Shown one piece after another: positions 1 through 64,000 of a DNA stretch of 64,000 nucleotides. Source of the DNA: Candidatus Aphodoplasma sp. Its GTDB lineage: Bacteria > Bacillota > Clostridia > UBA1381 > UMGS1253. The position numbers and the translations under genes were made by a program. The stretch is from contig JAZNVH010000010.1 in assembly GCA_045592745.1 (NCBI GenBank), positions 92,783-156,782 of the forward strand. The letters run 5' to 3'. Positions within the stretch are counted from its first letter, which is position 1, and every line of letters starts with the position of its first letter. The notes beneath the pieces were generated by a model. The model worked only from the letters and a program-made list of their open reading frames with translations. It had not been told where the DNA came from and did not search any database.

Positions 1-1289
1 TTTTCCTCTATTGCCTTAATGACAACTGCTTCAACGGCAGATGCGTCAAACTTTTTATCAAGACCTTGTTCTTTACAGTAAAGGGCAGGGTCAACGTCGT
101 TTTCAACTACTGCAATTAAGATTTTCTTGCCGGCATTACGGTTAACAGTGCCGTCATTTACCATTTTTATAATACTAAAGAGCTTTTCGGCACTGATTGT
201 TAATTCGTCTATCGTCTTGCCGTCTTTTCTCAAAACGCCAATACAGTCAGTCAAAATCCACGTTGCAGCATCTTTTGCCCCGCATCCCATATTAACAACA
301 TCATCAAGAAGCTTGCTTATCCTGTGGTTTGAAATAAGCATGTCAATTTCTTTTTCGGAAATGCCTGCCAAACGGTAATCCTCAACCTTTTCATCAAGAG
401 CGGCGGGTTTGTTTGCTTTGATTTTTTCAAGCCATTCGTCGTCTATGATTATCGGCATAAGGTTTGCGTCGGGGAAGTAGCGATAATCCGCTTCAGTTTC
501 CTTGTTACGCATAGCAAAGGTTTTTCCGCTGACATCATCAAAACGTCTTGTTTCCTGCACAAGCTCTTCTGTTTCAAATTCCAAAGCATCAATGTGGCGC
601 TGCGCTTCGTAGCGGATTGCACGCTCAATTGCTTCAAATGAGCTCATGTTCTTAATCTCTGTACGTACGCCAAATGTTTCGCTTCCTTCGGGGCGAACAG
701 AAATATTAACGTCGCAGCGCATTGCGCCTTCTTCACATTCTGAAATTCCGGCAGAGCGGAACATTGATTTTAATTTGTTTAAGTAGGTTACAACCTCTTC
801 TGCGCTTCTAAAATCGGGCTGAGTTACAATCTCGATTAGCGGAACGCTGGTACGGTTAAAGTCTACATAAGAATATTTGCCACCATGGACAAGTTTGCCT
901 GCATCCTCTTCCATATGAATCTGCTTAATGCGTATATCACGACTGCCTGCTGATGTTTTAAGTGTTACGCATCCGTTGGTGCAAATAGGATGATTAAGCT
1001 GTGTAATCTGATATGCACACGGAAGGTCAGGATAGTAGTAATTCTTTTTATCAAAGGTTGTGTATCTGTTTATTTCACAGTTAAGCATAAGACCTGCTGT
1101 AACAGCAAGCTCTACAACGCGCTTGTTCATTACAGGCAGCATTCCGGGCATACCGCTGCAGGCAGGGCATACGCAGTCATTAGGCTCGTTAGCGGAGCTG
1201 TGACCGCCACACGAACAGAATATTTTTGATTCGGTACTAAGCTCAACGTGAGTTTCAAGACCGATAACCAATTCGTAATTCATAATCAT
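1..1289 (-). CDS. gatB: Asp-tRNA(Asn)/Glu-tRNA(Gln) amidotransferase subunit B (partial, runs off left edge)
   Basis: Not in the ORF track; translated by hand from ATG at 1289, overlapping the gatA stop (ATGA). It reads MIMNYELVIGLETHVELSTESKIFCSC...CPAC...FDKKNYYYPDL...IHMEEDAG...PLIEIV...DYRYFP. The frame stays open to position 3 (429 codons). Confidence 0.96.
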   Translation of the reverse strand, partial: MIMNYELVIGLETHVELSTESKIFCSCGGHSSANEPNDCVCPACSGMPGMLPVMNKRVVELAVTAGLMLNCEINRYTTFDKKNYYYPDLPCAYQITQLNHPICTNGCVTLKTSAGSRDIRIKQIHMEEDAGKLVHGGKYSYVDFNRTSVPLIEIVTQPDFRSAEEVVTYLNKLKSMFRSAGISECEEGAMRCDVNISVRPEGSETFGVRTEIKNMSSFEAIERAIRYEAQRHIDALEFETEELVQETRRFDDVSGKTFAMRNKETEADYRYFPDANLMPIIIDDEWLEKIKANKPAALDEKVEDYRLAGISEKEIDMLISNHRISKLLDDVVNMGCGAKDAATWILTDCIGVLRKDGKTIDELTISAEKLFSIIKMVNDGTVNRNAGKKILIAVVENDVDPALYCKEQGLDKKFDASAVEAVVIKAIEE

Positions 1290-2464
1290 TCACCCTTCCT
1301 TTCGGCCGCGTCTGCAAAACCAAGAAGCAGAGGCTCGGAAAAATGCTTTCCAATAAGCTGGACACCACCACTAACCATTGCAGGCACGCCAATAAGGTTT
1401 GCCAAAGAGGTGAACACGCTCTCATCAAACACCTTGCCAAAGGCTTCGTGAATATCGTACGCTTCATAAGCTGTTTTACTCATAGCAGGAGTCAAAATAG
1501 CATCGTAATTTTTCATAAGCTCTTCAAATTTTTCTGCTATTACACGGCGTACTTTTAATGATTTATTATAGCATTCTTCGTAACGGTTTTTGGAAAGAAC
1601 ATCAGAGCCATACAAAATCACTGATTTTGTCAAAAAGTTAAAGCCTTCTGTTCTTGAATTTACATATAACTCGTCAATGTCTTTGTATTCTTTGGCGCGA
1701 TGACCAAATTTAACACCGTCATAACGGGAAATATTATTGCACGTTTCTGCTGTCATAAGAATCTGCCATGCCACGTTAACAGCATCAAAAATATCAAATG
1801 AGATTTCTTCTACAACAACACCATTCTCGCGTAGTGCGCCAGCAAAAGCGTTTATGCGTTCTTTTGTCTGCTCATCTGCTTTTTCGACGAGCTCTTTTAC
1901 AATGGCGACCTTTTTGCCCGAAACATTTTCCAAGCTATAGTCATAGCTTTCGTTTCTGAGGCTCGTTCCGTCTTTTTCGTCGTGTCCTGCAATAATCTGC
2001 ATAATCTCTTTAACACCTGATGCATTTTTCGCATATACACCGACTTGCTCACCCGAAGCAGCACACGAAATTACACCATAGCGTGAAACCGTGCCATAGG
2101 TGGGTTTTAAAAAGTCGATGCCAGATAATGCGGCGCTGCGTCTTGTAGCGCCATTCATATCTACGCCAAGAGCGGCTTTTACATCGCCATCTGCAACCGC
2201 CTGTGCGGCTGCGCCTTTTAATGAGCCTTCCTGATTTTCGTAGTATGAAAATTCACCAACAAGGTCAAGACCAAACTCGCCAACATGTGTCTTTCCGGCA
2301 ACTTTATATCCTTTGCTTTCAAGACGTGTTACTGCCTCTGCGCTAAAAAGCGGCTTGAAGCCTTCAAGTATTTTAGAGCCTGCACAGCTTTGAGCGTCTT
2401 TTACTAAAATTGTATCATCAACTGCGATGTTACCATCGCCTAATTTCGTTTTATAATAATTCAT
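1286..2464 (-). CDS. gatA: GatA-like amidase-signature protein, truncated and lacking the catalytic triad
   Basis: Amidase-signature scaffold (LKPTYGTVSRYG, NISRYDGVKFGHR, SLANLIGVPA) between aspS::gatC and gatB. Likely start is ATG 2464 behind GAGGTG (track start GTG 2473). About 392 aa versus about 480 for typical GatA. Confidence 0.9.
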   Translation of the reverse strand: MNYYKTKLGDGNIAVDDTILVKDAQSCAGSKILEGFKPLFSAEAVTRLESKGYKVAGKTHVGEFGLDLVGEFSYYENQEGSLKGAAAQAVADGDVKAALGVDMNGATRRSAALSGIDFLKPTYGTVSRYGVISCAASGEQVGVYAKNASGVKEIMQIIAGHDEKDGTSLRNESYDYSLENVSGKKVAIVKELVEKADEQTKERINAFAGALRENGVVVEEISFDIFDAVNVAWQILMTAETCNNISRYDGVKFGHRAKEYKDIDELYVNSRTEGFNFLTKSVILYGSDVLSKNRYEECYNKSLKVRRVIAEKFEELMKNYDAILTPAMSKTAYEAYDIHEAFGKVFDESVFTSLANLIGVPAMVSGGVQLIGKHFSEPLLLGFADAAERKGE

Positions 2465-2474
2465 CCTGCACACC

Positions 2475-4553
2475 TCACTTTACAAGTCTTGGCACCTGCC
2501 AGCTGTCTTCACTGCGCTCGGGAGCACCTTCTAAGAGGCTCTCACGCGTGAACGGCTGATGGCGGACATCTTCGCGCAGTACATTTGTCATAGGCATAAC
2601 ATGTACCATGGGTTCAACATTTTCTGTATCTATCGTAGAAAGAATTTTTTCTTTTTCGCTCATAGCGGCAAAAATTTTCTGAACCTTATTTTCTTCTTCG
2701 CCTGAAAGGGCGATCTGGTTTAGCTGCTGTGCATTAGAAAATGTCGAGCGCTTGCTCATAGATGATTTACCTGTGTTTGATGGGCCTGATGCACGCTGCG
2801 CGAGTGCGTTTGTATTTCCCAAAAGGTGAACATCTTCAAGCTGTTGATTTGATACAAAGCTTGGCGCACCTAAAAGAAGGTCCTGAGCGTTGCCGTTTAG
2901 AGGGAATGCAATAACGTCTAAAATCTTTTCTTCATCGGTTAACAGCATTACCATTCTGTCGATACCGGGCGCCATACCTGCATGAGGCGGAGCACCGTAT
3001 TGGAATGCTGTATAAAGAGCATTAAAACGCTTTTTAAGCTCTTCCTCTGGATAACCTGCAATTTCAAATGCTTTTTTCATGATGTCTATATCATGGTTAC
3101 GAACAGCGCCCGATGCAAGCTCTATGCCGTTACCAACAAGGTCATACTGATATGCCAGAATTTCGGTAGGGTCTTTTGTAAGAAGAGCATCCATACCGCC
3201 CTGGGGCATAGAAAATGGGTTGTGTGTAAAGATTATTTCGCCTGTATCCTCGTCTTCTTCGTACATCGGGAAGTCTACAACGAAGCAGAACTCGAATGCA
3301 TCTTCGTTAATCAAATCAAGCTGTTCTTTTTTAGCAAGCCATGTGCGTATAAGTCCTGCTTTTTTCTCGGTATCATTCTTTTTATCATCACAGATAAAGA
3401 ACAGTGTTTCGCCTTCTTTTACACCTGTTAATTCAATTATTTCTTCTTTTTGTGCGTCACTTAAGAACTTGGCGATAGGACCTGCAAATATGCCATCTTT
3501 TAAAGTGATATATCCAAGACCGCCAAGACCAACCTCAAGAGATGTTGCATATTTTAAAGAATCCTCAAAGAATTTTTTTGATTTGCCCTGACAGTTTGCC
3601 ACGATTCCGCGCACGGGCTTACCCTTAAAAGCGGGGAAGTCAACGCCAGAAAAGAAATCTGTCAAATCACAGATGATAAGTGGATTTCGAAGGTCAGGCT
3701 TATCAGAGCCGTAATACATCATCGCATCGGCATATGTTATGCGGCGAAACGGCTTTGGTGTAACCTTTTTATCGGAAAATGTTTTAAATGTATCATAGAT
3801 TAAATCTTCGCAAACATCCAAAACTTCTTCTTGCGTAGCAAACGCCATTTCAAAGTCGAGCTGATAAAACTCACCGGGAGAACGATCAGCGCGGGCATCT
3901 TCGTCACGGAAGCACGGAGCAACCTGAAAATATCTGTCAAAGCCCGACACCATCAAAAGCTGTTTAAACTGCTGCGGTGCCTGCGGAAGTGCGTAAAATT
4001 TGCCCGGATGCTTACGGCTTGGTACCAAAAAGTCTCTGGCGCCTTCCGGAGAAGAAGCAGTCAAAATCGGAGTCTGCATATCCAAAAAGCCTTTTTCCTC
4101 CATTTTGTTTCTCAAATGGCGGATAATCTTTGAGCGTTTTACCAAATTATCATGGTTTTTTGGATTACGCAAATCAAGATAGCGGTATTTTAAACGAAGC
4201 TCATCCTTGCTCAGTCTTGAAGTGCGCACATCAAAAGGCAGATTATTAAGACTTTTGCCTAAAATTTCAAGAGTGTCTGCTACAAGTTCTACATTACCTG
4301 TATCAAGCTTGTAGTTTACGGTTTCTTCGTCACGCTTGCTTACGATACCTGTAACAGAAATAACTGTTTCGCGGTTTACATCCTTTACAAGCTTGTCATC
4401 ATGGATGACCACCTGTGTTACGCCTGTGTAATCACGAAGGTCGATAAAAATAACACCACCGTGGTCACGCACAACGTCAACCCAACCGGCAAGTGAAACA
4501 GTTTTGCCGATGTGCTCATCACGTATGTCATTACAATATAGGGTTCTATACAT
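2475..4553 (-). CDS. aspS: Aspartyl-tRNA synthetase (non-discriminating type) fused to a C-terminal GatC-like domain
   Basis: AspRS motifs RDHGGVIFIDLRD, LPQAPQQFKQLLM, CFRDEDARADR.PGEFYQLD, GAPPHAGMAPGIDR. After about residue 585 comes a Ser/Gly/Asn linker, then a GatC-like tail (IDTENVEPMVHV..TNVLREDV...LLEGAPERSEDSWQVPRLVK). Confidence 0.95.
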   Translation of the reverse strand: MYRTLYCNDIRDEHIGKTVSLAGWVDVVRDHGGVIFIDLRDYTGVTQVVIHDDKLVKDVNRETVISVTGIVSKRDEETVNYKLDTGNVELVADTLEILGKSLNNLPFDVRTSRLSKDELRLKYRYLDLRNPKNHDNLVKRSKIIRHLRNKMEEKGFLDMQTPILTASSPEGARDFLVPSRKHPGKFYALPQAPQQFKQLLMVSGFDRYFQVAPCFRDEDARADRSPGEFYQLDFEMAFATQEEVLDVCEDLIYDTFKTFSDKKVTPKPFRRITYADAMMYYGSDKPDLRNPLIICDLTDFFSGVDFPAFKGKPVRGIVANCQGKSKKFFEDSLKYATSLEVGLGGLGYITLKDGIFAGPIAKFLSDAQKEEIIELTGVKEGETLFFICDDKKNDTEKKAGLIRTWLAKKEQLDLINEDAFEFCFVVDFPMYEEDEDTGEIIFTHNPFSMPQGGMDALLTKDPTEILAYQYDLVGNGIELASGAVRNHDIDIMKKAFEIAGYPEEELKKRFNALYTAFQYGAPPHAGMAPGIDRMVMLLTDEEKILDVIAFPLNGNAQDLLLGAPSFVSNQQLEDVHLLGNTNALAQRASGPSNTGKSSMSKRSTFSNAQQLNQIALSGEEENKVQKIFAAMSEKEKILSTIDTENVEPMVHVMPMTNVLREDVRHQPFTRESLLEGAPERSEDSWQVPRLVK

Positions 4554-4584
4554 GATATATTCCTCCTGTAATAGTGTGCTAAAA

Positions 4585-4799
4585 AATAAAAGTCCCGAAA
4601 ATATACAAAAGTATATTTTCGGGACGAGTAAACTAACATTTAACCCGCGGTGCCACCCGCATTGATGCTAAAAGCATCCGCTTTTTATATGAAGCTGTAA
4701 ATAAACGGAGTGTTCCCAAACTTACTACTCATCTCAAATGCGCTTTCAGTCCATGACGCATTCTCCCTTTCAGACTTTCCACAAAAGCCGAGTCTCCGT
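4585..4799 (-). promoter_or_regulatory. T-box riboswitch upstream of aspS::gatC-gatA-gatB, probable Asn (AAC) specifier
   Basis: On the - strand: T-box GCGGGTGGCACCGCG (4660-4646), stem III GATGCT/AGCATC, and terminator GTCCCGAAAATATAC-TTTT-GTATATTTTCGGGAC plus a U-tract. Apical AGGGAG/ACTGAAAG elements and basal stem ACGGAG/CTCCGT are present, with AAC-A at 4714-4711. The UGGC bulge implies a G73 tRNA (Asn/Asp compatible). Confidence 0.88.
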
Positions 4800-4804
4800 A
4801 AGTT

Positions 4805-4833
4805 ATTATAGCAAAAAATGTTTTTATTGTCAA
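4805..4833 (-). promoter_or_regulatory. SigA-type promoter for the T-box/aspS operon
   Basis: Perfect TTGACA-17 nt-TATAAT on the - strand just upstream of the T-box leader. Confidence 0.85.
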
Positions 4834-4900
4834 CATTATTTTGCCTGATTTTTTTGATATTATTAAAGTTGTTTTATTGGGACATTTTTGTATTTTAACC

Positions 4901-4929
4901 TTGATTAGTTGCGTGTTTTGTGATAAAAT
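4901..4929 (+). promoter_or_regulatory. SigA-type promoter for the PHP/AEC genes
   Basis: TTGATT-17 nt-TAAAAT. Confidence 0.5.
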
Positions 4930-4981
4930 TTCTTCTGTATATAATGAAAAAATGCTTGTTGTCTGAAAAGAGGTTTTTTAT

Positions 4982-5071
4982 ATGAGCGAAATATCTAATA
5001 AGGATTATGCTTCGGCGGGCAAGCTGTGGAATGAAGAGAGTAAAATGGCAGTATGGATGCTGATAAAATAA
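4982..5071 (+). CDS. Possible 29-aa small ORF
   Basis: MSEISNKDYASAGKLWNEESKMAVWMLIK with GAGG about 10 nt upstream and downstream of a promoter; no family recognised. Confidence 0.3.
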   Translation: MSEISNKDYASAGKLWNEESKMAVWMLIK

Positions 5072-5117
5072 AAATTTTTTAAATATTTAATTGTAATCGA
5101 CGGGAGAGGTGCAGAGT

Positions 5118-5783
5118 ATGTATAAACTTGAAACACATTGTCATACAGGTGAGGTAAGCGTTTGCGGTAAGGTTAGCGCAAACGATATTGTAGAGGCATA
5201 TATAAAGGCGGGGTACAGCGGTATAGTTATAACCGACCATTTTAACAGAAGGACATTTCTTGAAAAGCCTGAGCTTAAGACGAGCGAAATTGCAGACTAT
5301 TTTCTTACGGGCTACAGAGCAGCGCGCGAAGCGGCAAATGGCAGAATAGATGTGTTTTTGGGTATGGAGCTTACATTTTATGAAAATGATAATGACTATT
5401 TGGTATACGGTATGACAGAAAAGTTTATAAAGAAAAACCCTAACCTTATGGATATGGGTATTGAGCGTTTTTCAAAGCTTGCGCATGATAATAAAATGAT
5501 AATTTTTCAGGCTCATCCGTTCAGGAATCACATGTGCGTCATAAATCCGTCATTACTCGATGGGTATGAGGTGTTTAATGCGAATGCACGCCATGATTCA
5601 AGAAATGATATTGCACAGATGTGGGCAGAAAAATTTGGCAAGTCAATGAGCAGCGGTTCGGATTATCATCGTCTGGAAGATGTAGCAAGAGGCGGCATTA
5701 TAACGAGCAAAAAAATAACGAACAACACTATGCTCAAGGATGCACTTTTAGGAAACGATAAGGACCTTATAAAAATTATTTGA
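5118..5783 (+). CDS. PHP-domain metal-dependent phosphoesterase
   Basis: ETHCHT, ITDH, QAHPFR and SGSDYH PHP motifs. ATG 5118 follows GGGAGAGG. Confidence 0.85.
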   Translation: MYKLETHCHTGEVSVCGKVSANDIVEAYIKAGYSGIVITDHFNRRTFLEKPELKTSEIADYFLTGYRAAREAANGRIDVFLGMELTFYENDNDYLVYGMTEKFIKKNPNLMDMGIERFSKLAHDNKMIIFQAHPFRNHMCVINPSLLDGYEVFNANARHDSRNDIAQMWAEKFGKSMSSGSDYHRLEDVARGGIITSKKITNNTMLKDALLGNDKDLIKII

Positions 5784-5797
5784 CAGGGGAAATATAT

Positions 5798-6730
5798 ATG
5801 GATTTGGCAATAGTTGTTGCCGTGCAGGTGTGCATAATGTTTATTCTCATTATGCTCGGCTTTATAATAAAAAGAATGGGCTTAGTGACAAAAGAAGGCT
5901 CAAAACAGCTTACTAATATTCTTCTTTTTCTTGTTACGCCGTGCGTTCTTATAAAGGCGTATCAGGTCGAGTTTAAAACTGAGCTTGTATTCAATCTTTT
6001 GATAGCTTTTGCAGCGGCGATAGCGATAAATATATTGTCTCTTTTGGTGGCGAAACTGTTTTTTGGCAAAAAAGAGAATGAACATTCTGTTATTAATGAG
6101 TACTGTTGTGCATACTCAAATTGCGGCTTTATGGGAATACCGCTTTTGGAGGCTGTGCTTGGCTCAGTGGGGGTATTTTATGGCTCGACATATCTTGCAA
6201 TATTTAATATATTATACTGGACTCACGGAGTATACATATACAGCGGTGATAAAAAAAGCCTTTCGCTAAAAAAAATAATAATTAATCCCGGTGTTTTGGG
6301 GGTCGTGGCAGGACTTTTTCTGTTCTTTACAAGAATAGAATTGCCAAATATAGTTATGACGGCTGTGGGTTATATGGCAGGGCTTAACACACCTGTGGCT
6401 ATGCTTTTGCTTGGAATATTTTTGGCGGATGTAGATTTAAAAAAGGCGATAAAAAATTCAAAACTTTATTCTGTATCGTTTGTACGCCTTGTTTTAATTC
6501 CTGCATTGGCTGTGATTATATTAAAGCTTGCACACATACCAAACGAGGTTGCTGTTGCTGTTGTAATACCTGTGGCTTGTCCGTGCGCTACAGCATCGGC
6601 TCTTTTTGCAGCAAAGTATGATCTTGATGCCGGATACGCATCCGAGATAGTATCGCTAAATACTCTTATGTCTATAGCGACTTTGCCGTTGATGGTGGCA
6701 TTTAACTCGTTTGTAGAGATGATTTTTTGA
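5798..6730 (+). CDS. AEC (auxin efflux carrier/malate permease) family transporter
   Basis: About 10 hydrophobic segments, SNCGFMGIP and PCATASALFA motifs. ATG 5798 follows GGGGA. Confidence 0.88.
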   Translation: MDLAIVVAVQVCIMFILIMLGFIIKRMGLVTKEGSKQLTNILLFLVTPCVLIKAYQVEFKTELVFNLLIAFAAAIAINILSLLVAKLFFGKKENEHSVINEYCCAYSNCGFMGIPLLEAVLGSVGVFYGSTYLAIFNILYWTHGVYIYSGDKKSLSLKKIIINPGVLGVVAGLFLFFTRIELPNIVMTAVGYMAGLNTPVAMLLLGIFLADVDLKKAIKNSKLYSVSFVRLVLIPALAVIILKLAHIPNEVAVAVVIPVACPCATASALFAAKYDLDAGYASEIVSLNTLMSIATLPLMVAFNSFVEMIF

Positions 6731-6787
6731 TGTTGATTTGATATAAGTTAAAATCATGTTGAAAAATGTTGAAAGGGGAGTATAATA

Positions 6788-7690
6788 ATGAGAAATAAAT
6801 CAGCTATAATTTTTATATTGTTTTTAACGATTTTTATATTTAACGGATGTAGTTCTGCATTAGAAAAGAATGATGTTAGGAAAACAGATGTTGTTAATAA
6901 ACTGTTTGAGTTAAAGGATACATATATAGGGGATGCATCAAAAGTACGCACAATTATAGATTTAGCTAATAACACTGAATATAAGGTTGAAAATATTGAG
7001 TTAAAGACGGATGCAAAGCCTTTTCAGATTACTGTTAATTTTGCAGTAGATAATCGTGCTAATCATAGATACATAGATAATAATGGGTTAAATAGAATGT
7101 CGGGCTTGATTTTTGCTTTAGTAAAAAATGTGGATGAAATATCATATTATTTTTATGATGACTTTGCAGATAGAGACAATCCAGAGAATGCTTTTTCAGG
7201 AACTTATTATACAAAGGAAAATCTGTGTGAAAGAATATCGTCAGATAAAATAACTACTGATTACATTCAAAAATCAACTGATACAATTCAAATATTTGAA
7301 GAATATTATAAAACGATTGTGGCTACCGAGGTTGTAGAGCATGATAGAAGTTTTTTAAATAAAGTCTATGAATTTATTGGTGATGATTGTGAAATTGTGG
7401 TAAATAGCAGTATTGGCGCAGAAATAGAACTAGATAATTATAATGAATCTGATTTTGCTGTAATTAGTGAACAACTTCCAAATGATATTGGGAAATATCA
7501 GGGAGCAGGAATAAAGGCTCACCTTATGTTAAGTGATATTAGAAACTTTAAATCAGGGGAAATTAATCAATGTGTGTTTTTGTATTATGTACATTCAGAT
7601 GTAGGTGTTGTTATGATTGAATCAGATTTTGTTGAACGTGAGAGATATAACAAAATACTGAGATTAATCATGAAAGCTCAAGGCGAATAA
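6788..7690 (+). CDS. AT-rich lipoprotein, DUF4825-like
   Basis: Signal peptide with lipobox-like FNG-C. The KLFELKDTYIGDASKV segment resembles DUF4825 lipoproteins. Visibly more AT-rich than its neighbours. Confidence 0.6.
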   Translation: MRNKSAIIFILFLTIFIFNGCSSALEKNDVRKTDVVNKLFELKDTYIGDASKVRTIIDLANNTEYKVENIELKTDAKPFQITVNFAVDNRANHRYIDNNGLNRMSGLIFALVKNVDEISYYFYDDFADRDNPENAFSGTYYTKENLCERISSDKITTDYIQKSTDTIQIFEEYYKTIVATEVVEHDRSFLNKVYEFIGDDCEIVVNSSIGAEIELDNYNESDFAVISEQLPNDIGKYQGAGIKAHLMLSDIRNFKSGEINQCVFLYYVHSDVGVVMIESDFVERERYNKILRLIMKAQGE

Positions 7691-7803
7691 TTAATTTAAA
7701 CATAAAGTATGCTTTAAGGTCATGTCAAGTCTATAAAAATTAAACATTAGTTTGCCGATTTTGATATTTACATATATAAAACAAAAAATAAAGGTGGTGC
7801 AGC

Positions 7804-9414
7804 GTGCTTCGGATAAACAACATAAAAGTAAATATTGACAGCTTTACAAACGAATACTTGCATATAGCCACAGCACGTGCGCTTAATATAAGTCAAGATA
7901 AAATCAAAACGTTAAAGCTTGTTAAAAAATCAATTGACGCGCGCAAAAAGAGTGATGTTCACTATGTATGCAGCGTTGATGTAGTGCTTAATTGTGATGA
8001 GGACGCTTTATTTGAATTGTTGGAAAAGAAGAATAAAGTAGCAAATATCAAAAAGGTTGTACCAACCTCTTTTGACATTACAAAACCAAAGCGTCTGCCA
8101 GATTTGCGACCTGTTGTATGCGGTTTTGGGCCCGCGGGTATGTTTTGCGCTCTTATGCTCGCAAGGGCAGGATTTCGCCCGATTGTTTTAGAGCGTGGCG
8201 GCGACGTTGATTCGCGCACAAAGGCGGTGGAAAAGTTTTTTAGCGCAGGTGTTCTTGATGAGAGCACAAACGTGCAGTTTGGCGAAGGTGGCGCAGGTAC
8301 GTTTTCTGATGGTAAGCTGACGTGCGGAATAAATGATGAGCGTATGAGCTATATACTTTCCCAGTTTGTGCATTTTGGAGCGGACGAGGACATAATGTAT
8401 ATGGCAAAGCCGCACATCGGCACAGATGTACTAAGGCGCGTGGTTAAAAATTTGCGAAAAGAGATAGAAAATCTTGGTGGTGAGGTGCATTTTAACACTA
8501 AGCTGTGTGACATAAAATTTAAAAATGATATGATAAACGCCGCAGTGTGTGATACTCCCGAAGGCAAGCTTGAGCTTTCGTGTGATACGCTTATAATGGC
8601 GATTGGACACAGTGCTCGCGATACGTTTTCTTTGCTTTATGACAAAGGCTTAGAGTTTTTGCAAAAACCGTTTTCAATAGGGGTGCGTATAGAGCACCTG
8701 CAGAGTATGATAAACCTTTCGCAGTATGGTGAAAAATATCAAAACGGAGAGATTGGCGCTGCGGATTATAAGCTGTCATGCAAGACCTTAGGTGGACGCG
8801 GCGTATATACATTTTGTATGTGTCCCGGAGGCAGCGTCGTAGCTGCTGCGTCAGAGTGTGGCGGCGTTGTTACAAATGGAATGAGTCTTCATGCACGAAA
8901 CGGCAAAAATGCAAATGCTGCGCTTTTGTGTGATGTAAGTACAAGTGATTTTAAAAGTGAGCATCCTTTGGCGGGAATAGAGTTTCAAAGAATATGGGAG
9001 AAGAAGGCGTATATTCTTGGGCAAAGAAGTTATAAAGCGCCTGTAAATCTTGTGGGAGATTTTTTAAAAAATCGTGTTGCCGCTTCTTTTGGGGCTGTTT
9101 TGCCGACATATATGCCCGGCACTGTATTTGCAAATCTTGATGAGTGTTTGCCTGATTTTGCTACTAAGGCATTTAGAGAGGCGCTTATGCAATTTGATAC
9201 TCGCATACACGGGTTTGCAAGTGATGATGCGGTTATGACGGGAGTTGAAACGCGCTCGTCATCACCTGTAAGAATTGTTCGAAATGAAAAGTACGAAAGC
9301 TGCAAAAAGGGAATTTTTCCGTGTGGCGAGGGCGCGGGCTATGCGGGCGGTATAATGAGTGCGGCGCTCGACGGCATTAAGGTAGCGTGCGAGATAATTG
9401 GAAGATTTGAGTAG
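7804..9414 (+). CDS. Uncharacterised NAD(P)/FAD-dependent oxidoreductase (COG2509-like)
   Basis: GFGPAG Rossmann motif, FGEGGAGTFSDGKL, YTFCMCPGG, GVETRSSSP and GEGAGYAGGIMSAA. Confidence 0.88.
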   Translation: MLRINNIKVNIDSFTNEYLHIATARALNISQDKIKTLKLVKKSIDARKKSDVHYVCSVDVVLNCDEDALFELLEKKNKVANIKKVVPTSFDITKPKRLPDLRPVVCGFGPAGMFCALMLARAGFRPIVLERGGDVDSRTKAVEKFFSAGVLDESTNVQFGEGGAGTFSDGKLTCGINDERMSYILSQFVHFGADEDIMYMAKPHIGTDVLRRVVKNLRKEIENLGGEVHFNTKLCDIKFKNDMINAAVCDTPEGKLELSCDTLIMAIGHSARDTFSLLYDKGLEFLQKPFSIGVRIEHLQSMINLSQYGEKYQNGEIGAADYKLSCKTLGGRGVYTFCMCPGGSVVAAASECGGVVTNGMSLHARNGKNANAALLCDVSTSDFKSEHPLAGIEFQRIWEKKAYILGQRSYKAPVNLVGDFLKNRVAASFGAVLPTYMPGTVFANLDECLPDFATKAFREALMQFDTRIHGFASDDAVMTGVETRSSSPVRIVRNEKYESCKKGIFPCGEGAGYAGGIMSAALDGIKVACEIIGRFE

Positions 9415-9448
9415 ATGTATTTTGATAGGCTAAATTAAGCACATAGAC

Positions 9449-9477
9449 TTGCAAAGATATTAAAAATAATATATAAT
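9449..9477 (+). promoter_or_regulatory. SigA-type promoter for trmB and downstream genes
   Basis: TTGCAA-17 nt-TATAAT. Confidence 0.65.
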
Positions 9478-9510
9478 ATAAACTAAAATACAATAGAGGA
9501 TGAAACCCTA

Positions 9511-10149
9511 ATGAGAATGAGAAGAAAAAAACATCGTGAGGAGCGCTATGACGCTTGTATAGACCTTGCGATTGAGAGCTTTGATGATGTTAAAAACTTA
9601 AAAGATATATTTGGTAATGACAAACCGATTCATATGGAAATTGGCTGTGGCAAGGGTAGGTTTATGTTAAATCTTGCAAAGCTCAATCCCGATATAAACT
9701 ATATTGCCATTGAAAAAAATATGGACGTTATAATAATGGCGATGGAAAAAATAAAGCAGGCAGGACTTTGCAATGTTAGATTTTTTGCTGGCGATGTTGA
9801 TGTGCTGAGGGATAAAAGCTTTGACAATCAGATAGAAAGAATTTACATAAATTTTTGCGATCCATGGAAAAAGAGCTGTCAGGCGAAAAGAAGGCTTACT
9901 CATAAGAATTATTTATCCTTGTACGAAAAGCTGTTAAAGCAAAACGGAGAAGTATTTTTTAAAACCGATAATCAAAAGCTTTTTGAATTTTCACTAAATT
10001 CATTTGCCGACTATCCGGTAAAAATGCAAAATATAACGCTTGATTTGCACAATTCAAAATACGAGGGCAATATTATGACGGAATATGAAGAAAACTTTTC
10101 ATCTAAAGGGATGCCGATTTATCGATGTGAGTTGATTTTTAATATATAA
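9511..10149 (+). CDS. trmB: tRNA (guanine-N7)-methyltransferase
   Basis: MEIGCGKG, INFCDPWKK...KRRLTH, FKTDN and MTEYE motifs. Confidence 0.95.
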   Translation: MRMRRKKHREERYDACIDLAIESFDDVKNLKDIFGNDKPIHMEIGCGKGRFMLNLAKLNPDINYIAIEKNMDVIIMAMEKIKQAGLCNVRFFAGDVDVLRDKSFDNQIERIYINFCDPWKKSCQAKRRLTHKNYLSLYEKLLKQNGEVFFKTDNQKLFEFSLNSFADYPVKMQNITLDLHNSKYEGNIMTEYEENFSSKGMPIYRCELIFNI

Positions 10150-10168
10150 AAATCAGGGGGAACTGATT

Positions 10169-10228
10169 ATGAAGTTTAAAATGGAATTTGGATTATTAAA
10201 AACGGAGTATCTCCGATGGCGAAATTAA
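10169..10228 (+). CDS. Possible 19-aa leader peptide upstream of trpB
   Basis: MKFKMEFGLLKTEYLRWRN behind a well-spaced AGGGGGA RBS; single Trp codon at position 17. Confidence 0.35.
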   Translation: MKFKMEFGLLKTEYLRWRN

Positions 10229-10278
10229 ATATATTTTTGTATCACAAAATATTTTAAAATCAAAAGGAGATAGATAAT

Positions 10279-11505
10279 ATGAATAAATATAAGGATTTTG
10301 AAAATTACTTAAAAGAATTTCCAAATAGCGAAGGCTATTTTGGTGAATACGGCGGCTCATATCAGGCACAGGAGCTTATTGAGGCTTTTAAAGAAGCCGA
10401 TGATGCGTATGAGGCAATATGCCACAGTGCACAGTTTATAAATGAGCTTAGAAGAATAAGAAAAGAGTTTCAGGGAAGACCCACTCCCGTATATCACTGT
10501 GAGCGTCTTTCAAAGCTTTTTGGTAACTGCCAGATTTATTTAAAACGTGAGGATCTTAACCATACGGGTGCGCATAAGCTTAACCATTGTATGGGTGAAG
10601 GCCTTTTGGCAAAATATATGGGAAAGAAAAAAATTATCGCAGAAACCGGTGCAGGTCAGCACGGTGTTGCTATTGCGACTGCGGCCGCATACTTTGGCAT
10701 GGAGTGCGATGTATACATGGGTGAGGTTGATATAGAAAAGCAGCATCCAAACGTTATACGCATGAAGATACTCGGCGCAAATGTTATACCTGTAACACGC
10801 GGACTTAAAACACTTAAGGAAGCCTGTGATGCAGCTTTTGAGGCATATCTTAGAGAGTATAAAGATGCAATTTATTGTATCGGTACAGCCGCAGGCCCGC
10901 ACCCATTCCCGAAAATGGTACGTGATTTTCAATCTGTTATCGGTATTGAGGCAAGGGAGCAATTTTTAGAAATGACGGGTATTATGCCTGACGCGATTAC
11001 AGCGTGTGTAGGCGGCGGAAGCAATTCACTCGGTATGTTTACACCATTTTTGGCAGACCCGGTTGAAATCTATGGCGTAGAGCCTCTTGGAAGAGGGGCA
11101 AATGTCGGTGACCATGCGGCAACAATGGCATATGGAACTAAGGGAATTATTCACGGATATTCAAGCTATGTTCTTCAGGACGAAAACGGCGAGCCGCTTC
11201 CTGTTTATTCAATTGCCAGCGGACTTGACTATCCGGGTGTAGGACCTGAGCATGCATATCTTCGTGATGCAGGACGCGTTCATTACGAAACTGTGTCCGA
11301 CGAAGAGGCTATGGAGGCGTTCTTCCTTTTGTCAAGATATGAGGGTATTATTCCTGCAATTGAGAGTGCTCATGCTGTTGCGCATGCAATAAGATATGCA
11401 AAAGAGCATAAGTCGGGTTCAATACTTGCGTGTCTTTCAGGAAGAGGCGACAAAGATATTGATTATGTATACGAAAAATATGGCTGTGGAGAGCAGTATA
11501 AATAA
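10279..11505 (+). CDS. trpB: Tryptophan synthase beta subunit (stand-alone)
   Basis: [12 protein letters not shown] (PLP lysine), [31 protein letters not shown] and LSGRGDKD. No trpA nearby. Confidence 0.93.
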
Positions 11506-11549
11506 TTTTTAATGCTTTGCACTTAAAAAACGAGAAAGTGACTGTTAAT

Positions 11550-13391
11550 ATGATAGATAAAATTGACAAAATTTTAATGTCGGTACAAAAGCCCGTGCAG
11601 TATACGGGCGGAGAGCTTGGCATGGTAAAAAAAGATGCAGACAGCGTTGATATTCGCTTTGCATTTTGTTTTCCTGACAATTATGAAGTGGGTATGTCGC
11701 ATCTTGGTATGAAGATACTTTATCATCTTTTAAATGAGCGCAATGATACCTACTGTGAGCGTGTTTTTGCTCCGTGGCCAGATATGGAAGCAAAGATGCG
11801 CGAAAACGATATGAAGCTTTTTTCACTCGAAACTAAAACGAGTGTGTGCGATTTTGACATAGTAGGTTTTACACTTATGTATGAGCTTTGCTATTCAAAC
11901 GTTATAAATATGCTTGATTTGGCGGGAATAAAAATAAAAAGCAGCGATCGCGGTGAAGGTGAGCCGTTTGTATGTGCAGGCGGTGCGTGTGCGTATAATC
12001 CCGAACCGCTTGCCGACATGATAGACTTTTTTATCATGGGTGAGGGTGAAGAGGTTTTGCCCGAGGTTATGGACGCTTACAGTGAATGGAAAAAGAGTGG
12101 ACAAAAACGCGAAAAGTTTTTAGAATCTATATGCGAAATTGAGGGGATATACGTACCTGCATTTTATGATGTGACGTATAATGAAGATAAAACTATCGCA
12201 TCATTTGAGCCAAATCGCGCGTGTGCAAAAAAGAAAATAAAAAAGCGCATAATCCACGATTTTGATAACTCATATTTTCCAGAGCAGCTTGTTGTTCCGT
12301 ACGCAGAAACCGTTCACGACAGAGTGACACTTGAAATTTTCAGAGGATGTATACGCGGTTGCCGTTTTTGTCAGGCGGGATATGTGTATCGTCCCGTAAG
12401 AGAAAAAAATGCCAAAAAGCTTGTAGAGCTTGCAAAAAAGCTTGTATCGGCAACGGGGTATGAAGAAATTTCTCTTTGCTCTCTCAGTACAAGCGATTAC
12501 ACACAGCTTAGCGAGCTTACCGAAGGGCTTTTGGATGAAATCTGTAAAAAGAAGGTTAATTTATCACTTCCTTCACTTCGTATTGATAATTTTTCGTTAG
12601 ACCTTATGGAAAAGGTGCAGACTGTGCGAAAAAGCGGTATTACCTTTGCGCCCGAAGCGGGAAGTCAGCGCCTTCGTGATGTTATAAAAAAAGGCGTTAC
12701 CGAGCAGGATTTGCTTGATTCTGTTTCGCTTATATTCGGTGGCGGTTGGACAAATGTCAAGCTCTATTTTATGATAGGTCTTCCGACTGAAACGAGTGAG
12801 GATATTCTGGGAATTGGCGCGCTTTCGTCAAAGGTGCTTGACGAGTATTATAAGCTGCCAAAAGAAAGCCGACATGGTGCGCCACGTATAAGCGTAAGCG
12901 CATCAACCTTTGTTCCAAAGCCATTTACGCCTTTCCAATGGGAAAGTCAGGATAATATTGAAACTATATATGAAAAACAAGGTATAGCAAGAAGTTCGAT
13001 AAAATCAAAGCAGATAAAATTCAGTTGGCACGATGCCGAAACAAGCTTTCTTGAAGGCGTGTTTGCCCGAGGAGACAGAAGACTTTGTGATGTACTTATT
13101 GCGGCGCATAAAAATGGCTGTAAGTTTGATGGTTGGAATGAATATTTTGATTTTGAAGCATGGCAAAAATCGTTTGAAGAGTGCGGCGTTGATGCGACAT
13201 TTTATAATCAGCGCAAGCGCAGCTTTGACGAAATACTTCCATGGGACCATATTGATGTCGGCGTAAGTAAGACGTTTTTGGAAAAAGAGGCGCGTCTTGC
13301 ATACGAAGAAAAGCTTACTCCAAACTGCAGAGAACAGTGCACAGGCTGCGGTGCTGCATGTTTTAAAGGGGGTATATGCGTTGAAAGGTAA
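11550..13391 (+). CDS. TIGR03960-family B12-binding radical SAM protein
   Basis: FPDNYEVGMSHLG, CxxxCxxC (RGCIRGCRFCQ), FAPEAGSQRLR and C-terminal PNCR..C..CGA. Start ATG 11550 is inferred. Confidence 0.9.
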   Translation: MIDKIDKILMSVQKPVQYTGGELGMVKKDADSVDIRFAFCFPDNYEVGMSHLGMKILYHLLNERNDTYCERVFAPWPDMEAKMRENDMKLFSLETKTSVCDFDIVGFTLMYELCYSNVINMLDLAGIKIKSSDRGEGEPFVCAGGACAYNPEPLADMIDFFIMGEGEEVLPEVMDAYSEWKKSGQKREKFLESICEIEGIYVPAFYDVTYNEDKTIASFEPNRACAKKKIKKRIIHDFDNSYFPEQLVVPYAETVHDRVTLEIFRGCIRGCRFCQAGYVYRPVREKNAKKLVELAKKLVSATGYEEISLCSLSTSDYTQLSELTEGLLDEICKKKVNLSLPSLRIDNFSLDLMEKVQTVRKSGITFAPEAGSQRLRDVIKKGVTEQDLLDSVSLIFGGGWTNVKLYFMIGLPTETSEDILGIGALSSKVLDEYYKLPKESRHGAPRISVSASTFVPKPFTPFQWESQDNIETIYEKQGIARSSIKSKQIKFSWHDAETSFLEGVFARGDRRLCDVLIAAHKNGCKFDGWNEYFDFEAWQKSFEECGVDATFYNQRKRSFDEILPWDHIDVGVSKTFLEKEARLAYEEKLTPNCREQCTGCGAACFKGGICVER

Positions 13392-14049
13392 ATATACATA
13401 CAGATTTCGCTATGAAAAAACGCCCGAGGTAAGATACGTTTCGCATCTTGATTTTGTCAGAGTATTAAACCGCACTGTGCGTCGTTCGGGACTGCCAATA
13501 ACGTATACAGAAGGTTTTAATCCGCATCCTGTAATGATGGTTGCGATGCCGCTTTCTGTTGGTGTTACCAGCGAGGATGAGTATATCGATATAGATTTTG
13601 ACGAAAAAGTAGCTGAGCAGGAAGTGCTAAAGCGCTTTAATGATGCGTTTGGCGGTGGATTTATCGCTACGGCGGTAAAATGTCTTGGTGAAGGCGATTT
13701 AAGCCTTAAAAAGCTTGACGAGGCAAGATACAGAGTAATCGTAGAGCAGGAAGGAACGGACATCCCTGACATAGATGCTTTTTTGTCGCGTGATACGATT
13801 GTTGTATCTAAAAAAAGTAAGAGCACAACAAAAGATGTAGATATTAAAAATGATATAAAATCGCTCAAAATTGTGAGCACAGAGGGAAATTATATCACGT
13901 TTGATATCGATGTTCCTGCAGGAAATGAATATAATTTAAAACCGGAGCTTGTTATACATGCGATGGACAAGTATCTTGATGGTTTTAATGTTAAATTTGT
14001 ACTCGCTCACAGAACTGCACTTTTATGCAAAGGACAAAGATTTATATAA
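13381..14049 (+). CDS. TIGR03936-family radical SAM-associated protein (DUF2344)
   Basis: RYVSHLDF..VLNRTVRRSGLPI.YTEGFNPHP. TTG start at 13381 behind GGGGGT; overlaps the upstream gene end. Confidence 0.88.
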   Translation: MKGKYTYRFRYEKTPEVRYVSHLDFVRVLNRTVRRSGLPITYTEGFNPHPVMMVAMPLSVGVTSEDEYIDIDFDEKVAEQEVLKRFNDAFGGGFIATAVKCLGEGDLSLKKLDEARYRVIVEQEGTDIPDIDAFLSRDTIVVSKKSKSTTKDVDIKNDIKSLKIVSTEGNYITFDIDVPAGNEYNLKPELVIHAMDKYLDGFNVKFVLAHRTALLCKGQRFI

Positions 14050-14088
14050 GCTTTATATAAATATAAATTAAACTTAGGAGGAATAAAA

Positions 14089-14475
14089 ATGGTAAAAGGA
14101 ATTGAACATGTAGCTATATTTTCAAAGGATTCAAAGGCACTAAGTGATTGGTACAAAGAGATGTTTGATTTAAAAATCGTATATGATAACGGCAAGGGAA
14201 CATACTTTTTGGCTTTTGAGAGCGGCGATATGATTGAGTTTTGTATGACAGATGTGCTTGAAGACAAAAAGCATGAAAAGACATCGGGTATTCGCCATTT
14301 TGCATTCTCAATTGATGATGCTGATTTTGAGCCTATGGTTAAAAAGTTAAAGGACTCGGGTGCAGAGGTTGTAGCTGATGTTGTGGCGAACGCAAAGGGA
14401 ATCAAGACATTCTTTTTCCGTGATATAGACGGAAATGTATCACATCTTATTGTAAGACCTGAGCCGCTTGTATAA
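14089..14475 (+). CDS. VOC/glyoxalase family protein
   Basis: IEHVAI, GIRHFAF and FFRDIDGN motifs; 128 aa. Confidence 0.88.
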   Translation: MVKGIEHVAIFSKDSKALSDWYKEMFDLKIVYDNGKGTYFLAFESGDMIEFCMTDVLEDKKHEKTSGIRHFAFSIDDADFEPMVKKLKDSGAEVVADVVANAKGIKTFFFRDIDGNVSHLIVRPEPLV

Positions 14476-14493
14476 GCAGTCTGGAGGAAAAAC

Positions 14494-15132
14494 ATGGAAG
14501 CTATAAAAAGATGGCGCAGAGAGTGCGTTGCAAAGCAAACTATAGAAGCTTTGAAAGATAAAGGGTATAATGCTGTTTATGTTGAAAATATTGATGCTGT
14601 ACGTGCTGTAGTAGCGTCGCTTATACCTCAGGGAGCGAGCGTGGCTGTTGGAGGAAGTGTGACACTTAATGAAACGGGTGTGCTTTCGGACATACAAAGC
14701 GGTGCATATAATTTTATTGACCGCTATAATCAGGCAAGCAGTGAGGATACATACAAAAAGCTTCGCGAAAGCTTTTTTGCAGACTTTTTTGTGACAAGCA
14801 CAAATGCGATTACAAAAAACGGCGAGCTTATAAATATTGACGGTACGGGCAACAGAACGAGCGCAATGGAGTTTGGACCAAAAAACGTAATTGTTATTGC
14901 GGGCGCAAACAAAATTGTGCGTGATATAAATGAAGGCATAGTGCGTGTAAAACAGATTGCACCCATGAATGCTAAGCGTTTAAATCGCTCCACTCCGTGC
15001 ACAGTTGACGGAAAATGCCATGAATGTACGTGCGAGCAGAGGATATGTAACATCACAAGTATCATACATAACTGTTACAGATTTCCGGGTAGGATTACAG
15101 TGATTTTGGTTCCTGAAGAGCTTGGTTATTAA
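14494..15132 (+). CDS. LUD/LutC (YkgG)-domain protein
   Basis: VAVGGSVTL, TSTNAIT..GELINIDGTGNR, AGANKIV and the C-terminal PC...G.C..C.C..RIC cluster. Confidence 0.85.
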   Translation: MEAIKRWRRECVAKQTIEALKDKGYNAVYVENIDAVRAVVASLIPQGASVAVGGSVTLNETGVLSDIQSGAYNFIDRYNQASSEDTYKKLRESFFADFFVTSTNAITKNGELINIDGTGNRTSAMEFGPKNVIVIAGANKIVRDINEGIVRVKQIAPMNAKRLNRSTPCTVDGKCHECTCEQRICNITSIIHNCYRFPGRITVILVPEELGY

Positions 15133-15142
15133 AAACGATAAG

Positions 15143-15179
15143 AAAATACCCTTGAAAGTGAAATTTCAAGGGTATTTTT
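15143..15179. terminator. Bidirectional intrinsic terminator between the LUD gene and valS
   Basis: AAAATACCCTTGAAA/TTTCAAGGGTATTTT inverted repeat between convergent genes. Confidence 0.85.
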
Positions 15180-15191
15180 ATATGCGGTAAA

Positions 15192-17822
15192 TTATTTCAA
15201 AGCTGCAATGCTTTCTTCAACCTTTTTAAGCATTTCGGCATATTTTTTGCCCTTAGCGGCCTCTGCTTCTACAACAGCGGCAGGCGCTTTGTCGGTAAAG
15301 CCTTTGTTTGAAAGCTTGCTTTCGACTCTTTTTATCTCACTAATAAGAGTTTGCTTTTCCTTTTCAAGACGCGTCAGCTCTTTTTCTTTGTCAACAAGCT
15401 CTTCCATAGGAAGATATATGCTTGCGCCTTCAACAACGATGCATACACTGCCTTCCGATATGCCGCCGTTGTCTTTTACAACGCTCACGCCCTGAGCGCT
15501 TGCAAGCTTTTCGAAAAATCCGATTCCGCTTGAAAATACGTCTGTAAGCTCTGTTACAATTATAAGACTGCACTTCTTTGAAGGCGGAACATTCATTTCG
15601 CTTCTTGTATTACGGATGCTCTTGATTGCCTCCATAATAAGTGACATATTTTTCTCATCGGCTGCAAAATTAAGCTTTTCATCATATTTTGGCCAGTCGC
15701 TTATCATAATGCTTTCGCCAACGTGTGGCAAATGTTGCCATATTTCTTCAGTGATAAAGGGCATAAACGGATGAAGTAGTTTCATTGTTTCTGACAAAAC
15801 GTATGTGAGTACATACTGAGCAGTTATACGCGACGGATTTTCAGTGTCAAACAGACGCGGTTTTACAAGTTCGATATACCAGTCGCAATAATCGTCCCAT
15901 ATAAAGTCGTAAATCTTTGAAAGTGCAACGCCAAGCTCGAATTTGTCAAGATTGTCGGTAACTTCTTTTACGACGTTATTAAACTTACTTATAATCCACT
16001 TATCTTCGAGTGCAAGCTCGCTCGCATCGGGAAGTTTGTTATCATTGATTTCAAGATTCATCAAAACAAAACGCGATGCGTTCCATATCTTATTTGCAAA
16101 GTTACGGCTTGCCTGTACCTTTTTATCTGAAAAACGCATATCGTTTCCTGGCGCATTACCTGTTATAAGTGTAAAACGAAGTGCGTCTGCACCATATTTT
16201 TCGATGATTTCGAGCGGGTCAATACCGTTTCCAAGCGATTTTGACATTTTGCGTCCCTGCTCATCACGAACAAGACCATGTATAAATACATGCTTAAACG
16301 GCTCACTCTTCATATGCTCTGCGCTTGAGAAAATCATTCTTGCAACCCAGAAGAATATGATATCATATCCCGTTACGAGTACTGATGTGGGGAAGAACTT
16401 TTCAAGCTCGGTTGTCTTATTTGGCCAGCCAAGTGTCGAAAACGGCCATAGTGCTGATGAAAACCATGTATCAAGAACGTCGGGGTCCTGCTTTACGCTG
16501 CCCCCGCACTTGGGACATACATCTACGGGTGTTTTTGAAACAACTGTTTCGCCGCACGCGTCGCAGTAATATGCGGGTATTCTGTGTCCCCACCAAAGCT
16601 GACGCGAAATGCACCAGTCGTGCACATTTTCCATCCAGTTTAAATATGTCTTTGTAAATCTTTCGGGAACAAACTGTGTTTTTCCTTCTGTTACGATTTT
16701 TATAGCCTCTTTTGCAAGCGGCTCCATTTTAACAAACCACTGCTTTGATGTGATAGGCTCAACTGTTGTGCCGCAACGATAGCACTGACCCACATTGTGT
16801 GAATGTGGCTCGATTTTTACAAGAAAACCACCTTCTTCAAGGTCAGCTACAATCTGTTTTCTTGCTTCGTAACGGTTAAGTCCTTCATATTTTCCACCAA
16901 AGGAGTTTATAGTTGCATCGTCGTTCATAACCTTTATTTGCTCAAGGTTATGACGAAGACCAACCTCAAAGTCATTCGGGTCATGCGCAGGTGTAATTTT
17001 AACTGCGCCTGTACCAAAATCTTTGTCAACGTATTCGTCGGCAATAATCGGTATCTCACGTCCAACAAGCGGAAGCACAAGCATCTTTCCAACAAGGTGA
17101 GTATATCTTTCGTCATCAGGATGAACTGCAACAGCAGTATCTCCCAAAAGTGTTTCAGGACGTGTTGTTGCGATTGTAAGATATTCGTCAGAATCTTTTA
17201 CATAATATCTTATGTGCCAGAAATTTCCTTCGTGCTCTTCATACTCAACCTCAGCGTCAGAAAGCGCCGTAGCACAGCTTGGACACCAGTTTATAATTCT
17301 GCTGCCCTGATATATAAGTCCTTTTTTATAAAGGTTTACAAATACCTCAAGAACGGCATCGGAGCATCCTTCGTCCATAGTAAAGCGCTCGCGGTCCCAG
17401 TCGCATGAACAACCGATTTTTTTAAGCTGGCTGATAATTCTGTCGCCGTATTGTTTTTTCCAGTCCCATACACGCTCCAAAAACGCCTCACGTCCAAGGT
17501 CGTAGCGGGTTTTGCCTTCTTCTTTTCGAAGAACTTCTTCAACCTTTATCTGTGTTGCGATACCTGCGTGGTCAGTGCCGGGAATCCAAAGAGCCTCAAA
17601 GCCTGACATACGCTTATAACGAATAAGGATATCCTGAAGTGTTTCGTCAAGAGCATGTCCCATGTGAAGCTGACCGGTAACGTTCGGGGGAGGAATTACA
17701 ATTGTGAAAGGCTCTTTGTCGCTCTTTTCATCTGCATGAAAAAAGCCATTTTCCGTCCAGAATTTGTATAATCTGTCCTCAAACTGGGATGGTTCATAAG
17801 TTTTAGCAATATTGTCATTCAT
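15192..17822 (-). CDS. valS: Valine--tRNA ligase
   Basis: [38 protein letters not shown] and KMSKS motifs; C-terminal coiled coil. Confidence 0.98.
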
Positions 17823-17843
17823 AGTTTATTAAACCTCCAAAAG

Positions 17844-18035
17844 TCATATATAATCGGGAAGCACCGCAAGCACGGCGCATATTATTACAAGTATAAGCAT
17901 CAAAAACTTAAATTTTATTATCTGTTGTTCTTCTGGCTCATTTTTTGTGACGGCGTAGAGCACCTTTTTTGAAAGAAAAGAGGTGACGCCGAAAATGACG
18001 GCAAAAACAGCAACAGCTATTTTATAAATAAGCAT
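17844..18035 (-). CDS. Small two-TM membrane protein
   Basis: Two hydrophobic helices. Start ATG 18035 behind GGAG; the longer track start runs into the promoter leader. Confidence 0.6.
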   Translation of the reverse strand: MLIYKIAVAVFAVIFGVTSFLSKKVLYAVTKNEPEEQQIIKFKFLMLILVIICAVLAVLPDYI

Positions 18036-18104
18036 AAAAATCTCCGTTCTACTGCGTGAAAGCAGCAAAAATTTTTTAATTTTTAATACAAACATACATA
18101 ATAT

Positions 18105-18133
18105 AGTTTAGTGCAAACAGCTTAAAAAGTCAA
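18105..18133 (-). promoter_or_regulatory. SigA-type promoter for the small membrane gene and valS
   Basis: TTGACT-17 nt-TAAACT on the - strand. Confidence 0.65.
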
Positions 18134-18228
18134 GTAAAATATGGCATTTGTAATAAAAATGTCGATTTGTGTGCGCATATGTATATGTTTCATGTCATGA
18201 AGAATATGTTAATGATATATATTTATTT

Positions 18229-18257
18229 TTGACAAATTATATAAGATATGTTATAAT
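18229..18257 (+). promoter_or_regulatory. SigA-type promoter for the M50-scpA-scpB operon
   Basis: Perfect TTGACA-17 nt-TATAAT with TG extension. Confidence 0.85.
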
Positions 18258-18293
18258 AGATATAAATATAAAAAACAAAACGGAGGAGATTTT

Positions 18294-18986
18294 TTGCTTC
18301 TGTCATCTATTGGCTCATCTGATAGCCTTGTTCAGCTTTTGATTGAACTTATAATGCGTTTGCCGGCGGTAATACTTGCAATTTCGTTTCACGAGGCGGC
18401 GCATGGATATATAGCGTATAAATGCGGCGACCCTACGGCAAAAATGATGGGGCGTGTTACGATGAATCCGGTTGCGCATTTTGATTTAATCGGCACGCTT
18501 AGTATGCTTTTGGCAGGTTTTGGATGGGCAAAGCCCGTTGTAGTAAATTCGAGAAATTTTAGACATATAAGACTTGATAGTGCGCTTGTTGCACTTGCAG
18601 GGCCTATGGCGAACTTTATAATGGCATTTGTTGCTGCTTTGGTTTACCGGTTTGTCTTGACTTTCGTCGAATTTTCCGGCGCGGCAGGACAGCTTGTAGG
18701 TATCGCAGCAAATATGGTATTTCAAATAGTGCTTATGAATATAAGCCTTATGATTTTTAACCTTATTCCGATTCCACCGCTTGACGGGTCAAAGGTGCTG
18801 TTTTCGTTTTTGCCGGCAAAAGCGTATAATTTTATATTAAAGTATGAGCGTTATGGCTTTTTGATACTTTTTGTCGTAATTATGGTTGGAATACTTGATA
18901 TACCAATAAGTATGGCGATGAGCTGGGTGCTTGGTATTTTATTTAATATGGCACACTGGATATTTTCCGTTTTCGGACTTTTTTAG
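18294..18986 (+). CDS. Site-2 protease (M50) family membrane metalloprotease
   Basis: HEAAH, ALAGPMAN and NLIPIPPLDG motifs. Confidence 0.92.
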   Translation: MLLSSIGSSDSLVQLLIELIMRLPAVILAISFHEAAHGYIAYKCGDPTAKMMGRVTMNPVAHFDLIGTLSMLLAGFGWAKPVVVNSRNFRHIRLDSALVALAGPMANFIMAFVAALVYRFVLTFVEFSGAAGQLVGIAANMVFQIVLMNISLMIFNLIPIPPLDGSKVLFSFLPAKAYNFILKYERYGFLILFVVIMVGILDIPISMAMSWVLGILFNMAHWIFSVFGLF

Positions 18987-19022
18987 ACTCGCGCAAAGAT
19001 TTTGTAGACAGAGAGGATAAAA

Positions 19023-19796
19023 ATGGATAAGCTTACATTTAAACTTGAGGTGTTTGAGGGGCCACTTGATTTGCTTTTGCACCTTATAAGTAAAAATAAA
19101 GTCAGTATTTATGATATACCGATTGTTACTATTACCAATCAGTATTTTGAAGCGCTCTCTGTTATGCAGGAGCTCGATTTGGAAATTTCAAGTGAGTTTT
19201 GTGTGATGGCGGCACAGCTTTTGTATATAAAGTCAAAGATGCTTTTGCCAAAGCCGACGCTTGAAGAGGAGGAAGACCCACGCGAAGAGCTTGCAAAAAG
19301 ACTTTTGGAATATCAAAAATATAAGCAGGCGTCGCAAAAGCTTAAAGAACGTGAATTTTATTATAAATATATGTATTTTAAAGAGCCAGACGAGATTGAG
19401 CCATTAACGCCGCCACCACCTGACAGCTACCCTATAGAAAAGCTTATGGAGGCGTTTTACGATGTGCTTGAACGCACAAAAAGAAGGGCGCCACCACCAA
19501 AGAAAAACTTTGATGGTATAGTAAAAAGGCGCGTTGTGTCGGTGCGCGATAGGGCAAACAGAATTGTAAATATGCTCGGCGCAAAAAAACGCATAAGTTT
19601 TACATCGCTTTTTGATGGTGATACAGACAAGCCCGAGCTTGTGGCGACATTTTTAGCGCTTCTGGAGCTTATACGTATGAATATGGTATATGCGCAGGAC
19701 GAAAATGGTCAGATTGTTTTAAGCTGTGCACAAAATGGCGATAATGTAAATGGAGAAGATAGTATAAATGGAGAAGAATTTACAGGGAATTATTGA
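19023..19796 (+). CDS. scpA: Segregation and condensation protein A
   Basis: FEGPLDLLLHLI..NK.SIYDIPI and C-terminal VATFLALLEL. Confidence 0.96.
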   Translation: MDKLTFKLEVFEGPLDLLLHLISKNKVSIYDIPIVTITNQYFEALSVMQELDLEISSEFCVMAAQLLYIKSKMLLPKPTLEEEEDPREELAKRLLEYQKYKQASQKLKEREFYYKYMYFKEPDEIEPLTPPPPDSYPIEKLMEAFYDVLERTKRRAPPPKKNFDGIVKRRVVSVRDRANRIVNMLGAKKRISFTSLFDGDTDKPELVATFLALLELIRMNMVYAQDENGQIVLSCAQNGDNVNGEDSINGEEFTGNY

Positions 19797-20322
19797 GAGC
19801 ATACTCTTTGCAGCAGGCGAAGCGGTAAGAACAGATAAAATTGCACAGATTGCTGATATATCGGTCGCACTCGCAAAGGAGGAGCTTGAAAAGCTTTCGG
19901 CATATTATACCGAGCAGCAACGTGGTTTTGCTCTTATAGAGCTTGATGACGGATATCAGATTTGTACAAGACCTGAGTATTATACATATGTACAGGCTAT
20001 GGCAGGAATGAAAAGACAGCAGGGACTTTCAAACGCTGCATTTGAGGCTCTTAGCATTATTGCATACAATCAGCCCGTAACCAAAGCGACGATAGAGTTT
20101 ATACGCGGTGTAAACAGCGATGGCGCGGTACAGCGCCTTGTCGAGCGTGGACTTGTTGAGGAGCGCGGAAGGCTCGATTCGCCCGGCAAGCCAATACTTT
20201 ATGGTACTACACAGGAATTTTTGCGCACCTTTGGGCTTAAAACACTTGGTGATTTGCCCGAGGTTGAGGCGCCGCTTCCAATGGAAGATGAAAATGAAAA
20301 TCAGTTAAAGCTTGATATATAG
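19768..20322 (+). CDS. scpB: SMC-Scp complex subunit ScpB
   Basis: ESILFAAGE, LSNAAFEALSIIAYNQPVTK..IEFIRGV and LYGTTQEFL..FGL. Confidence 0.96.
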   Translation: MEKNLQGIIESILFAAGEAVRTDKIAQIADISVALAKEELEKLSAYYTEQQRGFALIELDDGYQICTRPEYYTYVQAMAGMKRQQGLSNAAFEALSIIAYNQPVTKATIEFIRGVNSDGAVQRLVERGLVEERGRLDSPGKPILYGTTQEFLRTFGLKTLGDLPEVEAPLPMEDENENQLKLDI

Positions 20323-20333
20323 CTAATTAGGAG

Positions 20334-20957
20334 ATGAGGCATATGTGGATATGGATTTGCGCACTAATATTGATTATATGCGCGCTGACAATTCTTATAT
20401 TTAAGCGTATGCCGATTGAGATTATATATGCGGCAAGTGCAAAGCATAAAAAGCAGGCTTTTAGAGTAAAGGTATATTCGATAGATATCATACGCGATAA
20501 AAGTAAAAAATCTGCCAAGTCAAAAAAGAAGAAGGACAAAAAGAGCAAAGGAAAAAAAGATTTTAGTTTTGAAAAGTTTATGAAATGGCTTTCGTGGGTA
20601 AAAGACATATACAAGGCGATAAAGGATTGTCTTACAGAGGTTTTTGAGTATCTCGGCAAAAAAGCTCAGTGCAGAAACTTTACCGTGCATCTTGATTTGG
20701 GCTTTGAAAGTGCTGCAGATACTGGAATCGCAGCCGGAGCGGCGTATGGAAGCGTATACGGCGCAGCAAGTCTTGTGTATAACAACCTTGACATAAAAAA
20801 AGAAGAGCTTGATATACGCGTGACCCCACACTTTGACAATCCGTGCGGCGACCTGTATGTAAAAGGCATATTTTATCTTTCGATAGCACATATTATAAAA
20901 GTGGTACTGATGTTACTTAAAGTAAATAAAAAAATAAAACAAATTATTAAACAATAA
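20334..20957 (+). CDS. DUF2953 (YtfI-like) protein
   Basis: N-terminal TM, Lys-rich linker, AADTGIAAG motif; lies directly before ytfJ. Confidence 0.75.
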   Translation: MRHMWIWICALILIICALTILIFKRMPIEIIYAASAKHKKQAFRVKVYSIDIIRDKSKKSAKSKKKKDKKSKGKKDFSFEKFMKWLSWVKDIYKAIKDCLTEVFEYLGKKAQCRNFTVHLDLGFESAADTGIAAGAAYGSVYGAASLVYNNLDIKKEELDIRVTPHFDNPCGDLYVKGIFYLSIAHIIKVVLMLLKVNKKIKQIIKQ

Positions 20958-20975
20958 GAAAAGGCGGTGTGTTTT

Positions 20976-21404
20976 ATGGGAAATCATCCTATCGATGGTC
21001 TTATGTCCACAGCAATGCAAAACATTAAAGAAATGGTAGACGTTGACACTATTGTCGGCGCGCCGGTAGAATCACCTGATGGCAGCGTGATAATTCCGAT
21101 TTCGCGTGTAGCTTTTGGCTTTGCAGCAGGCGGCAGCGAATTTGGTAAAAAGCAAAACGAGGCTGATGCAATGTTTGGCGGCGGCTCAGGCGGCGGTGTT
21201 TCAATTTCTCCGGTAGCTTTTATGGTTGTAGGTCAGGGTCAGATTAAGCTTTTGCCTATCGGGGCAAATCTTACTCCTGTTGACAGAATACTTGACTTTA
21301 TTCCGGGACTTATTGAAAAGATAAACGATAAGATTGGTCACAAAAAGGTTGAGAAGGTTGACAAGAAAAAGCCTGTAACTGTTGAGGCGGTTTTTAACGA
21401 CTAA
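20976..21404 (+). CDS. ytfJ: GerW/YtfJ family sporulation protein
   Basis: MQNIKEMVDVDTIVG.P, IIPISRVAFGFAAGGSEF and FGGGSGGGVSISPVAF. Confidence 0.92.
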   Translation: MGNHPIDGLMSTAMQNIKEMVDVDTIVGAPVESPDGSVIIPISRVAFGFAAGGSEFGKKQNEADAMFGGGSGGGVSISPVAFMVVGQGQIKLLPIGANLTPVDRILDFIPGLIEKINDKIGHKKVEKVDKKKPVTVEAVFND

Positions 21405-21420
21405 ATTTTAGGGACATAGA

Positions 21421-21698
21421 GGCCACCACCAGATAAGGCAGTTTTGTCCTAAAAGACTTACTTTTGGCGAATTTCTACGTTAAAAAAGCGGATAAACCTC
21501 ACGGTTTATCCGCTTTTTTGACTTAAACTTCATCCAAAATTAAATTTTTTAGGATGCACGGCAGTTTTGAATTGAGATATTTTTCGTTTAGACAAATCAT
21601 AAAAAATCTCGATATACTCGCGTATTTTGGGATTTTTTTGTGTAGTACAAGCGGAAAATAGCCATTCAAAACCAATACTTCCTTATCTGGTGGTGGCC
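21421..21698. repeat. 18-bp perfect inverted repeat pair (GGCCACCACCAGATAAGG)
   Basis: Copy 1 at 21421-21438 (+); reverse-complement copy at 21681-21698; partial similarity extends about 8 nt further inward. Confidence 0.9.
21482..21519. terminator. Bidirectional intrinsic terminator
   Basis: AAAAAA-GCGGATAAACC-TCAC-GGTTTATCCGC-TTTTTT. Confidence 0.9.
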
Positions 21699-21740
21699 AA
21701 AGCGTATGCAAATATTGCATACGCTTTAATATTTTATATA

Positions 21741-22673
21741 TTATTCGGCAAAATTTATTCTCTTTGTTTTTTCTTTCTTTCTGTAATGAAGAGGAGTCAT
21801 CTTTTCATATTTTTTAAATATATCATTAAAACGCTGCTGGCTTGAAAAACCGATTTCTTTTGCGATATCATTGATTTTCTGGTCGGTATTTGCAAGTAAA
21901 TCTTTAGCGGCTTCAATGCGAACATTCAAAAGATATTTTTTTGGGCTTATACCAAATTCGTCCTTAAAAGTATGTGCAAAATAGCTTTCGCTTAAAAATA
22001 TGTATCCGGCTATGTCTGAGAGTGATAATTCTCTGCTGTAATTTGTATTTATATATTCTTTTGAAATATTTAAAAGCTCTTTAAGCTTTACGCTGCGGCT
22101 TCGTATATTTTGCTCCCATTCTTGTTTAAGATTACGGCTTACTAAAATAAACAGCTCCATTATCAGAAGATAGCACAAATAATCGCCCCATATTTGCTGA
22201 CGGTCGTGCTCTTTGAGTATGCGGTTCATTACGCCGACAATTTCGTTTTTGCGGCTGAGTTTAAGATTTATAAAAGCAGTTGAATCATCATTTACAAACT
22301 CGATAAAGTCTGCGAGCGACAAATCAGAAGCGTCAGGGTCTTTTGTGTTTGCAAATTTAAAGCTGAGCACCAAAAACTCACAGCCGCCTTTTGAACGAAC
22401 AATAAATTTATGAGCCTGATGAGGTTTTATTATGATTATATCGTTTACACCCATTGGCACGTCCGTGCCTGCGACCTGAAATATGGCGTCTCCGCGTTTT
22501 AAGTATACCATTTCAAAGTGGTCATGATAATTTATGTTCATTGAACAGTTTGCATCATGTATTTTTTCAATTGTTTTAACAATTACAGGCAAAAAGGTTT
22601 GTGCCCCAAAAAGCGATTCCCAAGTGCGCGGGAGCTTTGTGTGTGGCATATTCTCCATGTTATCACTTCCCAT
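21741..22673 (-). CDS. AraC-family transcriptional regulator (cupin plus HTH)
   Basis: HDHFEMVY cupin domain; C-terminal LSLSDIAG...SESYFAHTFK and IAKEIGFSSQQRFNDIFKK. Confidence 0.92.
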   Translation of the reverse strand: MGSDNMENMPHTKLPRTWESLFGAQTFLPVIVKTIEKIHDANCSMNINYHDHFEMVYLKRGDAIFQVAGTDVPMGVNDIIIIKPHQAHKFIVRSKGGCEFLVLSFKFANTKDPDASDLSLADFIEFVNDDSTAFINLKLSRKNEIVGVMNRILKEHDRQQIWGDYLCYLLIMELFILVSRNLKQEWEQNIRSRSVKLKELLNISKEYINTNYSRELSLSDIAGYIFLSESYFAHTFKDEFGISPKKYLLNVRIEAAKDLLANTDQKINDIAKEIGFSSQQRFNDIFKKYEKMTPLHYRKKEKTKRINFAE

Positions 22674-22861
22674 GAGTTTATATCTACATTATAACTGTTA
22701 TAAAAAGCTTTTTCAACATAAAAATCAATAAATTAACAAAAATCGCAAAAATTGATTAGCAATGATACAAATTTTTATAATTGCTATATGCAAGTTTTAA
22801 GGTAAAATCATTATATCTTGTTTACAAATTTAAATAATTTGATATAATGATATAAAAGGTA

Positions 22862-24019
22862 TTGTGTTTATGGAAGGTTGGTTCAATAAAAATGGTACAA
22901 CACAAACAATTTGGTAAAAAAATACTTGACAGCATTGATCCTGTTTTAGTATGTCTTTGTATAACGGCATCGATTTTAGGCATTGTTGCAATTTTTTCAG
23001 CTACATACAGTATGGGTACGTACAGGCTTGTTATAGTGCAAAGCTGTGCATTTGTGGTGGGTGTTATTGCTATGCTTTGTATAAGCCGTGTTGATTATGA
23101 GCTGTGGGGCGAGGCGACAAAGCTTATATATATAGGAAATGTAATTCTTTTGGTACTTGTACTTTTTATCGGAATGGGACGTGATACAACGGGTACAAAG
23201 GGTTGGATTGATATTGGACCGGTAAGCCTTCAGCCTGCAGAATTTGTAAAGCTTGGCTTTGTTTTAACGTTTGCAAAGCATTTGCAGGCAGTAAAAGACG
23301 ATGTGAATTATATCCCCACGCTTATTTTGCTTACACTTCATATGGCACTCATTGTGGGACTGATTCTTCTTCAGCCTGATGCAGGTACAGCAATGGTATT
23401 TGTATTCATCTTCTTATCGATGCTTTTTGCGGCAGGTTTTAGTTATAAATATCTTGCGGCAGGAACGATAGCTTTTGTAGTTGCAGCACCAATTTTCTGG
23501 TATTTTAAAGAAAGCTTTTTATCAACGTATCAGATTAACCGATTTTTAGTATTTTTTGACCCTTACCGCGACCCCGCAGGTGCAGGATACAATGTAATTC
23601 AGTCTGAAATATCAATTGGCTCAGGACAGCTTGCAGGTCAAGGGTATTTACAGGGAAGCCAAAATCAGCTTGAGTATCTTCCTGCAAAGCATACAGATTT
23701 TATATTTGCAACGATAGGCGAGGAGTGGGGCTTTATTGGCGCAATTGTTGTTGTAGCACTCTTAGTGTTTATAATTATGCGCTCTCTCTCGATTGCACGC
23801 AAGGTAAATGATGATTATGGCTGCTTTATATGTGTAGGAATTGCGTCGATGTTTGCTTTTCATATGATTGAAAATATAGGAATGTGTTTGCAGCTTATGC
23901 CCGTTACGGGTATACCGCTCCCGTTTTTTAGTTATGGTGGTTCGTCACTTTTAACAAACCTTATGGCAATAGGCTTTGTCAATTCTGTCAGCAGGCGAAC
24001 GCGTGGACTAAATTTTTAA
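22862..24019 (+). CDS. rodA: SEDS-family peptidoglycan polymerase, RodA type
   Basis: QPAEFVK, QPDAGT, GAGYNVIQS.ISIGSG, LPAKHTDFIF and PFFSYGGSS. Exact start is uncertain (possibly ATG 22892). Confidence 0.85.
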   Translation: MCLWKVGSIKMVQHKQFGKKILDSIDPVLVCLCITASILGIVAIFSATYSMGTYRLVIVQSCAFVVGVIAMLCISRVDYELWGEATKLIYIGNVILLVLVLFIGMGRDTTGTKGWIDIGPVSLQPAEFVKLGFVLTFAKHLQAVKDDVNYIPTLILLTLHMALIVGLILLQPDAGTAMVFVFIFLSMLFAAGFSYKYLAAGTIAFVVAAPIFWYFKESFLSTYQINRFLVFFDPYRDPAGAGYNVIQSEISIGSGQLAGQGYLQGSQNQLEYLPAKHTDFIFATIGEEWGFIGAIVVVALLVFIIMRSLSIARKVNDDYGCFICVGIASMFAFHMIENIGMCLQLMPVTGIPLPFFSYGGSSLLTNLMAIGFVNSVSRRTRGLNF

Positions 24020-24035
24020 ATAAAATAGTTAAAAG

Positions 24036-24066
24036 AAAAAAGGAGAACAATTTGTTCTCCTTTTTT
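24036..24066. terminator. Bidirectional intrinsic terminator (rodA / HAD gene)
   Basis: AAAAAAGGAGAACA/TGTTCTCCTTTTTT. Confidence 0.85.
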
Positions 24067-24080
24067 ACACTTATTTACAC

Positions 24081-24722
24081 TTACATAAGCTCATCAAAGC
24101 TGAGTATATACATATCAGCCGTTTTTATTATTTTATCCGTATCTTTTTTTGAGTACTCCTCATGCACGCCTATGGTATAAAAGCCGGCGCTCTTTGCACT
24201 GTTTATACCTGAAAAAATATCTTCAAATACAACGCATTTTTCGGGTGCTATACCGAGCTTTTGTGCAGTGAGAAGATAAATATCAGGAAAATCTTTTCCA
24301 CGCGAAACCTCATCTGCATGCGTAATAGCATCAAATAAATCATATATGCCAAGATTTTTTAGTGCAGGCACATAAATTTCGGGATCAGATGCCGTCGCTA
24401 TACCGAGTTTTATACCTTGCTTTTTAAGGTTATGTAAATACTCATGCGCACCGGGCTTCATATTTACGTTGCTCTTATATTCTTTTAATGCGAGCATATT
24501 CCATTCTTTTATCAAATCCTGTGGTGTGTCGGACAAAGAAAAACGCTCAATAGTATACTCCGCTGTTTGAATGACGCCCATTGGGTTAATTATATCCATA
24601 TAATCATCGGGCACGTCAATTCCGCGGCGTCCAAGAAAATTTTTATCAACCTCGTCCCATACCCATAACGAATCGAGCAGTGTTCCGTCTAAATCAAAAA
24701 TTGCGCCTTCAAAATCTTTCAT
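24081..24722 (-). CDS. HAD-family phosphatase
   Basis: FDLDGTLLDS, GKDFPDIY and VFED motifs. Confidence 0.9.
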   Translation of the reverse strand: MKDFEGAIFDLDGTLLDSLWVWDEVDKNFLGRRGIDVPDDYMDIINPMGVIQTAEYTIERFSLSDTPQDLIKEWNMLALKEYKSNVNMKPGAHEYLHNLKKQGIKLGIATASDPEIYVPALKNLGIYDLFDAITHADEVSRGKDFPDIYLLTAQKLGIAPEKCVVFEDIFSGINSAKSAGFYTIGVHEEYSKKDTDKIIKTADMYILSFDELM

Positions 24723-24800
24723 TATTTTACTCCTGTTTGTAAATCTGTATTTAATAATTATAATAACACATTTTTCTTTGTTTGTGAATACGCTTTTTAT

Positions 24801-24835
24801 AAAAAAACACAGATGGTCTTAGCCATCTGTGTTTT
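24801..24835 (-). terminator. Intrinsic terminator after uxuAB
   Basis: AAAACACAGATGG/CCATCTGTGTTTT stem with a U-tract on the - strand. Confidence 0.75.
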
Positions 24836-24854
24836 CTATGCTTAAAAATATTTT

Positions 24855-25697
24855 TTATACACCTGAATATGCTGAGAAGCCACCATCAACGGGAATTACA
24901 ACACCTGTAACAAAAGCTGACTGTTCATTGTCAACAAGATACAAAAGTGTGCCAAGAAGATCCTCGGGTACACCAAAACGCTTCATTGGTGTTGCGTTTA
25001 AAATCTTGTGTGAACGCTCAGTATAGCTGCCGTCTTCATTTGTAAGAAGAGACTTGTTCTGCGCTGTAAGGAAGAATCCCGGTGCGATTGCGTTTACACG
25101 AATTCCTGTCTTGGCAAAGTGTACTGCAAGCCACTGTGTAAAGTTTGATATAGCAGCTTTTGCACCCGAGTATGCGGGTATTCTTGTAAGCGGACAAAAC
25201 GCATTCATTGATGAAACGTTAAGAATAATACCGTCTTCGTTTCTTGCCATATCCTCTGCAAAAACCTGAGTCGGAAGCAGTGTTCCAAGGAAGTTTAGGT
25301 CAAATACAAAACGGATTCCGTCGGGGTCTAAATCAAAGAATGATTTTACAGCCTCGTCATCTATATCACCCGGCTCGTATGTGTCTTTTTGTGTAGAGCC
25401 TTTGGGATTGTTTCCGCCGGCACCATTTATAAGAACATCAACCTTACCAAGCTTTTCGTTTATTATCTTTTTTGCTTCTACCAAAGAATCGCGAACTAAA
25501 ACATTACATCCGACTGCGATTGCGTTTCCACCGTTTTTGTTTATTTCTTCTGCAACATTTGCTGCAGCCTGCTCATTTAAGTCAAGCAGTGCAATTTTTG
25601 CGCCGCACTCGCCGAGTGCTTTTGCAAATTCACTGCACAAGATACCGCCTGCGCCTGTTACAACGCAAACCTTGCCACTTAAATCAATCTTTCTCAT
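24855..25697 (-). CDS. uxuB: D-mannonate oxidoreductase (SDR family)
   Basis: [34 protein letters not shown] (YxxxK); overlaps the uxuA stop (ATGA). Confidence 0.85.
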
Positions 25698-26749
25698 GCT
25701 TTGATACCGTCCTTTGCATTTTTGTCAATTGCTTCCCAAAGGCCGTTTATATAAGTTGCACCAAGTGCTCTGTCGAAAAGACCATAACCCGGGCGGCCTT
25801 TTTCACCCCAGATCATACGACCGTGGTCGGGACGCACATACATATCAAAGCCTATTTCATGCATTGCTTTCATAATTTCATACATATCAAGTGAACCGCA
25901 GGAAGAAAGATGAGCTGCTTCTTCAAAGCAATGATCATCTGTGATTTTAATGTTACGAAGGTGAATAAAGTGTGCTCTTTCGCCATATTTGCGGATAATT
26001 GCCGGCAAATCATTTGCGGGTGATGCTCCAAGGCTGCCTGTGCAAACTGTGAAACCATTGTTGATGCTTGGACAGATTTTAATCATCTTATCATAGCTGT
26101 CAGCACCTGTGATTATGCGCGGAAGTCCGAAAATCGGCCACGGCGGGTCATCGGGGTGGATTGCCATTTTCATATCTACCTCGTCGCATACCGGAATGAT
26201 GGCGTTAAGGAAGTATGCAAAGTTTTCCCAAAGCTTGTCTGCGTCAATATCTTTATACTCGTCCAAAAGCTTGTTAAGACCATCTTTTGTATAGCTTGAA
26301 TCCCAGCCGGGAAGTGACAAATCCGATGTGCGCGGATTCATAGCGTCAACCTCTGCCTGTCTGAAGATAAGCGCGCTTGAATTGTCGTCAAGCTTGTAAT
26401 CAAGGTCTGAACGGAGCCAGTCAAATACAGGCATAAAGTTATAGCAGATAACCTTTATACCATATTTTGCAAGATTTCTTATTGTCTGGCAATAATTAGC
26501 AAGATATCTGTCGCGCGAAGGCTTTCCGAGCTTGATATCCTCGTGTACAGGAACACTTTCAATTACGTCGAGCTTGAGTCCTGCATTTTCAACCTTTTTT
26601 ACCAACGCAGCAATGCTGCCTTCGTCCCACACTTCGCCAACAGGGATATCGTAAATTGCGCTTACGATAGAATACATGCCTGGAATCTGGCGTATGTACT
26701 CGAGTGTTACCGGGTCAGAATCGCCATACCAGCGAAATGACATTTTCAT
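25694..26749 (-). CDS. uxuA: Mannonate dehydratase
   Basis: [39 protein letters not shown] and [11 protein letters not shown]. Confidence 0.96.
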
Positions 26750-26910
26750 AATAATTTCACGAACCTTTCTGTCTAATATTGTTTGAATTACTTTATATAT
26801 GTACGCATGTGCGCCATAATACTTTTTTATATTGTTTTAGTGAACTGCACTCATATTATCCTATATCTATAATACAAAAATTGATTTTATCCATAAATTG
26901 TTCTCTCTTT

Positions 26911-26939
26911 ATTTTACAATATAAATCAAATAGTTTCAA
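26911..26939 (-). promoter_or_regulatory. SigA-type promoter for uxuAB, flanked by 13-bp direct repeats
   Basis: TTGAAA-17 nt-TAAAAT on the - strand; ATATTATCCTATA at 26853-26865 and 26985-26997. Confidence 0.6.
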
Positions 26940-27037
26940 GTACTTTATTTAAAGAATTATATGCAAGAGTAAAAGCGTTAAGATATATTATCCTATAAAT
27001 GATTAATTCTACAATTTTTGATGTTGTTTTTATAAAG

Positions 27038-27071
27038 AAATAGCTGCTGAAATATCATCAGCAGCTATTTT
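27038..27071 (-). terminator. Intrinsic terminator after rhaB
   Basis: AAATAGCTGCTGA/TCAGCAGCTATTT stem. Confidence 0.75.
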
Positions 27072-27094
27072 GAATTAAAAAACTTTACATATAC

Positions 27095-28549
27095 TTATTT
27101 GCATATTTCGATGTACTTTTCGTATGCCTTATCCCACAAATCCATATCCTGAGGCTCGTAACGAACGAGGTTATACGAATTTTCAACAACCTCGCGCGCA
27201 GCTTCAAGCGAATTAATCTCGCCAAGCGCCACATACTGCATAAGTGCGTTTCCTATGCTTGTAGCTTCTACCGGACCTGCAATTACTGGAATTTTTGTCG
27301 CATTTGCAATAAACTGACAAAGTATCTTACTCTGTGTGCCACCGCCAACAGCGTGGATTGCTTCGATTTTTTCCGGAAGCATTGTCGAAATCTCTTTTAC
27401 AGATTTTGCACACTCAAGTGCAAGACTTTCAATAATTGTGCGGTTAAGCTCGCCAAGTGTTTCGGGCTTATTTTGATTTGTCATTTTGGCAAATTTTTCA
27501 ATACGGGCTACCATATCGCCGGGGCGTGAGAATGCATCATAATTAGGATTGATAATGCATTTAAACGGCTCAGCCTTTACTGCAGCATCCTCAAGTTCTT
27601 GATATGAAACTGTGGTGCCTTTGCGTGCAAGTGCACGACGGCTTTCCTGCTGAATCCAGAGTCCCATTATATTATGAAGGAAACGATATGTTCCAAAAAC
27701 GCCTCCCTCGTTTGTATAGTTATAAGACTGACTCTGCTCGGTTATAATAGGCTCTGTTGTTTCAGCGCCGAGCAGTAGCCATGTTCCGCAGCTTATATAT
27801 AAATTCTTGTTTGGATTTTTCATCGGTGCGGCAACAACCGCGGATGCTGTATCATGAGATGCAACAGCAATCACAGGAACGCTTTCTACACCAAGCTCTT
27901 CGCATATTTCATCGCTTAGATTGCCGATAATACTGCCGGGCATTACGATGTCTGCAAATTTGTTATCAAGGTCAAAGCTTTTCAAAAGCTCATTATCAAA
28001 ATCACGTGATTTTGCATTAAGCATCTGACTTGTTGATGCAATTGTGTACTCTGTTTTTTTCACGCCTGTAAGCATATAGTTAAACAGGTCGGGAATAAAG
28101 AGGGCGCTGTCAGCTGCGGCAAAAACGGGTTCCTTTGCAGAACACATATACTGGAAAAGTGTGTTGATAAAAGCAAACTGTATACCGGTTTTATCAAAGA
28201 TATTTTGCTTTTGCTCATCTGTAAGAACTATTGCATCGGTACGTGTATCGCGGTAGTGATACGGATTTTGCAAAAGGCGACCGTCTTTGTCAAGAAGACC
28301 ATAATCAACGCCCCATGTGTCTATACCGATAGCACCAAATTTTTTGCCTGCATTTTTACATTTTAAAATGCCCTGTTTGATTTCGTGAAAAAGTCTTAAC
28401 ACATCCCAGTGATAGTTTCCGCGAACCATTACGGGGTCATTATCAAAACGGTGAATTTCCTCATAGGTAAGCTTGCCGTTTTCATAAGAGAAAATCAGCG
28501 CACGTCCGCTTGAGGCACCAAAGTCAAATGCGAGAACATTTTTACTCAT
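27095..28549 (-). CDS. rhaB: Rhamnulokinase (FGGY family)
   Basis: AFDFGASSGR, GIDTWGVDYGL, VASHDTASA, YISCGTW and HAVGGG; downstream of rhaA. Confidence 0.9.
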   Translation of the reverse strand: MSKNVLAFDFGASSGRALIFSYENGKLTYEEIHRFDNDPVMVRGNYHWDVLRLFHEIKQGILKCKNAGKKFGAIGIDTWGVDYGLLDKDGRLLQNPYHYRDTRTDAIVLTDEQKQNIFDKTGIQFAFINTLFQYMCSAKEPVFAAADSALFIPDLFNYMLTGVKKTEYTIASTSQMLNAKSRDFDNELLKSFDLDNKFADIVMPGSIIGNLSDEICEELGVESVPVIAVASHDTASAVVAAPMKNPNKNLYISCGTWLLLGAETTEPIITEQSQSYNYTNEGGVFGTYRFLHNIMGLWIQQESRRALARKGTTVSYQELEDAAVKAEPFKCIINPNYDAFSRPGDMVARIEKFAKMTNQNKPETLGELNRTIIESLALECAKSVKEISTMLPEKIEAIHAVGGGTQSKILCQFIANATKIPVIAGPVEATSIGNALMQYVALGEINSLEAAREVVENSYNLVRYEPQDMDLWDKAYEKYIEICK

Positions 28550-28605
28550 AGAGTTTTCTTCCTTTCTACCGCTTGTGTGCGTTTTGATTTATATAAAAGT
28601 AAGAT

Positions 28606-29841
28606 TTATCTTTTTGAAAGAACGTCTTTTTCGTACTTTTTAACCTCGCCGAGCCATTCAAGTGAGCCGGGTACGTTTGCGCGATTTAAGAACTCATCCC
28701 ATACAGCGCTCCATGGCATAGCCTTCATTTCTTCCATAAGAGCAAGGCGTGATGAATAGTCACCATTCTTCTCGATATCAAACAATGTCTTTGTAGGCTC
28801 CAAAAGACCCATAAGAATTGCTTTTTGTGTATTTCTTATACCAATTACCCATGCAGCAATACGGTTAATGCTTGCATCGAAGAAATCAAGACCGATATAT
28901 ACTTTATTAAACAAGTCGTGTCTTGCAATTTCGCTCATAATGCGCATAAGCTCGTCATCTAATACTACAACGTGGTCACTGTCCCAACGTACAGGACGGC
29001 TTGTATGAAGAAGTATACCGGGCACATAATCAATTATACCTGTGATTTTATCTGACACATACTCTGTGGGATGGAAGTGGCCTGTATCAAGAGTAAGAAG
29101 TGTCTGATTTTTTACAGCGTAGCCTGTATAGAACTCGTGTGAGCCTACTGTATAGCTTTCTGCGCCAATACCGAAAACTTTACTTTCAACAGAATCAAGA
29201 TTGTAAGGAGTCTTCTTTGCAAATACTTTATCAAGTGAATCTGCAAGTCTTTGTCTGTATATGTATCTGTTTGCGGGAGTATCTTTAAAGCCGTCGGGAA
29301 TCCACACGTTTGTTACGGCTTTGCTATCAAGCTTTTTGCCGATGTTATCAGCAATTTCTCTCATAGCGATACAATGCTCAACCCAGAAATCTCTGATGCC
29401 GTCATCGAGGCTTGAAAGTGTAAAACCGTCAGCCTTTGGATGTGCAAAAAGTGTTGGGTTAAAATCAAGACCTATACCTTCGCTCTGTGCAAACTCGAGC
29501 CAGTTTTCAAAATGCTCGGGCAAAAGGTTGTTACGCTCAACCACCTTGCCGTTTGTTTCTGCATAATTTGCATGAAGGCTTATGCGGTGCTTACCACCGA
29601 TGAGTGAAAACACCTTTTTGATATCCTCGCGAAGCTCTGATGGAGTTGTTGCTTTGCCCGGATAATTACCGGTAGCTGCAATACCTCCTGAAAGCTCGTT
29701 CTGAGAAACCTCGAAGCCATCAATATCATCGCCCTGCCAGCAGTGTACTGATATAGGTGTGTTAAATAATTTTTCAATTGCCGCCTCGGTATCTACTCCG
29801 ATTTCGGCATATTTTTGTTTTGCTAATTCGTACATAGTCAT
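28606..29841 (-). CDS. rhaA: L-rhamnose isomerase
   Basis: SVHCWQGDD, TGNYPG, VWIPDG, ESKVFGIG.ESYTVGSHEF, LDTGHFHPTE and RPVRWDSDH. Start ATG 29841 behind GGAGG. Confidence 0.95.
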   Translation of the reverse strand: MTMYELAKQKYAEIGVDTEAAIEKLFNTPISVHCWQGDDIDGFEVSQNELSGGIAATGNYPGKATTPSELREDIKKVFSLIGGKHRISLHANYAETNGKVVERNNLLPEHFENWLEFAQSEGIGLDFNPTLFAHPKADGFTLSSLDDGIRDFWVEHCIAMREIADNIGKKLDSKAVTNVWIPDGFKDTPANRYIYRQRLADSLDKVFAKKTPYNLDSVESKVFGIGAESYTVGSHEFYTGYAVKNQTLLTLDTGHFHPTEYVSDKITGIIDYVPGILLHTSRPVRWDSDHVVVLDDELMRIMSEIARHDLFNKVYIGLDFFDASINRIAAWVIGIRNTQKAILMGLLEPTKTLFDIEKNGDYSSRLALMEEMKAMPWSAVWDEFLNRANVPGSLEWLGEVKKYEKDVLSKR

Positions 29842-29881
29842 AATAATTGCCTCCTTAGTAGTTTTTAATAATAACATAAAT

Positions 29882-29910
29882 ATTTTACCATATAAATAAA
29901 AAATAGACAA
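29882..29910 (-). promoter_or_regulatory. SigA-type promoter for rhaAB
   Basis: TTGTCT-17 nt-TAAAAT on the - strand. Confidence 0.6.
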
Positions 29911-29978
29911 TAGGCAAATATATTTTTTTGCTATTTTTTAAGCTGAAGAAAAAATATGAATAAAATTAAAAAAAACAC

Positions 29979-30007
29979 TTGACAAAAAAAAAGTAATATG
30001 ATATATT
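29979..30007 (+). promoter_or_regulatory. SigA-type promoter for the Leu T-box operon
   Basis: TTGACA-17 nt-TATATT with TG extension. Confidence 0.7.
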
Positions 30008-30021
30008 TACTCCATTATCAC

Positions 30022-30299
30022 ATAAACGCAGTGATGCGGAATAGTAGGCAAAATACTTTCGCCAAAAGAGAGATGCCGGTTGGTGCAAGGCATTGGGAAA
30101 GATTTGCCGAACTCACCGCGGAGCGGCTGCCGTGAAATGTTTGGAGAGTAGGGGCAGACGGGAACTCCCGTAACAGAGTAAAGATGTGTTGGCATCTTGA
30201 GGGCATCCTTTGTGGATGAAGAAGAGTGGTACCGCGGAAGCAAAAAAGGATTTTACGCTTTCGTCTCTTTGAATAAACGAAGAGACGAAAGCTTTTTTT
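30022..30299 (+). promoter_or_regulatory. Leucine T-box riboswitch (specifier CUC)
   Basis: Stem I with AGUA/GAA loop E, AGAGAG bulge, GGTGCAAG loop and GAA-CTC-A at 30109-30115. T-box AGAGTGGTACCGCG at 30223-30236. Terminator GCTTTCGTCTCT/AGAGACGAAAGC plus T7 (30257-30299). The UGGU bulge matches the A73 discriminator of tRNA-Leu. Confidence 0.95.
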
Positions 30300-30353
30300 G
30301 TAAATTGAAAAAGCTTTGGGAAATGAGCTTTGAAAGGGAAGGGGTTTTATCCA

Positions 30354-31742
30354 ATGAGAAAAATCAACGTATCGGACATTACATTAAAAAAACTGGCACA
30401 AACAAGAGAGGTTGCACTGCTATTTCGTGAAAAGACAGCGATTGCTGCGTGCGCAGACGCTCTCGGCGTAGATGCTATTGAACTTGCGGCAATTAAAAAT
30501 TTGCGTGAAGATACTATCGTTTATAAAACGATTGCAAAAAATATTCAAAAAAGTATTGTTGCAATTCCGGTTGGTTTTTCTTTTGATGACGTGGCAAATG
30601 CGTGGGAATGTGTAAAGGAAGCCGCAAAACCGAGACTGCAGGTAGAAGTGCCCACATCAACAGTTCAGATGGAGTATATGTATCATCTTAAAGCAGACAA
30701 AATGATAGCAAAAATCGCCGAGCTTGTTACAGAAGCGAAAAAGCTTTGTGATGATGTAGAGCTTGTTGCAACTGATGCTACACGTGCTGATGAAGAGTTT
30801 TTGATTGAAGCTGCAAAGACAGCCGAACAAAATGGCGCAAAGATTATTACAATCTGTGACGATGCGGGTGTGGCTTTGCCTGAGGAAATTGCAGAGCTTG
30901 TTTCTAAAGTAAAGCAGGCTGTAAATGCAGATGTTTATGTGCAGGTATCAGACAGTATCGGTATGGCAGTATCGGCGGCGGTATCTGCAATCGGAGCGGG
31001 CGCAGATGGACTAAAATGTGCAATGGCAGGAGAAGATTCGCTTTCTATGGGCGCTTTGGCAAAAATGGTTTCAGCACGCGGAGATGCGATTGGCGCTTCG
31101 GTAGCTTTGGAGAATACAAAAATTCACGCAAGTATCGAGGATATGCTTTCTAAAATCAATCATGCAGGATATGAAAGTGCAGATGACGTTAGCGAGAAAA
31201 AGAAGATTTTGCTTGATGAGGATAGTACACTTTCTGATGTGGCATATGCGGCAAATGTGCTTGGTTATGATTTGTCCGACGAGGATAATGGAAAGGTTTA
31301 TAAGGCACTTATGCAGGTTTGTGAGAAGAAAGGCTCTGTCGGAGTAAAAGAATTTGAAGCACTTATTGCAAGCAGTGCAATGCAGGCACCGTCAACATAT
31401 CATTTTGAAAGCTATTCGACAAGTTGTGGTAATTTAACAAGTGCAATGTCACAGGTAACGCTAAGATGCGGTGATGAAATTCTTTGCGGTGTAAGCACGG
31501 GCGACGGTCCGATTGATTCGGTATTTCGTGCAATAGAGCAAAGCATAGGATATCATTATGAGCTTGACGATTTCCAGATTCAGTCGGTAACAGATGGCAA
31601 GGAAGCGCTTGGCTCTGCCTTGGTAAAGCTTCGCGTAGGCGGCAAGCTCTATTCAGGTAACGGCAGCTCTACTGATATTGTTGCAGCAAGTATAAGAGCA
31701 TACATAAATGCGCTTAACAAGATTGTGTTTGAGGAGGCGTAA
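30354..31742 (+). CDS. LeuA (2-isopropylmalate synthase)-like pseudoenzyme with intact C-terminal regulatory domain
   Basis: Colinear with LeuA (AAKPRLQV, LCDDVEL..TDATR, GDGPIDSVF.AI, SGNGSSTDIVAASIRAYINALNK), but LRDGEQ reads LKKLAQ and HCHND reads QVSDS. Start ATG 30354 behind GAAGGGG. Confidence 0.88.
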   Translation: MRKINVSDITLKKLAQTREVALLFREKTAIAACADALGVDAIELAAIKNLREDTIVYKTIAKNIQKSIVAIPVGFSFDDVANAWECVKEAAKPRLQVEVPTSTVQMEYMYHLKADKMIAKIAELVTEAKKLCDDVELVATDATRADEEFLIEAAKTAEQNGAKIITICDDAGVALPEEIAELVSKVKQAVNADVYVQVSDSIGMAVSAAVSAIGAGADGLKCAMAGEDSLSMGALAKMVSARGDAIGASVALENTKIHASIEDMLSKINHAGYESADDVSEKKKILLDEDSTLSDVAYAANVLGYDLSDEDNGKVYKALMQVCEKKGSVGVKEFEALIASSAMQAPSTYHFESYSTSCGNLTSAMSQVTLRCGDEILCGVSTGDGPIDSVFRAIEQSIGYHYELDDFQIQSVTDGKEALGSALVKLRVGGKLYSGNGSSTDIVAASIRAYINALNKIVFEEA

Positions 31743-31744
31743 GG

Positions 31745-34204
31745 ATGAAACTGACCTTTTCTACAAAAAACGTAAACAGGGCATCGTTTTTTGATACCTG
31801 CCGTTATGCATACGATTACGGATATGCAGGTTTTGAAATTTATGATGCAATTAAAGAGAGAAAACAACACTATGACAGCATTCTTCGAAGTGAACGCACA
31901 GCAGACTCAAAAAGAAAGCTTTTTAACCGTGGACTTAACGTTTCTGCATTGGTGTATCCGTATCCGATAGAAAGTAGCGAAGCGACACCTGAATCTGTTG
32001 TAAAATATGTTGATATGGCGACAAATGCGGGAATTGAGCGCGTTATTTTGCGTATCGAGGAAAAGACTTCAAACGATGTGCTTTATGAAAAACTCAGTGA
32101 GGCTGTCAAAAAAGCCGGAAAGGCTGATGTTCAGATATTGTTTGAAACATCGGGCTATCTTGCAAAAACTGAGAATGTAATTGATATTATAAACTTTTTT
32201 TCATCTGCGGCAATAGGTGTTTCGTGGAATACGCGTGAAACGTATTTTAAAGCGGGCGAGAGTGCAGACACAACCATTAAAACACTTGGCGCGTATATAA
32301 AATATGTGCGTCTTGGTGATATGAAAGATGGCAAAAGCGTCTTAATCGGTGAGGGAGAGCTTCCTGTTACAAATGTTATTAATGCGCTTTCTTCACTTAA
32401 TTTTGACGGATATATTTGCGTGGCGTGGAATGAAGAAATTCAGGATGCTGACATTGTACTTACGCATTTCACAAATTATATTGCTGGACTTTCTCGAAAG
32501 AAAAAAGAAAAAGACGGTGCATATTATAATCGCTCAAAGACGGGTACATTTGTATGGAAAAAATACGATGTTATTGATGCAACTTTTTCCGATGTGCTTG
32601 ATACGATGGTTGAAAAGTACCCTGACCAGTATGCGTTTAAATATACAACGCTTGATTACACAAGAACGTATTCGCAGTTTCGCCGTGATGTAGATGAATG
32701 TGCGGCGGCACTTATATCGCTTGGCGTAAAGGCGGGCGACCAGGTTGCTATATGGGCGACGAATGTGCCGGCGTGGTTTATTACCTTTTGGGCAACGACA
32801 AAAATCGGCGCAGTACTCGTTACAGTTAATACCGCATATAAAATTCATGAGATTGAATATCTTTTAAAGCAGTCGGATACGCATACGCTTGTTATGATTG
32901 AGGATTGTAAGGATATTAATTATATAGAAATTATCGAGGAGCTTTGTCCCGAACTTAAAAGCATAAATCCAGGAGAGCCGCTTTATTCAAAAAATCTTCC
33001 GTTCCTGCGAAATGTAGTTACAGTCGGTTTTTCAATGGATGGATGTCTTACATGGGAACAGATGCTTGAGCGTTCTGCACTTGTGCCTCAGCAGGAGGTG
33101 CGTCGCAGAGCCTCGCTTGTAAAGCCCGACGATGTTTGTAATATGCAATATACATCGGGCACTACGGGATTTCCAAAGGGCGTAATGCTTACGCACAGAA
33201 ACATTGTCAACAACGGAAAAACCATTGGTGACAGAATGGATTTGTCAACAGCAGACCGTATGATGATTCAGGTGCCGATGTTCCATTGTTTTGGTATGGT
33301 GCTTTCCATGACATCAATGATGACACATGGCGGTACACTTTGTCCAATGCCATATTTTTCGCCAAAGTCATCACTTGCATGTGTAAACGATGAACACATA
33401 ACCTGCTTTAATGGTGTACCGACTATGTTTATAGCAATGTTTAACCATGCCGATTTTGCAAAGACGGACTTTTCGTATATGCGTACGGGAATTATGGCGG
33501 GAGCAAACTGTCCGGCAGATTTGATGCGTCGTGCGGCAGATGAGATGAATATGCGTGAGATTATTTCTGTATATGGTCAGACCGAGGCTTCGCCCGGATG
33601 CACAATGGGTGAGGTAAACGAAGATCTTGACCACAGAGTTGAAACTGTTGGAAGTGCATTTCCCGGTGTTGAATGTAAGATTATTGACCCTGAAACAGGC
33701 GAGGAACTACCCGATGGTGAGAGCGGCGAATTTGTTGCGCGTGGCTTTAACATTATGAAGGGCTATTATAAAATGCCTGAAGCAACTGCACAGACAATTG
33801 ACGCAGACGGATGGCTTCATTCGGGAGATATTTGCTGTAGAACAAGCGATGGATATTATAAGGTTACAGGACGTCTTAAAGATATGATTATTCGTGGAGG
33901 CGAAAATCTTTACCCGCGTGAGATAGAGGAGTTTTATCTTACACACCCGAAGGTGCGCGACGTGCAGGTAGTAGGTGTGCCTGACGAAAAGTACGGCGAA
34001 GAGTGCTGTGCGTGGATTATTCTTCATAAAGGTGAAGAGTCTGATGAAAACGAGATGCGCGAGTATGGTAATGCTTCTATTGCACGCCACAAAGTGCCAA
34101 AGTACTTTGTATTTGTTAAAGAATTTCCAATGAACGCTGCAGGCAAAATTCTAAAATATAAGATGCGTGATGAGTCAGTGGAGATTTTAGGATTAAAAAA
34201 GTAA
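31745..34204 (+). CDS. Fusion: degenerate xylose-isomerase-like TIM barrel plus AMP-forming acyl-CoA synthetase
   Basis: The N-terminal ~255 aa follow the sugar-phosphate isomerase/epimerase pattern (YAGFEI, LIGEGELP, FDGYI). The C-terminal part has intact ANL motifs YTSGTTGFPKG, YGQTE, WLHSGD, GRLKDMIIRGGEN and AGKILK. Confidence 0.9.
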   Translation: MKLTFSTKNVNRASFFDTCRYAYDYGYAGFEIYDAIKERKQHYDSILRSERTADSKRKLFNRGLNVSALVYPYPIESSEATPESVVKYVDMATNAGIERVILRIEEKTSNDVLYEKLSEAVKKAGKADVQILFETSGYLAKTENVIDIINFFSSAAIGVSWNTRETYFKAGESADTTIKTLGAYIKYVRLGDMKDGKSVLIGEGELPVTNVINALSSLNFDGYICVAWNEEIQDADIVLTHFTNYIAGLSRKKKEKDGAYYNRSKTGTFVWKKYDVIDATFSDVLDTMVEKYPDQYAFKYTTLDYTRTYSQFRRDVDECAAALISLGVKAGDQVAIWATNVPAWFITFWATTKIGAVLVTVNTAYKIHEIEYLLKQSDTHTLVMIEDCKDINYIEIIEELCPELKSINPGEPLYSKNLPFLRNVVTVGFSMDGCLTWEQMLERSALVPQQEVRRRASLVKPDDVCNMQYTSGTTGFPKGVMLTHRNIVNNGKTIGDRMDLSTADRMMIQVPMFHCFGMVLSMTSMMTHGGTLCPMPYFSPKSSLACVNDEHITCFNGVPTMFIAMFNHADFAKTDFSYMRTGIMAGANCPADLMRRAADEMNMREIISVYGQTEASPGCTMGEVNEDLDHRVETVGSAFPGVECKIIDPETGEELPDGESGEFVARGFNIMKGYYKMPEATAQTIDADGWLHSGDICCRTSDGYYKVTGRLKDMIIRGGENLYPREIEEFYLTHPKVRDVQVVGVPDEKYGEECCAWIILHKGEESDENEMREYGNASIARHKVPKYFVFVKEFPMNAAGKILKYKMRDESVEILGLKK

Positions 34205-34213
34205 ATTAAGCAT

Positions 34214-34247
34214 AAAAAAACTGTTCACTTTTGTGAACAGGTTTTTT
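34214..34247. terminator. Bidirectional intrinsic terminator (acyl-CoA ligase / rnj)
   Basis: A7-CTGTTCAC-TTTT-GTGAACAG-G-T6. Confidence 0.85.
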
Positions 34248-34258
34248 ATTTTTACATA

Positions 34259-35941
34259 TCAAACTTCCATAATAACGGGAAGTATCATTGGTGAGCGTTT
34301 TGTTTTTTCATACATATAGTCGCTTAAAGTGTTTTTCATTGCAAGTTTTAGTGCAGTCCAGTCGGTTGCGCCCTTTAAAACGCACTCATCAAGTGCTTCT
34401 TTTGTAACCTGACGCGCCTCTTCCATTAGTTCCTCGGCTTCTCTTACGTATACAAAGCCGCGAGATATAATGTCAGGACCTGCGACGATTTCGCCATTGT
34501 CTGCACTGATTGAAACGACGCAAACAATGAGTCCGTCGTTTGAAAGGTGTTTTCTGTCGCGAAGTACAATGTTTCCGACATCACCTACGCCGAGACCGTC
34601 AACCAAAAGCTTGCCCGATGGTACGGTAGTAGTCATTTTTGCACTTTCATTATCAAGTTCAAGCACACGGCCGTTTTCCATGATGAATACATTTTTTTCT
34701 TCAACGCCCATAAGAGTGCCAAGCTGTGAATGACGGTGCAAATGACGGTATTCGCCGTGCACAGGCATGAAATATTTCGGCTTTGTAAGCGCAAGCATAA
34801 GCTTTAATTCTTCCTGACATGCGTGTCCCGAAACGTGAACTTCGGCAAGGGATTCGTATATAACCTCTGTTCCTTGCTTGAAAAGCTCGTTTATAACACG
34901 CGAAATTGTTTTTTCATTACCGGGAATTGGGCTTGCAGATACTATGATAAGGTCATTTTGTGTAAGCTCTACTTTGCGGTGGTCAGAATACGCCATTCTG
35001 AAAAGCGCACTCATGGCCTCGCCTTGCGAGCCTGTTGTTACTATGACAAGCTGATTATCATTATAGCGATTTATATCGTCGATACTGATGAGCGTTTTTT
35101 CAGGGATTGTCATATAACCAAGAAGTATCGCAACTTCGATAATATTTTCCATGCTTCTTCCTGAAACGGCAACTTTTCTTCCGTATTTTGCAGCGGTATT
35201 TATAATTTGCTGAACTCTGTGAACATTTGAAGCAAATGTGGCTACAATAATACGTTTTTCGCAGTTTTTAAAGATTTCATCAAAGGTTGAGCCGACGCTT
35301 CGCTCACTCATGGTGTAGCCTGCGCGTTCAACGTTTGTCGAATCGCTCATCAAAAGAAGTACTCCTTCGCGCCCAAGCTCGCCAAGTCTTGTAAGGTCAA
35401 TCATTTCTCCATCTATTGGGGTCGAATCAATCTTAAAGTCGCCCGTATGAACAACTGTACCGACAGGGGTCTTTATTGCAAGAGCAACAGAGCCTGCAAT
35501 TGAATGGTTTGAGTGTATAAATTCAACAGAAAACGCGCGACCAATTTTTATACTGTCTCCCGGTTTTACACGGTTTAATTTAACTGTTGATAATATGTTG
35601 TGCTCTTTAAGTTTGGTTTCGATAAGTCCTATTGTAAGCTTTGTTGCATACACGGGCACATTGACTTTCTTTAAAAAGAAGGGTAGGGCACCGATGTGAT
35701 CTTCGTGTCCGTGTGTGATTACTACGCCACGTACCCTTTCAATATTTTTTTCAAGATACGACGTATCAGGTATGACAAGATCAATGCCGGGCATATCATC
35801 GTCCGGAAAAGCAATTCCGCAGTCAACAACAAAGATGTCGTCGCCGTACTCGAATACCGTCATGTTTTTGCCAATTTCGTTCAGGCCACCTAACGGTATA
35901 ATTTTAAGTTTTTGTTTTTTTGGCACTAAAAAATCCTCCAT
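34259..35941 (-). CDS. rnj: Ribonuclease J
   Basis: PLGGLNEIGKN, THGHEDHIG, HTGDFKID, TGSQGE and HVSGHA. Confidence 0.97.
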   Translation of the reverse strand: MEDFLVPKKQKLKIIPLGGLNEIGKNMTVFEYGDDIFVVDCGIAFPDDDMPGIDLVIPDTSYLEKNIERVRGVVITHGHEDHIGALPFFLKKVNVPVYATKLTIGLIETKLKEHNILSTVKLNRVKPGDSIKIGRAFSVEFIHSNHSIAGSVALAIKTPVGTVVHTGDFKIDSTPIDGEMIDLTRLGELGREGVLLLMSDSTNVERAGYTMSERSVGSTFDEIFKNCEKRIIVATFASNVHRVQQIINTAAKYGRKVAVSGRSMENIIEVAILLGYMTIPEKTLISIDDINRYNDNQLVIVTTGSQGEAMSALFRMAYSDHRKVELTQNDLIIVSASPIPGNEKTISRVINELFKQGTEVIYESLAEVHVSGHACQEELKLMLALTKPKYFMPVHGEYRHLHRHSQLGTLMGVEEKNVFIMENGRVLELDNESAKMTTTVPSGKLLVDGLGVGDVGNIVLRDRKHLSNDGLIVCVVSISADNGEIVAGPDIISRGFVYVREAEELMEEARQVTKEALDECVLKGATDWTALKLAMKNTLSDYMYEKTKRSPMILPVIMEV

Positions 35942-36040
35942 TTCATTTTATTTTTCCGCTCATTAATAATAAAAAATAATTTTTATGATTTAATTAAATA
36001 TAATATGGTACTGCATTTTCCGATCACAACATATTAACTT

Positions 36041-36069
36041 ATTTTACCATAAATTTAAGTAAGAGTCAA
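36041..36069 (-). promoter_or_regulatory. SigA-type promoter for rnj
   Basis: TTGACT-17 nt-TAAAAT on the - strand. Confidence 0.7.
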
Positions 36070-36170
36070 TTGGTGCAATAAAAAAACGCCACAAATATAT
36101 GTTATATGTAATTTTTACATATATGACAACATTTATACATAAATTTGCGGCGAAAAGTTTTTATTAAATT

Positions 36171-36989
36171 TTATCGAAATTGTGAGCAAAGCTTGTCATA
36201 GCAAGCCTTCACTTGTGGTATTTTATAGCCCTTTTTATCTGTTATTTCAAAAGGTATAGGTCCTGTATATCCTGATTTTAAAAGAAGTGAAAAAATCGTT
36301 TTCCAGTCATTTATGCCCTCATAAGGAAGCCAGTGTCTTTCGTCAGTGCGATCATAATCACTTACGTGTATAGTAATGATTCTGTCGCCAAAAGCTTTTA
36401 TAAAAGCCTCATTTGTATCTGTAAGAAGATGGTTTGTATCAAAGCATATACGGAGTCTTAAATCGGACGAAACAATTTTTGCCATACTGTCAATATTATT
36501 GCCAAGACATGTGCGGGGCAAATTCTCCACCGCGATTTGTGCACCGAATTTTTCTGCTTCATCTGCAAGCTTTCTCAAAGATGCTTTTGCATTTTCCGTT
36601 TGAATAAATCTGTTTTCTGGCAAAATCGGCTCAAACGAAGGATGAACTACAAATATTTTTATATCTGTGTTCTGGCACACAAAACGAATCATATCAAGCT
36701 GACGCTCAATTGCATTTTGACGAATATTTTTGTCAAGCGAAGCAATATCATACGGATCCCAAAAAGAAAGATGTGCTGACCAAAGCTTGATACCTGTTTT
36801 TTTGCACGAATCAATAAGGCGTAGCCAGTAGTCCTGTATTACTTTATTTTCCATGCCGGGACATGCACCGCCAATTGAGAGTTCTAACATTTCAATTCCG
36901 TTATCTTTGCACTCTTTTAGCACCTCATAATCGGGTGATGGTAAAAATGCGCTTGAAAGTGCAAGCGGATTATTTGAAAGCTTTATCAT
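36171..36989 (-). CDS. Sugar-phosphate isomerase/epimerase (xylose isomerase-like TIM barrel)
   Basis: Intact metal ligands ENLP, FDTNH, HVSD and FE. Confidence 0.85.
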   Translation of the reverse strand: MIKLSNNPLALSSAFLPSPDYEVLKECKDNGIEMLELSIGGACPGMENKVIQDYWLRLIDSCKKTGIKLWSAHLSFWDPYDIASLDKNIRQNAIERQLDMIRFVCQNTDIKIFVVHPSFEPILPENRFIQTENAKASLRKLADEAEKFGAQIAVENLPRTCLGNNIDSMAKIVSSDLRLRICFDTNHLLTDTNEAFIKAFGDRIITIHVSDYDRTDERHWLPYEGINDWKTIFSLLLKSGYTGPIPFEITDKKGYKIPQVKACYDKLCSQFR

Positions 36990-37029
36990 AAGTTAACACG
37001 CCTTTCTGTTTTGTATATGTAAGATAAGT

Positions 37030-40000
37030 CTATCCGAGAAGGTCTTCAAGTGACATCTGCGAGCTTGCCTGCATTCCGTTAAAGCAACCACTTTGTTCGA
37101 GCGAATCGAGTGCAGTTTTACTGATTTTTGTTCTCCTGTGAAGGTCTTCTATCGAGTGGAAAATGCCCTTTTCACGCTCTTCGCATATTGTAGTAGCTTG
37201 TGCAATGCTTACGTTTGGCAGACTTGAGAGCGGGGGAAGAATTTTATCGCCTTTGGGCAAAAAGTTCTTTGAGTCTGACTCATACAAATCCACCGGCAAA
37301 AAGTCAAATCCGCGTGCATACATTTCGCGGCAAAGCTCAAGTGTAGTGTATAAATCCTTGTCTTTTTGCGTTGGGAGAGGAATGTTTTTTATATTCTTCA
37401 TTGCACTAAGCACTGTTTCCATTCCATGACACATAATGCTTGCATCAAATGCGCCAAGTGCGCGTATCGTAAAGTATGCACAGTAATATGCGATAGGGTA
37501 GTGCACTTTGCAGTAAGCGATACGAAAAGCCATCATTACATATGCAACCGCATGTGCTTTTGGGAACATATACTTTATTTTGTTACACGAATCGATATAC
37601 CACTGCGGAATGTCGTGTGCTTTCATCTCAATTTCGTCGTCACTGCTAAGGCCTTTTCCCTTACGAACCTTTTCCATTATTGTAAACGCAAGTTTTGGCT
37701 CAAGTCCCATGTGTATAAGATAAATCATTATATCATCACGGGTACATATAGCCTCTGAAAGAACAATCTCTCCGCTTTGAATATAGTCCTGAGCATTGTT
37801 TGTCCAAACGTCCGTACCGTGTGAAAGTCCCGATATACGAAGAAGCTCTGAAAACTTTGTTGGTTTTGTATCGACGAGCATTTGACGAACAAAGTTTGTA
37901 CCAAATTCGGGCACGCCAAACGTACCGACATCGCTTCCGATATCGTTAGGGGTAACGCCAAGTGCTTCTGTATTTAAAAACAGCGAAAGTGTAGGCTTGT
38001 CATCGAGTGGAATTTTCTTTGCGTCAATTCCGGTCAAATCCTCAAGCATTCTTATAACCGTCGGGTCATCGTGTCCGAGTATATCAAGCTTTAAAAGGTT
38101 ATCGTGTATAGAATGATAGTCAAAATGTGTAGTTATAATTGTACTGTCGGCATCGTCGGCAGGGTGCTGTACGGGACAGAACTGATGTATATCATTTGCC
38201 TTTGGCAAAATGATTACACCGCCCGGATGCTGACCCGTTGTGCGTTTTACGCCGGTACAGCCGAGCGAAATGCGTTTGATTTCAGCATTATGAGCAACAA
38301 TTGAGCGTTCATCAAAATATTTTTTTGCATATCCAAAGGCTGTTTTTTCAGCGATTGTGCCGATTGTTCCTGCACGAAAGACATGTCCTTCGCCAAACAG
38401 CTCTTCTGTATACTTATGCGCGACGCTCTGGTATTCACCCGAGAAGTTAAGGTCGATATCAGGCTCTTTATCGCCTGCAAAACCGAGAAATGTTTCGAAT
38501 GGAATGTCATGTCCGTCTTTTGCATAATTTTCGCCGCAAATTGGACATATCTTGTCTGGAAGGTCACAACCAGATAAACCCGAGCCGTCCGTGATAAACT
38601 CACTGTGTTTACATTTTTTGCAAATATAATGCGCCGGAAGAGCGTTAACCTCTGTAATTCCCGATAAAAATGCAACAAAAGATGAGCCAACAGAACCACG
38701 CGAGCCAACAAGATATCCGTCAGATAGGGACTTGCTCACAAGCTGCTGAGCAATTTTATACATAACTGAAAATCCGTATGTGGTAATTGATTTAAGCTCT
38801 TTATCCATGCGCTGTTTTACAATGTCAGGCAGCGGCTCACCATATATTTCCTTTGCCTTTTCGTTTGACATATTTATTATATCCTCCTGAGCGCCTTCAA
38901 TACTCGGCGGATACGTTCCTGAGCGCACGGGTGCAAGCTCCTCGGTCATCTCACTTATAATATTTGGATTTGCTACTACAACCTCGTATGCAAGCTCGGG
39001 CTCAAGATAGTCAAATTCATCAAGCATTTCCTGGGTTGTGCGAAGGTATAACGGCGCCTGAAAATCGGCATCATCAAAGCCTTTTCCAGCCATTAATACA
39101 CGGCGAAAAACCTCGTCCTCAGGATCCAAAAAGTGAACGTCACCCGTAGCAACGGTGAGCTTGCCATGTTTTTTTCCAAGAGCGATAATTTTTTTATTAA
39201 TATCCTGTAAATCTTCTTTTGAGCCTACCTGACCATTTCTTAGCATAAACTCATTGTTTCCAAGAGGCTGAATTTCAAAATAGTCATAAAATGCGGCAAT
39301 ATTGTCGATTTCCTGCGCACTGCGGCCTGAAAAAATTGCCTGATAAAGCTCGCCTGACTCACACGCGGAACCAATAATTAAGCCTTCGCGGTATTTGTTT
39401 ATGAGGCTTTTTGGCATACGCGGTGTGCGATAAAAATAGTCAAGATGCGATGCAGAAATAAGCCTGTAAAGATTTTCAAGTCCGACAGGATTTTTTGCAA
39501 GTATGATTATATGATGTGACGGTATGCCGCGCACATCAATTTTATTTCCAAAACACGTGTTTAGCTCTCGTACGTCACTTACGCTCATTTTTGAGAGCGC
39601 TTCGAGCATTTTTTTAAATATATTAGCCGTTGCAAGGGCATCATCGACAGCTCTGTGATGATTGTCAAGAGTTACTTTTAAATGCTTTGTAAGATTGTTT
39701 AATTTGTGGTTTTTAAGCTCGGGATAAAGCTTTCTCGCAAGCGAAAGTGTGTCAACATAGCACTCTGAAAAGTTTTTGCCCATTCTTTCAAGACTCGCAC
39801 GTATAAAACCTGTGTCAAAATTTGCATTATGAGCAACAAGAACACAGCCTTCGCAAAAGCGCATAAAGTCGGTTACGGCTTTTTCTTCTTTCGGCGCACC
39901 CTTTACCATTGAATCATTGATTCCAGTAAGCTCGGTGATTTTTTGCGGTATTGGCACTGGAGGCTCTACAAAGGTGGAAAAAGAGTCTACAATTTCGCCT

Positions 40001-41049
40001 TCTTTAATTTTTACTGCGCCGATTTCTATAATAAAGTTTGTTTCACAAGAAAGCCCGGTTGTTTCAAGGTCAAAGACAACAAATGTATCATTTAACTTGT
40101 GTGATTTTTCGTTGTATGTTATCAGTGAGCGGTCATCTACGACATAGCCTTCCACGCCATAAATCACTTTTATGCCATTTGATTTTGCAGCTTTTGCTGC
40201 TTCGGGGAATGCCTGAACAACGCCATGGTCAGTTATGGCGATTGCTTTATGTCCCCAAGAAGCCGCGCGTGCTATAAGGTCCGTCGCACTCGACACTCCG
40301 TCCATAGTTGACATTTGCGTATGCATATGAAGCTCGACGCGCTTTTCTTTTGCATCATCAGTTTTCTTTGGAGGAGCTTCAAGCTCATTTATATCATAAG
40401 CGGTGATAACAGTATCACGCGAATATTTATCGTATGCAACATCACCATATACTGATACCCAAGTGCCTTTTTTAAGACGCTTTTCAACCTTTTCTTTTAA
40501 TACGCCGTCGCGCGCTTGACTAAAAGAGCCGTCGGCATTTTTTCTTGGCTGAAGATTGCAAAAAAGCTTTACTGTGCGCGAATCCTTTTTATCTGTGATA
40601 TCAAAAGTCACAATCCACGAATGGTCTTTTCTTTCGAGCCATTCTACACAAAAAATTTCACCGCTTGTGCGTACACGTCCTGCCTCGGGTGTTACTTCGT
40701 CAAGAGATAGAAGTTTTCCCTTGATTTTTTTGCCACAGATAACCTCACTTGGTTTATTTGTGCCAAGCTGTGACTCGAATTGTTTTATAAGAGCCTCCTC
40801 CTGAGCACGCTGACGAAGCATTGCTTCGGTAATTACATTTGCCTGTGGAAGCTGTATATGTATATCATCAAGTTTATATTTAGTTATAAATGTCTCTTTA
40901 AGCATTGCAAGCTGACTCTCGGTAAGCATTGCCGTATCAGAAAGCTCAATTGACATTGTGCGCTGCTTTTTATTTACGCTGATTTTTGAAAGCTCGATTT
41001 CGGCGAGTGTATCGTCGCAACCGGCAATCAAATCCTTGATTTTTGTCAT
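37030..41049 (-). CDS. polC: DNA polymerase III alpha subunit, PolC type
   Basis: PHP motif ELHMHTQMS, DEDDh exonuclease FDLETTG/AHNA.FD, GSRGSVGSS, PDIDLNFSG and KLDILGHDDPT. Confidence 0.98.
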   Translation of the reverse strand: MTKIKDLIAGCDDTLAEIELSKISVNKKQRTMSIELSDTAMLTESQLAMLKETFITKYKLDDIHIQLPQANVITEAMLRQRAQEEALIKQFESQLGTNKPSEVICGKKIKGKLLSLDEVTPEAGRVRTSGEIFCVEWLERKDHSWIVTFDITDKKDSRTVKLFCNLQPRKNADGSFSQARDGVLKEKVEKRLKKGTWVSVYGDVAYDKYSRDTVITAYDINELEAPPKKTDDAKEKRVELHMHTQMSTMDGVSSATDLIARAASWGHKAIAITDHGVVQAFPEAAKAAKSNGIKVIYGVEGYVVDDRSLITYNEKSHKLNDTFVVFDLETTGLSCETNFIIEIGAVKIKEGEIVDSFSTFVEPPVPIPQKITELTGINDSMVKGAPKEEKAVTDFMRFCEGCVLVAHNANFDTGFIRASLERMGKNFSECYVDTLSLARKLYPELKNHKLNNLTKHLKVTLDNHHRAVDDALATANIFKKMLEALSKMSVSDVRELNTCFGNKIDVRGIPSHHIIILAKNPVGLENLYRLISASHLDYFYRTPRMPKSLINKYREGLIIGSACESGELYQAIFSGRSAQEIDNIAAFYDYFEIQPLGNNEFMLRNGQVGSKEDLQDINKKIIALGKKHGKLTVATGDVHFLDPEDEVFRRVLMAGKGFDDADFQAPLYLRTTQEMLDEFDYLEPELAYEVVVANPNIISEMTEELAPVRSGTYPPSIEGAQEDIINMSNEKAKEIYGEPLPDIVKQRMDKELKSITTYGFSVMYKIAQQLVSKSLSDGYLVGSRGSVGSSFVAFLSGITEVNALPAHYICKKCKHSEFITDGSGLSGCDLPDKICPICGENYAKDGHDIPFETFLGFAGDKEPDIDLNFSGEYQSVAHKYTEELFGEGHVFRAGTIGTIAEKTAFGYAKKYFDERSIVAHNAEIKRISLGCTGVKRTTGQHPGGVIILPKANDIHQFCPVQHPADDADSTIITTHFDYHSIHDNLLKLDILGHDDPTVIRMLEDLTGIDAKKIPLDDKPTLSLFLNTEALGVTPNDIGSDVGTFGVPEFGTNFVRQMLVDTKPTKFSELLRISGLSHGTDVWTNNAQDYIQSGEIVLSEAICTRDDIMIYLIHMGLEPKLAFTIMEKVRKGKGLSSDDEIEMKAHDIPQWYIDSCNKIKYMFPKAHAVAYVMMAFRIAYCKVHYPIAYYCAYFTIRALGAFDASIMCHGMETVLSAMKNIKNIPLPTQKDKDLYTTLELCREMYARGFDFLPVDLYESDSKNFLPKGDKILPPLSSLPNVSIAQATTICEEREKGIFHSIEDLHRRTKISKTALDSLEQSGCFNGMQASSQMSLEDLLG

Positions 41050-41078
41050 GGTTTTCTCCTTTTAAGTACAAGGTGAGT

Positions 41079-42128
41079 TTACATTTTTTCGATTTCCTGC
41101 ATAAGTGTCTCTGCTATATTTTCCTGAGGTACTTTTTTTACAATTTCACCTTTTTTGAAAATAAGCCCTACACCATCTCCGCCTGCAATTCCTATGTCGG
41201 CGTCGCGTGCTTCACCGGGGCCGTTTACAGCGCAGCCCATAACGGCAATCTTAATGTCTTTATCAATATTTTTTGTAAGCTCATATATTTTATTTGCAAT
41301 TTCGATAAGATTAATGCGACATCTACCACAGGTAGGACACGATACAAACGTAACACCGCTTTTTCTAAGACCGAGCGATTTTAATATTTCGATTCCTGCA
41401 TAAACCTCTTTTACGGGGTTGTCGGTGAGTGAAACACGAATTGTATTACCAATACCTTCTGCAAGAAGTGTTCCTATACCGACAGACGATTTTACAATTC
41501 CGCTTTCGTATGTACCTGCTTCGGTAACGCCCAAATGAAGCGGGTAGTCGCATTTTTCGTGCGCAAGGCGATATGCCTTAATCATAGTGGGCACATCCGA
41601 TGCTTTAAGTGAAAGTGCAATGTCGTAAAAGTTACATTCTTCTAAAAGCTTTGCATGCGAAAGAGCACTTTCAACAAGCGCCTCGGCAGTAGGTGAGCCA
41701 TATTTTTGCAAAATAGATTTTTCAAGCGAACCACCATTTACGCCTATGCGTATCGGTATGTTTTTGCTTTTTGCCATATCACAAACGGCGCGTATTTTGT
41801 CTTTGTCGCCAATGTTGCCGGGGTTTATTCGTACTTTGTCTACGCCGCCCTGCATACAAAGAAGGGCGAGTTTGTAATCAAAGTGTATATCACATACCAG
41901 TGGTATGGTTATTTTCTGTTTTATTTTGCCGACTGCAATTGCTGCAGCCTCGTCGGGTACAGCTACGCGTACAATGTCACAGCCTGCCTTGGCAAGCTCA
42001 TTTATCTGCTTGATTGTTGCCTCAACGTCGCGTGTGTCGGTGTTTGTCATTGACTGCACGCTTATAGGATTATTGCCGCCTATCTTTAAAGAGCCAACAG
42101 TTATTTCTTTTGTAGTTTTATTATTCAT
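41079..42128 (-). CDS. ispG: (E)-4-hydroxy-3-methylbut-2-enyl-diphosphate synthase
   Basis: [26 protein letters not shown] and [10 protein letters not shown]. Confidence 0.97.
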
Positions 42129-42164
42129 AAAAATCAAATCCTTATTATATAATCGTGGTTACTT

Positions 42165-43313
42165 TTATGAAAATAACCTGATAACATCATTATAAGTTGC
42201 AAAAAGCATTAAAGCGATTAAAAGTGCAAAGCCAACAAGCTGAATTATTCCTTCGTGCTCAGGCTTTAGCTTTTTGCGGGTAATGGTTTCAGCCAAAATT
42301 ATCCATAGCTTGCAGCCGTCAAGGGCAGGAATAGGTAAAAGGTTCATAACACCCAAGTTTACACTTAAAAGCGCAACAAGATTAAAAAGTGTTGCCAGGT
42401 TAATTCGTGATGCCTGACCGATAACGTTTATTATACCGATGGGGCCACTTATCTGAGAAGCGGGAACTGCGCCGCGTATAAGCTCGTATAGTGATACATA
42501 TACGATTTTAATATTATAAATTGTAAGATAGAACGCATTTTTTATTACGCCTATAAAGCTTTGTTTTTGCACCTCGGGGACAAAACCGAGGATATAGCGT
42601 GACTGCGACTGCGTCGTGCCGATGAGCGCTCTGTATTCATCCGAATCAGGAGCGGCAATCGTTTGACGCTCATCTTCAACACCGTTGATAGTTGATATAA
42701 CGCTAAATTCATCTTCGTCGTAGATATATGTTACCTCTTGAAGAGAGGGGGTAACAGTTTGCGTAATTATTTGTCCGTTTCGCTCTGCACGCACTTCTAC
42801 GGGGGTGCTGTTTACACGGCTAAGCTCAAAGGAAAGGTCTTCAAATATATTTATTTTCGAACCGCCAACCGATACAATTCTGTCGCCTTTTTGAAAGGTG
42901 GAACTTACAAGATTGGTGTTTGGTGTAAAATCCGCGATTGTCGTTGTAGTTATTGTATTCGTTGATACCTGTATACATAAAAATATGATAAAGCCCAAAA
43001 CAATATTAAGCGTCGCACCTGCAATTACAACTATAAAGCGTTTATACCACGTTGCTCTGTTAAATGAGCGCTCATCATCGCTGTCTTCTGTTTCGCCCTC
43101 CATTTGACAAAAGCCACCCATAGGGATAGCGCGCAGTGAATATAGTGTTTCACCGTAGCGCTTTTTCCATATTGCAGGGCCCATGCCTATTGCAAATTCA
43201 TTTACACGTATTTTAAAAAGCTTTGCCGCACCAAAATGTCCAAATTCATGGATGGCAACCATAAGGGCAAAAACTAAAATAGCTGTAACGATTGTACCAA
43301 TACTGCCTAACAA
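42165..43313 (-). CDS. rseP: RIP metalloprotease RseP/RasP
   Basis: HEFGH, AIPMGGF, a PDZ domain and NLLPIPALDG. Confidence 0.93.
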   Translation of the reverse strand: MLGSIGTIVTAILVFALMVAIHEFGHFGAAKLFKIRVNEFAIGMGPAIWKKRYGETLYSLRAIPMGGFCQMEGETEDSDDERSFNRATWYKRFIVVIAGATLNIVLGFIIFLCIQVSTNTITTTTIADFTPNTNLVSSTFQKGDRIVSVGGSKINIFEDLSFELSRVNSTPVEVRAERNGQIITQTVTPSLQEVTYIYDEDEFSVISTINGVEDERQTIAAPDSDEYRALIGTTQSQSRYILGFVPEVQKQSFIGVIKNAFYLTIYNIKIVYVSLYELIRGAVPASQISGPIGIINVIGQASRINLATLFNLVALLSVNLGVMNLLPIPALDGCKLWIILAETITRKKLKPEHEGIIQLVGFALLIALMLFATYNDVIRLFS

Positions 43314-43335
43314 ATAATCACGTCCTTAAATACTT

Positions 43336-44487
43336 TTATAAAAATCTTTTATAAACATATTCGCGTGCCCAGCTGTCTGCGGCACATATGTTTTCAAGAG
43401 TGTCTGCATCAGTGTTAGTATATGCGCTCATAGCTTCACCTATAACATCTGCAATTTCAAGGTATTTTATTTTTCCTTTAAAGAACATATCTACACACGC
43501 TTCGTCCGCGGCATTATATACCGCGCTCATTGTACCGCCCTCTCTTAGAGCACTGTATGCGAGTGGAAGGGCAGGGAAGGTGTCTGTATCAGGCTTATCA
43601 AATGTAAGCGTAGATATTTTTGCAAGGTCAAGAGGCACGCCTCCGATGTCTGTTCTGTCAGGATAGGTAAGAGCGTACGCAATCGGAAGATGCATATCGG
43701 GCTGACCAAGCTGAGCAATAACTGAGCCGTCTATATACTCGACCATAGAATGTATAATGCTTTGAGGATGCACCAACACGTCTATATTATCAGGCTCTGT
43801 GTCAAAAAGCCATCTCGCCTCGATTACCTCAAGTCCCTTATTTACAAGTGTAGATGAATCGATGGTTATTTTTGCGCCCATACTCCAGTTTGGGTGTTTT
43901 AACGCCATTTCAGGTGTTATGTTTTCAAGCTCGGAGCGTTTTTTCTTATAAAACGGGCCGCCTGATGCTGTAAGTATAATTTTACGCACTTGTTTTTTAT
44001 CCTGCATACCAGATAGCGACTGGAAAATGGCGCTGTGCTCGCTGTCAACGGGAAGAATTGATATGTTATGCTTTTTTGCAAGCTTTGTAACGAGCAGACC
44101 TGCTGCAACCATGGTTTCCTTGTTTGCAAGAGCAATGTTTTTGCCACTTTCTATTGCGGCAATTGTAGGGCGAAGTCCTGCAAACCCCATAACAGCGGTC
44201 AATACGGTATCAATTTCATCAATAGTTGCCACCTGACACATACCTTCTGTGCCGCTTACCACCTTTACACAGGTATCTGCAAGCTTTATTTTAAGCTCGG
44301 CAGCTTTTTTTTCATCATAAGCACACACAAGCTTTGGTTTAAACTTTCTTGCCTGCGCTTCGAGTAATTCTATATTATTATTTGCACAAAGCCCCAATAC
44401 ATTTATATCGGGGCTTTTTGAAACGATGTCAAGACTCTGTGTACCGATTGAACCGGTAGAGCCTAAAATTGATATATTGTGTGCCAT
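43336..44487 (-). CDS. dxr: 1-deoxy-D-xylulose-5-phosphate reductoisomerase
   Basis: LGSTGSIG, LANKE, PVDSEHSA, TASGGPF and HPNWSMGAKITIDS. Confidence 0.97.
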   Translation of the reverse strand: MAHNISILGSTGSIGTQSLDIVSKSPDINVLGLCANNNIELLEAQARKFKPKLVCAYDEKKAAELKIKLADTCVKVVSGTEGMCQVATIDEIDTVLTAVMGFAGLRPTIAAIESGKNIALANKETMVAAGLLVTKLAKKHNISILPVDSEHSAIFQSLSGMQDKKQVRKIILTASGGPFYKKKRSELENITPEMALKHPNWSMGAKITIDSSTLVNKGLEVIEARWLFDTEPDNIDVLVHPQSIIHSMVEYIDGSVIAQLGQPDMHLPIAYALTYPDRTDIGGVPLDLAKISTLTFDKPDTDTFPALPLAYSALREGGTMSAVYNAADEACVDMFFKGKIKYLEIADVIGEAMSAYTNTDADTLENICAADSWAREYVYKRFL

Positions 44488-44519
44488 TTTACACAACCTT
44501 CTTTTGTTTTTATTTAAAG

Positions 44520-45347
44520 TTAAAATACATTTATGCCATTATAACTTAGTAGTGCACATACTAAAAATACAAAAGGTGCAATCATAATTGCGCTGTCAAA
44601 ACGGTCAAGCAAACCACCATGACCGGGCATTATATTTCCGAAATCCTTTACGCCGCAATTTCTTTTAATAAGCGATGCTGTCAAATCTCCAAGCTGTGAA
44701 AGACATGAACCTACTATGCCGATTATAGAAAGTACTATATAATTTGCATTTGTTTTTGACACAAGAACCGAAACAATGCCGAGTATAACACAGCCAACTG
44801 CTGCAAAAACAATACCGCCTATGCTTCCTTCAACAGTTTTTTTGGGACTTATTTCGGGCGCAAGCTTATGACGTCCAAAACAGCAGCCTATAAAATATGC
44901 ACCCGTATCGCTCATCCATGCACTTGTAAAAATCAGGCAAAGATAGTATATACCAAAGTCAAAACAACTTCTCATAAGACCTATAAACGAAGAGAATATG
45001 CTTATATATAAAGTTGCAAAAAGGACTTTTGATATATTATCAAAGCTTATAGTCTTGTGACATAAAATAGACTCTATTGCAAGCACGCCTATATATGCAA
45101 TTATTGTAAAGCTAAGCAATACATGATTGGTTGTAAAGGTCGCATATATCATTGGTAGCGCACCGACAAGCGCGGTTATAACAAGCACTATGGAGAATCC
45201 AAAGGCATGCAAAAATTCATAAAGCATAAATAATATGACTACTCCAAGAACGATTTCAAACACGGGAGTGCCCGAAAGAGCTACCGCAAAAAATACGACA
45301 AGCCCGATTAGCGCTGAAATAACTCTTGTCAATGTATTTTTCCCCAT
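44520..45347 (-). CDS. cdsA: Phosphatidate cytidylyltransferase
   Basis: SDTGAYFIG, ISPKKTVEG and KDFGNIMPGHGGLLDRFDS. Confidence 0.96.
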   Translation of the reverse strand: MGKNTLTRVISALIGLVVFFAVALSGTPVFEIVLGVVILFMLYEFLHAFGFSIVLVITALVGALPMIYATFTTNHVLLSFTIIAYIGVLAIESILCHKTISFDNISKVLFATLYISIFSSFIGLMRSCFDFGIYYLCLIFTSAWMSDTGAYFIGCCFGRHKLAPEISPKKTVEGSIGGIVFAAVGCVILGIVSVLVSKTNANYIVLSIIGIVGSCLSQLGDLTASLIKRNCGVKDFGNIMPGHGGLLDRFDSAIMIAPFVFLVCALLSYNGINVF

Positions 45348-45387
45348 AAGATACCTCCGCTTACGATAAATATTTTAAATGCACATC

Positions 45388-46125
45388 TCAGCGTCCGCCA
45401 AAACGTCTGTTTCTTGATAAGTATTCGTCAATAGCCTGTGTAAATTCCTTTTCGCCAAAATCGGGCCAAAGTACAGGTGTAAAATAAAATTCGCTGTAAG
45501 AGCTTTGCCACAAAAGGTAATTGCTAAGACGCATTTCACCGCTTGTGCGAATCACAAGGTCAGGGTCAGGCATATAGTTTGTATAAAGTTTTGATGAAAA
45601 TAGGTTTTCATCAATAGCGTTTTCATCAAGAGAACCGTTTTTTACATCAAGTGCGATGTTTTTTGTGGCGCGAAGAATCTCGTCGCGGCCACCATAGTTG
45701 AGCGCAAGAGTAACAGTAACCGATTTGTTGTTTTGTGTAAGCTTTTCAACACGCACAATCTGCTCTTTGATTTCGTCGGAAAAACGTGATGTATCGCCGA
45801 TAACACGTATGCGCACATCGTCGCCACCAAGTTCTTTTTCGGCATTTTTTAAATACTCTAAAAGTAGCGACATAAGCCCGTTTACCTCTTCGTCCGAGCG
45901 TTTCCAGTTTTCTGTTGAAAAAGCATATACGGTTATATATTCTATGCCTATATTTCCGGCAAAACGGCTCACCTTACGAAGTGCGTCTGCACCTGCACGG
46001 TGTCCCATCATGCGTGGCAGCGAGCGCTTTTTTGCCCATCTGCCGTTGCCGTCCATTATTATTGCCACATGCTTTGGCAAAGATGATTTGTCATACTCTT
46101 TTGTTTTCTTTTTAAAAAGTGCCAT
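45388..46125 (-). CDS. uppS: Undecaprenyl pyrophosphate synthase
   Basis: HVAIIMDGNGRWA, YAFSTENWKR and IRTSGEMRLSNYLLWQ. Confidence 0.97.
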   Translation of the reverse strand: MALFKKKTKEYDKSSLPKHVAIIMDGNGRWAKKRSLPRMMGHRAGADALRKVSRFAGNIGIEYITVYAFSTENWKRSDEEVNGLMSLLLEYLKNAEKELGGDDVRIRVIGDTSRFSDEIKEQIVRVEKLTQNNKSVTVTLALNYGGRDEILRATKNIALDVKNGSLDENAIDENLFSSKLYTNYMPDPDLVIRTSGEMRLSNYLLWQSSYSEFYFTPVLWPDFGEKEFTQAIDEYLSRNRRFGGR

Positions 46126-46158
46126 AAAAACCTCCGCCCATAAGCTTTATACAGGTTA

Positions 46159-46713
46159 TCATACCTCTAAGATTTCTTTTTCTTTCTTAGCAAGCATTGC
46201 GTCAATTTCTTTTACATACTCATCTGTAAGAGATTGAATGTTTTTCTCAATTTCCTTAAGGTCATCTTCGGTGATTTCACCTGCTTTTTTCTGTGCCTTA
46301 AAACCTTCGATAGCATCACGGCGAATTGAACGTATAGCAACCTTTGCTTCCTCTGCGCGCTTGTGGATATCCTTTACGAGCTCCTTTCTGCGCTCCTCTG
46401 TAAGAGGCGGGAAGGAAAGACGAATTGACTTGCCGTCATTGTTGGGGTTGATGCCAAGCTCTGATTTCAAAATTGCTTTTTCAACCTCTTTTACAGCACT
46501 TACATCCCACGGCTGAATAAGAAGTGTGCGTGCTTCGGGGACAGAAACACTGCCAAGCTGAGGGATAGGTGTAGGTGTTCCATAATAATCTACCATAATT
46601 TTGTCAAGAATTGCAGGGTTTGCACGACCTGCACGAATTGATTGCAAATCTGCGCCGTAAACGCTGATAGTTTTATCCATTTTTGTTGAAATTTCAGGGT
46701 ATTTTGATGCCAT
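46159..46713 (-). CDS. frr: Ribosome recycling factor
   Basis: IRAGRANP, INPNNDG and PPLTEERRK. Confidence 0.97.
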   Translation of the reverse strand: MASKYPEISTKMDKTISVYGADLQSIRAGRANPAILDKIMVDYYGTPTPIPQLGSVSVPEARTLLIQPWDVSAVKEVEKAILKSELGINPNNDGKSIRLSFPPLTEERRKELVKDIHKRAEEAKVAIRSIRRDAIEGFKAQKKAGEITEDDLKEIEKNIQSLTDEYVKEIDAMLAKKEKEILEV

Positions 46714-46770
46714 AATAATTTCCTCCTTGAATGTTTGTTTTATTAAAATTTTATGTGTATATTTTCTGAT

Positions 46771-47583
<813 letters not shown>

Positions 47584-47594
47584 TTATTTTACCA

Positions 47595-48497
47595 TTATTT
47601 TATCATGTTTGCAACCTCATCTGCAAAATTATCTTCTCTTTTTTCAAGACCTTCGCCTTTTTCAAGTCTTGCAAACTTTGTAACAGCTATATCAGCACCA
47701 AGTTTAGCCGCAACCTCTTTGATAACAGCGCTTACAGATTTGTCGCCATCCTTGATAAACGGCTGCTCAAGAAGACATACATCTTTATAGTACTTCTTAA
47801 TTCTACCTTCAACCATTTTTTCAGCAATATTTGCAGGCTTACCTTCGTTAATTGCCTGTGCTGTAAGAATTTCTCTTTCCTTAGCAACAACCTCTGCAGG
47901 AACATTTTCGGGAGCAACATACTGCGGGAATATAGCAGCAATCTGCATTGCGATGTCCTTTGCAAGAGCTTTGAAATCTTCTGTAGCAGCAGCCTCAGCT
48001 GTTGTATCAAAACCAACGATAACACCGATTCTTCCGCCACCATGGATGTATGTTTCAACAATACCTTCGTATCTTTCGAAACGTCTGATGTTCATGTTTT
48101 CGCCGATTTTTGCAATCTTTTCTGTAAGAGCATCACGAACGCTCTGCTCACCGTAAAGGCCCATCTCCAAAAGTGCATCAACATCAGCTGGAGCACCTGT
48201 TGCAATTTTCTTTGCTACGTCCGTTACGAATGTACGGAACTCGTCGTTCTTTGCAACGAAGTCTGTCTCAGCGTTAACCTCAACCAATACGCCTACATTA
48301 CCTTCTGTATAAGCTTCAACGATACCTTCAGCAGCAATTCTGCCTGATTTTTTAGCAGCAGTAGCAAGACCTTTTTCTCTCAAAAACTCGATAGCCTTTT
48401 CCATATCGCCGTTCGATTCTGTAAGAGCCTTTTTGCAGTCCATCATACCGCAGCCTGTTTTTTCTCTCAAATTTTTAACGTCCATTGCGCTAAACAT
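47595..48497 (-). CDS. tsf: Elongation factor Ts
   Basis: [28 protein letters not shown] and LLEQPFIKD. Confidence 0.98.
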
Positions 48498-48615
48498 TTG
48501 TCATCAATCCTTTCGATATATAAATTGTTTTTTATCTAAAATAAAGCGGCCTTTGCGTCTTTTCGCAAAAGACTTAAAAGACCGCCGTAATACTGTTTTT
48601 GTAAAAAATTAAATT

Positions 48616-49356
48616 TTACTCTTCTGTGCTTTCTTCAGCAACAGTTTCATCAGCAACAGTTTCAATCTGCTCGCCTTGTCTGCCTTCGATGATAGCGTTT
48701 GCCATAGCAGCTGCGATAAGCTTAACGGCACGGATAGCATCGTCATTGCCGGGGATTACGTAATCAACCTCTTCCGGATCACAGTTTGTGTCAACGATTG
48801 CAACAACCGGAATACCAAGCTTCTTAGCTTCTGCGATAGCGATTTTCTCTTTGCGTGGATCAACGATAAAGAGTGCTCCGGGGAGCTTTTTCATATCTTT
48901 GATACCGCCAAGATACTTCTCAAGCTTTTCACGCTCTGCCAAAAGGTTGCTTACTTCCTTTTTGGGGAGAAGGTCAAATGTACCATTTTCTTCCATCTGG
49001 TTAAGCTGACTGAGTCTGTCGATACGCTTTTTGATTGTCTTAAAGTTTGTGAGCATACCGCCGAGCCATCTTGCATTTACGTAGTACATACCAACACGAA
49101 GAGCTTCTTCTTTAATAGAATCCTGTGCCTGTTTCTTTGTACCAACGAACAAAATGTCGTCGCCGTTAGCAGCAACTTCACGGATGAAGTTGTATGCTTC
49201 TTCTACTTTCTTTACAGTTTTCTGAAGGTCGATAATGTAGATACCGTTTCTCTCTGTAAAGATGTACTCTGCCATTTTGGGGTTCCAGCGTCTTGTCTGA
49301 TGTCCAAAGTGAACACCTGCTTCAAGAAGCTGTTTCATTGAAATTACGTTTGCCAT
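48616..49356 (-). CDS. rpsB: 30S ribosomal protein S2
   Basis: [26 protein letters not shown] and [10 protein letters not shown]. Start ATG 49356. Confidence 0.98.
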
Positions 49357-49369
49357 TTTAAATAGCACC

Positions 49370-49490
49370 TCCGGTTTTAATTTTTTTCGTCAAGGCTATG
49401 CCTTGTCCGATAATACCTCCGCTTCGCTCATCGCTTTCGGGAGCCAAAAAACGGCACCGCCCGTGGGCTTACAAAGCGTGTGTATTTTTT
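49370..49490 (-). promoter_or_regulatory. rpsB 5' leader (S2 autoregulatory RNA)
   Basis: Leader contains CACACGC...GCGGTGCC...GGAGG, resembling rpsB leaders as I recall them; TTGCTT-17-TATTCT promoter just upstream. Confidence 0.55.
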
Positions 49491-49576
49491 ACGCCATAAT
49501 AGAATAACATATTATGAAGCAAAAAGCAAGCATTTTTTTTAAAATATATAAAATTTTTATTTATGTTTGTTTTTAA

Positions 49577-51907
49577 TTACACGCCAATAGTATTTTTAAC
49601 GTTTTCTTCGCTAAATGATGCATCTGTAAATTCATTCATAAATGCCTCAAATGAGCCTGATTCATTTTTATCGGAGCAGCGAACAACCCATGCGATTGTA
49701 TCACCATAAGCACGATAATCGCAGTCCATTACTGCGTCATTATTGTTAAGCTCGAGTGTTTTTGAACACCATACGCCCATATAAGAGTTGTTAACGCGGG
49801 CAAACATAAAGCCATCACGCTTTATTTCTTCATCCATTGCAAATGAAGGCCAGTAAATATGGGTAAGCTTTGTCGGATGCTCGTCGGGGATATTATAGTA
49901 GCAGTAAAGCGTATTGTCATCTTGCTTTAGTGCAGGAAATACGCCATTTCCATACCAATAATCAGGACGTATACCGCCAAAGTCTTTTTCTGTGCCCGGA
50001 TGATTTACGAATGTATAACAGCGGTTTGAAAGAGCCGCATACCAAAGATGCTGCTGATAGCCATATTTGCCGGGAACAAACAAAGACGTTCCGTGAAACC
50101 ACTCGTTCATGATCTTTGTCTTATAATATTCTGTATCTGTATATTTTTCTTCAGGGAGTGGCGTGCGTCTTGGAGAAGCAACCGATGTAAGCATATAGTT
50201 TTTCGTTTTTTTTGTAGTAATGCTTGCACGTCCCGAATCAAATGTAACATTGGCATTATTGCGCATAAGTTCCGTCAAATCATCAGGCATTTTATATGAG
50301 CTGTAATAGAAGTATATAAGCCAACCACTGTATGCTTGGGCGCAGTTTTCGTCGAGCAGATACAAAAGACTTTGCAGTCCTGACTCGTATGGAGTGAGCG
50401 AGCTTCTGTATATTCTTCCCATAGGAGCCATATGTATACCGTCAAAGCATTGAAGTGCTGTTTCACGAAGAATTCGGTCAAGAGCGTTTTTTGCGCGGGA
50501 CTTGATAACTTCGTTTGTTGAAAAATCATAAAGGACAAGAAGCGGAGCAGTTGTAACAAGCAGATATCCGCCTGCCAAAAATTCTTCAAAGCCCTCGTGC
50601 TCAATTACATCAAACCACTCGTTTATACGGGCTATGCCTTTTTTATACTGGTCTATGCCGCGTTTGCCTGAATGACGGAAAAACTCCTCGGGCCATATAC
50701 TTCCTGCGAGCATCTGGCAAACAAAGAATGTGAGCGCGTGATTTTCGCTCCAAAAGCACATTGCATCTGCACCTTCCTCGTCCATCCAGTATCTAAAGTC
50801 AAGAGCGGCATCGTGTATCTTCTTTTTGTATTCATCACTTATTGGTAAAAGCTTGTATATGTAAAGAAGACTCATAAGTGCAAAGTCAGAACAATCTCTA
50901 CAAGTGCGTACAAAGTCAAGAGGCATATCAAAATGCGCATAATCTTTTTCGCAGATAGACTGTTTTATGTAGTAACTGGCAAGAAATTTGAAAGTATCTA
51001 AATAAGAGTGAGCTTTTGTGTCAGCTATATTTTTCAATATTGAATCTGCTTTATCTTTCTTTGATTCAAATTTATTAAACACAAGCTTTTCATTCTGAAG
51101 AATATCAAATCGGCGCATAAACTTTTGTGCGCATACTTCAAACGATACTTGGATATTTCTTTCTCTGTTTATATCATAGGTGTTGCCTTCGCTCCATACG
51201 CTCTCATTTTCTCCAAGCTTAACTGTTACAGGTAATGGCGGTTGTGTTTTTGAAATAAGCTTTGCATCATCACAACGCAAATCACAAAGCCAGTTTTCAG
51301 CGTCTTTAAGCTTTGCAAGAGTATCTTCCTTGACAGGAAGAGTTACACATATACCGTCTGTATCAAAAAGCTGAAGTGAGAACATATTTCTGGTGTCGCG
51401 TACACCAAAGTTCTGGAGGCATACAAATATATCATTAACGCCTTTCTTTAGGTCTAATGTTATGTCAAGATAGTTTATCGGTTTATATACGGGGTCTTTA
51501 ATGTTTGCACAGTGGACACCGTTTAGCCACATATCAACAGTACAGTATGACCAGATTCGAGCGCGAACAGTTTTTGCTTTGTCACTTACAAGCTGAGTTA
51601 GTGCATGAATATTAACACTCGTAAGAGTGAAGTAGAAGGTTGAGAAATCTATGTATGTATTACGGTTTTTTGCATAAAATTTCCACACCGCACCAAGTGA
51701 GCTTTCTTCGCCGAGAGTGCCCCATGCGGGTACTTTTTCCATAGGCTTTGCGAAAATTTTTCGCATATCAGCCTCGAATTTTAGCTGATTTTTATCTGTA
51801 TGGGGTGCTACAAAAGGCTCAGTAACAGCCTCAGTTGTAAGATAGTTTAGAACATATCCCTCTTTTGAAAGTGAAAAACATACTTTTGAATCAGTCAACA
51901 TAAACAC
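49577..51907 (-). CDS. 776-aa cytoplasmic protein of unknown function, possibly carbohydrate lyase-like
   Basis: Long intact ORF with no signal peptide. Beta-rich N-terminus, helical core with FRYWMDE/FWSENH and a beta-rich C-terminus (YGYQQHLW). The fold assignment is inference. Confidence 0.6.
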   Translation of the reverse strand: MFMLTDSKVCFSLSKEGYVLNYLTTEAVTEPFVAPHTDKNQLKFEADMRKIFAKPMEKVPAWGTLGEESSLGAVWKFYAKNRNTYIDFSTFYFTLTSVNIHALTQLVSDKAKTVRARIWSYCTVDMWLNGVHCANIKDPVYKPINYLDITLDLKKGVNDIFVCLQNFGVRDTRNMFSLQLFDTDGICVTLPVKEDTLAKLKDAENWLCDLRCDDAKLISKTQPPLPVTVKLGENESVWSEGNTYDINRERNIQVSFEVCAQKFMRRFDILQNEKLVFNKFESKKDKADSILKNIADTKAHSYLDTFKFLASYYIKQSICEKDYAHFDMPLDFVRTCRDCSDFALMSLLYIYKLLPISDEYKKKIHDAALDFRYWMDEEGADAMCFWSENHALTFFVCQMLAGSIWPEEFFRHSGKRGIDQYKKGIARINEWFDVIEHEGFEEFLAGGYLLVTTAPLLVLYDFSTNEVIKSRAKNALDRILRETALQCFDGIHMAPMGRIYRSSLTPYESGLQSLLYLLDENCAQAYSGWLIYFYYSSYKMPDDLTELMRNNANVTFDSGRASITTKKTKNYMLTSVASPRRTPLPEEKYTDTEYYKTKIMNEWFHGTSLFVPGKYGYQQHLWYAALSNRCYTFVNHPGTEKDFGGIRPDYWYGNGVFPALKQDDNTLYCYYNIPDEHPTKLTHIYWPSFAMDEEIKRDGFMFARVNNSYMGVWCSKTLELNNNDAVMDCDYRAYGDTIAWVVRCSDKNESGSFEAFMNEFTDASFSEENVKNTIGV

Positions 51908-51990
51908 GACCTTTTGGTTTTTTATAAAATTCAGCTATATTATAGTCTATATGAGTTTAAAAATAAATATAAAAAATAAAAAACAAGTCT

Positions 51991-54462
51991 TCATGCTTGT
52001 TTTTTACGTCGGGAAAGTTTTGACAGTGACTTGATAATAATATTGTGCAATTTATAAAGTGCATAAAAAAGCTTTGTCATATAGCGGAGAACAGGCTCTG
52101 TTGCAATTATAAATACACCTAAGAGCATACTTGCTTTTAAAGAAAGTGGAGTAATACCAAACAAATCATTTAAGAATATGCTTGAGAAAATGAGACCTGC
52201 AAGCATTGCGCCCCAAATACACCAGCGCAGAACGTTCATTGGCTTGCTCATTCGGTACAAAAACAGCATACCGACTGTTGACAAAAGAAGAGCAGAAACT
52301 GTCGACATATCCGTTTCGTTCACACCAAATACCTGGGCAAAAAGCATAAGTGCTGCAACTATAATAAATCCCGTAAGACCTGCGGGCATTGCAGCGCCGA
52401 GTACGTTTGGCAAAAACTTTCCTTTAATAATATTTTTATTCGGCTCAAGCGCAAGAAAGAATGCGGGCACTCCGATTGTGAACATACTTACAAGTGAAAT
52501 CTGTGACGGAAGGAGCGGATAATTTATAACAAAAATCATTGAGAACAGTGCCATCATCATTGAAAAGATGTTTTTCACCAAAAACAGCGATGCCGAGCGT
52601 TCAATATTGTTTACTACGCGTCTTCCTTCAAGTACGACAGACGGCATACAGGCAAAATCCGAGTCAAGAAGTACAAGCTGGGAAACGTGAGTAGCGGCTT
52701 CGCTGCCCGATGCCATAGCAATACTGCAATCGGCTTTTTTGAGTGCAAGAACATCGTTCACACCGTCACCTGTCATTGCAACTGTTTTTCCGGCTTTTTT
52801 GAGAGCGAGAACAAATTGCTTTTTTTGCTGAGGTGTTACTCTGCCGAATACTGTATATTTCATCACAGCTTCATTAATTTGCTCCTCTGTTACAAGGGTG
52901 CTTGCATCAATATAGTTTTCGCAGTTTTTGATGCCTGCACGTTTTGCGACCTCGGACACAGTAAGTGGGTTATCGCCCGAAATCACCTTTATTTCAACAC
53001 CCTGCTCATCAAAGTATTCAAAAGTCTTTTTTGCATCTTTTCTGATGGGGTTTGATGCGATAACAAGACATAGCGCAGTTACATCTTCTGTGAGTGCACT
53101 GCCATCAGGGATATCGTCATATTTTGCAAAAACCAATACACGCTGCCCGCGTTTTGAATAGTTTTCGATTTGCTCTTTGTATTCTTCATAGCGCCCTCGC
53201 AGTATAAATTCGGGTGCGCCAAGCACATACGCATCTTCTCCAAAAATCGCGGCTGAGTATTTTGTAGCTGAAGAAAACGAAATTATGCTGTCTGCCTGTG
53301 CGCCGCTGTTTTCTGTAAAGCGCTCTTTTATGGCAGCCATAGTTGCATTATCTTCATTCATATTTGCCGCAAAATCACCAAGAAGAATTTCAGCAGAAGG
53401 TTCATTTTCACCGAAAATATATTCATCAAGCTCTATAAGCTCGTCTATTTTCATATTGTTTTCTGTAATAGTACCCGTTTTGTCAACGCACAAAACATTT
53501 ACGCGTGCGAGAGTTTCTATACATGACAGCTCATGCACAAGCACACGTTTTTTTGCAAGGCGCATTACGCTTAAAACCATTGCAACGCTTGCTAAAAGGT
53601 AAAGTCCCTCAGGAATCATACCAATAAGCGCCGCCACCATTGATACAACGCTTTGTGCCAATGTTTCTCCGAGCTTAAAATAATGCTGACAAAACATTAT
53701 AACACCAATTGGTATTATTACTATTCCAACAATAGCAATAAGGCGATTTAAAGAGAGAATCATTTCTGAGCGCTCGCCCTTTTTTTCGGCTTTTGCCTCA
53801 ATCATAAGCTTTGATATATACGAATCTTTGCCCACTGTAGTAAGCTGTGTCATACAACGCCCCGACACAACAAAGCTGCCTGACATAAGGGCATCGCCGC
53901 TTTTTTTTGTGATTTCGTCTGCCTCTCCTGTAAGAAGCGATTCATTTACATTTACTTCGCCGTCGACTACTATCCCATCGGCACAAATCTGATTTCCTGC
54001 ATCAAATATGACAATGTCATCTACAACAAGCTTTTCACACTCTATTATGCTTATTTGACCGTCACGAAGCACACGTGCTTTTGGAGCGTTCATAATTGAG
54101 AGTTTGTCTAAAACGCGTTTTGAACGTATTTCCTGTATAATACCAATAAGAGTATTTAAAATAATTACTGGAAGAAAAGTAAGCTCGCGAAATGAACCCA
54201 CAAAAATTAAAAGAAGAGCAAGCAGGGCAAATACAAAGTTAAAATATGTAAAAATGTTGTTTGCAATAATTTGAGGAATTGTTTTTGAAGGTGTATCAAC
54301 ATTTTCGTTTAACAGTCCCGCATCCTCACGCTCGGCGATCTCATGGCGCAAAAGCCCCGTATTTATATCGGTATAAATTATTTGACTTTCATACTCTGAA
54401 CTTACGGTTTCGTTTGTTCTTCTCATTATTTCCTCCATATACTTTAAATCGTTTGTTGCCAA
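51991..54462 (-). CDS. Cation-translocating P-type ATPase, CtpE-like
   Basis: ESLLTGE, IPEGL, DKTGT phosphorylation site and MTGDGVND. Confidence 0.92.
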   Translation of the reverse strand: MATNDLKYMEEIMRRTNETVSSEYESQIIYTDINTGLLRHEIAEREDAGLLNENVDTPSKTIPQIIANNIFTYFNFVFALLALLLIFVGSFRELTFLPVIILNTLIGIIQEIRSKRVLDKLSIMNAPKARVLRDGQISIIECEKLVVDDIVIFDAGNQICADGIVVDGEVNVNESLLTGEADEITKKSGDALMSGSFVVSGRCMTQLTTVGKDSYISKLMIEAKAEKKGERSEMILSLNRLIAIVGIVIIPIGVIMFCQHYFKLGETLAQSVVSMVAALIGMIPEGLYLLASVAMVLSVMRLAKKRVLVHELSCIETLARVNVLCVDKTGTITENNMKIDELIELDEYIFGENEPSAEILLGDFAANMNEDNATMAAIKERFTENSGAQADSIISFSSATKYSAAIFGEDAYVLGAPEFILRGRYEEYKEQIENYSKRGQRVLVFAKYDDIPDGSALTEDVTALCLVIASNPIRKDAKKTFEYFDEQGVEIKVISGDNPLTVSEVAKRAGIKNCENYIDASTLVTEEQINEAVMKYTVFGRVTPQQKKQFVLALKKAGKTVAMTGDGVNDVLALKKADCSIAMASGSEAATHVSQLVLLDSDFACMPSVVLEGRRVVNNIERSASLFLVKNIFSMMMALFSMIFVINYPLLPSQISLVSMFTIGVPAFFLALEPNKNIIKGKFLPNVLGAAMPAGLTGFIIVAALMLFAQVFGVNETDMSTVSALLLSTVGMLFLYRMSKPMNVLRWCIWGAMLAGLIFSSIFLNDLFGITPLSLKASMLLGVFIIATEPVLRYMTKLFYALYKLHNIIIKSLSKLSRRKKQA

Positions 54463-54570
54463 TATTAATTATTCTCAAAATGGTTATATTATATTACCAT
54501 ATAATTTAGAGTTCTTCAACAAAAAAATATAAAAGTTAATATATTGTTTTTAAACTTATAAAATATGATA

Positions 54571-54596
54571 AAAAGCAGTGCGGTTCTCCGCACTGC
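54571..54596 (-). terminator. Intrinsic terminator
   Basis: GCAGTGCGG/CCGCACTGC stem with a U-tract on the - strand. Confidence 0.7.
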
Positions 54597-54608
54597 CCAT
54601 TTAACAAA

Positions 54609-55124
54609 TCATTTTGACTTTTTTACTTTTTTTGTAAGCCTTTTAATAAGTATTCCATGATATACAAATGTGAATACAAGGTATATAAGCATCAGATAAG
54701 CGACTACATAATACTCATAACGTGTATTCTTAAGGAAAACCAATATCGAACGAAAAGCAGCAGGTGCTGTTTCAACGGGCATCCATCTTGTATAGAAGGG
54801 AAGGTTAAGATAAAACGTTACAAGGCATACCGCAAGAGTCATATGAGCGTAGTTTTTAAACGTTTGTGAATACCCTTCAAGCTTTGGAAGCTTCGAGTAT
54901 GAAAGCGTATACAACGCTACTGTGCCAAGAGCAAGTAATACAAATATAGCACACATTACATAACGATAGGTTAAGATGTTACCTATACGTCCCATTGCGT
55001 AAAGATAAAATGCATACAAAAGCACATAACCCAAAAGGGTATAGCCGAAATTTATAAGCATACGGTTAGTAAGCTTTTCTTCGATTTGCTTTTTATTCAT
55101 ATTTGTCATATCTTTGATTTTCAT
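54609..55124 (-). CDS. Hypothetical membrane protein (about 4 TM)
   Basis: Four hydrophobic segments, basic termini, GGGGGA RBS. Confidence 0.7.
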   Translation of the reverse strand: MKIKDMTNMNKKQIEEKLTNRMLINFGYTLLGYVLLYAFYLYAMGRIGNILTYRYVMCAIFVLLALGTVALYTLSYSKLPKLEGYSQTFKNYAHMTLAVCLVTFYLNLPFYTRWMPVETAPAAFRSILVFLKNTRYEYYVVAYLMLIYLVFTFVYHGILIKRLTKKVKKSK

Positions 55125-55164
55125 GTAAAAAAATCCCCCTTGTATCCTTATCCTGTGTTTATAA

Positions 55165-55902
55165 TCAAAGTAAAAATTCGTAATTTATCATAGAAAGTAC
55201 GGTTTCTCCGGCAGTTTCTGTACGAAGTATCCGCTTACTAAGACTGACTGTTGAAATTTCTAAATCCTTTATTTTTTCAAGCTCACCTTCAGAAATGCCG
55301 CCTTCAGGGCCTATAACGAAGGCGATGCTTTTTACACCTTTGGCATTTTTAAAAATATCTTTAATAGTTGTACCATCTTCGTTTTCGTATGCTGTAAAGC
55401 TCAAATCATATTCTTTCATTAAGCTAAGCATCTTATCAAACTTAACAGGCATCTCTACCGAAGGAACAATACCTCGTCCTGATTGCTTTGCCGCTGCAAG
55501 AGCGATGCTTTGATAACGTTGCACCTTCTTTTTTGCATCAGCCTCACTATTTAATTTTACAACACATCTGTCCATAATGCAAGGAATAATTTTATTAATT
55601 CCAAGTTCGGTGCATTTTTGAATGATATATTCCATTTTGCCGGACTTTGGAAGCGCCTGAAAAAGCGTTATTTCAATATCCGGTTCGGACTCACTCTTTT
55701 TTTGAGAAAAGATAGTTGCACTGACACAGTCTTTGTCCGATTTTTCTATCTTTGCCTCATAATCACTGCCACAGCCGTCGCATAGTGTAATAGTTTCGCC
55801 TGCTTTCATTCGAAGAACTTTCGATATGTGCTTTGCATCTTCGCCGCATATTGTTATATGAGAATCCAAAATGTCGTTTTTATCAATAAAAAATCGCGGC
55901 AT
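55165..55902 (-). CDS. rsmE: 16S rRNA (uracil-1498-N3)-methyltransferase
   Basis: MPRFF, HISKVLRM, IIQKCTELG, IGPEGG and RILRTETAG. Confidence 0.95.
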   Translation of the reverse strand: MPRFFIDKNDILDSHITICGEDAKHISKVLRMKAGETITLCDGCGSDYEAKIEKSDKDCVSATIFSQKKSESEPDIEITLFQALPKSGKMEYIIQKCTELGINKIIPCIMDRCVVKLNSEADAKKKVQRYQSIALAAAKQSGRGIVPSVEMPVKFDKMLSLMKEYDLSFTAYENEDGTTIKDIFKNAKGVKSIAFVIGPEGGISEGELEKIKDLEISTVSLSKRILRTETAGETVLSMINYEFLL

Positions 55903-56051
55903 AATCCACCCCACAGGCTCTCTTGCAATAATTTTTTTTCATAAAGTTATTTAAACCTTACATAAATATATTATCAAATTCAAACAAAAAAATCAATACA
56001 TAAAACGAAAAATCGAATATAAATTTTATATCCGATTTTTTAAGCAGGATT

Positions 56052-57017
56052 TTATTTTGCAACTATTGATGCCCATTCGCCCTTTTCGTGCACCTGCATA
56101 ATTTCAAAATCTGCTTTTGTAAGAGCGTTTTTTACATCGTCAATTCTTTCAAGTATTATTCCTGAGCAGATAAATACGCCCTCTGTTTTCATAACGGATT
56201 TTGCAAAGGGTGCAAGAGCGATTATAACGTCTGCAACGATGTTTGCAAGCACTATATCATATTTTTGCGAAGAAATTTTCTCTCTTGCATCGGTATCAGA
56301 CAAAACATCTGCAGCCAACGTGATGTACTCAGGCTCGCCAAAACCGTTTCTTTCGGCATTTTCCATTGCTGTTTTTGCAGCGTTGGGGTCAATGTCAACT
56401 GCAAGTGCATTTTTTGCCTTCAAAAGCAGTGCGATAATTGACAAAATACCGCTTCCGCATCCAAGATCAAGCACATTGTCGCCCTCTTTTATGTAGTTTT
56501 CGAGGCTTTCGATACAAAGCTGTGTGCTTTGGTGTGTGCCTGTTCCAAAACTCATTCCGGGGTTTATGTTAAATACAGTGCGTCCCTCGTCATCGTCAAG
56601 TATTTCCCATTCGGGTTTTACGAGAATGTGCTTGCCGACTTTGAGCGGTTTATAGTACTGTTTCCAGTTTTCTGCCCAGTCCTGCTCGGACATATCGACA
56701 AGAGAAATGTCGAGTGTGCCGAAAACACCCTCTGTATCAAAGGCCTTCAGCGCAGCCATCGCTTCTTTGACTGCGAGAAGCTGCTCATGGCCGCTTTCGT
56801 TTTCAGTTACATAAATTTTTACAAGCGTAGGTGCGCTTTTTTTATACATAAGAGATTCATCTATATAATCCCAGTATTTTGTTTCGTTTTCCAAAAAGTC
56901 GTTAAAGTCAGCAGCGTCCTCAATTTCTGTTCCTGTAATACCTATCGAATAAAGGCGACCGCATACCGGCTCTATACCCTCGGTTGTTGTTTGTATTGAA
57001 ACCTGAATCCAATTCAT
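56052..57017 (-). CDS. prmA: Ribosomal protein L11 methyltransferase
   Basis: WAENWKQYY, NPGMSFGTGTHQST, LDLGCGSGIL and ANIVADVI. Start ATG 57017 behind GAGG. Confidence 0.95.
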   Translation of the reverse strand: MNWIQVSIQTTTEGIEPVCGRLYSIGITGTEIEDAADFNDFLENETKYWDYIDESLMYKKSAPTLVKIYVTENESGHEQLLAVKEAMAALKAFDTEGVFGTLDISLVDMSEQDWAENWKQYYKPLKVGKHILVKPEWEILDDDEGRTVFNINPGMSFGTGTHQSTQLCIESLENYIKEGDNVLDLGCGSGILSIIALLLKAKNALAVDIDPNAAKTAMENAERNGFGEPEYITLAADVLSDTDAREKISSQKYDIVLANIVADVIIALAPFAKSVMKTEGVFICSGIILERIDDVKNALTKADFEIMQVHEKGEWASIVAK

Positions 57018-57210
57018 ATTATCATACCTCTTTTTCAAAATGTAAATCCTGCATAATTATTATAATTAGTATTTATGTTTTCTGCAAGTATTTTTTTAAC
57101 AATAACTTATAATGAGTAAACAAATTATGAATATATTTCTAAAACAATTGATTTTTTCCGGAAAAAGAGGTAAAATTTTAAATGAGAAACTGATAAAGGA
57201 GTGCAAATGT

Positions 57211-58941
57211 GTGTCGACAGTAGCAAAATATTTAAAACCATATATTCCATATATGTTTTTAGTGCTTATATTTGTATTTACAAGAGTGCTTTGCGACCTT
57301 GCTCTTCCGGGATATATGTCCGAAATTGTGGATAACGGAATTGCAAAAGGAAATATTTCTTATATTATATCAACAGGCGTTACGATGCTGCTTATATCAC
57401 TTTTGGGTATTAGTGCGGCGGCAGCAAACAGCTTTACCGCGTCGTATATAGGTGCAAATACCGCAAAGAATCTTCGTAATGACGTGTTTAAGAAGACAGA
57501 GGCGTTTTCACTTGCTGAGTTTGATAAGTTTTCAACAGCATCGCTTATTACAAGAACGACAAACGATATCGTTCAGCTTCAAAATATAATAATAATGTTT
57601 ATGCGCTTTATGATAACTGCGCCTATAATGGGTATAGGCGGAATTGTGCTTGCCCTTCGCAAAAGTATTTCAATGTCGTGGACAATAGCGCTCGGCGTTA
57701 TTATAATACTTGGTATGGTTACAGTGCTGTTTTCACTTACTATGCCGCGATTTAAAATTATACAAAAGCTTATTGACAGATTAAATCTTGTGAGCCGCGA
57801 GGGTCTTAGCGGTGTAATGGTAATACGCGCATTTAAAAATCAGACGTTATGGCAACAGCGCTTTGAAGATTCCAACAGTGCGCTTACACAAAACAACCTT
57901 TTTACCAACAGAGTAATGAGCCTTATGCATCCTGCGATGATGCTTGTTATGAACTTTATCACTGTAATAATTGTGTATATAAGCGCTCAGTATATTGACA
58001 TAGGTGCTCTTGATGTAGGTGATATGATGGCGTTTATACAGTACGCATCACAGATTATGAGTTCGTTTTTAATGATGTCTATGATGTCAATACAGCTTCC
58101 GCGTGCTATAGTTTCGGCAAACAGAGTAAAAGAGGTTTTAAAAACAGAGCCGAGCATACAAGACCCGAAAGAGCCTGTCCAATTTGACGAGAGCAAACGT
58201 GGTGAGGTCAGATTTGAAAACGTAAGCTTTTATTATCCGGACGCAGATGAGGCGGCGCTTAAAAACATTTCTTTTGTTGCGGAGTCCGGGAAAACTACGG
58301 CAATAATCGGAAGCACAGGCTCAGGCAAATCGACGCTTGTAAATCTTATAATGCGTTTTTATGATGCAACCGACGGCGAGGTAAAGCTTGACGGAGTAAA
58401 CGTGAAAAACGTATGCCAGAAAGATTTAAGAGAGCGTATCGGCTATGTTCCGCAAAAGGGCATACTGTTTTCGGGTACTATAGAGTCAAACCTTCGTTAT
58501 GGCGATGAAAATGCTGATTGGCAGACTATTTTGTCGGCGAGCCAGACAGCACAGGCGGCAGAATTTATAGAAGAAAAAGAAAAGAGCTATGAGAGCGAAA
58601 TTTCTCAGGGCGGTACAAATGTGTCGGGCGGACAAAGACAAAGATTGTCGATTGCCCGTGCACTTGTAAAAAAGAGTGAAATATATATTTTTGATGACAG
58701 CTTTTCGGCACTTGATTTTAAAACGGATGCCGCACTTAGAAGTGCACTTAAAGAAAAGATGCAGGGAGCAACGCTTATAATTGTTGCACAAAGAATCAAT
58801 ACAATTATGAACGCTGACCGCATAGTTGTTATGGACGAAGGAAGAGTGGTGGGCACAGGCACACACCGCGAGCTTTTAAATGACTGTGATATATACAGAC
58901 AGATTGCATATACACAGCTTTCAGAGGAGGAATTAGCATGA
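57211..58941 (+). CDS. Heterodimeric ABC exporter, subunit with degenerate Walker B/H-loop
   Basis: TMD plus NBD: GSTGSGKS, VSGGQRQR, IYIFDDS (no catalytic Glu), VAQR. Likely GTG start 57211 behind AAGGAG. Confidence 0.92.
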   Translation: MSTVAKYLKPYIPYMFLVLIFVFTRVLCDLALPGYMSEIVDNGIAKGNISYIISTGVTMLLISLLGISAAAANSFTASYIGANTAKNLRNDVFKKTEAFSLAEFDKFSTASLITRTTNDIVQLQNIIIMFMRFMITAPIMGIGGIVLALRKSISMSWTIALGVIIILGMVTVLFSLTMPRFKIIQKLIDRLNLVSREGLSGVMVIRAFKNQTLWQQRFEDSNSALTQNNLFTNRVMSLMHPAMMLVMNFITVIIVYISAQYIDIGALDVGDMMAFIQYASQIMSSFLMMSMMSIQLPRAIVSANRVKEVLKTEPSIQDPKEPVQFDESKRGEVRFENVSFYYPDADEAALKNISFVAESGKTTAIIGSTGSGKSTLVNLIMRFYDATDGEVKLDGVNVKNVCQKDLRERIGYVPQKGILFSGTIESNLRYGDENADWQTILSASQTAQAAEFIEEKEKSYESEISQGGTNVSGGQRQRLSIARALVKKSEIYIFDDSFSALDFKTDAALRSALKEKMQGATLIIVAQRINTIMNADRIVVMDEGRVVGTGTHRELLNDCDIYRQIAYTQLSEEELA

Positions 58942-60785
58942 GTCCGCCGCCAATGATGGGGCCTAAAGGTAGACCGGGTAACGGGGCAGGAGTTGCAGGA
59001 CCCATGGCACGTATGATGCCCGGTGTAAAGGCCAAGAATTTTAAACAGACAGTATCAAGACTTTTTGAGTATATGGGGCCTTATAAGATTGCACTTTTGA
59101 TGACGGTTATTTTTGCAGTATTTTCAACAATGTTTGAAATATTTGCGCCGCTTGTTCTCGGTGATGCTACGACGCTTATATTTAATGGTGTTGTACGCGA
59201 TAAAACGGGCGTCGATTTTGTAGCTATAGGGCGCATTATTATGAAGCTTGCGGCTGTATATTTTGCGTGTACGTTCTTTTCGTTTCTTCAAAGCTATCTT
59301 ACGGCGGGAATATCGCAAAAAATTTCTTATAAGCTTCGTTATGATATTGCAAAGAAAATTGACCGCTTGCCTGTAAGTGTATTTGAATCCACAACACACG
59401 GCGAGATACTCAGCCGTATAACAAATGACGTTGATACTGTGGCACAAACGCTTAATCAGGGTATTGCACAGTCTATTACATCTGTGGTTACTATATGCGG
59501 TATAATTATAGTAATGTTTTCCATTAATATATGGATGAGTCTTGTAACGCTTATAATATTGCCCGTAGTGCTTGTGTTTGTGCGCCTTATTGTAAAGGCG
59601 TCAAGCAAGTTTTACCGCGCTCAGCAAAAAACGCTTGGTCAGATTAACGGTCATGTTGAAGAGATGTATTCAGGACATAATGTTGTAAAGGCGTTTAACG
59701 GCGAAGAGTCATCCGTAAAAACTTTTACAGAGTACAGTGATATATTGTGCAAAACCGCATGGAAATCGCAGGCGCTTTCAGGACTTATGATGCCGATGGT
59801 AAACTTTGTAGGAAATGTCGGCTACGTTGTAATATGTATAATGGGTGGTGCCTTTGTTCTTGCAGGAAGGCTTGAGGTAGGAAATATACAATCCTTCATC
59901 CAGTATATGCGCCACTTTACCCGCCCTATAAGCGAGGTTTCAAATATAGCAAACGTATTTCAGTCTACAGCGGCTGCGGCAGAAAGAGTGTTTGAGTTTT
60001 TGGACAGCGAGGAAGAGTGCGAGCAAACAAAAACACCTGCAAGCACTAAAAATATAACTGGAACGGTAACATTTGAGCATGTACGCTTTGGATATTTAAA
60101 GGATAAAATTGTAATCAAGGATTTTTCCTGCGAGGTACAAAGCGGTATGCAGGTTGCAATTGTCGGCCCTACCGGTTCAGGTAAGACCACAATCGTAAAG
60201 CTTTTGATGCGATACTATGATGTAAATGAAGGAAGCATTAAAATAGATGGTGTTGATATACGCGATTTTACAAGAGATGATTTGCGCTCACAATTTGCAA
60301 TGGTGCTTCAGGATACGTGGCTGTTTAATGATACAGTAATGGAGAATATTAGATACGGAAAACCTGATGCAACTGATGAAGAGGTTATTGCCGCGGCAAA
60401 AACGGCGTGCGTTGACCGGTTTATACATCAGCTTGCGGGCGGATATAATATGGTGATAAACGAAGAGGCTAATAATATATCCCAGGGACAAAAGCAACTT
60501 ATCACAATTGCAAGAGCAGTTCTGGCAAATCCGCCGATGCTTATTTTGGACGAGGCGACAAGTTCTGTCGATACAAGAACGGAGTCACTTATACAAACGG
60601 CGATGAAAAACCTTATGAAAGACAGAACGAGCTTTGTAATTGCACACCGTCTTTCAACAATACGCGATGCGGATATGATATTGGTTGTAAATGACGGTGA
60701 TGTTATTGAAAGAGGTAACCATACAGAGCTTATGGCTAAAAACGGATTTTATGCCGAGCTTTATAACAGTCAGTTTAAAAAATAA
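58938..60785 (+). CDS. Heterodimeric ABC exporter, subunit with consensus Walker B
   Basis: GPTGSGKT, ISQGQ, LILDEATSS and IAHR; ATGA overlap with its partner (TM287/288-, EfrAB-like pair). Confidence 0.92.
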   Translation: MSPPPMMGPKGRPGNGAGVAGPMARMMPGVKAKNFKQTVSRLFEYMGPYKIALLMTVIFAVFSTMFEIFAPLVLGDATTLIFNGVVRDKTGVDFVAIGRIIMKLAAVYFACTFFSFLQSYLTAGISQKISYKLRYDIAKKIDRLPVSVFESTTHGEILSRITNDVDTVAQTLNQGIAQSITSVVTICGIIIVMFSINIWMSLVTLIILPVVLVFVRLIVKASSKFYRAQQKTLGQINGHVEEMYSGHNVVKAFNGEESSVKTFTEYSDILCKTAWKSQALSGLMMPMVNFVGNVGYVVICIMGGAFVLAGRLEVGNIQSFIQYMRHFTRPISEVSNIANVFQSTAAAAERVFEFLDSEEECEQTKTPASTKNITGTVTFEHVRFGYLKDKIVIKDFSCEVQSGMQVAIVGPTGSGKTTIVKLLMRYYDVNEGSIKIDGVDIRDFTRDDLRSQFAMVLQDTWLFNDTVMENIRYGKPDATDEEVIAAAKTACVDRFIHQLAGGYNMVINEEANNISQGQKQLITIARAVLANPPMLILDEATSSVDTRTESLIQTAMKNLMKDRTSFVIAHRLSTIRDADMILVVNDGDVIERGNHTELMAKNGFYAELYNSQFKK

Positions 60786-60794
60786 AAAATGGCA

Positions 60795-60835
60795 GCAGGG
60801 CTTTGCAAATACAGCAGAGTCCTGCGTTAAATTTT
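60795..60835 (+). terminator. Probable terminator after the ABC exporter
   Basis: GCAGGGCTTTGC/GCAGAGTCCTGC stem followed by GTTAAATTTT. Confidence 0.55.
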
Positions 60836-60947
60836 ATGTAAAAAAATAATTTAGTAAAAAAATCTTTGACAAACGGATAAATTTGTAGTAATGTATTAAA
60901 TCGTAGAGTATATTAAAATGAAGTTTTAAAAATGGGGGAGGGATAAT

Positions 60948-62165
60948 ATGTCTAAAGAGCAGTATTGGCTATGGCTTGTAAATTTGCCGTCCATAAGCTC
61001 TGCAAAAATTACCCTTCTTTTAGAAAAATTTGAAACAGTTGAAAAAATATATCATGCACAAAAGAGCGATTTTGAAGGCATTTATAAAATAGGAAAACGT
61101 GAAATAGATGCTCTTTGCAACAAAGATATTACAAAAGCAAATGAAATTATAAAAAAGCTTGATAAGGCAGGAGCGTATACGCTTTGTTTTGACGATGAAA
61201 ATTATCCCGATATGCTAAGGTATTGTTATGACCCACCGTATGTTTTGTATGCTATGGGCGAAAAGCTTGACTTTGATAAAATGCTTTTTATTTCGGTAGT
61301 AGGTTCTCGCGAGTGTAGTGAATATGGTATAGATGCTACTGACGAAATATGTACCGAACTTGCCCAGAAAGGTGTTGTTATTGTAAGCGGTATGGCTAGA
61401 GGAATTGATTCTGCGGCGCACAGAAGCGCACTAAAAGCAGGCGCTAAGACGGTTGCGTTTTTAGGATGCGGAATTGACGTGGTTTATCCGCCGGAAAATG
61501 ATGAACTTATGCATGCAATTGCTCAAAATGGTATGGTTATAACCGAGTTTGCACCGGGTACACCGCCATATTCTAAAAATTTTCCAATACGAAACAGACT
61601 TATTGGGGCGTTTTCGAGAGGAGTTTTGCTCATTGAGGCAAGAGAAAAAAGCGGAACGCTTATTACGGCAAGATGGGCACTTGAAAATGGAAGAGATGTT
61701 TTCTCTTTGCCGGGAGATTATAATCGTGAAGGCTCGGCAGGTTGTAACGAGCTTATAAAAAGCGGCGGGGCAAAGCTTGTAACGTGTGCAGAGGATATAC
61801 TCGAAGAATATGTCTATGAGCTTGAAAATATGGATATGGGAAGATATGGCAAAGCTGAACCTGTATTTGTAGAGGTTGGCATAAGAGGGCAGAATAAAAA
61901 GCGTACAAACGCAAATGATAGTGTAAATAATGAAAGTAATAAAGATAACAATAGAAACATTGATGTAAACAATCCTCGATATGACGTGCTTGATGAAAAG
62001 CAAAAGCATATAATTGAGCTTTTGGCACAGGGGGATATGCATATTGACCAGATATGCAGAGCCGTTGATATGAGCGCATCGGAGGCGGCAGCGGCGATGA
62101 CTATAATGGAGCTTTATGGCTTTGTTATTGCGCTTGCGGGAAAAATGTTTACATTAAACGTATAA
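60948..62165 (+). CDS. dprA: DNA-processing protein DprA
   Basis: SVVGSR, VSGMARGIDSAAH, GCGIDVVYP, NFPIRNRLI, EAREKSGTLITA and a C-terminal winged helix. Confidence 0.96.
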   Translation: MSKEQYWLWLVNLPSISSAKITLLLEKFETVEKIYHAQKSDFEGIYKIGKREIDALCNKDITKANEIIKKLDKAGAYTLCFDDENYPDMLRYCYDPPYVLYAMGEKLDFDKMLFISVVGSRECSEYGIDATDEICTELAQKGVVIVSGMARGIDSAAHRSALKAGAKTVAFLGCGIDVVYPPENDELMHAIAQNGMVITEFAPGTPPYSKNFPIRNRLIGAFSRGVLLIEAREKSGTLITARWALENGRDVFSLPGDYNREGSAGCNELIKSGGAKLVTCAEDILEEYVYELENMDMGRYGKAEPVFVEVGIRGQNKKRTNANDSVNNESNKDNNRNIDVNNPRYDVLDEKQKHIIELLAQGDMHIDQICRAVDMSASEAAAAMTIMELYGFVIALAGKMFTLNV

Positions 62166-62244
62166 AAGGAGCATATTCTGTCAGCTTTCAGATGGAATAT
62201 GTAAGGCTTATAAAGATTTGCGAAAAGAAAGGCTGGAAAATAAA

Positions 62245-64000
62245 ATGTCAAAAAAGCTTGTTATAGTTGAGTCGCCGTCAAAGGCGAAAACAATCAAAAA
62301 ATATCTTGGCTCGACATACAGTGTTGAGGCTTCGATGGGACATATTATAGACCTTCCCAAAAGTAATATGGGTGTCGATATTGACAAGGATTTTGAGCCG
62401 CACTATATCACAATAAGGGGAAAAGGGGAGCTTCTTTCAAGACTTAAAAAGGAAGCAAAGACGGCGGATAAGGTTTACCTTGCAACTGACCCTGACCGCG
62501 AAGGTGAGGCTATAAGCTGGCATTTGGCGCACGCACTTGAGCTTGATGAAAATGCAGTTTGCCGTGTCACTTTTAATGAAATTACAAAGGCTGCGGTGCA
62601 AAAGGCTATAAAAGATCCAAGAAGCATTGACCAAAGCCTTGTTGATGCGCAGCAGGCAAGACGTGTGCTTGATAGAATTGTTGGTTACAAGATAAGCCCT
62701 ATTTTGTGGAAGAAGGTTAAAAAAGGACTTAGTGCAGGTCGTGTGCAATCTGTTGCAACACGTCTTATTTGTGACCGCGAAGAAGAGATTGAGGCATTCG
62801 TGCCACAGGAGTACTGGACAATTGTCGCAGAACTTACAGAGCCAAATTCCAAAAAAAGCTTTAAGGCGACATATCATGGTAAGGGCAAAAACAAGGTTGA
62901 GATAAAAAATGAAAAGGAAGCACTTTCGATATATAATGAGGTAAAGGATGCCGATTTTGTTGTATCGAGCGTAAAAACAACCGACGTAAAGCGCTCACCT
63001 GCACCGCCGTTTACTACATCAACTATGCAGCAGGAGGCATCAAGAAAAATAAACTTCCAGTCAAGAAAAACAATGCAGACGGCGCAGACTCTGTACGAAG
63101 GTGTGGATGTAAAGGGAATTGGAACTGTCGGACTTATTACGTATATGCGTACCGACTCGACACGTATAGCGACAGAGGCACAGTACGCTGCACGTGATTA
63201 TATTAATGCAAATTATGGCGAAAATTATGCACCGAAAAGCTTTCGTTACTATAAGAGCCGTAAAAACGCTCAGGATGCTCACGAGGCAATCAGACCGACT
63301 GATGTAATGCTTACACCTGCTCGCATAAAAGAATCGCTTACAAATGACCAATACAAGCTTTATAAGCTTATCTGGGAGCGCTTTGTGGCAAGCCAGATGG
63401 AAAATGCTATTATAGAGTCTACAATGTGTGACGTTGAAGCGAACGGACATATATTTAAGGCGACAGGTACAAAGGTAAAGTTTGACGGCTTTATGAAGGT
63501 GTATATTGAGGGTACAGATACGGAAAAGCAAAAGGAAACAGCTCTTCCGGAGATTACAGAAAAAGAAAACCTTAAGTTAAAAGATATTGAAAAAAAGCAG
63601 CATTTCACACAGCCACCTGCACGTTATACAGAGGCAAGCCTTGTAAAGACGCTTGAAGAAGAGGGAATAGGAAGACCGTCAACCTTTGCGCCGACGATCA
63701 CCACAATTCTTGCACGTGGATATGTTACACGTGAGAAAAAGTCGCTTATGCCAACAGAACTTGGACGTGTGACGACAAAGCTTTTGAAAGAGAATTTTAC
63801 AAATATTGTTGATGTGGATTTTACAGCAAATATGGAAAGTCAGCTTGACAGCGTTGAAAGCGGCAATGCAAAATGGAAGGAAATTATAAAAGAGTTTTAC
63901 TATCCGTTTGATGAGAGCGTAAAGGCAGCCGAGGAAAGTGTGAGCCGCATAAAGATCGCAGATGAGGTCAGCGACGTTAAATGCGAAAAGTGCGGACGTA
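62245..64000 (+). CDS. topA: DNA topoisomerase I (partial, runs off right edge)
   Basis: Not in the ORF track; translated from ATG 62245: MSKKLVIVESPSKAKTI..GHIIDLP, ATDPDREGEAISWH, SAGRVQS, LITYMRTDS and QDAHEAIRPT. Confidence 0.97.
   Translation, partial: MSKKLVIVESPSKAKTIKKYLGSTYSVEASMGHIIDLPKSNMGVDIDKDFEPHYITIRGKGELLSRLKKEAKTADKVYLATDPDREGEAISWHLAHALELDENAVCRVTFNEITKAAVQKAIKDPRSIDQSLVDAQQARRVLDRIVGYKISPILWKKVKKGLSAGRVQSVATRLICDREEEIEAFVPQEYWTIVAELTEPNSKKSFKATYHGKGKNKVEIKNEKEALSIYNEVKDADFVVSSVKTTDVKRSPAPPFTTSTMQQEASRKINFQSRKTMQTAQTLYEGVDVKGIGTVGLITYMRTDSTRIATEAQYAARDYINANYGENYAPKSFRYYKSRKNAQDAHEAIRPTDVMLTPARIKESLTNDQYKLYKLIWERFVASQMENAIIESTMCDVEANGHIFKATGTKVKFDGFMKVYIEGTDTEKQKETALPEITEKENLKLKDIEKKQHFTQPPARYTEASLVKTLEEEGIGRPSTFAPTITTILARGYVTREKKSLMPTELGRVTTKLLKENFTNIVDVDFTANMESQLDSVESGNAKWKEIIKEFYYPFDESVKAAEESVSRIKIADEVSDVKCEKCGR

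Follow-up and report, generated by a model that had tools for sequence, protein, structure and literature searches.

In Firmicutes, leucine T-box operons such as ilv-leu of Bacillus and leuA of Geobacter combine a Leu specifier with terminator/antiterminator logic and serve the supply of the cognate amino acid (PMC2494555). The T-box regulon survey in the same paper lists neither an acyl-CoA ligase nor an oxidoreductase. The operon described here shares the RNA architecture and the supply logic of these systems, but the genes under its control encode no tRNA synthetase, de novo pathway or transporter; they encode an acyl-CoA ligase and a dead LeuA paralogue (pseudo-LeuA).

The carboxylation route from isovalerate to leucine is classical in rumen bacteria (Allison 1962, 1966, as cited in PMC7356843). 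The work of Allison and co-workers (1962-1971) cited there is physiological and enzymological and leads from isovalerate through activated isovalerate and 2-ketoisocaproate to leucine; we propose the same chemistry, together with genes and regulation. A literature search found no paper identifying the activation genes of this pathway or their regulation. MbcS of Staphylococcus aureus, an AMP-forming ligase scavenging branched short acids, activates 2-methylbutyrate and isobutyrate and is poor on isovalerate (PMC10026030). As a scavenger of branched short acids it resembles the ligase as proposed here, but it serves lipid synthesis, carries no TIM, pseudo-LeuA or HTH-cupin module and has no T-box described; its nearest relatives in our loci are the Ile and Val T-box ligases presented below. 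For the regulatory part the parallel is HisZ, a dead histidyl-tRNA synthetase paralogue which is the histidine-sensing regulatory subunit of the ATP phosphoribosyltransferase HisG(S) (PMC9734150). The likeness is one of concept, a pseudoenzyme that retains its ancestor's binding of the end-product amino acid and whose gene is linked to that of the pathway-entry enzyme, and is putative for ORF1; the protein families are unrelated, and complex formation and allostery of ORF1 are predictions.

The operon lies on the forward strand of a 64-kb stretch of Candidatus Aphodoplasma DNA (the window, whose numbering is used throughout). A sigma-70-type promoter-like site, TTGACA-17 nt-TATATT with a TG before the -10 (29979..30007; a consensus match only, 11/12), is followed 15 nt downstream by the T-box leader (30022..30271), composed of Stem I with K-turn and specifier loop, Stem III and the antiterminator. 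The match to Rfam RF00230 covers model positions 1-219 of 219 with 131.5 bits (gathering 93, E 5.7e-29), and the Rfam scan of the 64-kb window gave no other match. The specifier codon is CTC (Leu; 30112..30114) in the context GAA-CUC-A. The T-box core UGGUACCGCG (30227..30236) provides the UGGU bulge which pairs with the tRNA 3' ACCA end, its U matching the discriminator base A. The leader intrinsic terminator (30257..30299) has a 15-bp stem (hairpin 30257-30292) with seven G-C pairs and a T-run, and its 5' arm is the competitor of the antiterminator in the Rfam alignment.

ORF1 (30354..31742; TAA stop 31740-31742) encodes the pseudo-LeuA of 462 aa, composed of a TIM barrel of the HMGL-like type in which the catalytic residues are missing, a shortened linker and an intact LeuA_dimer regulatory domain. 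The mechanical ORF call placed its start at TTG 30330; the likely start is ATG 30354, after GGAAGGGG, which gives the length of the orthologues. The ribosome binding site of ORF2, GAGGAGG (31731..31737), is located within the last codons of ORF1, and ORF2 runs from ATG 31745 to 34204 (819 aa), an overlap of signals which suggests translational coupling; most of 63 loci compared have the two genes spaced by -4 to +10 nt. ORF2 is a fusion of a xylose-isomerase-like TIM barrel (AP_endonuc_2, PF01261; 31745..32560) and an AMP-forming acyl-CoA ligase of the ANL type (AMP-binding and AMP-binding_C; 32570..34204). A bidirectional intrinsic terminator (34221..34247, hairpin 34221-34240) closes the operon and is common to the convergent RNase J gene (34259-35941, reverse strand). 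The initial annotation had described a Leu (CUC) T-box before two tightly spaced genes, a terminator and the lack of leuBCD; all these elements were recovered, and neither leuBCD nor ilv genes were detected by Pfam within the 64-kb window, nor did it contain a VOR, an IlvE or an Ile/Val ligase.

ORF1 shares with LeuA proteins (3EWB, 3RMJ, 1SR9/3FIG) the TIM-barrel fold and the C-terminal LeuA_dimer domain with its GDGP and STD effector-site motifs, but is not a LeuA as judged from its sequence. Against the NCBIfam LeuA models it scores 255 bits, far under the cut-off of 532, and it falls far short of all LeuA equivalog cut-offs; every metal ligand and catalytic residue has been exchanged, and the catalytic linker subdomain is deleted. 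The motifs DTTLRDGEQ, HxHxD, GxGERxGN and, in the linker, HxSGIHQDG are lost or deleted both in ORF1 and in eight out of eight diverse family members, and no pseudo-LeuA examined has any of the three metal ligands or of the acid/base residues of LeuA. The barrel retains the LeuA scaffold motifs PxSxVQMEY, DATR and CDxAG and is modelled by AF2 as a confident fold (TM 0.91 to 3EWB), while the pLDDT of the regulatory domain is below 50. By conservation the leucine-binding regulatory domain is the best-conserved part of the protein, with 64% invariant columns versus 35% in the barrel, and its invariant GDGP and STD motifs align with the effector-site positions of MtLeuA, in which the leucine carboxylate is held by the N-termini of two helices (PMC11057210). 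Pseudo-LeuA is found only alongside TIM-bearing ligases, and its divergence goes along with that of the TIM domain (partial r 0.45) but not with that of the ligase (0.04) in a mirror-tree comparison, in which the pairs are non-independent. The conserved effector motifs, the strict linkage to TIM-ligases and the divergence tracking the TIM domain make a leucine-sensing regulatory subunit a plausible, if tentative, role for pseudo-LeuA.

The TIM domain of ORF2 (PF01261, 51 bits, cut-off 31) has a degenerate metal site in a column analysis of 63 fusions, with N162, E165, Y187, R189 and A227 and only D192 kept, while the full canonical site (E, D, H, H, D, E) is retained in about 25 distant loci. 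Because the canonical site persists in distant clades, this domain may have, or may once have had, a catalytic job outside the model proposed here. The ligase part (AMP-binding 318 bits, plus AMP-binding_C) has all motifs in place: A3 TSGTTGFPKG, A4 FHCFG, A5 YGQTE, A7 SGD, A8 GRLKDMIIRGGENL and the A10 lysine. Its best NCBIfam model is PRK12583 (678 bits, under the cut-off of 832), it is only about 25% identical to MbcS-like enzymes, and it falls in a clade of generic fatty-acyl-CoA ligases, the nearest solved structures being fatty-acyl/feruloyl-CoA synthetases, so that the substrate cannot be read from the sequence. Identity of the ligase is 67-95% throughout 80 loci, an extreme conservation (273 of 544 columns at >=95%), and the evolutionary rate of pseudo-LeuA and of the TIM domain is two to three times as high. 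The catalytic death of the LeuA part, as first proposed, extends to the whole family, and the ligase is the only intact catalytic domain at this locus; the claim of a dead TIM barrel stands for this lineage, where the metal site is lost, but not for the distant family members which keep it.

Co-occurrence of the two genes under Leu T-boxes in other genomes had been named beforehand as the observation on which the proposal could fail. A comparison set of 80 related loci, at 39-85% identity, has the two genes side by side in 78 cases; the remaining two loci are cut by contig ends. A T-box is located directly upstream of the pair in 57 loci, the specifier always being a Leu codon (CUC or CUG). 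The specifier column of 33 aligned leaders (the window and 32 orthologous ones) reads CTC, except for CTG in L042, L076 and L077. No T-box was found in about 20 loci, Bacteroidota ones among them. Chance is excluded as an explanation of the arrangement, since it recurs in dozens of species-level genomes and always with a Leu specifier.

Genes surrounding the pair in related genomes include VOR subunits (the alpha subunit matching NF005507 VorB with 556 bits, above the cut-off of 399), in some clusters PFOR instead of VOR (TIGR02176, 1651 bits), and the branched-chain aminotransferase IlvE (NF009897, 478 bits, above the cut-off of 307), often directly up- or downstream of the pair and in the same orientation. 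Further ligases stand behind T-boxes of their own, with an Ile specifier (AUC) in 31 loci and a Val specifier (GUA/GUC) in 10. Among NCBIfam models these ligases score best with MbcS (441-443 bits, under the cut-off of 850), and in place of the pseudo-LeuA and TIM parts they have HTH-cupin modules. Of the 44 loci that span 11 kb or more, 38 carry VOR, PFOR, IlvE, an Ile/Val ligase or several of these. In 30 loci the ligase gene is followed by an Amidohydro_2 gene. Among the conserved neighbours of the related loci, neither fab nor lipid genes were seen. Taken with the substrate preferences of MbcS, the Leu, Ile and Val T-box ligases point to one ligase per branched-chain amino acid, with isovalerate left without an MbcS-type enzyme.

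The neighbourhood fits a route in which isovalerate is activated under T-box control, then reductively carboxylated and finally transaminated to give leucine. Isovalerate is abundant in gut and rumen, and in hundreds of bacteria from these habitats the pair is accompanied by the enzymes that this conversion would need. From the known behaviour of the T-box family, uncharged tRNA-Leu(GAG) would pair at two sites, the CUC specifier codon and the UGGU bulge, and stabilise the antiterminator, allowing RNA polymerase to transcribe the two coupled genes. The ORF2 ligase would then convert isovalerate (3-methylbutyrate) to isovaleryl-CoA, with ATP going to AMP and PPi, a substrate suggested by genomic context; a VOR- or PFOR-type 2-oxoacid:ferredoxin oxidoreductase would carboxylate isovaleryl-CoA reductively to 2-ketoisocaproate, and IlvE would transaminate this to leucine. 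Genes for these last two enzymes lie beside the pair in many related genomes and outside the 64-kb window here. ORF1 would most likely form a complex with the ligase-fused TIM domain and shut the ligase down as free leucine rises, a fast allosteric layer on top of the slower transcriptional control by the T-box, akin to that of HisZ on HisG. AMP-forming ligases work in the direction of acyl-CoA, and T-boxes switch their genes on under starvation; both argue for synthesis and not breakdown. We consider it very likely that the operon supplies leucine, and likely that the substrate which its ligase activates for reductive carboxylation is isovalerate or a similar branched short acid; the mechanism as a whole, with the operon as the leucine arm of a system for isoacid salvage, is on balance favoured. 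The original suggestion of a ligase that feeds isovalerate or a related branched acid into leucine synthesis under leucine shortage thus gains support from the co-occurrence, VOR/PFOR, IlvE and the Ile/Val T-box ligases.

Other readings differ in which part of this scheme they replace. Instead of being regulators, pseudo-LeuA and the TIM domain could together make up a new enzyme, or a scaffold for substrate channelling, that acts on the pathway, for example by binding 2-ketoisocaproate or CoA esters or by passing isovaleryl-CoA to the oxidoreductase. The confidently folded barrel with its LeuA scaffold motifs, the canonical TIM metal site of the distant loci and the Amidohydro_2 gene would suit such a role, which we regard as unlikely given the loss of LeuA metal ligands and acid/base residues, the faster evolution of both parts and the fact that in pseudo-LeuA the effector-binding domain and not the barrel is best conserved; the TIM metal site is also dispensable, since no member of the window's clade has it although operon and T-box are kept. 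That ORF1 is a decaying leuA pseudogene beside an unrelated ligase, with the T-box a relic of a former leu operon, could be read from its lost catalytic residues and from the annotation of orthologues as hypothetical proteins by NCBI. This reading is effectively refuted by conservation: across more than 596 species-level genomes and about 120 clusters at 50% identity the frame is intact, with a conserved length of 455-475 aa; strong purifying constraint acts on the C-terminal domain, and translational coupling of ORF1 with ORF2 is nearly universal.

The fate and the identity of the acyl-CoA offer further alternatives. Isovaleryl-CoA might mainly prime iso-branched membrane fatty acids, the ligase being induced when leucine, the normal source of the primer, is scarce; in classical work on ruminococcus labelled isovalerate reportedly enters lipids as well as leucine, and either fate would be open to isovaleryl-CoA. 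With MbcS there is a precedent for a lipid supply from scavenged branched short acids (PMC10026030), but the T-box senses tRNA-Leu charging, that is the demand of protein synthesis and not the state of the membrane, the conserved neighbours lead to an amino acid, and the partner of the ligase bears a leucine-binding domain, so that we hold a mainly lipid role to be improbable. Marginally more improbable still is a ligase acting on another leucine-related acid (isocaproate, 2-hydroxyisocaproate or longer branched acids) or on a broad short to medium range. The nearest curated models and solved structures, which are medium-/long-chain and aromatic acyl-CoA ligases, would allow it, as would the Gly which precedes QTE in motif A5; in acetyl-CoA synthetases a Trp at this residue closes the pocket, and the Gly of ORF2 thus says only that the substrate is larger than acetate. 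Against a substrate other than isovalerate, a single reductive carboxylation by the co-located VOR/PFOR, with IlvE, yields 2-ketoisocaproate only from isovaleryl-CoA, the logic of three ligases and three T-boxes assigns isovalerate to the Leu branch, and the extreme conservation of the ligase suggests one fixed substrate.

A full-text literature search found no paper assigning these genes to the isovalerate-leucine pathway and nothing on the arrangement, which agrees with its initial description as new. The biochemistry of the pathway has been known since the 1960s, while the gene assignment and the T-box arrangement are apparently undescribed; the pair of pseudo-LeuA and TIM-ligase is probably the missing entry step of isovalerate-to-leucine salvage.

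The operon begins with a promoter-like site that matches the consensus (TTGACA, 17 nt, TATATT, with TG ahead of the -10; 29979-30007, + strand), followed by a T-box leader at 30022-30271 (+). The match to Rfam model RF00230 is full-length, spanning model positions 1-219 of 219, and lies above the curated gathering score (131.5 bits against 93, E 5.7e-29). The leader has both the specifier codon with its 3' purine and the T-box core with the UGGN bulge: the codon is CUC for leucine (30112-30114, +), found in the Stem I loop in the context GAA-CUC-A (30109-30115), and the core is UGGUACCGCG (30227-30236, +). An intrinsic terminator composed of a 15-bp hairpin (30257-30292, +) and a T-run extending to 30299 closes the leader, and the Rfam alignment shows one segment serving both as its 5' arm and as the 3' strand of the antiterminator, so that the two structures are mutually exclusive. 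ORF1, the pseudo-LeuA gene, encodes 462 amino acids from its likely start, the ATG at 30354 preceded by GGAAGGGG, to the TAA at 31740-31742 (+), a length equal to that of its orthologues. ORF2, encoding the 819 amino acid TIM-ligase fusion, runs from the ATG at 31745 to 34204 (+), and its ribosome binding site GAGGAGG lies inside ORF1. A bidirectional terminator at 34221-34240 is common to the operon and to the convergent RNase J gene. The operon coordinates of the initial annotation are accurate.

The leucine T-box is the sole Rfam match across the whole 64-kb window. No T-box was detected at the Rfam gathering score for the valyl-tRNA synthetase (15192-17822, -) or the aspartyl-tRNA synthetase (2475-4553, -), and no tRNA genes were found in the window. 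The surrounding genes are unrelated to the operon, being devoted to rhamnose and uronate utilisation on the 5' side and comprising RNase J, a TIM-barrel gene, PolC and housekeeping functions on the 3' side; no leuBCD, ilv, oxidoreductase or aminotransferase genes were found within the 64 kb. The sequencing runs which contain the region are DNA metagenomes. Elsewhere in the window the aspartyl-tRNA synthetase carries a C-terminal GatC domain (residues 616-686), apparently as a fusion, with a gene for a GatA-like amidase directly after it (1286-4553, -), and a 776 amino acid ORF between rpsB and a P-type ATPase (49577-51907, -) has no Pfam match at E <=1e-5.

The ORF1 product matches the HMGL-like barrel (PF00682, 113.6 bits) and LeuA_dimer (PF08502, 100 bits), and its fold corresponds to the LeuA structures 3EWB and 3RMJ. 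It remains under all LeuA equivalog cut-offs, the best scores being 255 versus 532 for NF002086 and 233 versus 599 for TIGR00973. Alignment to the two structures shows DTTLRDGEQ replaced by SDITLKKLAQ, HCHDDLG by QVSDSIG and GLGERAGN by AGED--S, and the metal-ligand and substrate residues of LeuA (D, R, E and Q of DTTLRDGEQ, HxH, GxGERxGN) are gone. The same loss of catalytic motifs, HxH included, is present in all eight diverse family members examined. There is no HCS_D2 match in ORF1, and deletion of the linker segment with the catalytic histidine (HxSGIHQDG) accounts for a protein about 40 amino acids shorter than LeuA. The barrel is predicted to be folded (pLDDT ~90; TM 0.91 and rmsd 1.9 A to the N-domain of L. 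monocytogenes LeuA), and the regulatory domain has a pLDDT <50 in the AF2 monomer.

An exhaustive search of 1.84 billion representatives yielded about 120 clusters (50% identity) of pseudo-LeuAs of 455-475 amino acids, 30-50% identical to ORF1, with true LeuAs (>=500 amino acids) surfacing only under about 200 bits. Among 24 orthologues invariant columns stand at 64% in the C-terminal domain versus 35% in the barrel, and GDGP(I/V)DA, the TEG(R/K)EA(L/M)G stretch and G-x-S-T-D-I, all in the C-terminal domain, are near-invariant family-wide. As a single-sequence query against the PDB the regulatory domain gives chance matches only and a profile is required, which reaches the citramalate synthase of L. 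interrogans (3F6G, E 1.5e-8) and the LeuA of M. tuberculosis (1SR9/3FIG). In the M. tuberculosis enzyme the leucine site is at the dimer interface, where the N-termini of a pair of helices flank the carboxylate of the ligand (PMC11057210). In the ORF1 regulatory domain GDGP and STD, both invariant, begin the two predicted helices, and the most constrained part of the protein is by prediction the amino-acid binding site inherited from LeuA. Decay of the gene, which the loss of its catalytic residues might suggest, was rejected, since the family is conserved and the constraint is strong and concentrated in the C-terminal domain. Judged from its residues, ORF1 is a LeuA with the sensor alone retained, for which LeuA catalytic activity is predicted to be impossible.

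In public databases the relatives of ORF1 are named "hypothetical protein", [quoted passage not shown] or, wrongly, "2-isopropylmalate synthase", the last label coming from JGI/IMG on pseudo-LeuA members in the clusters of proteins P0262 and P0337. Three further LeuA-like proteins of 497-516 amino acids (P0365, P0380 and P0385) keep some catalytic motifs (e.g. HCHDD, GIGERSGN) and have either degenerate linker motifs or DSTLCEGER as first motif, and could represent a stage between LeuA and the pseudo-LeuA family.

ORF2 is composed of an N-terminal xylose-isomerase-like TIM domain (residues 20-230; PF01261, 51 bits against a gathering score of 31.1) and an AMP-forming ligase. The metal-ligand positions of the TIM domain were set from general knowledge of the family and a family-internal alignment, and the region containing them (residues 134-227, window 32144-32425) was compared with the related loci L033-L080 from other genomes. 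ORF2 has E134, N162, E165, Y187, R189, D192 and A227, which is not the canonical set; distant relatives carry, in ORF2 numbering, E134, D162, H165, H187, H189, D192 and E227, which is the canonical metal site. In the clade of the window (L001-L031) five of the metal positions are occupied by N, G/E, Y, R and A, and the motifs WDxxH, HVHxxD and SLEW of the distant clades read WNxxG/E, YVRxxD and CAAW. The TIM barrel had been called dead, which holds for the clade of the window, where the metal site is lost, but not family-wide, since distant clades keep the canonical site. From this comparison the catalytic site looks to have been lost stepwise within one orthologous family, and in the distant clades the domain may be, or may formerly have been, catalytic. 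The AF2 model of the domain, built from 40 close homologues, has a pLDDT of 55. A stand-alone xylose-isomerase-like TIM gene (36171-36989, -; Pfam 110 bits) sits between RNase J and PolC; it was considered as a paralogue of the fused domain and rejected, there being no detectable sequence similarity.

The ligase part of ORF2 (residues 288-801; Pfam AMP-binding 318 bits, AMP-binding_C 62 bits) has all the ANL core motifs, namely A3 TSGTTGFPKG, A5 YGQTE, A7 SGD, A8 GRLKDMIIRGGENL and the A10 lysine in PMNAAGK. Its best curated model is PRK12583, a generic fatty-acid CoA ligase subfamily, at 678 bits, short of the cut-off of 832; no equivalog cut-off is reached, which places ORF2 in none of the substrate-defined ANL subfamilies. 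The PRK12583 clade presumably includes B. subtilis YngI, of a leucine/isovalerate catabolic operon. The closest solved structures are fatty-acyl- and feruloyl-CoA synthetases. In motif A5 a glycine precedes QTE, which, from what is known of acetyl-CoA synthetases, tells merely that the pocket exceeds acetate. The substrate of ORF2 cannot be named from its sequence or family assignment. More than 120 clusters (90% identity) share the three-domain architecture of ORF2, all from MAGs of Oscillospiraceae, Ruminococcaceae or other Clostridia and named only "AMP-binding protein".

With a profile of diverse pseudo-LeuAs, at least 596 confirmed relatives were obtained from one genome per GTDB species, the best 80 of which (39-85% identity) make up the set of related loci. 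Nearly all of these 80 are from gut or rumen MAGs, most of them Acutalibacteraceae, Oscillospiraceae, Christensenellaceae, Lachnospiraceae, Ruminococcus or Faecousia, and a few binned as Coriobacteriia, Synergistaceae or Bacteroidota; for one locus the assignment to Bacteroidaceae is credible because a Bacteroidetes FopS sRNA is found on the same contig. The TIM-ligase gene lies directly 3' of the pseudo-LeuA gene in 78 loci, the other two stopping at the contig edge, and the genes of the pair are usually spaced by -4 to +10 nt. Across the set the ligase part is 67-95% identical, with 273 of 544 columns conserved at >=95%; the pseudo-LeuA (39-85%) and the TIM domain (27-80%, 28 of 270 columns) are both far less constrained. 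Leaders were sought with a motif-plus-register heuristic checked against Rfam alignments, which placed a T-box directly 5' of the pair in 57 of the 80 loci, Rfam independently confirming it in six loci with a variant core. The specifier 5' of the pair is always a leucine codon, CUC or less often CUG. About 20 of the 80 loci, those of Bacteroidota included, have no T-box, which makes the pair a functional unit independent of the T-box, the latter being a regulatory layer used where that mechanism exists.

Clustering of all ORFs of the 80 loci and annotation of the recurrent families showed further ligases of about 760 amino acids in about 31 loci (examples are L004:9908-12465 and 12729-13380, L019:191-5434 (-) and L042:369-5562 (-)), composed of an N-terminal HTH(XRE) plus Cupin_2 module and an MbcS-like AMP-forming ligase. 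Each is under its own T-box, 31 loci having AUC (Ile) as specifier and 10 having GUA or GUC (Val); Rfam alignments confirm the isoleucine leaders (97-113 bits), one valine leader (89.4 bits, E 2.8e-20) and the codons. MbcS is the curated model that matches them best (441-443 bits, under the cut-off), and their identity to the ligase of ORF2 is only about 25%. In joining a DNA-binding domain to an adenylating enzyme they are reminiscent of the BirA-type enzyme/repressors.

A 2-oxoacid:ferredoxin oxidoreductase is present in 21 of the 80 loci, either as VOR with separate alpha, beta and gamma subunits, the alpha passing the curated VorB model (556 bits versus 399), or as a PFOR of 1170 amino acids (1651 bits), and the branched-chain aminotransferase IlvE is present in 11 (478 bits, cut-off 307). 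Of the 44 loci that span 11 kb or more, 38 have one or more partners out of the Ile/Val ligases, VOR, PFOR and IlvE. Activating ligase, oxidoreductase and IlvE are co-encoded in related loci; no VOR, PFOR or IlvE was found anywhere in the 64-kb window. A typical gene order is Val-ligase, P-loop protein, VOR-alpha, -beta and -gamma, IlvE, T-box(Leu), pseudo-LeuA, TIM-ligase and amidohydrolase; other typical orders are the pair followed by IlvE, P-loop protein and VOR, or the pair followed by PFOR, and a divergent layout in which the Leu unit faces away from the Ile and Val ligase units, encoded on the opposite strand. The P-loop protein, of about 220 amino acids and CbiA/ParA-like (NUBPL-type), lies between Val-ligase and VOR (L020:570-1232 and 12 other loci) and may deliver Fe-S clusters to the oxidoreductase. 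The amidohydrolase, an Amidohydro_2 protein of about 270 amino acids, is directly 3' of the TIM-ligase in 30 of the 80 loci (e.g. L041:8203-9015), matches no NCBIfam model and has no evident place in the pathway proposed here. In a Bacteroidaceae MAG (L071:4369-9884) a CimA/LeuA-type synthase with DTTLRDGEQ, HAHND and GLGERAGN intact and the linker subdomain present ends exactly at the start of the pseudo-LeuA, which is followed by TIM-ligase and PFOR; this locus has no T-box.

The classical rumen route, for which PMC7356843 cites Allison and co-workers, starts from isovalerate, 2-methylbutyrate and isobutyrate and proceeds by activation, reductive carboxylation to the 2-oxo acids and transamination. 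Three T-box-gated ligases beside VOR or PFOR and IlvE are the gene set expected for this route. T-boxes respond to uncharged cognate tRNA by induction, and AMP-forming ligases drive acyl-CoA formation, both of which argue for the direction of synthesis. The opposite, catabolic reading, with leucine degraded to isovalerate for ATP, was rejected, as AMP-forming ligases conserve no energy in that direction and the T-box induces on starvation. In the direction of synthesis isovalerate would be converted to its acyl-CoA by the T-box-gated ORF2 ligase, a substrate which we infer, as we do the flux onwards to leucine by reductive carboxylation to the 2-oxo acid (VOR/PFOR) and transamination by IlvE. 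What the sequences establish is the RNA element with its specificity, the domain make-up and lost residues of the proteins, and the conservation of their linkage. The MbcS of S. aureus activates 2-methylbutyrate and isobutyrate and is poor on isovalerate (PMC10026030); a distinct ligase on the leucine branch fits with this, since MbcS-type enzymes cover the isoleucine and valine precursors.

For ORF1 the best reading is that of a putative leucine sensor, which would regulate the ligase through the fused TIM domain. This is suggested by the retention of the LeuA effector site, by the occurrence of pseudo-LeuA only with TIM-bearing ligases and by the presence on the Ile/Val ligases of another small-molecule-binding module, the cupin, in the equivalent position. 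It is also consistent with the divergence of pseudo-LeuA, which tracks that of the TIM domain (partial r 0.45 with the ligase controlled) and not that of the ligase (0.04 with the TIM domain controlled), in a statistic that is weak as the pairs are non-independent. The closest conceptual precedent is HisZ, by likeness of working and not by homology: as far as can be read from sequence, ORF1 has likewise lost catalysis, keeps the predicted motifs of an end-product site and is genetically linked to the enzyme it would regulate.

What appears to be new is the assignment of genes, the pseudoenzyme partner and the regulon with its three branches; the chemistry of the pathway, the ligase superfamily and the RNA element are already known. 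A full-text search of the openly available literature found no description of a T-box-controlled acyl-CoA ligase, of a LeuA paralogue that is catalytically dead or of isoacid-activation genes for this route, and acyl-CoA ligases and oxidoreductases are absent from the list of the T-box regulon survey (PMC2494555). The label "2-isopropylmalate synthase" used by JGI means that automated reconstruction may credit gut and rumen MAGs with a false LeuA activity.

Branched-chain volatile fatty acids are classical growth factors of fibre-degrading rumen bacteria and are used as cattle feed supplements; the need of ruminococci and their relatives for them is reportedly an observation sixty years old. 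Tentatively, and with rather less than even confidence, we propose a three-branch isoacid salvage regulon in gut and rumen Clostridia and some Bacteroidota and Coriobacteriia as the genetic basis of this growth requirement. It would have one T-box-gated ligase per branched-chain amino acid, each ligase with its own end-product sensor (pseudo-LeuA on the TIM domain for leucine, HTH-cupin for isoleucine and valine), and a shared VOR/PFOR and IlvE, with pseudo-LeuA as a new class of HisZ-like pseudoenzyme regulators. If true, the known T-box regulon would extend to acid-activating enzymes, and a LeuA with the sensor alone kept would be a new pseudoenzyme regulator. The conversion of isoacids to amino acids would be subject to two layers of feedback, tRNA charging and the free amino acid, and the pair would provide a gene marker, present in at least 596 species-level genomes, for the conversion of isovalerate, 2-methylbutyrate and isobutyrate to leucine, isoleucine and valine in gut and rumen organisms.

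Follow-up and report, generated by a model that had tools for sequence, protein, structure and literature searches.

A LeuA-like protein without the catalytic motifs of 2-isopropylmalate synthase is paired with an acyl-CoA synthetase fusion under a predicted leucine T-box in gut Clostridia

The DNA analysed here (hereafter the window) is a 64-kb stretch of a contig assigned to Candidatus Aphodoplasma sp. It carries a two-gene operon, in which a gene encoding a LeuA-like protein is followed by a gene encoding a TIM barrel fused to an AMP-forming acyl-CoA synthetase. Its features, with the evidence for each, are the following:

29979..30007, + strand: predicted sigma-70-type promoter, TTGACA, 17-nt spacer, TG-TATATT (consensus scan, 11/12, plus extended -10 TG)
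30022..30271, + strand: T-box leader, RF00230 (Rfam, 131.5 bits against a gathering threshold of 93, E=5.7e-29, full model 1-219)
30112..30114, + strand: CUC (Leu) specifier codon (register from the Rfam alignment)
30224..30237, + strand: conserved T-box sequence GAGUGGUACCGCGG (Rfam alignment)
30257..30299, + strand: intrinsic terminator of the T-box leader, 15-bp stem then T-run (terminator scan)
30336..30344, + strand: ribosome-binding site GGGAAGGGG, 9 nt 5' of the ATG (read from the sequence)
30354..31742, + strand: LeuA-like pseudoenzyme gene, 462 aa plus stop (Pfam, NCBIfam, alignments, AlphaFold model)
30354..31043, + strand: degenerate DRE-TIM barrel, aa 1-230 (HMGL-like match, motif losses, Foldseek, omega 0.088)
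31044..31253, + strand: shortened, poorly conserved linker, aa 231-300 (alignment with canonical LeuAs; omega 0.10)
31254..31739, + strand: LeuA allosteric domain (LeuA_dimer, PF08502), aa 301-462 (Pfam, 100 bits)
31745..34204, + strand: partner gene, xylose-isomerase-like TIM barrel plus AMP-forming acyl-CoA synthetase (TIM-ACS), 819 aa plus stop (Pfam AP_endonuc_2, AMP-binding, AMP-binding_C)
31745..32509, + strand: N-terminal TIM barrel of the partner, aa 1-255 (AP_endonuc_2, Pfam, 51 bits)
32540..34201, + strand: acyl-CoA synthetase domain, aa 266-819 (AMP-binding aa 288-675, AMP-binding_C aa 726-801)
34221..34240, no strand assigned: bidirectional terminator hairpin closing the two-gene operon (terminator scan, both strands)

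By its score, its specifier, its UGGU and its terminator, the leader reads as a T-box of the Leu class. The specifier lies in the loop context GAA-CUC-A (30109-30115), the codon being followed by a purine, and UGGU at 30227-30230 is the predicted pairing site for the tRNA acceptor end. The leader terminator overlaps the 3' half of the antiterminator region, and the hairpin at the other end of the operon is common to it and to a convergent RNase J gene. Leader, promoter and terminator would together place the gene pair in the leucine regulon, with a predicted tRNA-Leu-dependent antitermination. No tRNA gene is present in the 64-kb window.

This arrangement extends to related genomes. A T-box motif is found upstream in 67/77 orthologous loci, where it reads AGUGGUACC and not GGUGGUACC; CUC was read automatically in 60 orthologous loci, and it stands at the same register in five divergent leader types. 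The automatic reading misread some leaders at the distal-loop GAGC, yielding a spurious "GGT", and the Ile, Val and Phe specifiers described below were therefore checked against Rfam alignments. No T-box was found in at least nine loci of the LeuA-like family, and at four loci (L003-L006) the 570-nt upstream gap contains neither a T-box nor any other Rfam element.

The mechanical ORF of the first gene spans 30330-31742, and the ATG at 30354 is its likely start because GGGAAGGGG precedes it and homologues start with MRK or MKK at this position. The frame is intact, as stated in the original prediction made from the sequence, and its 462-aa product is modelled with confidence by AlphaFold (pLDDT 89.5), except in the linker, where pLDDT falls below 50 at aa 270-283. 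A strong LeuA_dimer match and a weak HMGL-like match had been expected; the former is found (100 bits, aa 332-457), but the latter is strong as well (113.6 bits, aa 4-226). The barrel superposes by Foldseek on the LeuA catalytic domains 3ewb, 3rmj and 3eeg with an rmsd of 1.6-2.0 Å (1.6 Å for 3ewb). The protein nevertheless falls under every NCBIfam equivalog cutoff for 2-isopropylmalate synthase (IPMS), reaching less than half of each (at best 255 bits against 532), and citramalate synthase models also score it far under cutoff.

Alignment with solved or canonical LeuAs accounts for the catalytic motifs one by one. DTTLRDGEQ reads DITLKKLAQ, (S)VHCH(N/D)DLG reads YVQVSDSIG, NG(I/L)GERAGN, after strand 8, is reduced to A----GEDSL by the deletion of four residues, and LGKHSG reads LLDEDS. 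The accessory subdomain I, which bears GIHQDG, is removed by a deletion of about 36 residues, and the protein is about 40 aa shorter than LeuA. All three metal ligands, the substrate-binding Arg and Thr and the accessory-domain His are thus absent from the barrel and linker, in agreement with the earlier claim that every catalytic motif is lost, whereas the ancestral residues D8, T10, S102, D141, R144 and D169 are retained in the barrel. Mutation of R80 or E218 abolishes the activity of Mycobacterium tuberculosis IPMS. That enzyme also cannot catalyse its reaction without the accessory domain, which contains His379 and Tyr410 (PMC9860122).

That an unusual active site could still let the protein work as a 2-isopropylmalate or citramalate synthase might be argued from its strong HMGL-like and LeuA_dimer matches and from a Leu T-box control of the kind seen upstream of true leucine biosynthesis genes. 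However, all IPMS and citramalate synthase models score it far below cutoff, the metal ligands, catalytic residues and subdomain I are gone, and no leuBCD genes are seen in about 90 loci, so that we regard this explanation as highly improbable.

When clustered at 50% identity, the LeuA-like family forms more than 100 clusters, which share the same losses; its hundreds of orthologues include members only 30% identical to the query, and its hosts are ruminant and animal gut Clostridia. LRDGEQ, HxH(N/D)D and G(I/L)GERxGN occur in 0 of about 120 family representatives, nearly all of which keep G-D-G-P-(I/V)-D. The lost positions are variable: the Arg position of LRDGEQ is still R in 31% of members, its Asp position is occupied by E, Q, K, N or D, none above 16%, His is not among the six commonest residues at either HxH position (105 members), and the residues left at the G(I/L)GERAGN site vary across the family. 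When invariant positions are defined from three canonical LeuAs, the proportion that the family keeps is 40% for the barrel, 7% for the linker and 77% for the regulatory domain. Parts of the locus also occur in DNA metagenome runs.

A comparison of dN/dS by domain, proposed with the original prediction, gives an omega of 0.088 for the barrel, 0.10 for the linker and 0.025 for the regulatory domain. Selection is thus purifying in all parts and strongest on the regulatory domain, and evolution is not neutral. A decaying pseudogene or an annotation artefact would explain the loss of catalytic motifs and nothing else; the measured purifying selection (omega 0.02-0.10) refutes this reading, and the intact frame, the hundreds of orthologues and the confident fold also oppose it, leaving it a practically negligible probability. 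The LeuA-like protein is functional and not a relic. With family-wide losses, purifying selection and domain matches restricted to IPMS (see below), its original description, as a LeuA paralogue devoid of catalysis in which the allosteric domain survives, holds.

Constraint is not confined to that domain. Leaving out Met1, 14 barrel positions are at least 90% conserved, and ten of them (D8, T10, P100, S102, E107, Y108, D141, A142, R144 and D169) sit at or just after the C-terminal ends of beta1, beta4, beta5 and beta6. Only these top-conserved residues cluster on the old catalytic face, as mean conservation is alike on both faces of the barrel (0.49 versus 0.47). Since the barrel is constrained and its top residues lie on the old active-site face, reading the protein purely as a sensor is incomplete. 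One possibility is that it is a neofunctionalised enzyme, which would have lost the metal-dependent Claisen chemistry and gained or kept, on the old active-site face, either another activity that needs no metal or a tight binding of some ligand; the barrel could, for example, act on or hold isovaleryl-CoA or ketoisocaproate, under regulation by the leucine domain. The low barrel omega and the ten residues at the old strand ends are consistent with this, as are P100, E107, Y108 and K113, conserved in the family and not in the three canonical LeuAs, and the known occurrence of DRE-TIM barrels in complexes with CoA-dependent partners (DmpG/DmpF, among the fold matches). On the other hand, the lost metal, substrate and His residues are replaced by variable ones rather than by a new fixed set, the majority of the residues conserved in the barrel come from LeuA and are not new, and the two faces are equally conserved on average. 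We consider such a new activity unlikely.

The C-terminal domain presents a different picture. GDGPIDS (aa 383-389), EALGSALVKL and GNGSSTDIVAASIRAYINALN are all kept, as had been noticed from the sequence. In the NCBIfam scan the domain matches IPMS models only and no citramalate synthase model, scoring 131.5 bits in isolation to the IPMS model NF002086; as the barrel matches this same model best, the LeuA-like protein descends from a whole LeuA. In the AlphaFold model, GDGPID (aa 383-388) and G-x-G-S-S-T-D (aa 435-441) each stand at a helix N-terminus, the two Gly-rich motifs capping helices 386-398 and 442-461, and both are invariant over a family reaching 30% identity. Twelve further positions are conserved in a family-specific manner. 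In M. tuberculosis IPMS, the leucine carboxylate is held between two helix N-termini (PMC11057210), and a PF08502 domain alone can serve as a ligand sensor (PMC13381585). An amino-acid sensor role is therefore plausible for the LeuA-like protein, with leucine as a plausible ligand because the upstream T-box specifier is CUC. Fusions of LeuA_dimer to TGT, response-regulator, MFS or 7TMR domains (P0241-P0263) were left out of the evidence; every one of the fused partner domains is truncated, so that these look like assembly chimeras formed where the DNA is highly conserved.

The partner gene starts 2 nt past the stop codon of the LeuA-like gene, and the two are probably translationally coupled. 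Its N-terminal barrel belongs to an orphan AP_endonuc_2 subfamily with only 161 database matches, all of them fragments of such fusions. It is modelled with a pLDDT of 93.9, and its best fold match by Foldseek is UlaE (TM 0.8, 16% identity). The positions of the Glu-Asp-His-Glu tetrad, assigned by motif position only, are occupied by E134, N162, R189 and N229/E231, and HVHAHD of MJ1311 aligns to YVRLGD in the sequence alignment. The ligase part scores 318.5 bits to AMP-binding and 62 bits to AMP-binding_C; its best NCBIfam model is PRK12583, a generic fatty-acid CoA ligase family (678 bits, under the cutoff of 832), and the closest solved structures are FadD13, malonyl-CoA and 4-coumarate ligases. 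The acyl-CoA synthetase is very strongly conserved: it keeps 88-95% identity between loci whose LeuA-like proteins are 60-77% identical, with a mean pairwise p-distance of 0.115 for the domain. A mirror-tree comparison of the LeuA-like protein with the TIM domain of the ligase gives r=0.955, reduced to 0.65 once the acyl-CoA synthetase signal is removed, and is weak evidence because shared phylogeny inflates r.

The pairing itself is nearly constant. The TIM-ACS gene directly follows the LeuA-like gene in 81/81 loci of the first set and in all but one of the loci sampled later, including distant members at 30-43% identity, the two genes being 2 nt apart or overlapping; the exception, L086, has no ligase downstream. 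In the reverse search, a LeuA-like gene lies just 5' of the TIM-ACS gene for 3/3 TIM-ACS proteins. Other genes accompany the pair in some lineages. An IlvE-type aminotransferase, a CbiA-like P-loop protein and oxidoreductase subunits are encoded on the same strand in 10/81 loci, the oxidoreductase being represented by alpha, beta and in some cases gamma subunits, in three different gene arrangements; in L003-L006, the IlvE and oxidoreductase genes come after the pair. L082, L083 and L084 carry the aminotransferase, P-loop protein and oxidoreductase genes too, with an additional Fer4 protein in L082 and L083. In all, a class IV aminotransferase and a 2-oxoacid:ferredoxin oxidoreductase are found near the pair in only about 13 of about 90 loci, and no homologues of the oxidoreductase, IlvE, P-loop or amidohydrolase genes lie within the 64-kb window. 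The Leu T-box, the near-obligate TIM-ACS pairing and the pathway genes of related loci had all been missed in the original prediction: the LeuA-like protein is not a free-standing sensor but the product of the first gene of a Leu-T-box operon with a near-constant ligase partner.

Related loci also contain comparable ligase modules under other T-boxes, as read from Rfam alignments: (i) a cupin-ACS under an AUC (Ile) T-box, (ii) an HTH-cupin-ACS under a GUA (Val) T-box, and (iii) a PaaK-type ligase with an ACT-domain protein under a UUC (Phe) T-box. The Phe pair has the same design as that proposed for Leu, i.e., a ligase with a small amino-acid-binding partner. The cupin-ACS initially co-clustered with TIM-ACS, but the ligase domains are only about 25% identical, and it represents a separate lineage and not a close paralogue.

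These modules bear on two further explanations. The regulatory domain could sense isoleucine, valine, ketoisocaproate or isovalerate instead of leucine: in citramalate synthase, isoleucine is the ligand of this Pfam domain (PMC13381585), and the regulatory domain has the 12 family-specific conserved positions. We judge this very unlikely, as the domain matches no citramalate synthase model, the Leu (CUC) T-box controls the operon in five leader types, and the Ile and Val T-boxes of the same loci govern other ligase genes. Alternatively, the LeuA-like protein could be a scaffold that bridges the ligase to the oxidoreductase for channelling, or that stabilises or assembles the ligase, its C-terminal domain dimerising and sensing nothing. 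The Pfam name of PF08502, which is also the LeuA dimerisation domain, the near-obligate pairing with probable translational coupling, and the oxidoreductase genes nearby in several lineages would all agree with such a role. Dimerisation alone, however, does not require a regulatory domain three to four times more constrained than the remaining protein, nor does it account for the invariance, down to 30% identity, of the helix-capping Gly-rich motifs where IPMS holds the leucine carboxylate; moreover, the ligase of the Phe module is paired with a bona fide amino-acid-binding ACT protein. A purely structural role thus seems to us quite unlikely.

Motif loss, purifying selection, the Leu T-box, the near-obligate pairing and the pathway genes of related loci lead us to favour another reading, to which we would give slightly less than an even chance: the LeuA-like protein, itself non-catalytic, would sense leucine as the partner of a ligase that activates isovalerate for leucine salvage. 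The T-box would sense uncharged tRNA-Leu through CUC and switch the operon on when leucine is short, and the pair would provide the first, ATP-consuming step of leucine salvage in gut and rumen anaerobes. The ligase would make isovaleryl-CoA from isovalerate, a ferredoxin-dependent 2-oxoacid oxidoreductase would reductively carboxylate it to 2-ketoisocaproate, and IlvE would transaminate the latter to leucine. The LeuA-like protein would dock on the ligase in a physical complex, probably with its old active-site face against the N-terminal TIM barrel of the ligase, and leucine bound in its C-terminal domain would cause it to throttle the ligase. Leucine would thereby act on salvage as it does on de novo synthesis, where it inhibits true LeuA at the first step.

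Several observations go against this leucine-salvage reading. The best model of the ligase is generic and under cutoff, and its solved relatives are FadD13, malonyl-CoA and 4-coumarate ligases; the oxidoreductase and IlvE genes are absent from the window and nearby in only a minority of loci; at least nine loci are without a T-box, and L086 is without the ligase. In addition, a pure sensor needs neither a constrained barrel nor top-conserved residues on the old catalytic face.

A broader proposal, which we put forward more tentatively and hold to be possible rather than probable, is that the Leu operon is one part of a modular system, partitioned by T-boxes, with which gut and rumen Clostridia would make amino acids again from the corresponding volatile fatty acids, every entry ligase having a sensor of its own. 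The sensors could be: (i) for Leu, the LeuA-derived pseudoenzyme with the degenerate TIM barrel, (ii) for Ile and Val, the cupin and HTH-cupin domains, and (iii) for Phe, the ACT protein. A whole biosynthetic enzyme would then have been recycled as the allosteric subunit of the first enzyme of a rival salvage pathway. According to early work as cited in PMC5911377, ruminococci build leucine from isovalerate (Allison et al., 1962, J Bacteriol 83:523). In the searchable literature, we found neither a gene assignment for the isovalerate activation step nor a published description of the LeuA-like pseudoenzyme or its operon.

The LeuA-like protein can be compared with several known systems. With the short bacterial form of LeuA (Neisseria meningitidis, Listeria monocytogenes; 3rmj, 3ewb), it shares the DRE-TIM barrel (rmsd 1.6-1.8 Å) and the C-terminal PF08502 domain with its Gly-rich motifs. 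It differs from LeuA by the absence of the Arg, Asp and Glu of LRDGEQ, the His pair of HxH, GERAGN and the catalytic His of subdomain I, and its gene adjoins an acyl-CoA ligase gene instead of leuBCD. In Firmicutes, the ilv-leu and leuS T-boxes have the same Leu CUC specifier, UGGU site and terminator/antiterminator switch, CUC being the specifier of the Bacillus subtilis ilv-leu leader; here, unlike there, the regulated genes encode a pseudoenzyme and an acyl-CoA ligase, and not a synthetase, classical biosynthesis enzymes or a transporter. DmpG/DmpF (1nvm, 4jn6) likewise combines a DRE-TIM barrel and a C-terminal communication domain in a hetero-complex with a CoA-dependent enzyme, but DmpG is a true metal-dependent aldolase, and its partner enzyme and chemistry are unrelated to those of the LeuA-like pair.

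The regulatory logic is closer to that of HisZ, which regulates the ATP-phosphoribosyltransferase HisG and is a paralogue of histidyl-tRNA synthetase, and of IlvH/IlvN, the ACT-type small subunits of acetohydroxyacid synthase. IlvH is a valine sensor (PMC13381585). These are inactive or regulatory proteins that bind the end-product amino acid, control the first committed enzyme and are encoded beside their target. The LeuA-like protein shares with HisZ lost catalytic residues under purifying selection and near-obligate adjacency. It differs from both in deriving from the first enzyme of an alternative de novo pathway, and in that it would control an unrelated adenylate-forming enzyme.

Among pathway enzymes, 2-oxoisovalerate:ferredoxin oxidoreductases are a known group. 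The isovalerate-to-leucine route, defined by labelling in 1962, and the clusters described here have in common their gut hosts and the ligase, 2-oxoacid:ferredoxin oxidoreductase and IlvE genes, genomic context being what links the route to the operon; a starvation-induced control would fit its anabolic direction. MbcS of Staphylococcus aureus is likewise an AMP-forming ligase, proposed for short branched-chain carboxylic acids (PMC10026030). Compared by description, it feeds branched-chain fatty acid synthesis, unlike the proposed leucine route, and the title and abstract of that paper name neither an N-terminal TIM-barrel fusion nor a LeuA-like partner.

If our preferred reading is correct, a complete first-step biosynthetic enzyme would have lost its catalytic function and been retained as a subunit that senses leucine for an unrelated enzyme. 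This would be a clear example from nature of pseudoenzyme regulation that crosses from one pathway to another with the same product. The distinction also sets true LeuA apart from many entries annotated as "hypothetical protein" or "AMP-binding protein", which matters where HMGL-like and LeuA_dimer matches serve to infer leucine prototrophy, and a leucine biosensor could be developed starting from the natural, strongly conserved LeuA regulatory module. The branched-chain fatty acid route is one on which rumen and gut anaerobes that degrade fibre depend, and it is the basis of isoacid feeding to ruminants. The operon offers candidate genes for the activation step from branched-chain fatty acid to amino acid and, should the modular proposal hold, would fill the gene gap in the isovalerate-to-leucine route labelled in 1962.

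The original prediction placed the LeuA-like gene at 30354-31742 (462 aa), and these coordinates are right, because GGGAAGGGG lies nine bases upstream of the ATG at 30354 and homologues begin with MRK or MKK at the same point. The gene and its surrounding elements are arranged as follows:

29979-30007, forward strand: near-consensus promoter, predicted by sequence scan
30022-30271, forward strand: T-box leader, directly upstream of the LeuA-like gene (Rfam, 131.5 bits; gathering score, 93)
30112-30114, forward strand: specifier codon CUC (Leu), in the loop GAA-CUC-A (covariance-model alignment)
30227-30230, forward strand: acceptor-pairing UGGU (covariance-model alignment)
30257-30292, forward strand: terminator predicted by terminator scan, a 15-bp stem followed by a T-run
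30330-31742, forward strand: mechanical ORF call for the LeuA-like gene
31745-34204, forward strand: TIM-ACS gene (819 aa), starting two bases past the LeuA-like stop codon
34221-34240, no single strand: bidirectional hairpin ending the operon, predicted by terminator scan

The LeuA-like protein has kept the fold of 2-isopropylmalate synthase (IPMS, LeuA), and the chemistry is gone. Pfam finds both an HMGL-like (aa 4-226, 113.6 bits) and a LeuA_dimer domain (aa 332-457, 100 bits), the AlphaFold model is confident (pLDDT 89.5), and the predicted barrel fits onto the catalytic domains of LeuAs with an rmsd of 1.6-2.0 Å. When the protein is aligned to solved LeuA catalytic domains (3ewb, 3rmj and 3eeg) and to three canonical database LeuAs, the predicted losses of catalytic motifs prove to be real: DTTLRDGEQ reads DITLKKLAQ, (S)VHCH(N/D)DLG reads YVQVSDSIG, NG(I/L)GERAGN reads A----GEDSL, LGKHSG reads LLDEDS, and about 36 residues, GIHQDG included, are deleted. 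The C-terminal motifs expected to be retained, GDGPIDS, ALGSALVKL and GNGSSTDIVAASIRAYINALN, are all found. In M. tuberculosis IPMS, mutation of R80 or E218 abolishes activity. The accessory domain of that enzyme, with His379 and Tyr410, is also essential for catalysis (PMC9860122). All isopropylmalate, citramalate and homocitrate synthase models of NCBIfam score far under their curated cutoffs (best, 255 bits vs 532) and, the catalytic positions being lost, a working IPMS is effectively excluded.

A word-index search returned, among the matches listed, at least 120 proteins at 73% identity or more, from MAGs of Oscillospiraceae, Ruminococcaceae and other Clostridia, the named relatives being labelled "hypothetical protein". 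An exhaustive search of 50%-identity representatives yielded about 120 full-length clusters (450-490 aa, 30-50% identity), which outrank the first canonical LeuAs (about 500-516 aa). LRDGEQ, HxH(N/D)D and G(I/L)GERxGN occur in none of these representatives, and GDGP(I/V)D in nearly all. Among 105 members, His is absent from the six commonest residues at both histidine positions, and the top residue at the metal-Asp position reaches at most 16%. Where the three canonical LeuAs are invariant, the majority residue of the family agrees with them at 40% of barrel positions, 7% of linker positions and 77% of those in the regulatory domain.

The dN/dS analysis by domain, proposed as a check in the original prediction, reveals purifying and not neutral evolution: by the Nei-Gojobori method, over 60 orthologue pairs of 88-96% amino-acid identity, median omega is 0.088 in the barrel, 0.103 in the linker and 0.025 in the regulatory domain. 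A pseudogene is thus effectively excluded (omega 0.025-0.103); the protein is functional, its allosteric domain is its most constrained part, and its barrel is not drifting. Fourteen barrel positions are at least 90% conserved (D8, T10, F24, P100, S102, E107, Y108, K113, D141, A142, R144, G161, D169 and P176), nine of them inherited from LeuA, and most are found at the C-terminal end of strand 1, 4, 5 or 6 or directly follow it, i.e. on the old active-site face. The strongest rival to a purely regulatory role is continued binding or turnover of some compound by the barrel on this face, which would explain both its omega of 0.09 and the family-specific conservation of P100, E107, Y108 and K113; set beside the loss of the catalytic apparatus, we consider it rather unlikely.

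A scan of aa 300-462 in isolation yields matches to seven models for IPMS (best, 131.5 bits) and to none for citramalate synthase. In the predicted structure, the invariant G383-D-G385-P386-x-D388 caps the N-terminus of helix 386-398, and the likewise invariant G435-x-G437-x-S439-T-D441 that of helix 442-461. In M. tuberculosis IPMS, two helix N-termini enclose the carboxylate of bound leucine (PMC11057210). The PF08502 domain of citramalate synthase, when cut from the enzyme, is still a ligand-recognition module (PMC13381585). These features are compatible with retained leucine binding, without proving it. The alternative of a domain that senses another ligand has to be weighed against the IPMS-type matches and the leucine codon of the leader, and seems to us improbable. 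LeuA_dimer also appears joined to truncated TGT, response-regulator receiver, MFS and 7TMR-HDED sequences (P0221 and P0241-P0263 of the family search); the most likely explanation is chimeric assembly of metagenome reads at the regulatory domain, where the DNA is highly conserved.

The partner protein, TIM-ACS, fuses an N-terminal xylose-isomerase-like TIM barrel (AP_endonuc_2, aa 20-230, Pfam) to a complete AMP-forming acyl-CoA synthetase (ACS; AMP-binding, aa 288-675, and AMP-binding_C, aa 726-801, Pfam); databases label it "AMP-binding protein" and the LeuA-like protein "hypothetical protein". Its gene lies 3' of the LeuA-like gene in every locus with downstream sequence (80 GTDB genome loci and L001), as well as in distant family members (30-43% identity), and a reverse search from three TIM-domain proteins finds the LeuA-like gene immediately upstream in all three, one bin being labelled Spirochaetales. 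Pairing of the two genes is near-obligate, with a single exception among the family members seen: the one in locus L086 (1287-2693, forward strand) has no TIM-ACS downstream, and the next genes, on the opposite strand, encode RhuM-like, HTH and DUF3990 proteins and have the look of a mobile element.

The TIM domain of TIM-ACS is an orphan, with only 161 database matches, all fragments of such fusions. Its model is confident (pLDDT 93.9) and closest to UlaE-type epimerases (TM 0.8, 16% identity) and, judged by motif position, the Glu-Asp-His-Glu metal tetrad would read E134-N162-R189-(N229/E231). A second xylose-isomerase-like TIM barrel of 271 aa is encoded in the window at 36171-36989 (reverse strand), with the genes for RNase J and PolC on either side; its far higher Pfam score (AP_endonuc_2, 110.8 bits) marks the TIM domain of the ligase (51 bits) as atypical. 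The ligase domain, with a mean pairwise p-distance of 0.115, is much more conserved than the rest of the pair: the TIM domain fused to it has 0.34, and in the LeuA-like protein the barrel has 0.36, the linker 0.49 and the regulatory domain 0.22. The distance matrix of the LeuA-like protein correlates with that of the ligase TIM domain (r=0.955, or 0.65 once the ligase signal is removed), which fits, as weak evidence, with co-evolution. It could also be proposed that the LeuA-like protein serves as a scaffold or in channelling, with no sensing of leucine; with the allosteric domain under the strongest constraint, we regard this as distinctly unlikely.

In an Rfam scan of the whole 64-kb window, the T-box leader is the single element. 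An orthologous locus with unrelated flanks has the same arrangement and the same CUC, which is found again in five sequence-divergent leader types (loci L010, L056, L072, L019 and L068); the T-box core motif precedes the LeuA-like gene in 67 of 77 loci, and the automatic specifier read is CUC in 60. The gap upstream of the pair measures about 570 nt in loci L003-L006 (e.g. 5428-6000 in L003) and contains neither a T-box nor any other Rfam element. In the established T-box mechanism, uncharged cognate tRNA leads to read-through, so that uncharged tRNA-Leu, i.e. leucine starvation, would cause the operon to be read through.

Additional ligase genes adjoin the pair in 37 loci:

L019, 2943-5216, reverse strand: Cupin_2-ACS, T-box at 5294-5530 (Pfam and Rfam register)
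L009, 10153-12465, forward strand: Cupin_2-ACS (also in L075, L078 and L068)
L019, 267-2708, reverse strand: HTH_19-Cupin_2-ACS, T-box at 2615-2862 (11 further loci, e.g. L023, L033 and L049)
L040, forward strand: Phe module directly 5' of the Leu module, T-box at 3477-3726, genes at 3781-5097 and 5119-5550 (also in L035, L058 and L061)

The Cupin_2-ACS fusion (about 757 aa) has its own T-box, with specifier AUC (Ile) in the same register as in the Leu leader. The T-box of HTH_19-Cupin_2-ACS reads GUA (Val; Rfam 78 bits, under gathering, E=2e-17), and the fusion of a DNA-binding domain to an adenylate-forming enzyme recalls the enzyme/repressor design of BirA. The cupin ligases share 63% identity with one another and only about 25% with the ligase domain of TIM-ACS. 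A T-box with specifier UUC (Phe) precedes, in a few loci, two genes, one for a PaaK-type ligase (phenylacetate-CoA ligase-like) and one for a 143-aa ACT-domain-pair protein. This module may be a counterpart for the conversion of phenylacetate to phenylalanine, equipped with a small amino-acid-binding protein. As judged by domain content, the Phe ligase, at least, comes with a classical protein of this kind. These separate T-boxes indicate that acid-activating ligases are wired singly to Leu, Ile, Val and Phe starvation.

When the flanking ORFs of 81 loci were clustered and scanned with Pfam, recurrent pathway neighbours were found. In 10 loci, the strand of the pair also encodes an IlvE-type class IV aminotransferase, a P-loop protein resembling CbiA and a 2-oxoacid:ferredoxin oxidoreductase (alpha, beta and, in some loci, gamma subunits). 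This set is downstream of the pair in the T-box-less L003-L006 and upstream in L056, L062, L066, L069 and L029. Among distant members, L082 has the pair followed by IlvE, the P-loop protein and a ferredoxin subunit, and L083 has HTH-cupin-ACS, P-loop protein, ferredoxin and alpha, beta and gamma subunits, followed by the pair. An Amidohydro_2 gene (PF04909, about 269 aa) is directly 3' of TIM-ACS in 25 of the 81 loci (e.g. L062 9860-10669, forward strand) and just before the pair in L067, L073 and L089 (L089 3284-4075). A homologue search within the 64-kb window finds none of these IlvE, P-loop, oxidoreductase or Amidohydro_2 genes; the pair is flanked there by rhamnose and hexuronate genes on one side and by RNase J, the canonical AP_endonuc_2 protein and PolC on the other. 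The former, divergent from the operon (24081-29910, reverse strand), encode a HAD hydrolase, an SDR, UxuA mannonate dehydratase, an FGGY kinase and RhaA, and have no evident connection with the Leu module. Immediately 3' of the pair, L056 carries a lysine riboswitch (9936-10107, forward strand, 83 bits) followed by dapA-like and lysA-like genes, a further unit under amino-acid control beside the pair, and a Gut-1 RNA (RF01706, 79 bits) lies 3' of the pair in L077 (11267-11343, forward strand), from an Acutalibacteraceae MAG. The hosts are Clostridia of ruminant and other animal guts (Acutalibacteraceae, Christensenellaceae, Oscillospiraceae and one Lachnospiraceae bin).

In our preferred reading, the LeuA-like protein would be a leucine-responsive, non-catalytic subunit of the ligase, itself the first, ATP-spending enzyme of an anabolic route from isovalerate through isovaleryl-CoA and 2-ketoisocaproate to leucine. 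Such a route fits with induction at leucine lack, with AMP-forming chemistry being irreversible and with the neighbouring IlvE and oxidoreductase genes, and labelling has shown that ruminococci incorporate isovalerate into leucine (Allison et al., 1962, as cited in PMC5911377). We infer that isovalerate is the substrate and that the two proteins form a physical complex in which bound leucine would set the activity, with a sign of regulation repeating, at the protein level, the leucine feedback of true LeuA and complementing the transcriptional control by the T-box. By analogy, the ACT protein may play a like role for the Phe ligase. The LeuA-like protein would be a pseudoenzyme allosteric subunit with T-box regulon membership; in full-text searches, with most subscription journals outside their scope, neither a LeuA-derived pseudoenzyme nor this gene pair turned up, and the same holds for fatty-acid ligases under T-box control in amino-acid salvage. 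There is a realistic chance that the pair leads to an explanation, at the level of genes, of a long-known physiological pathway.
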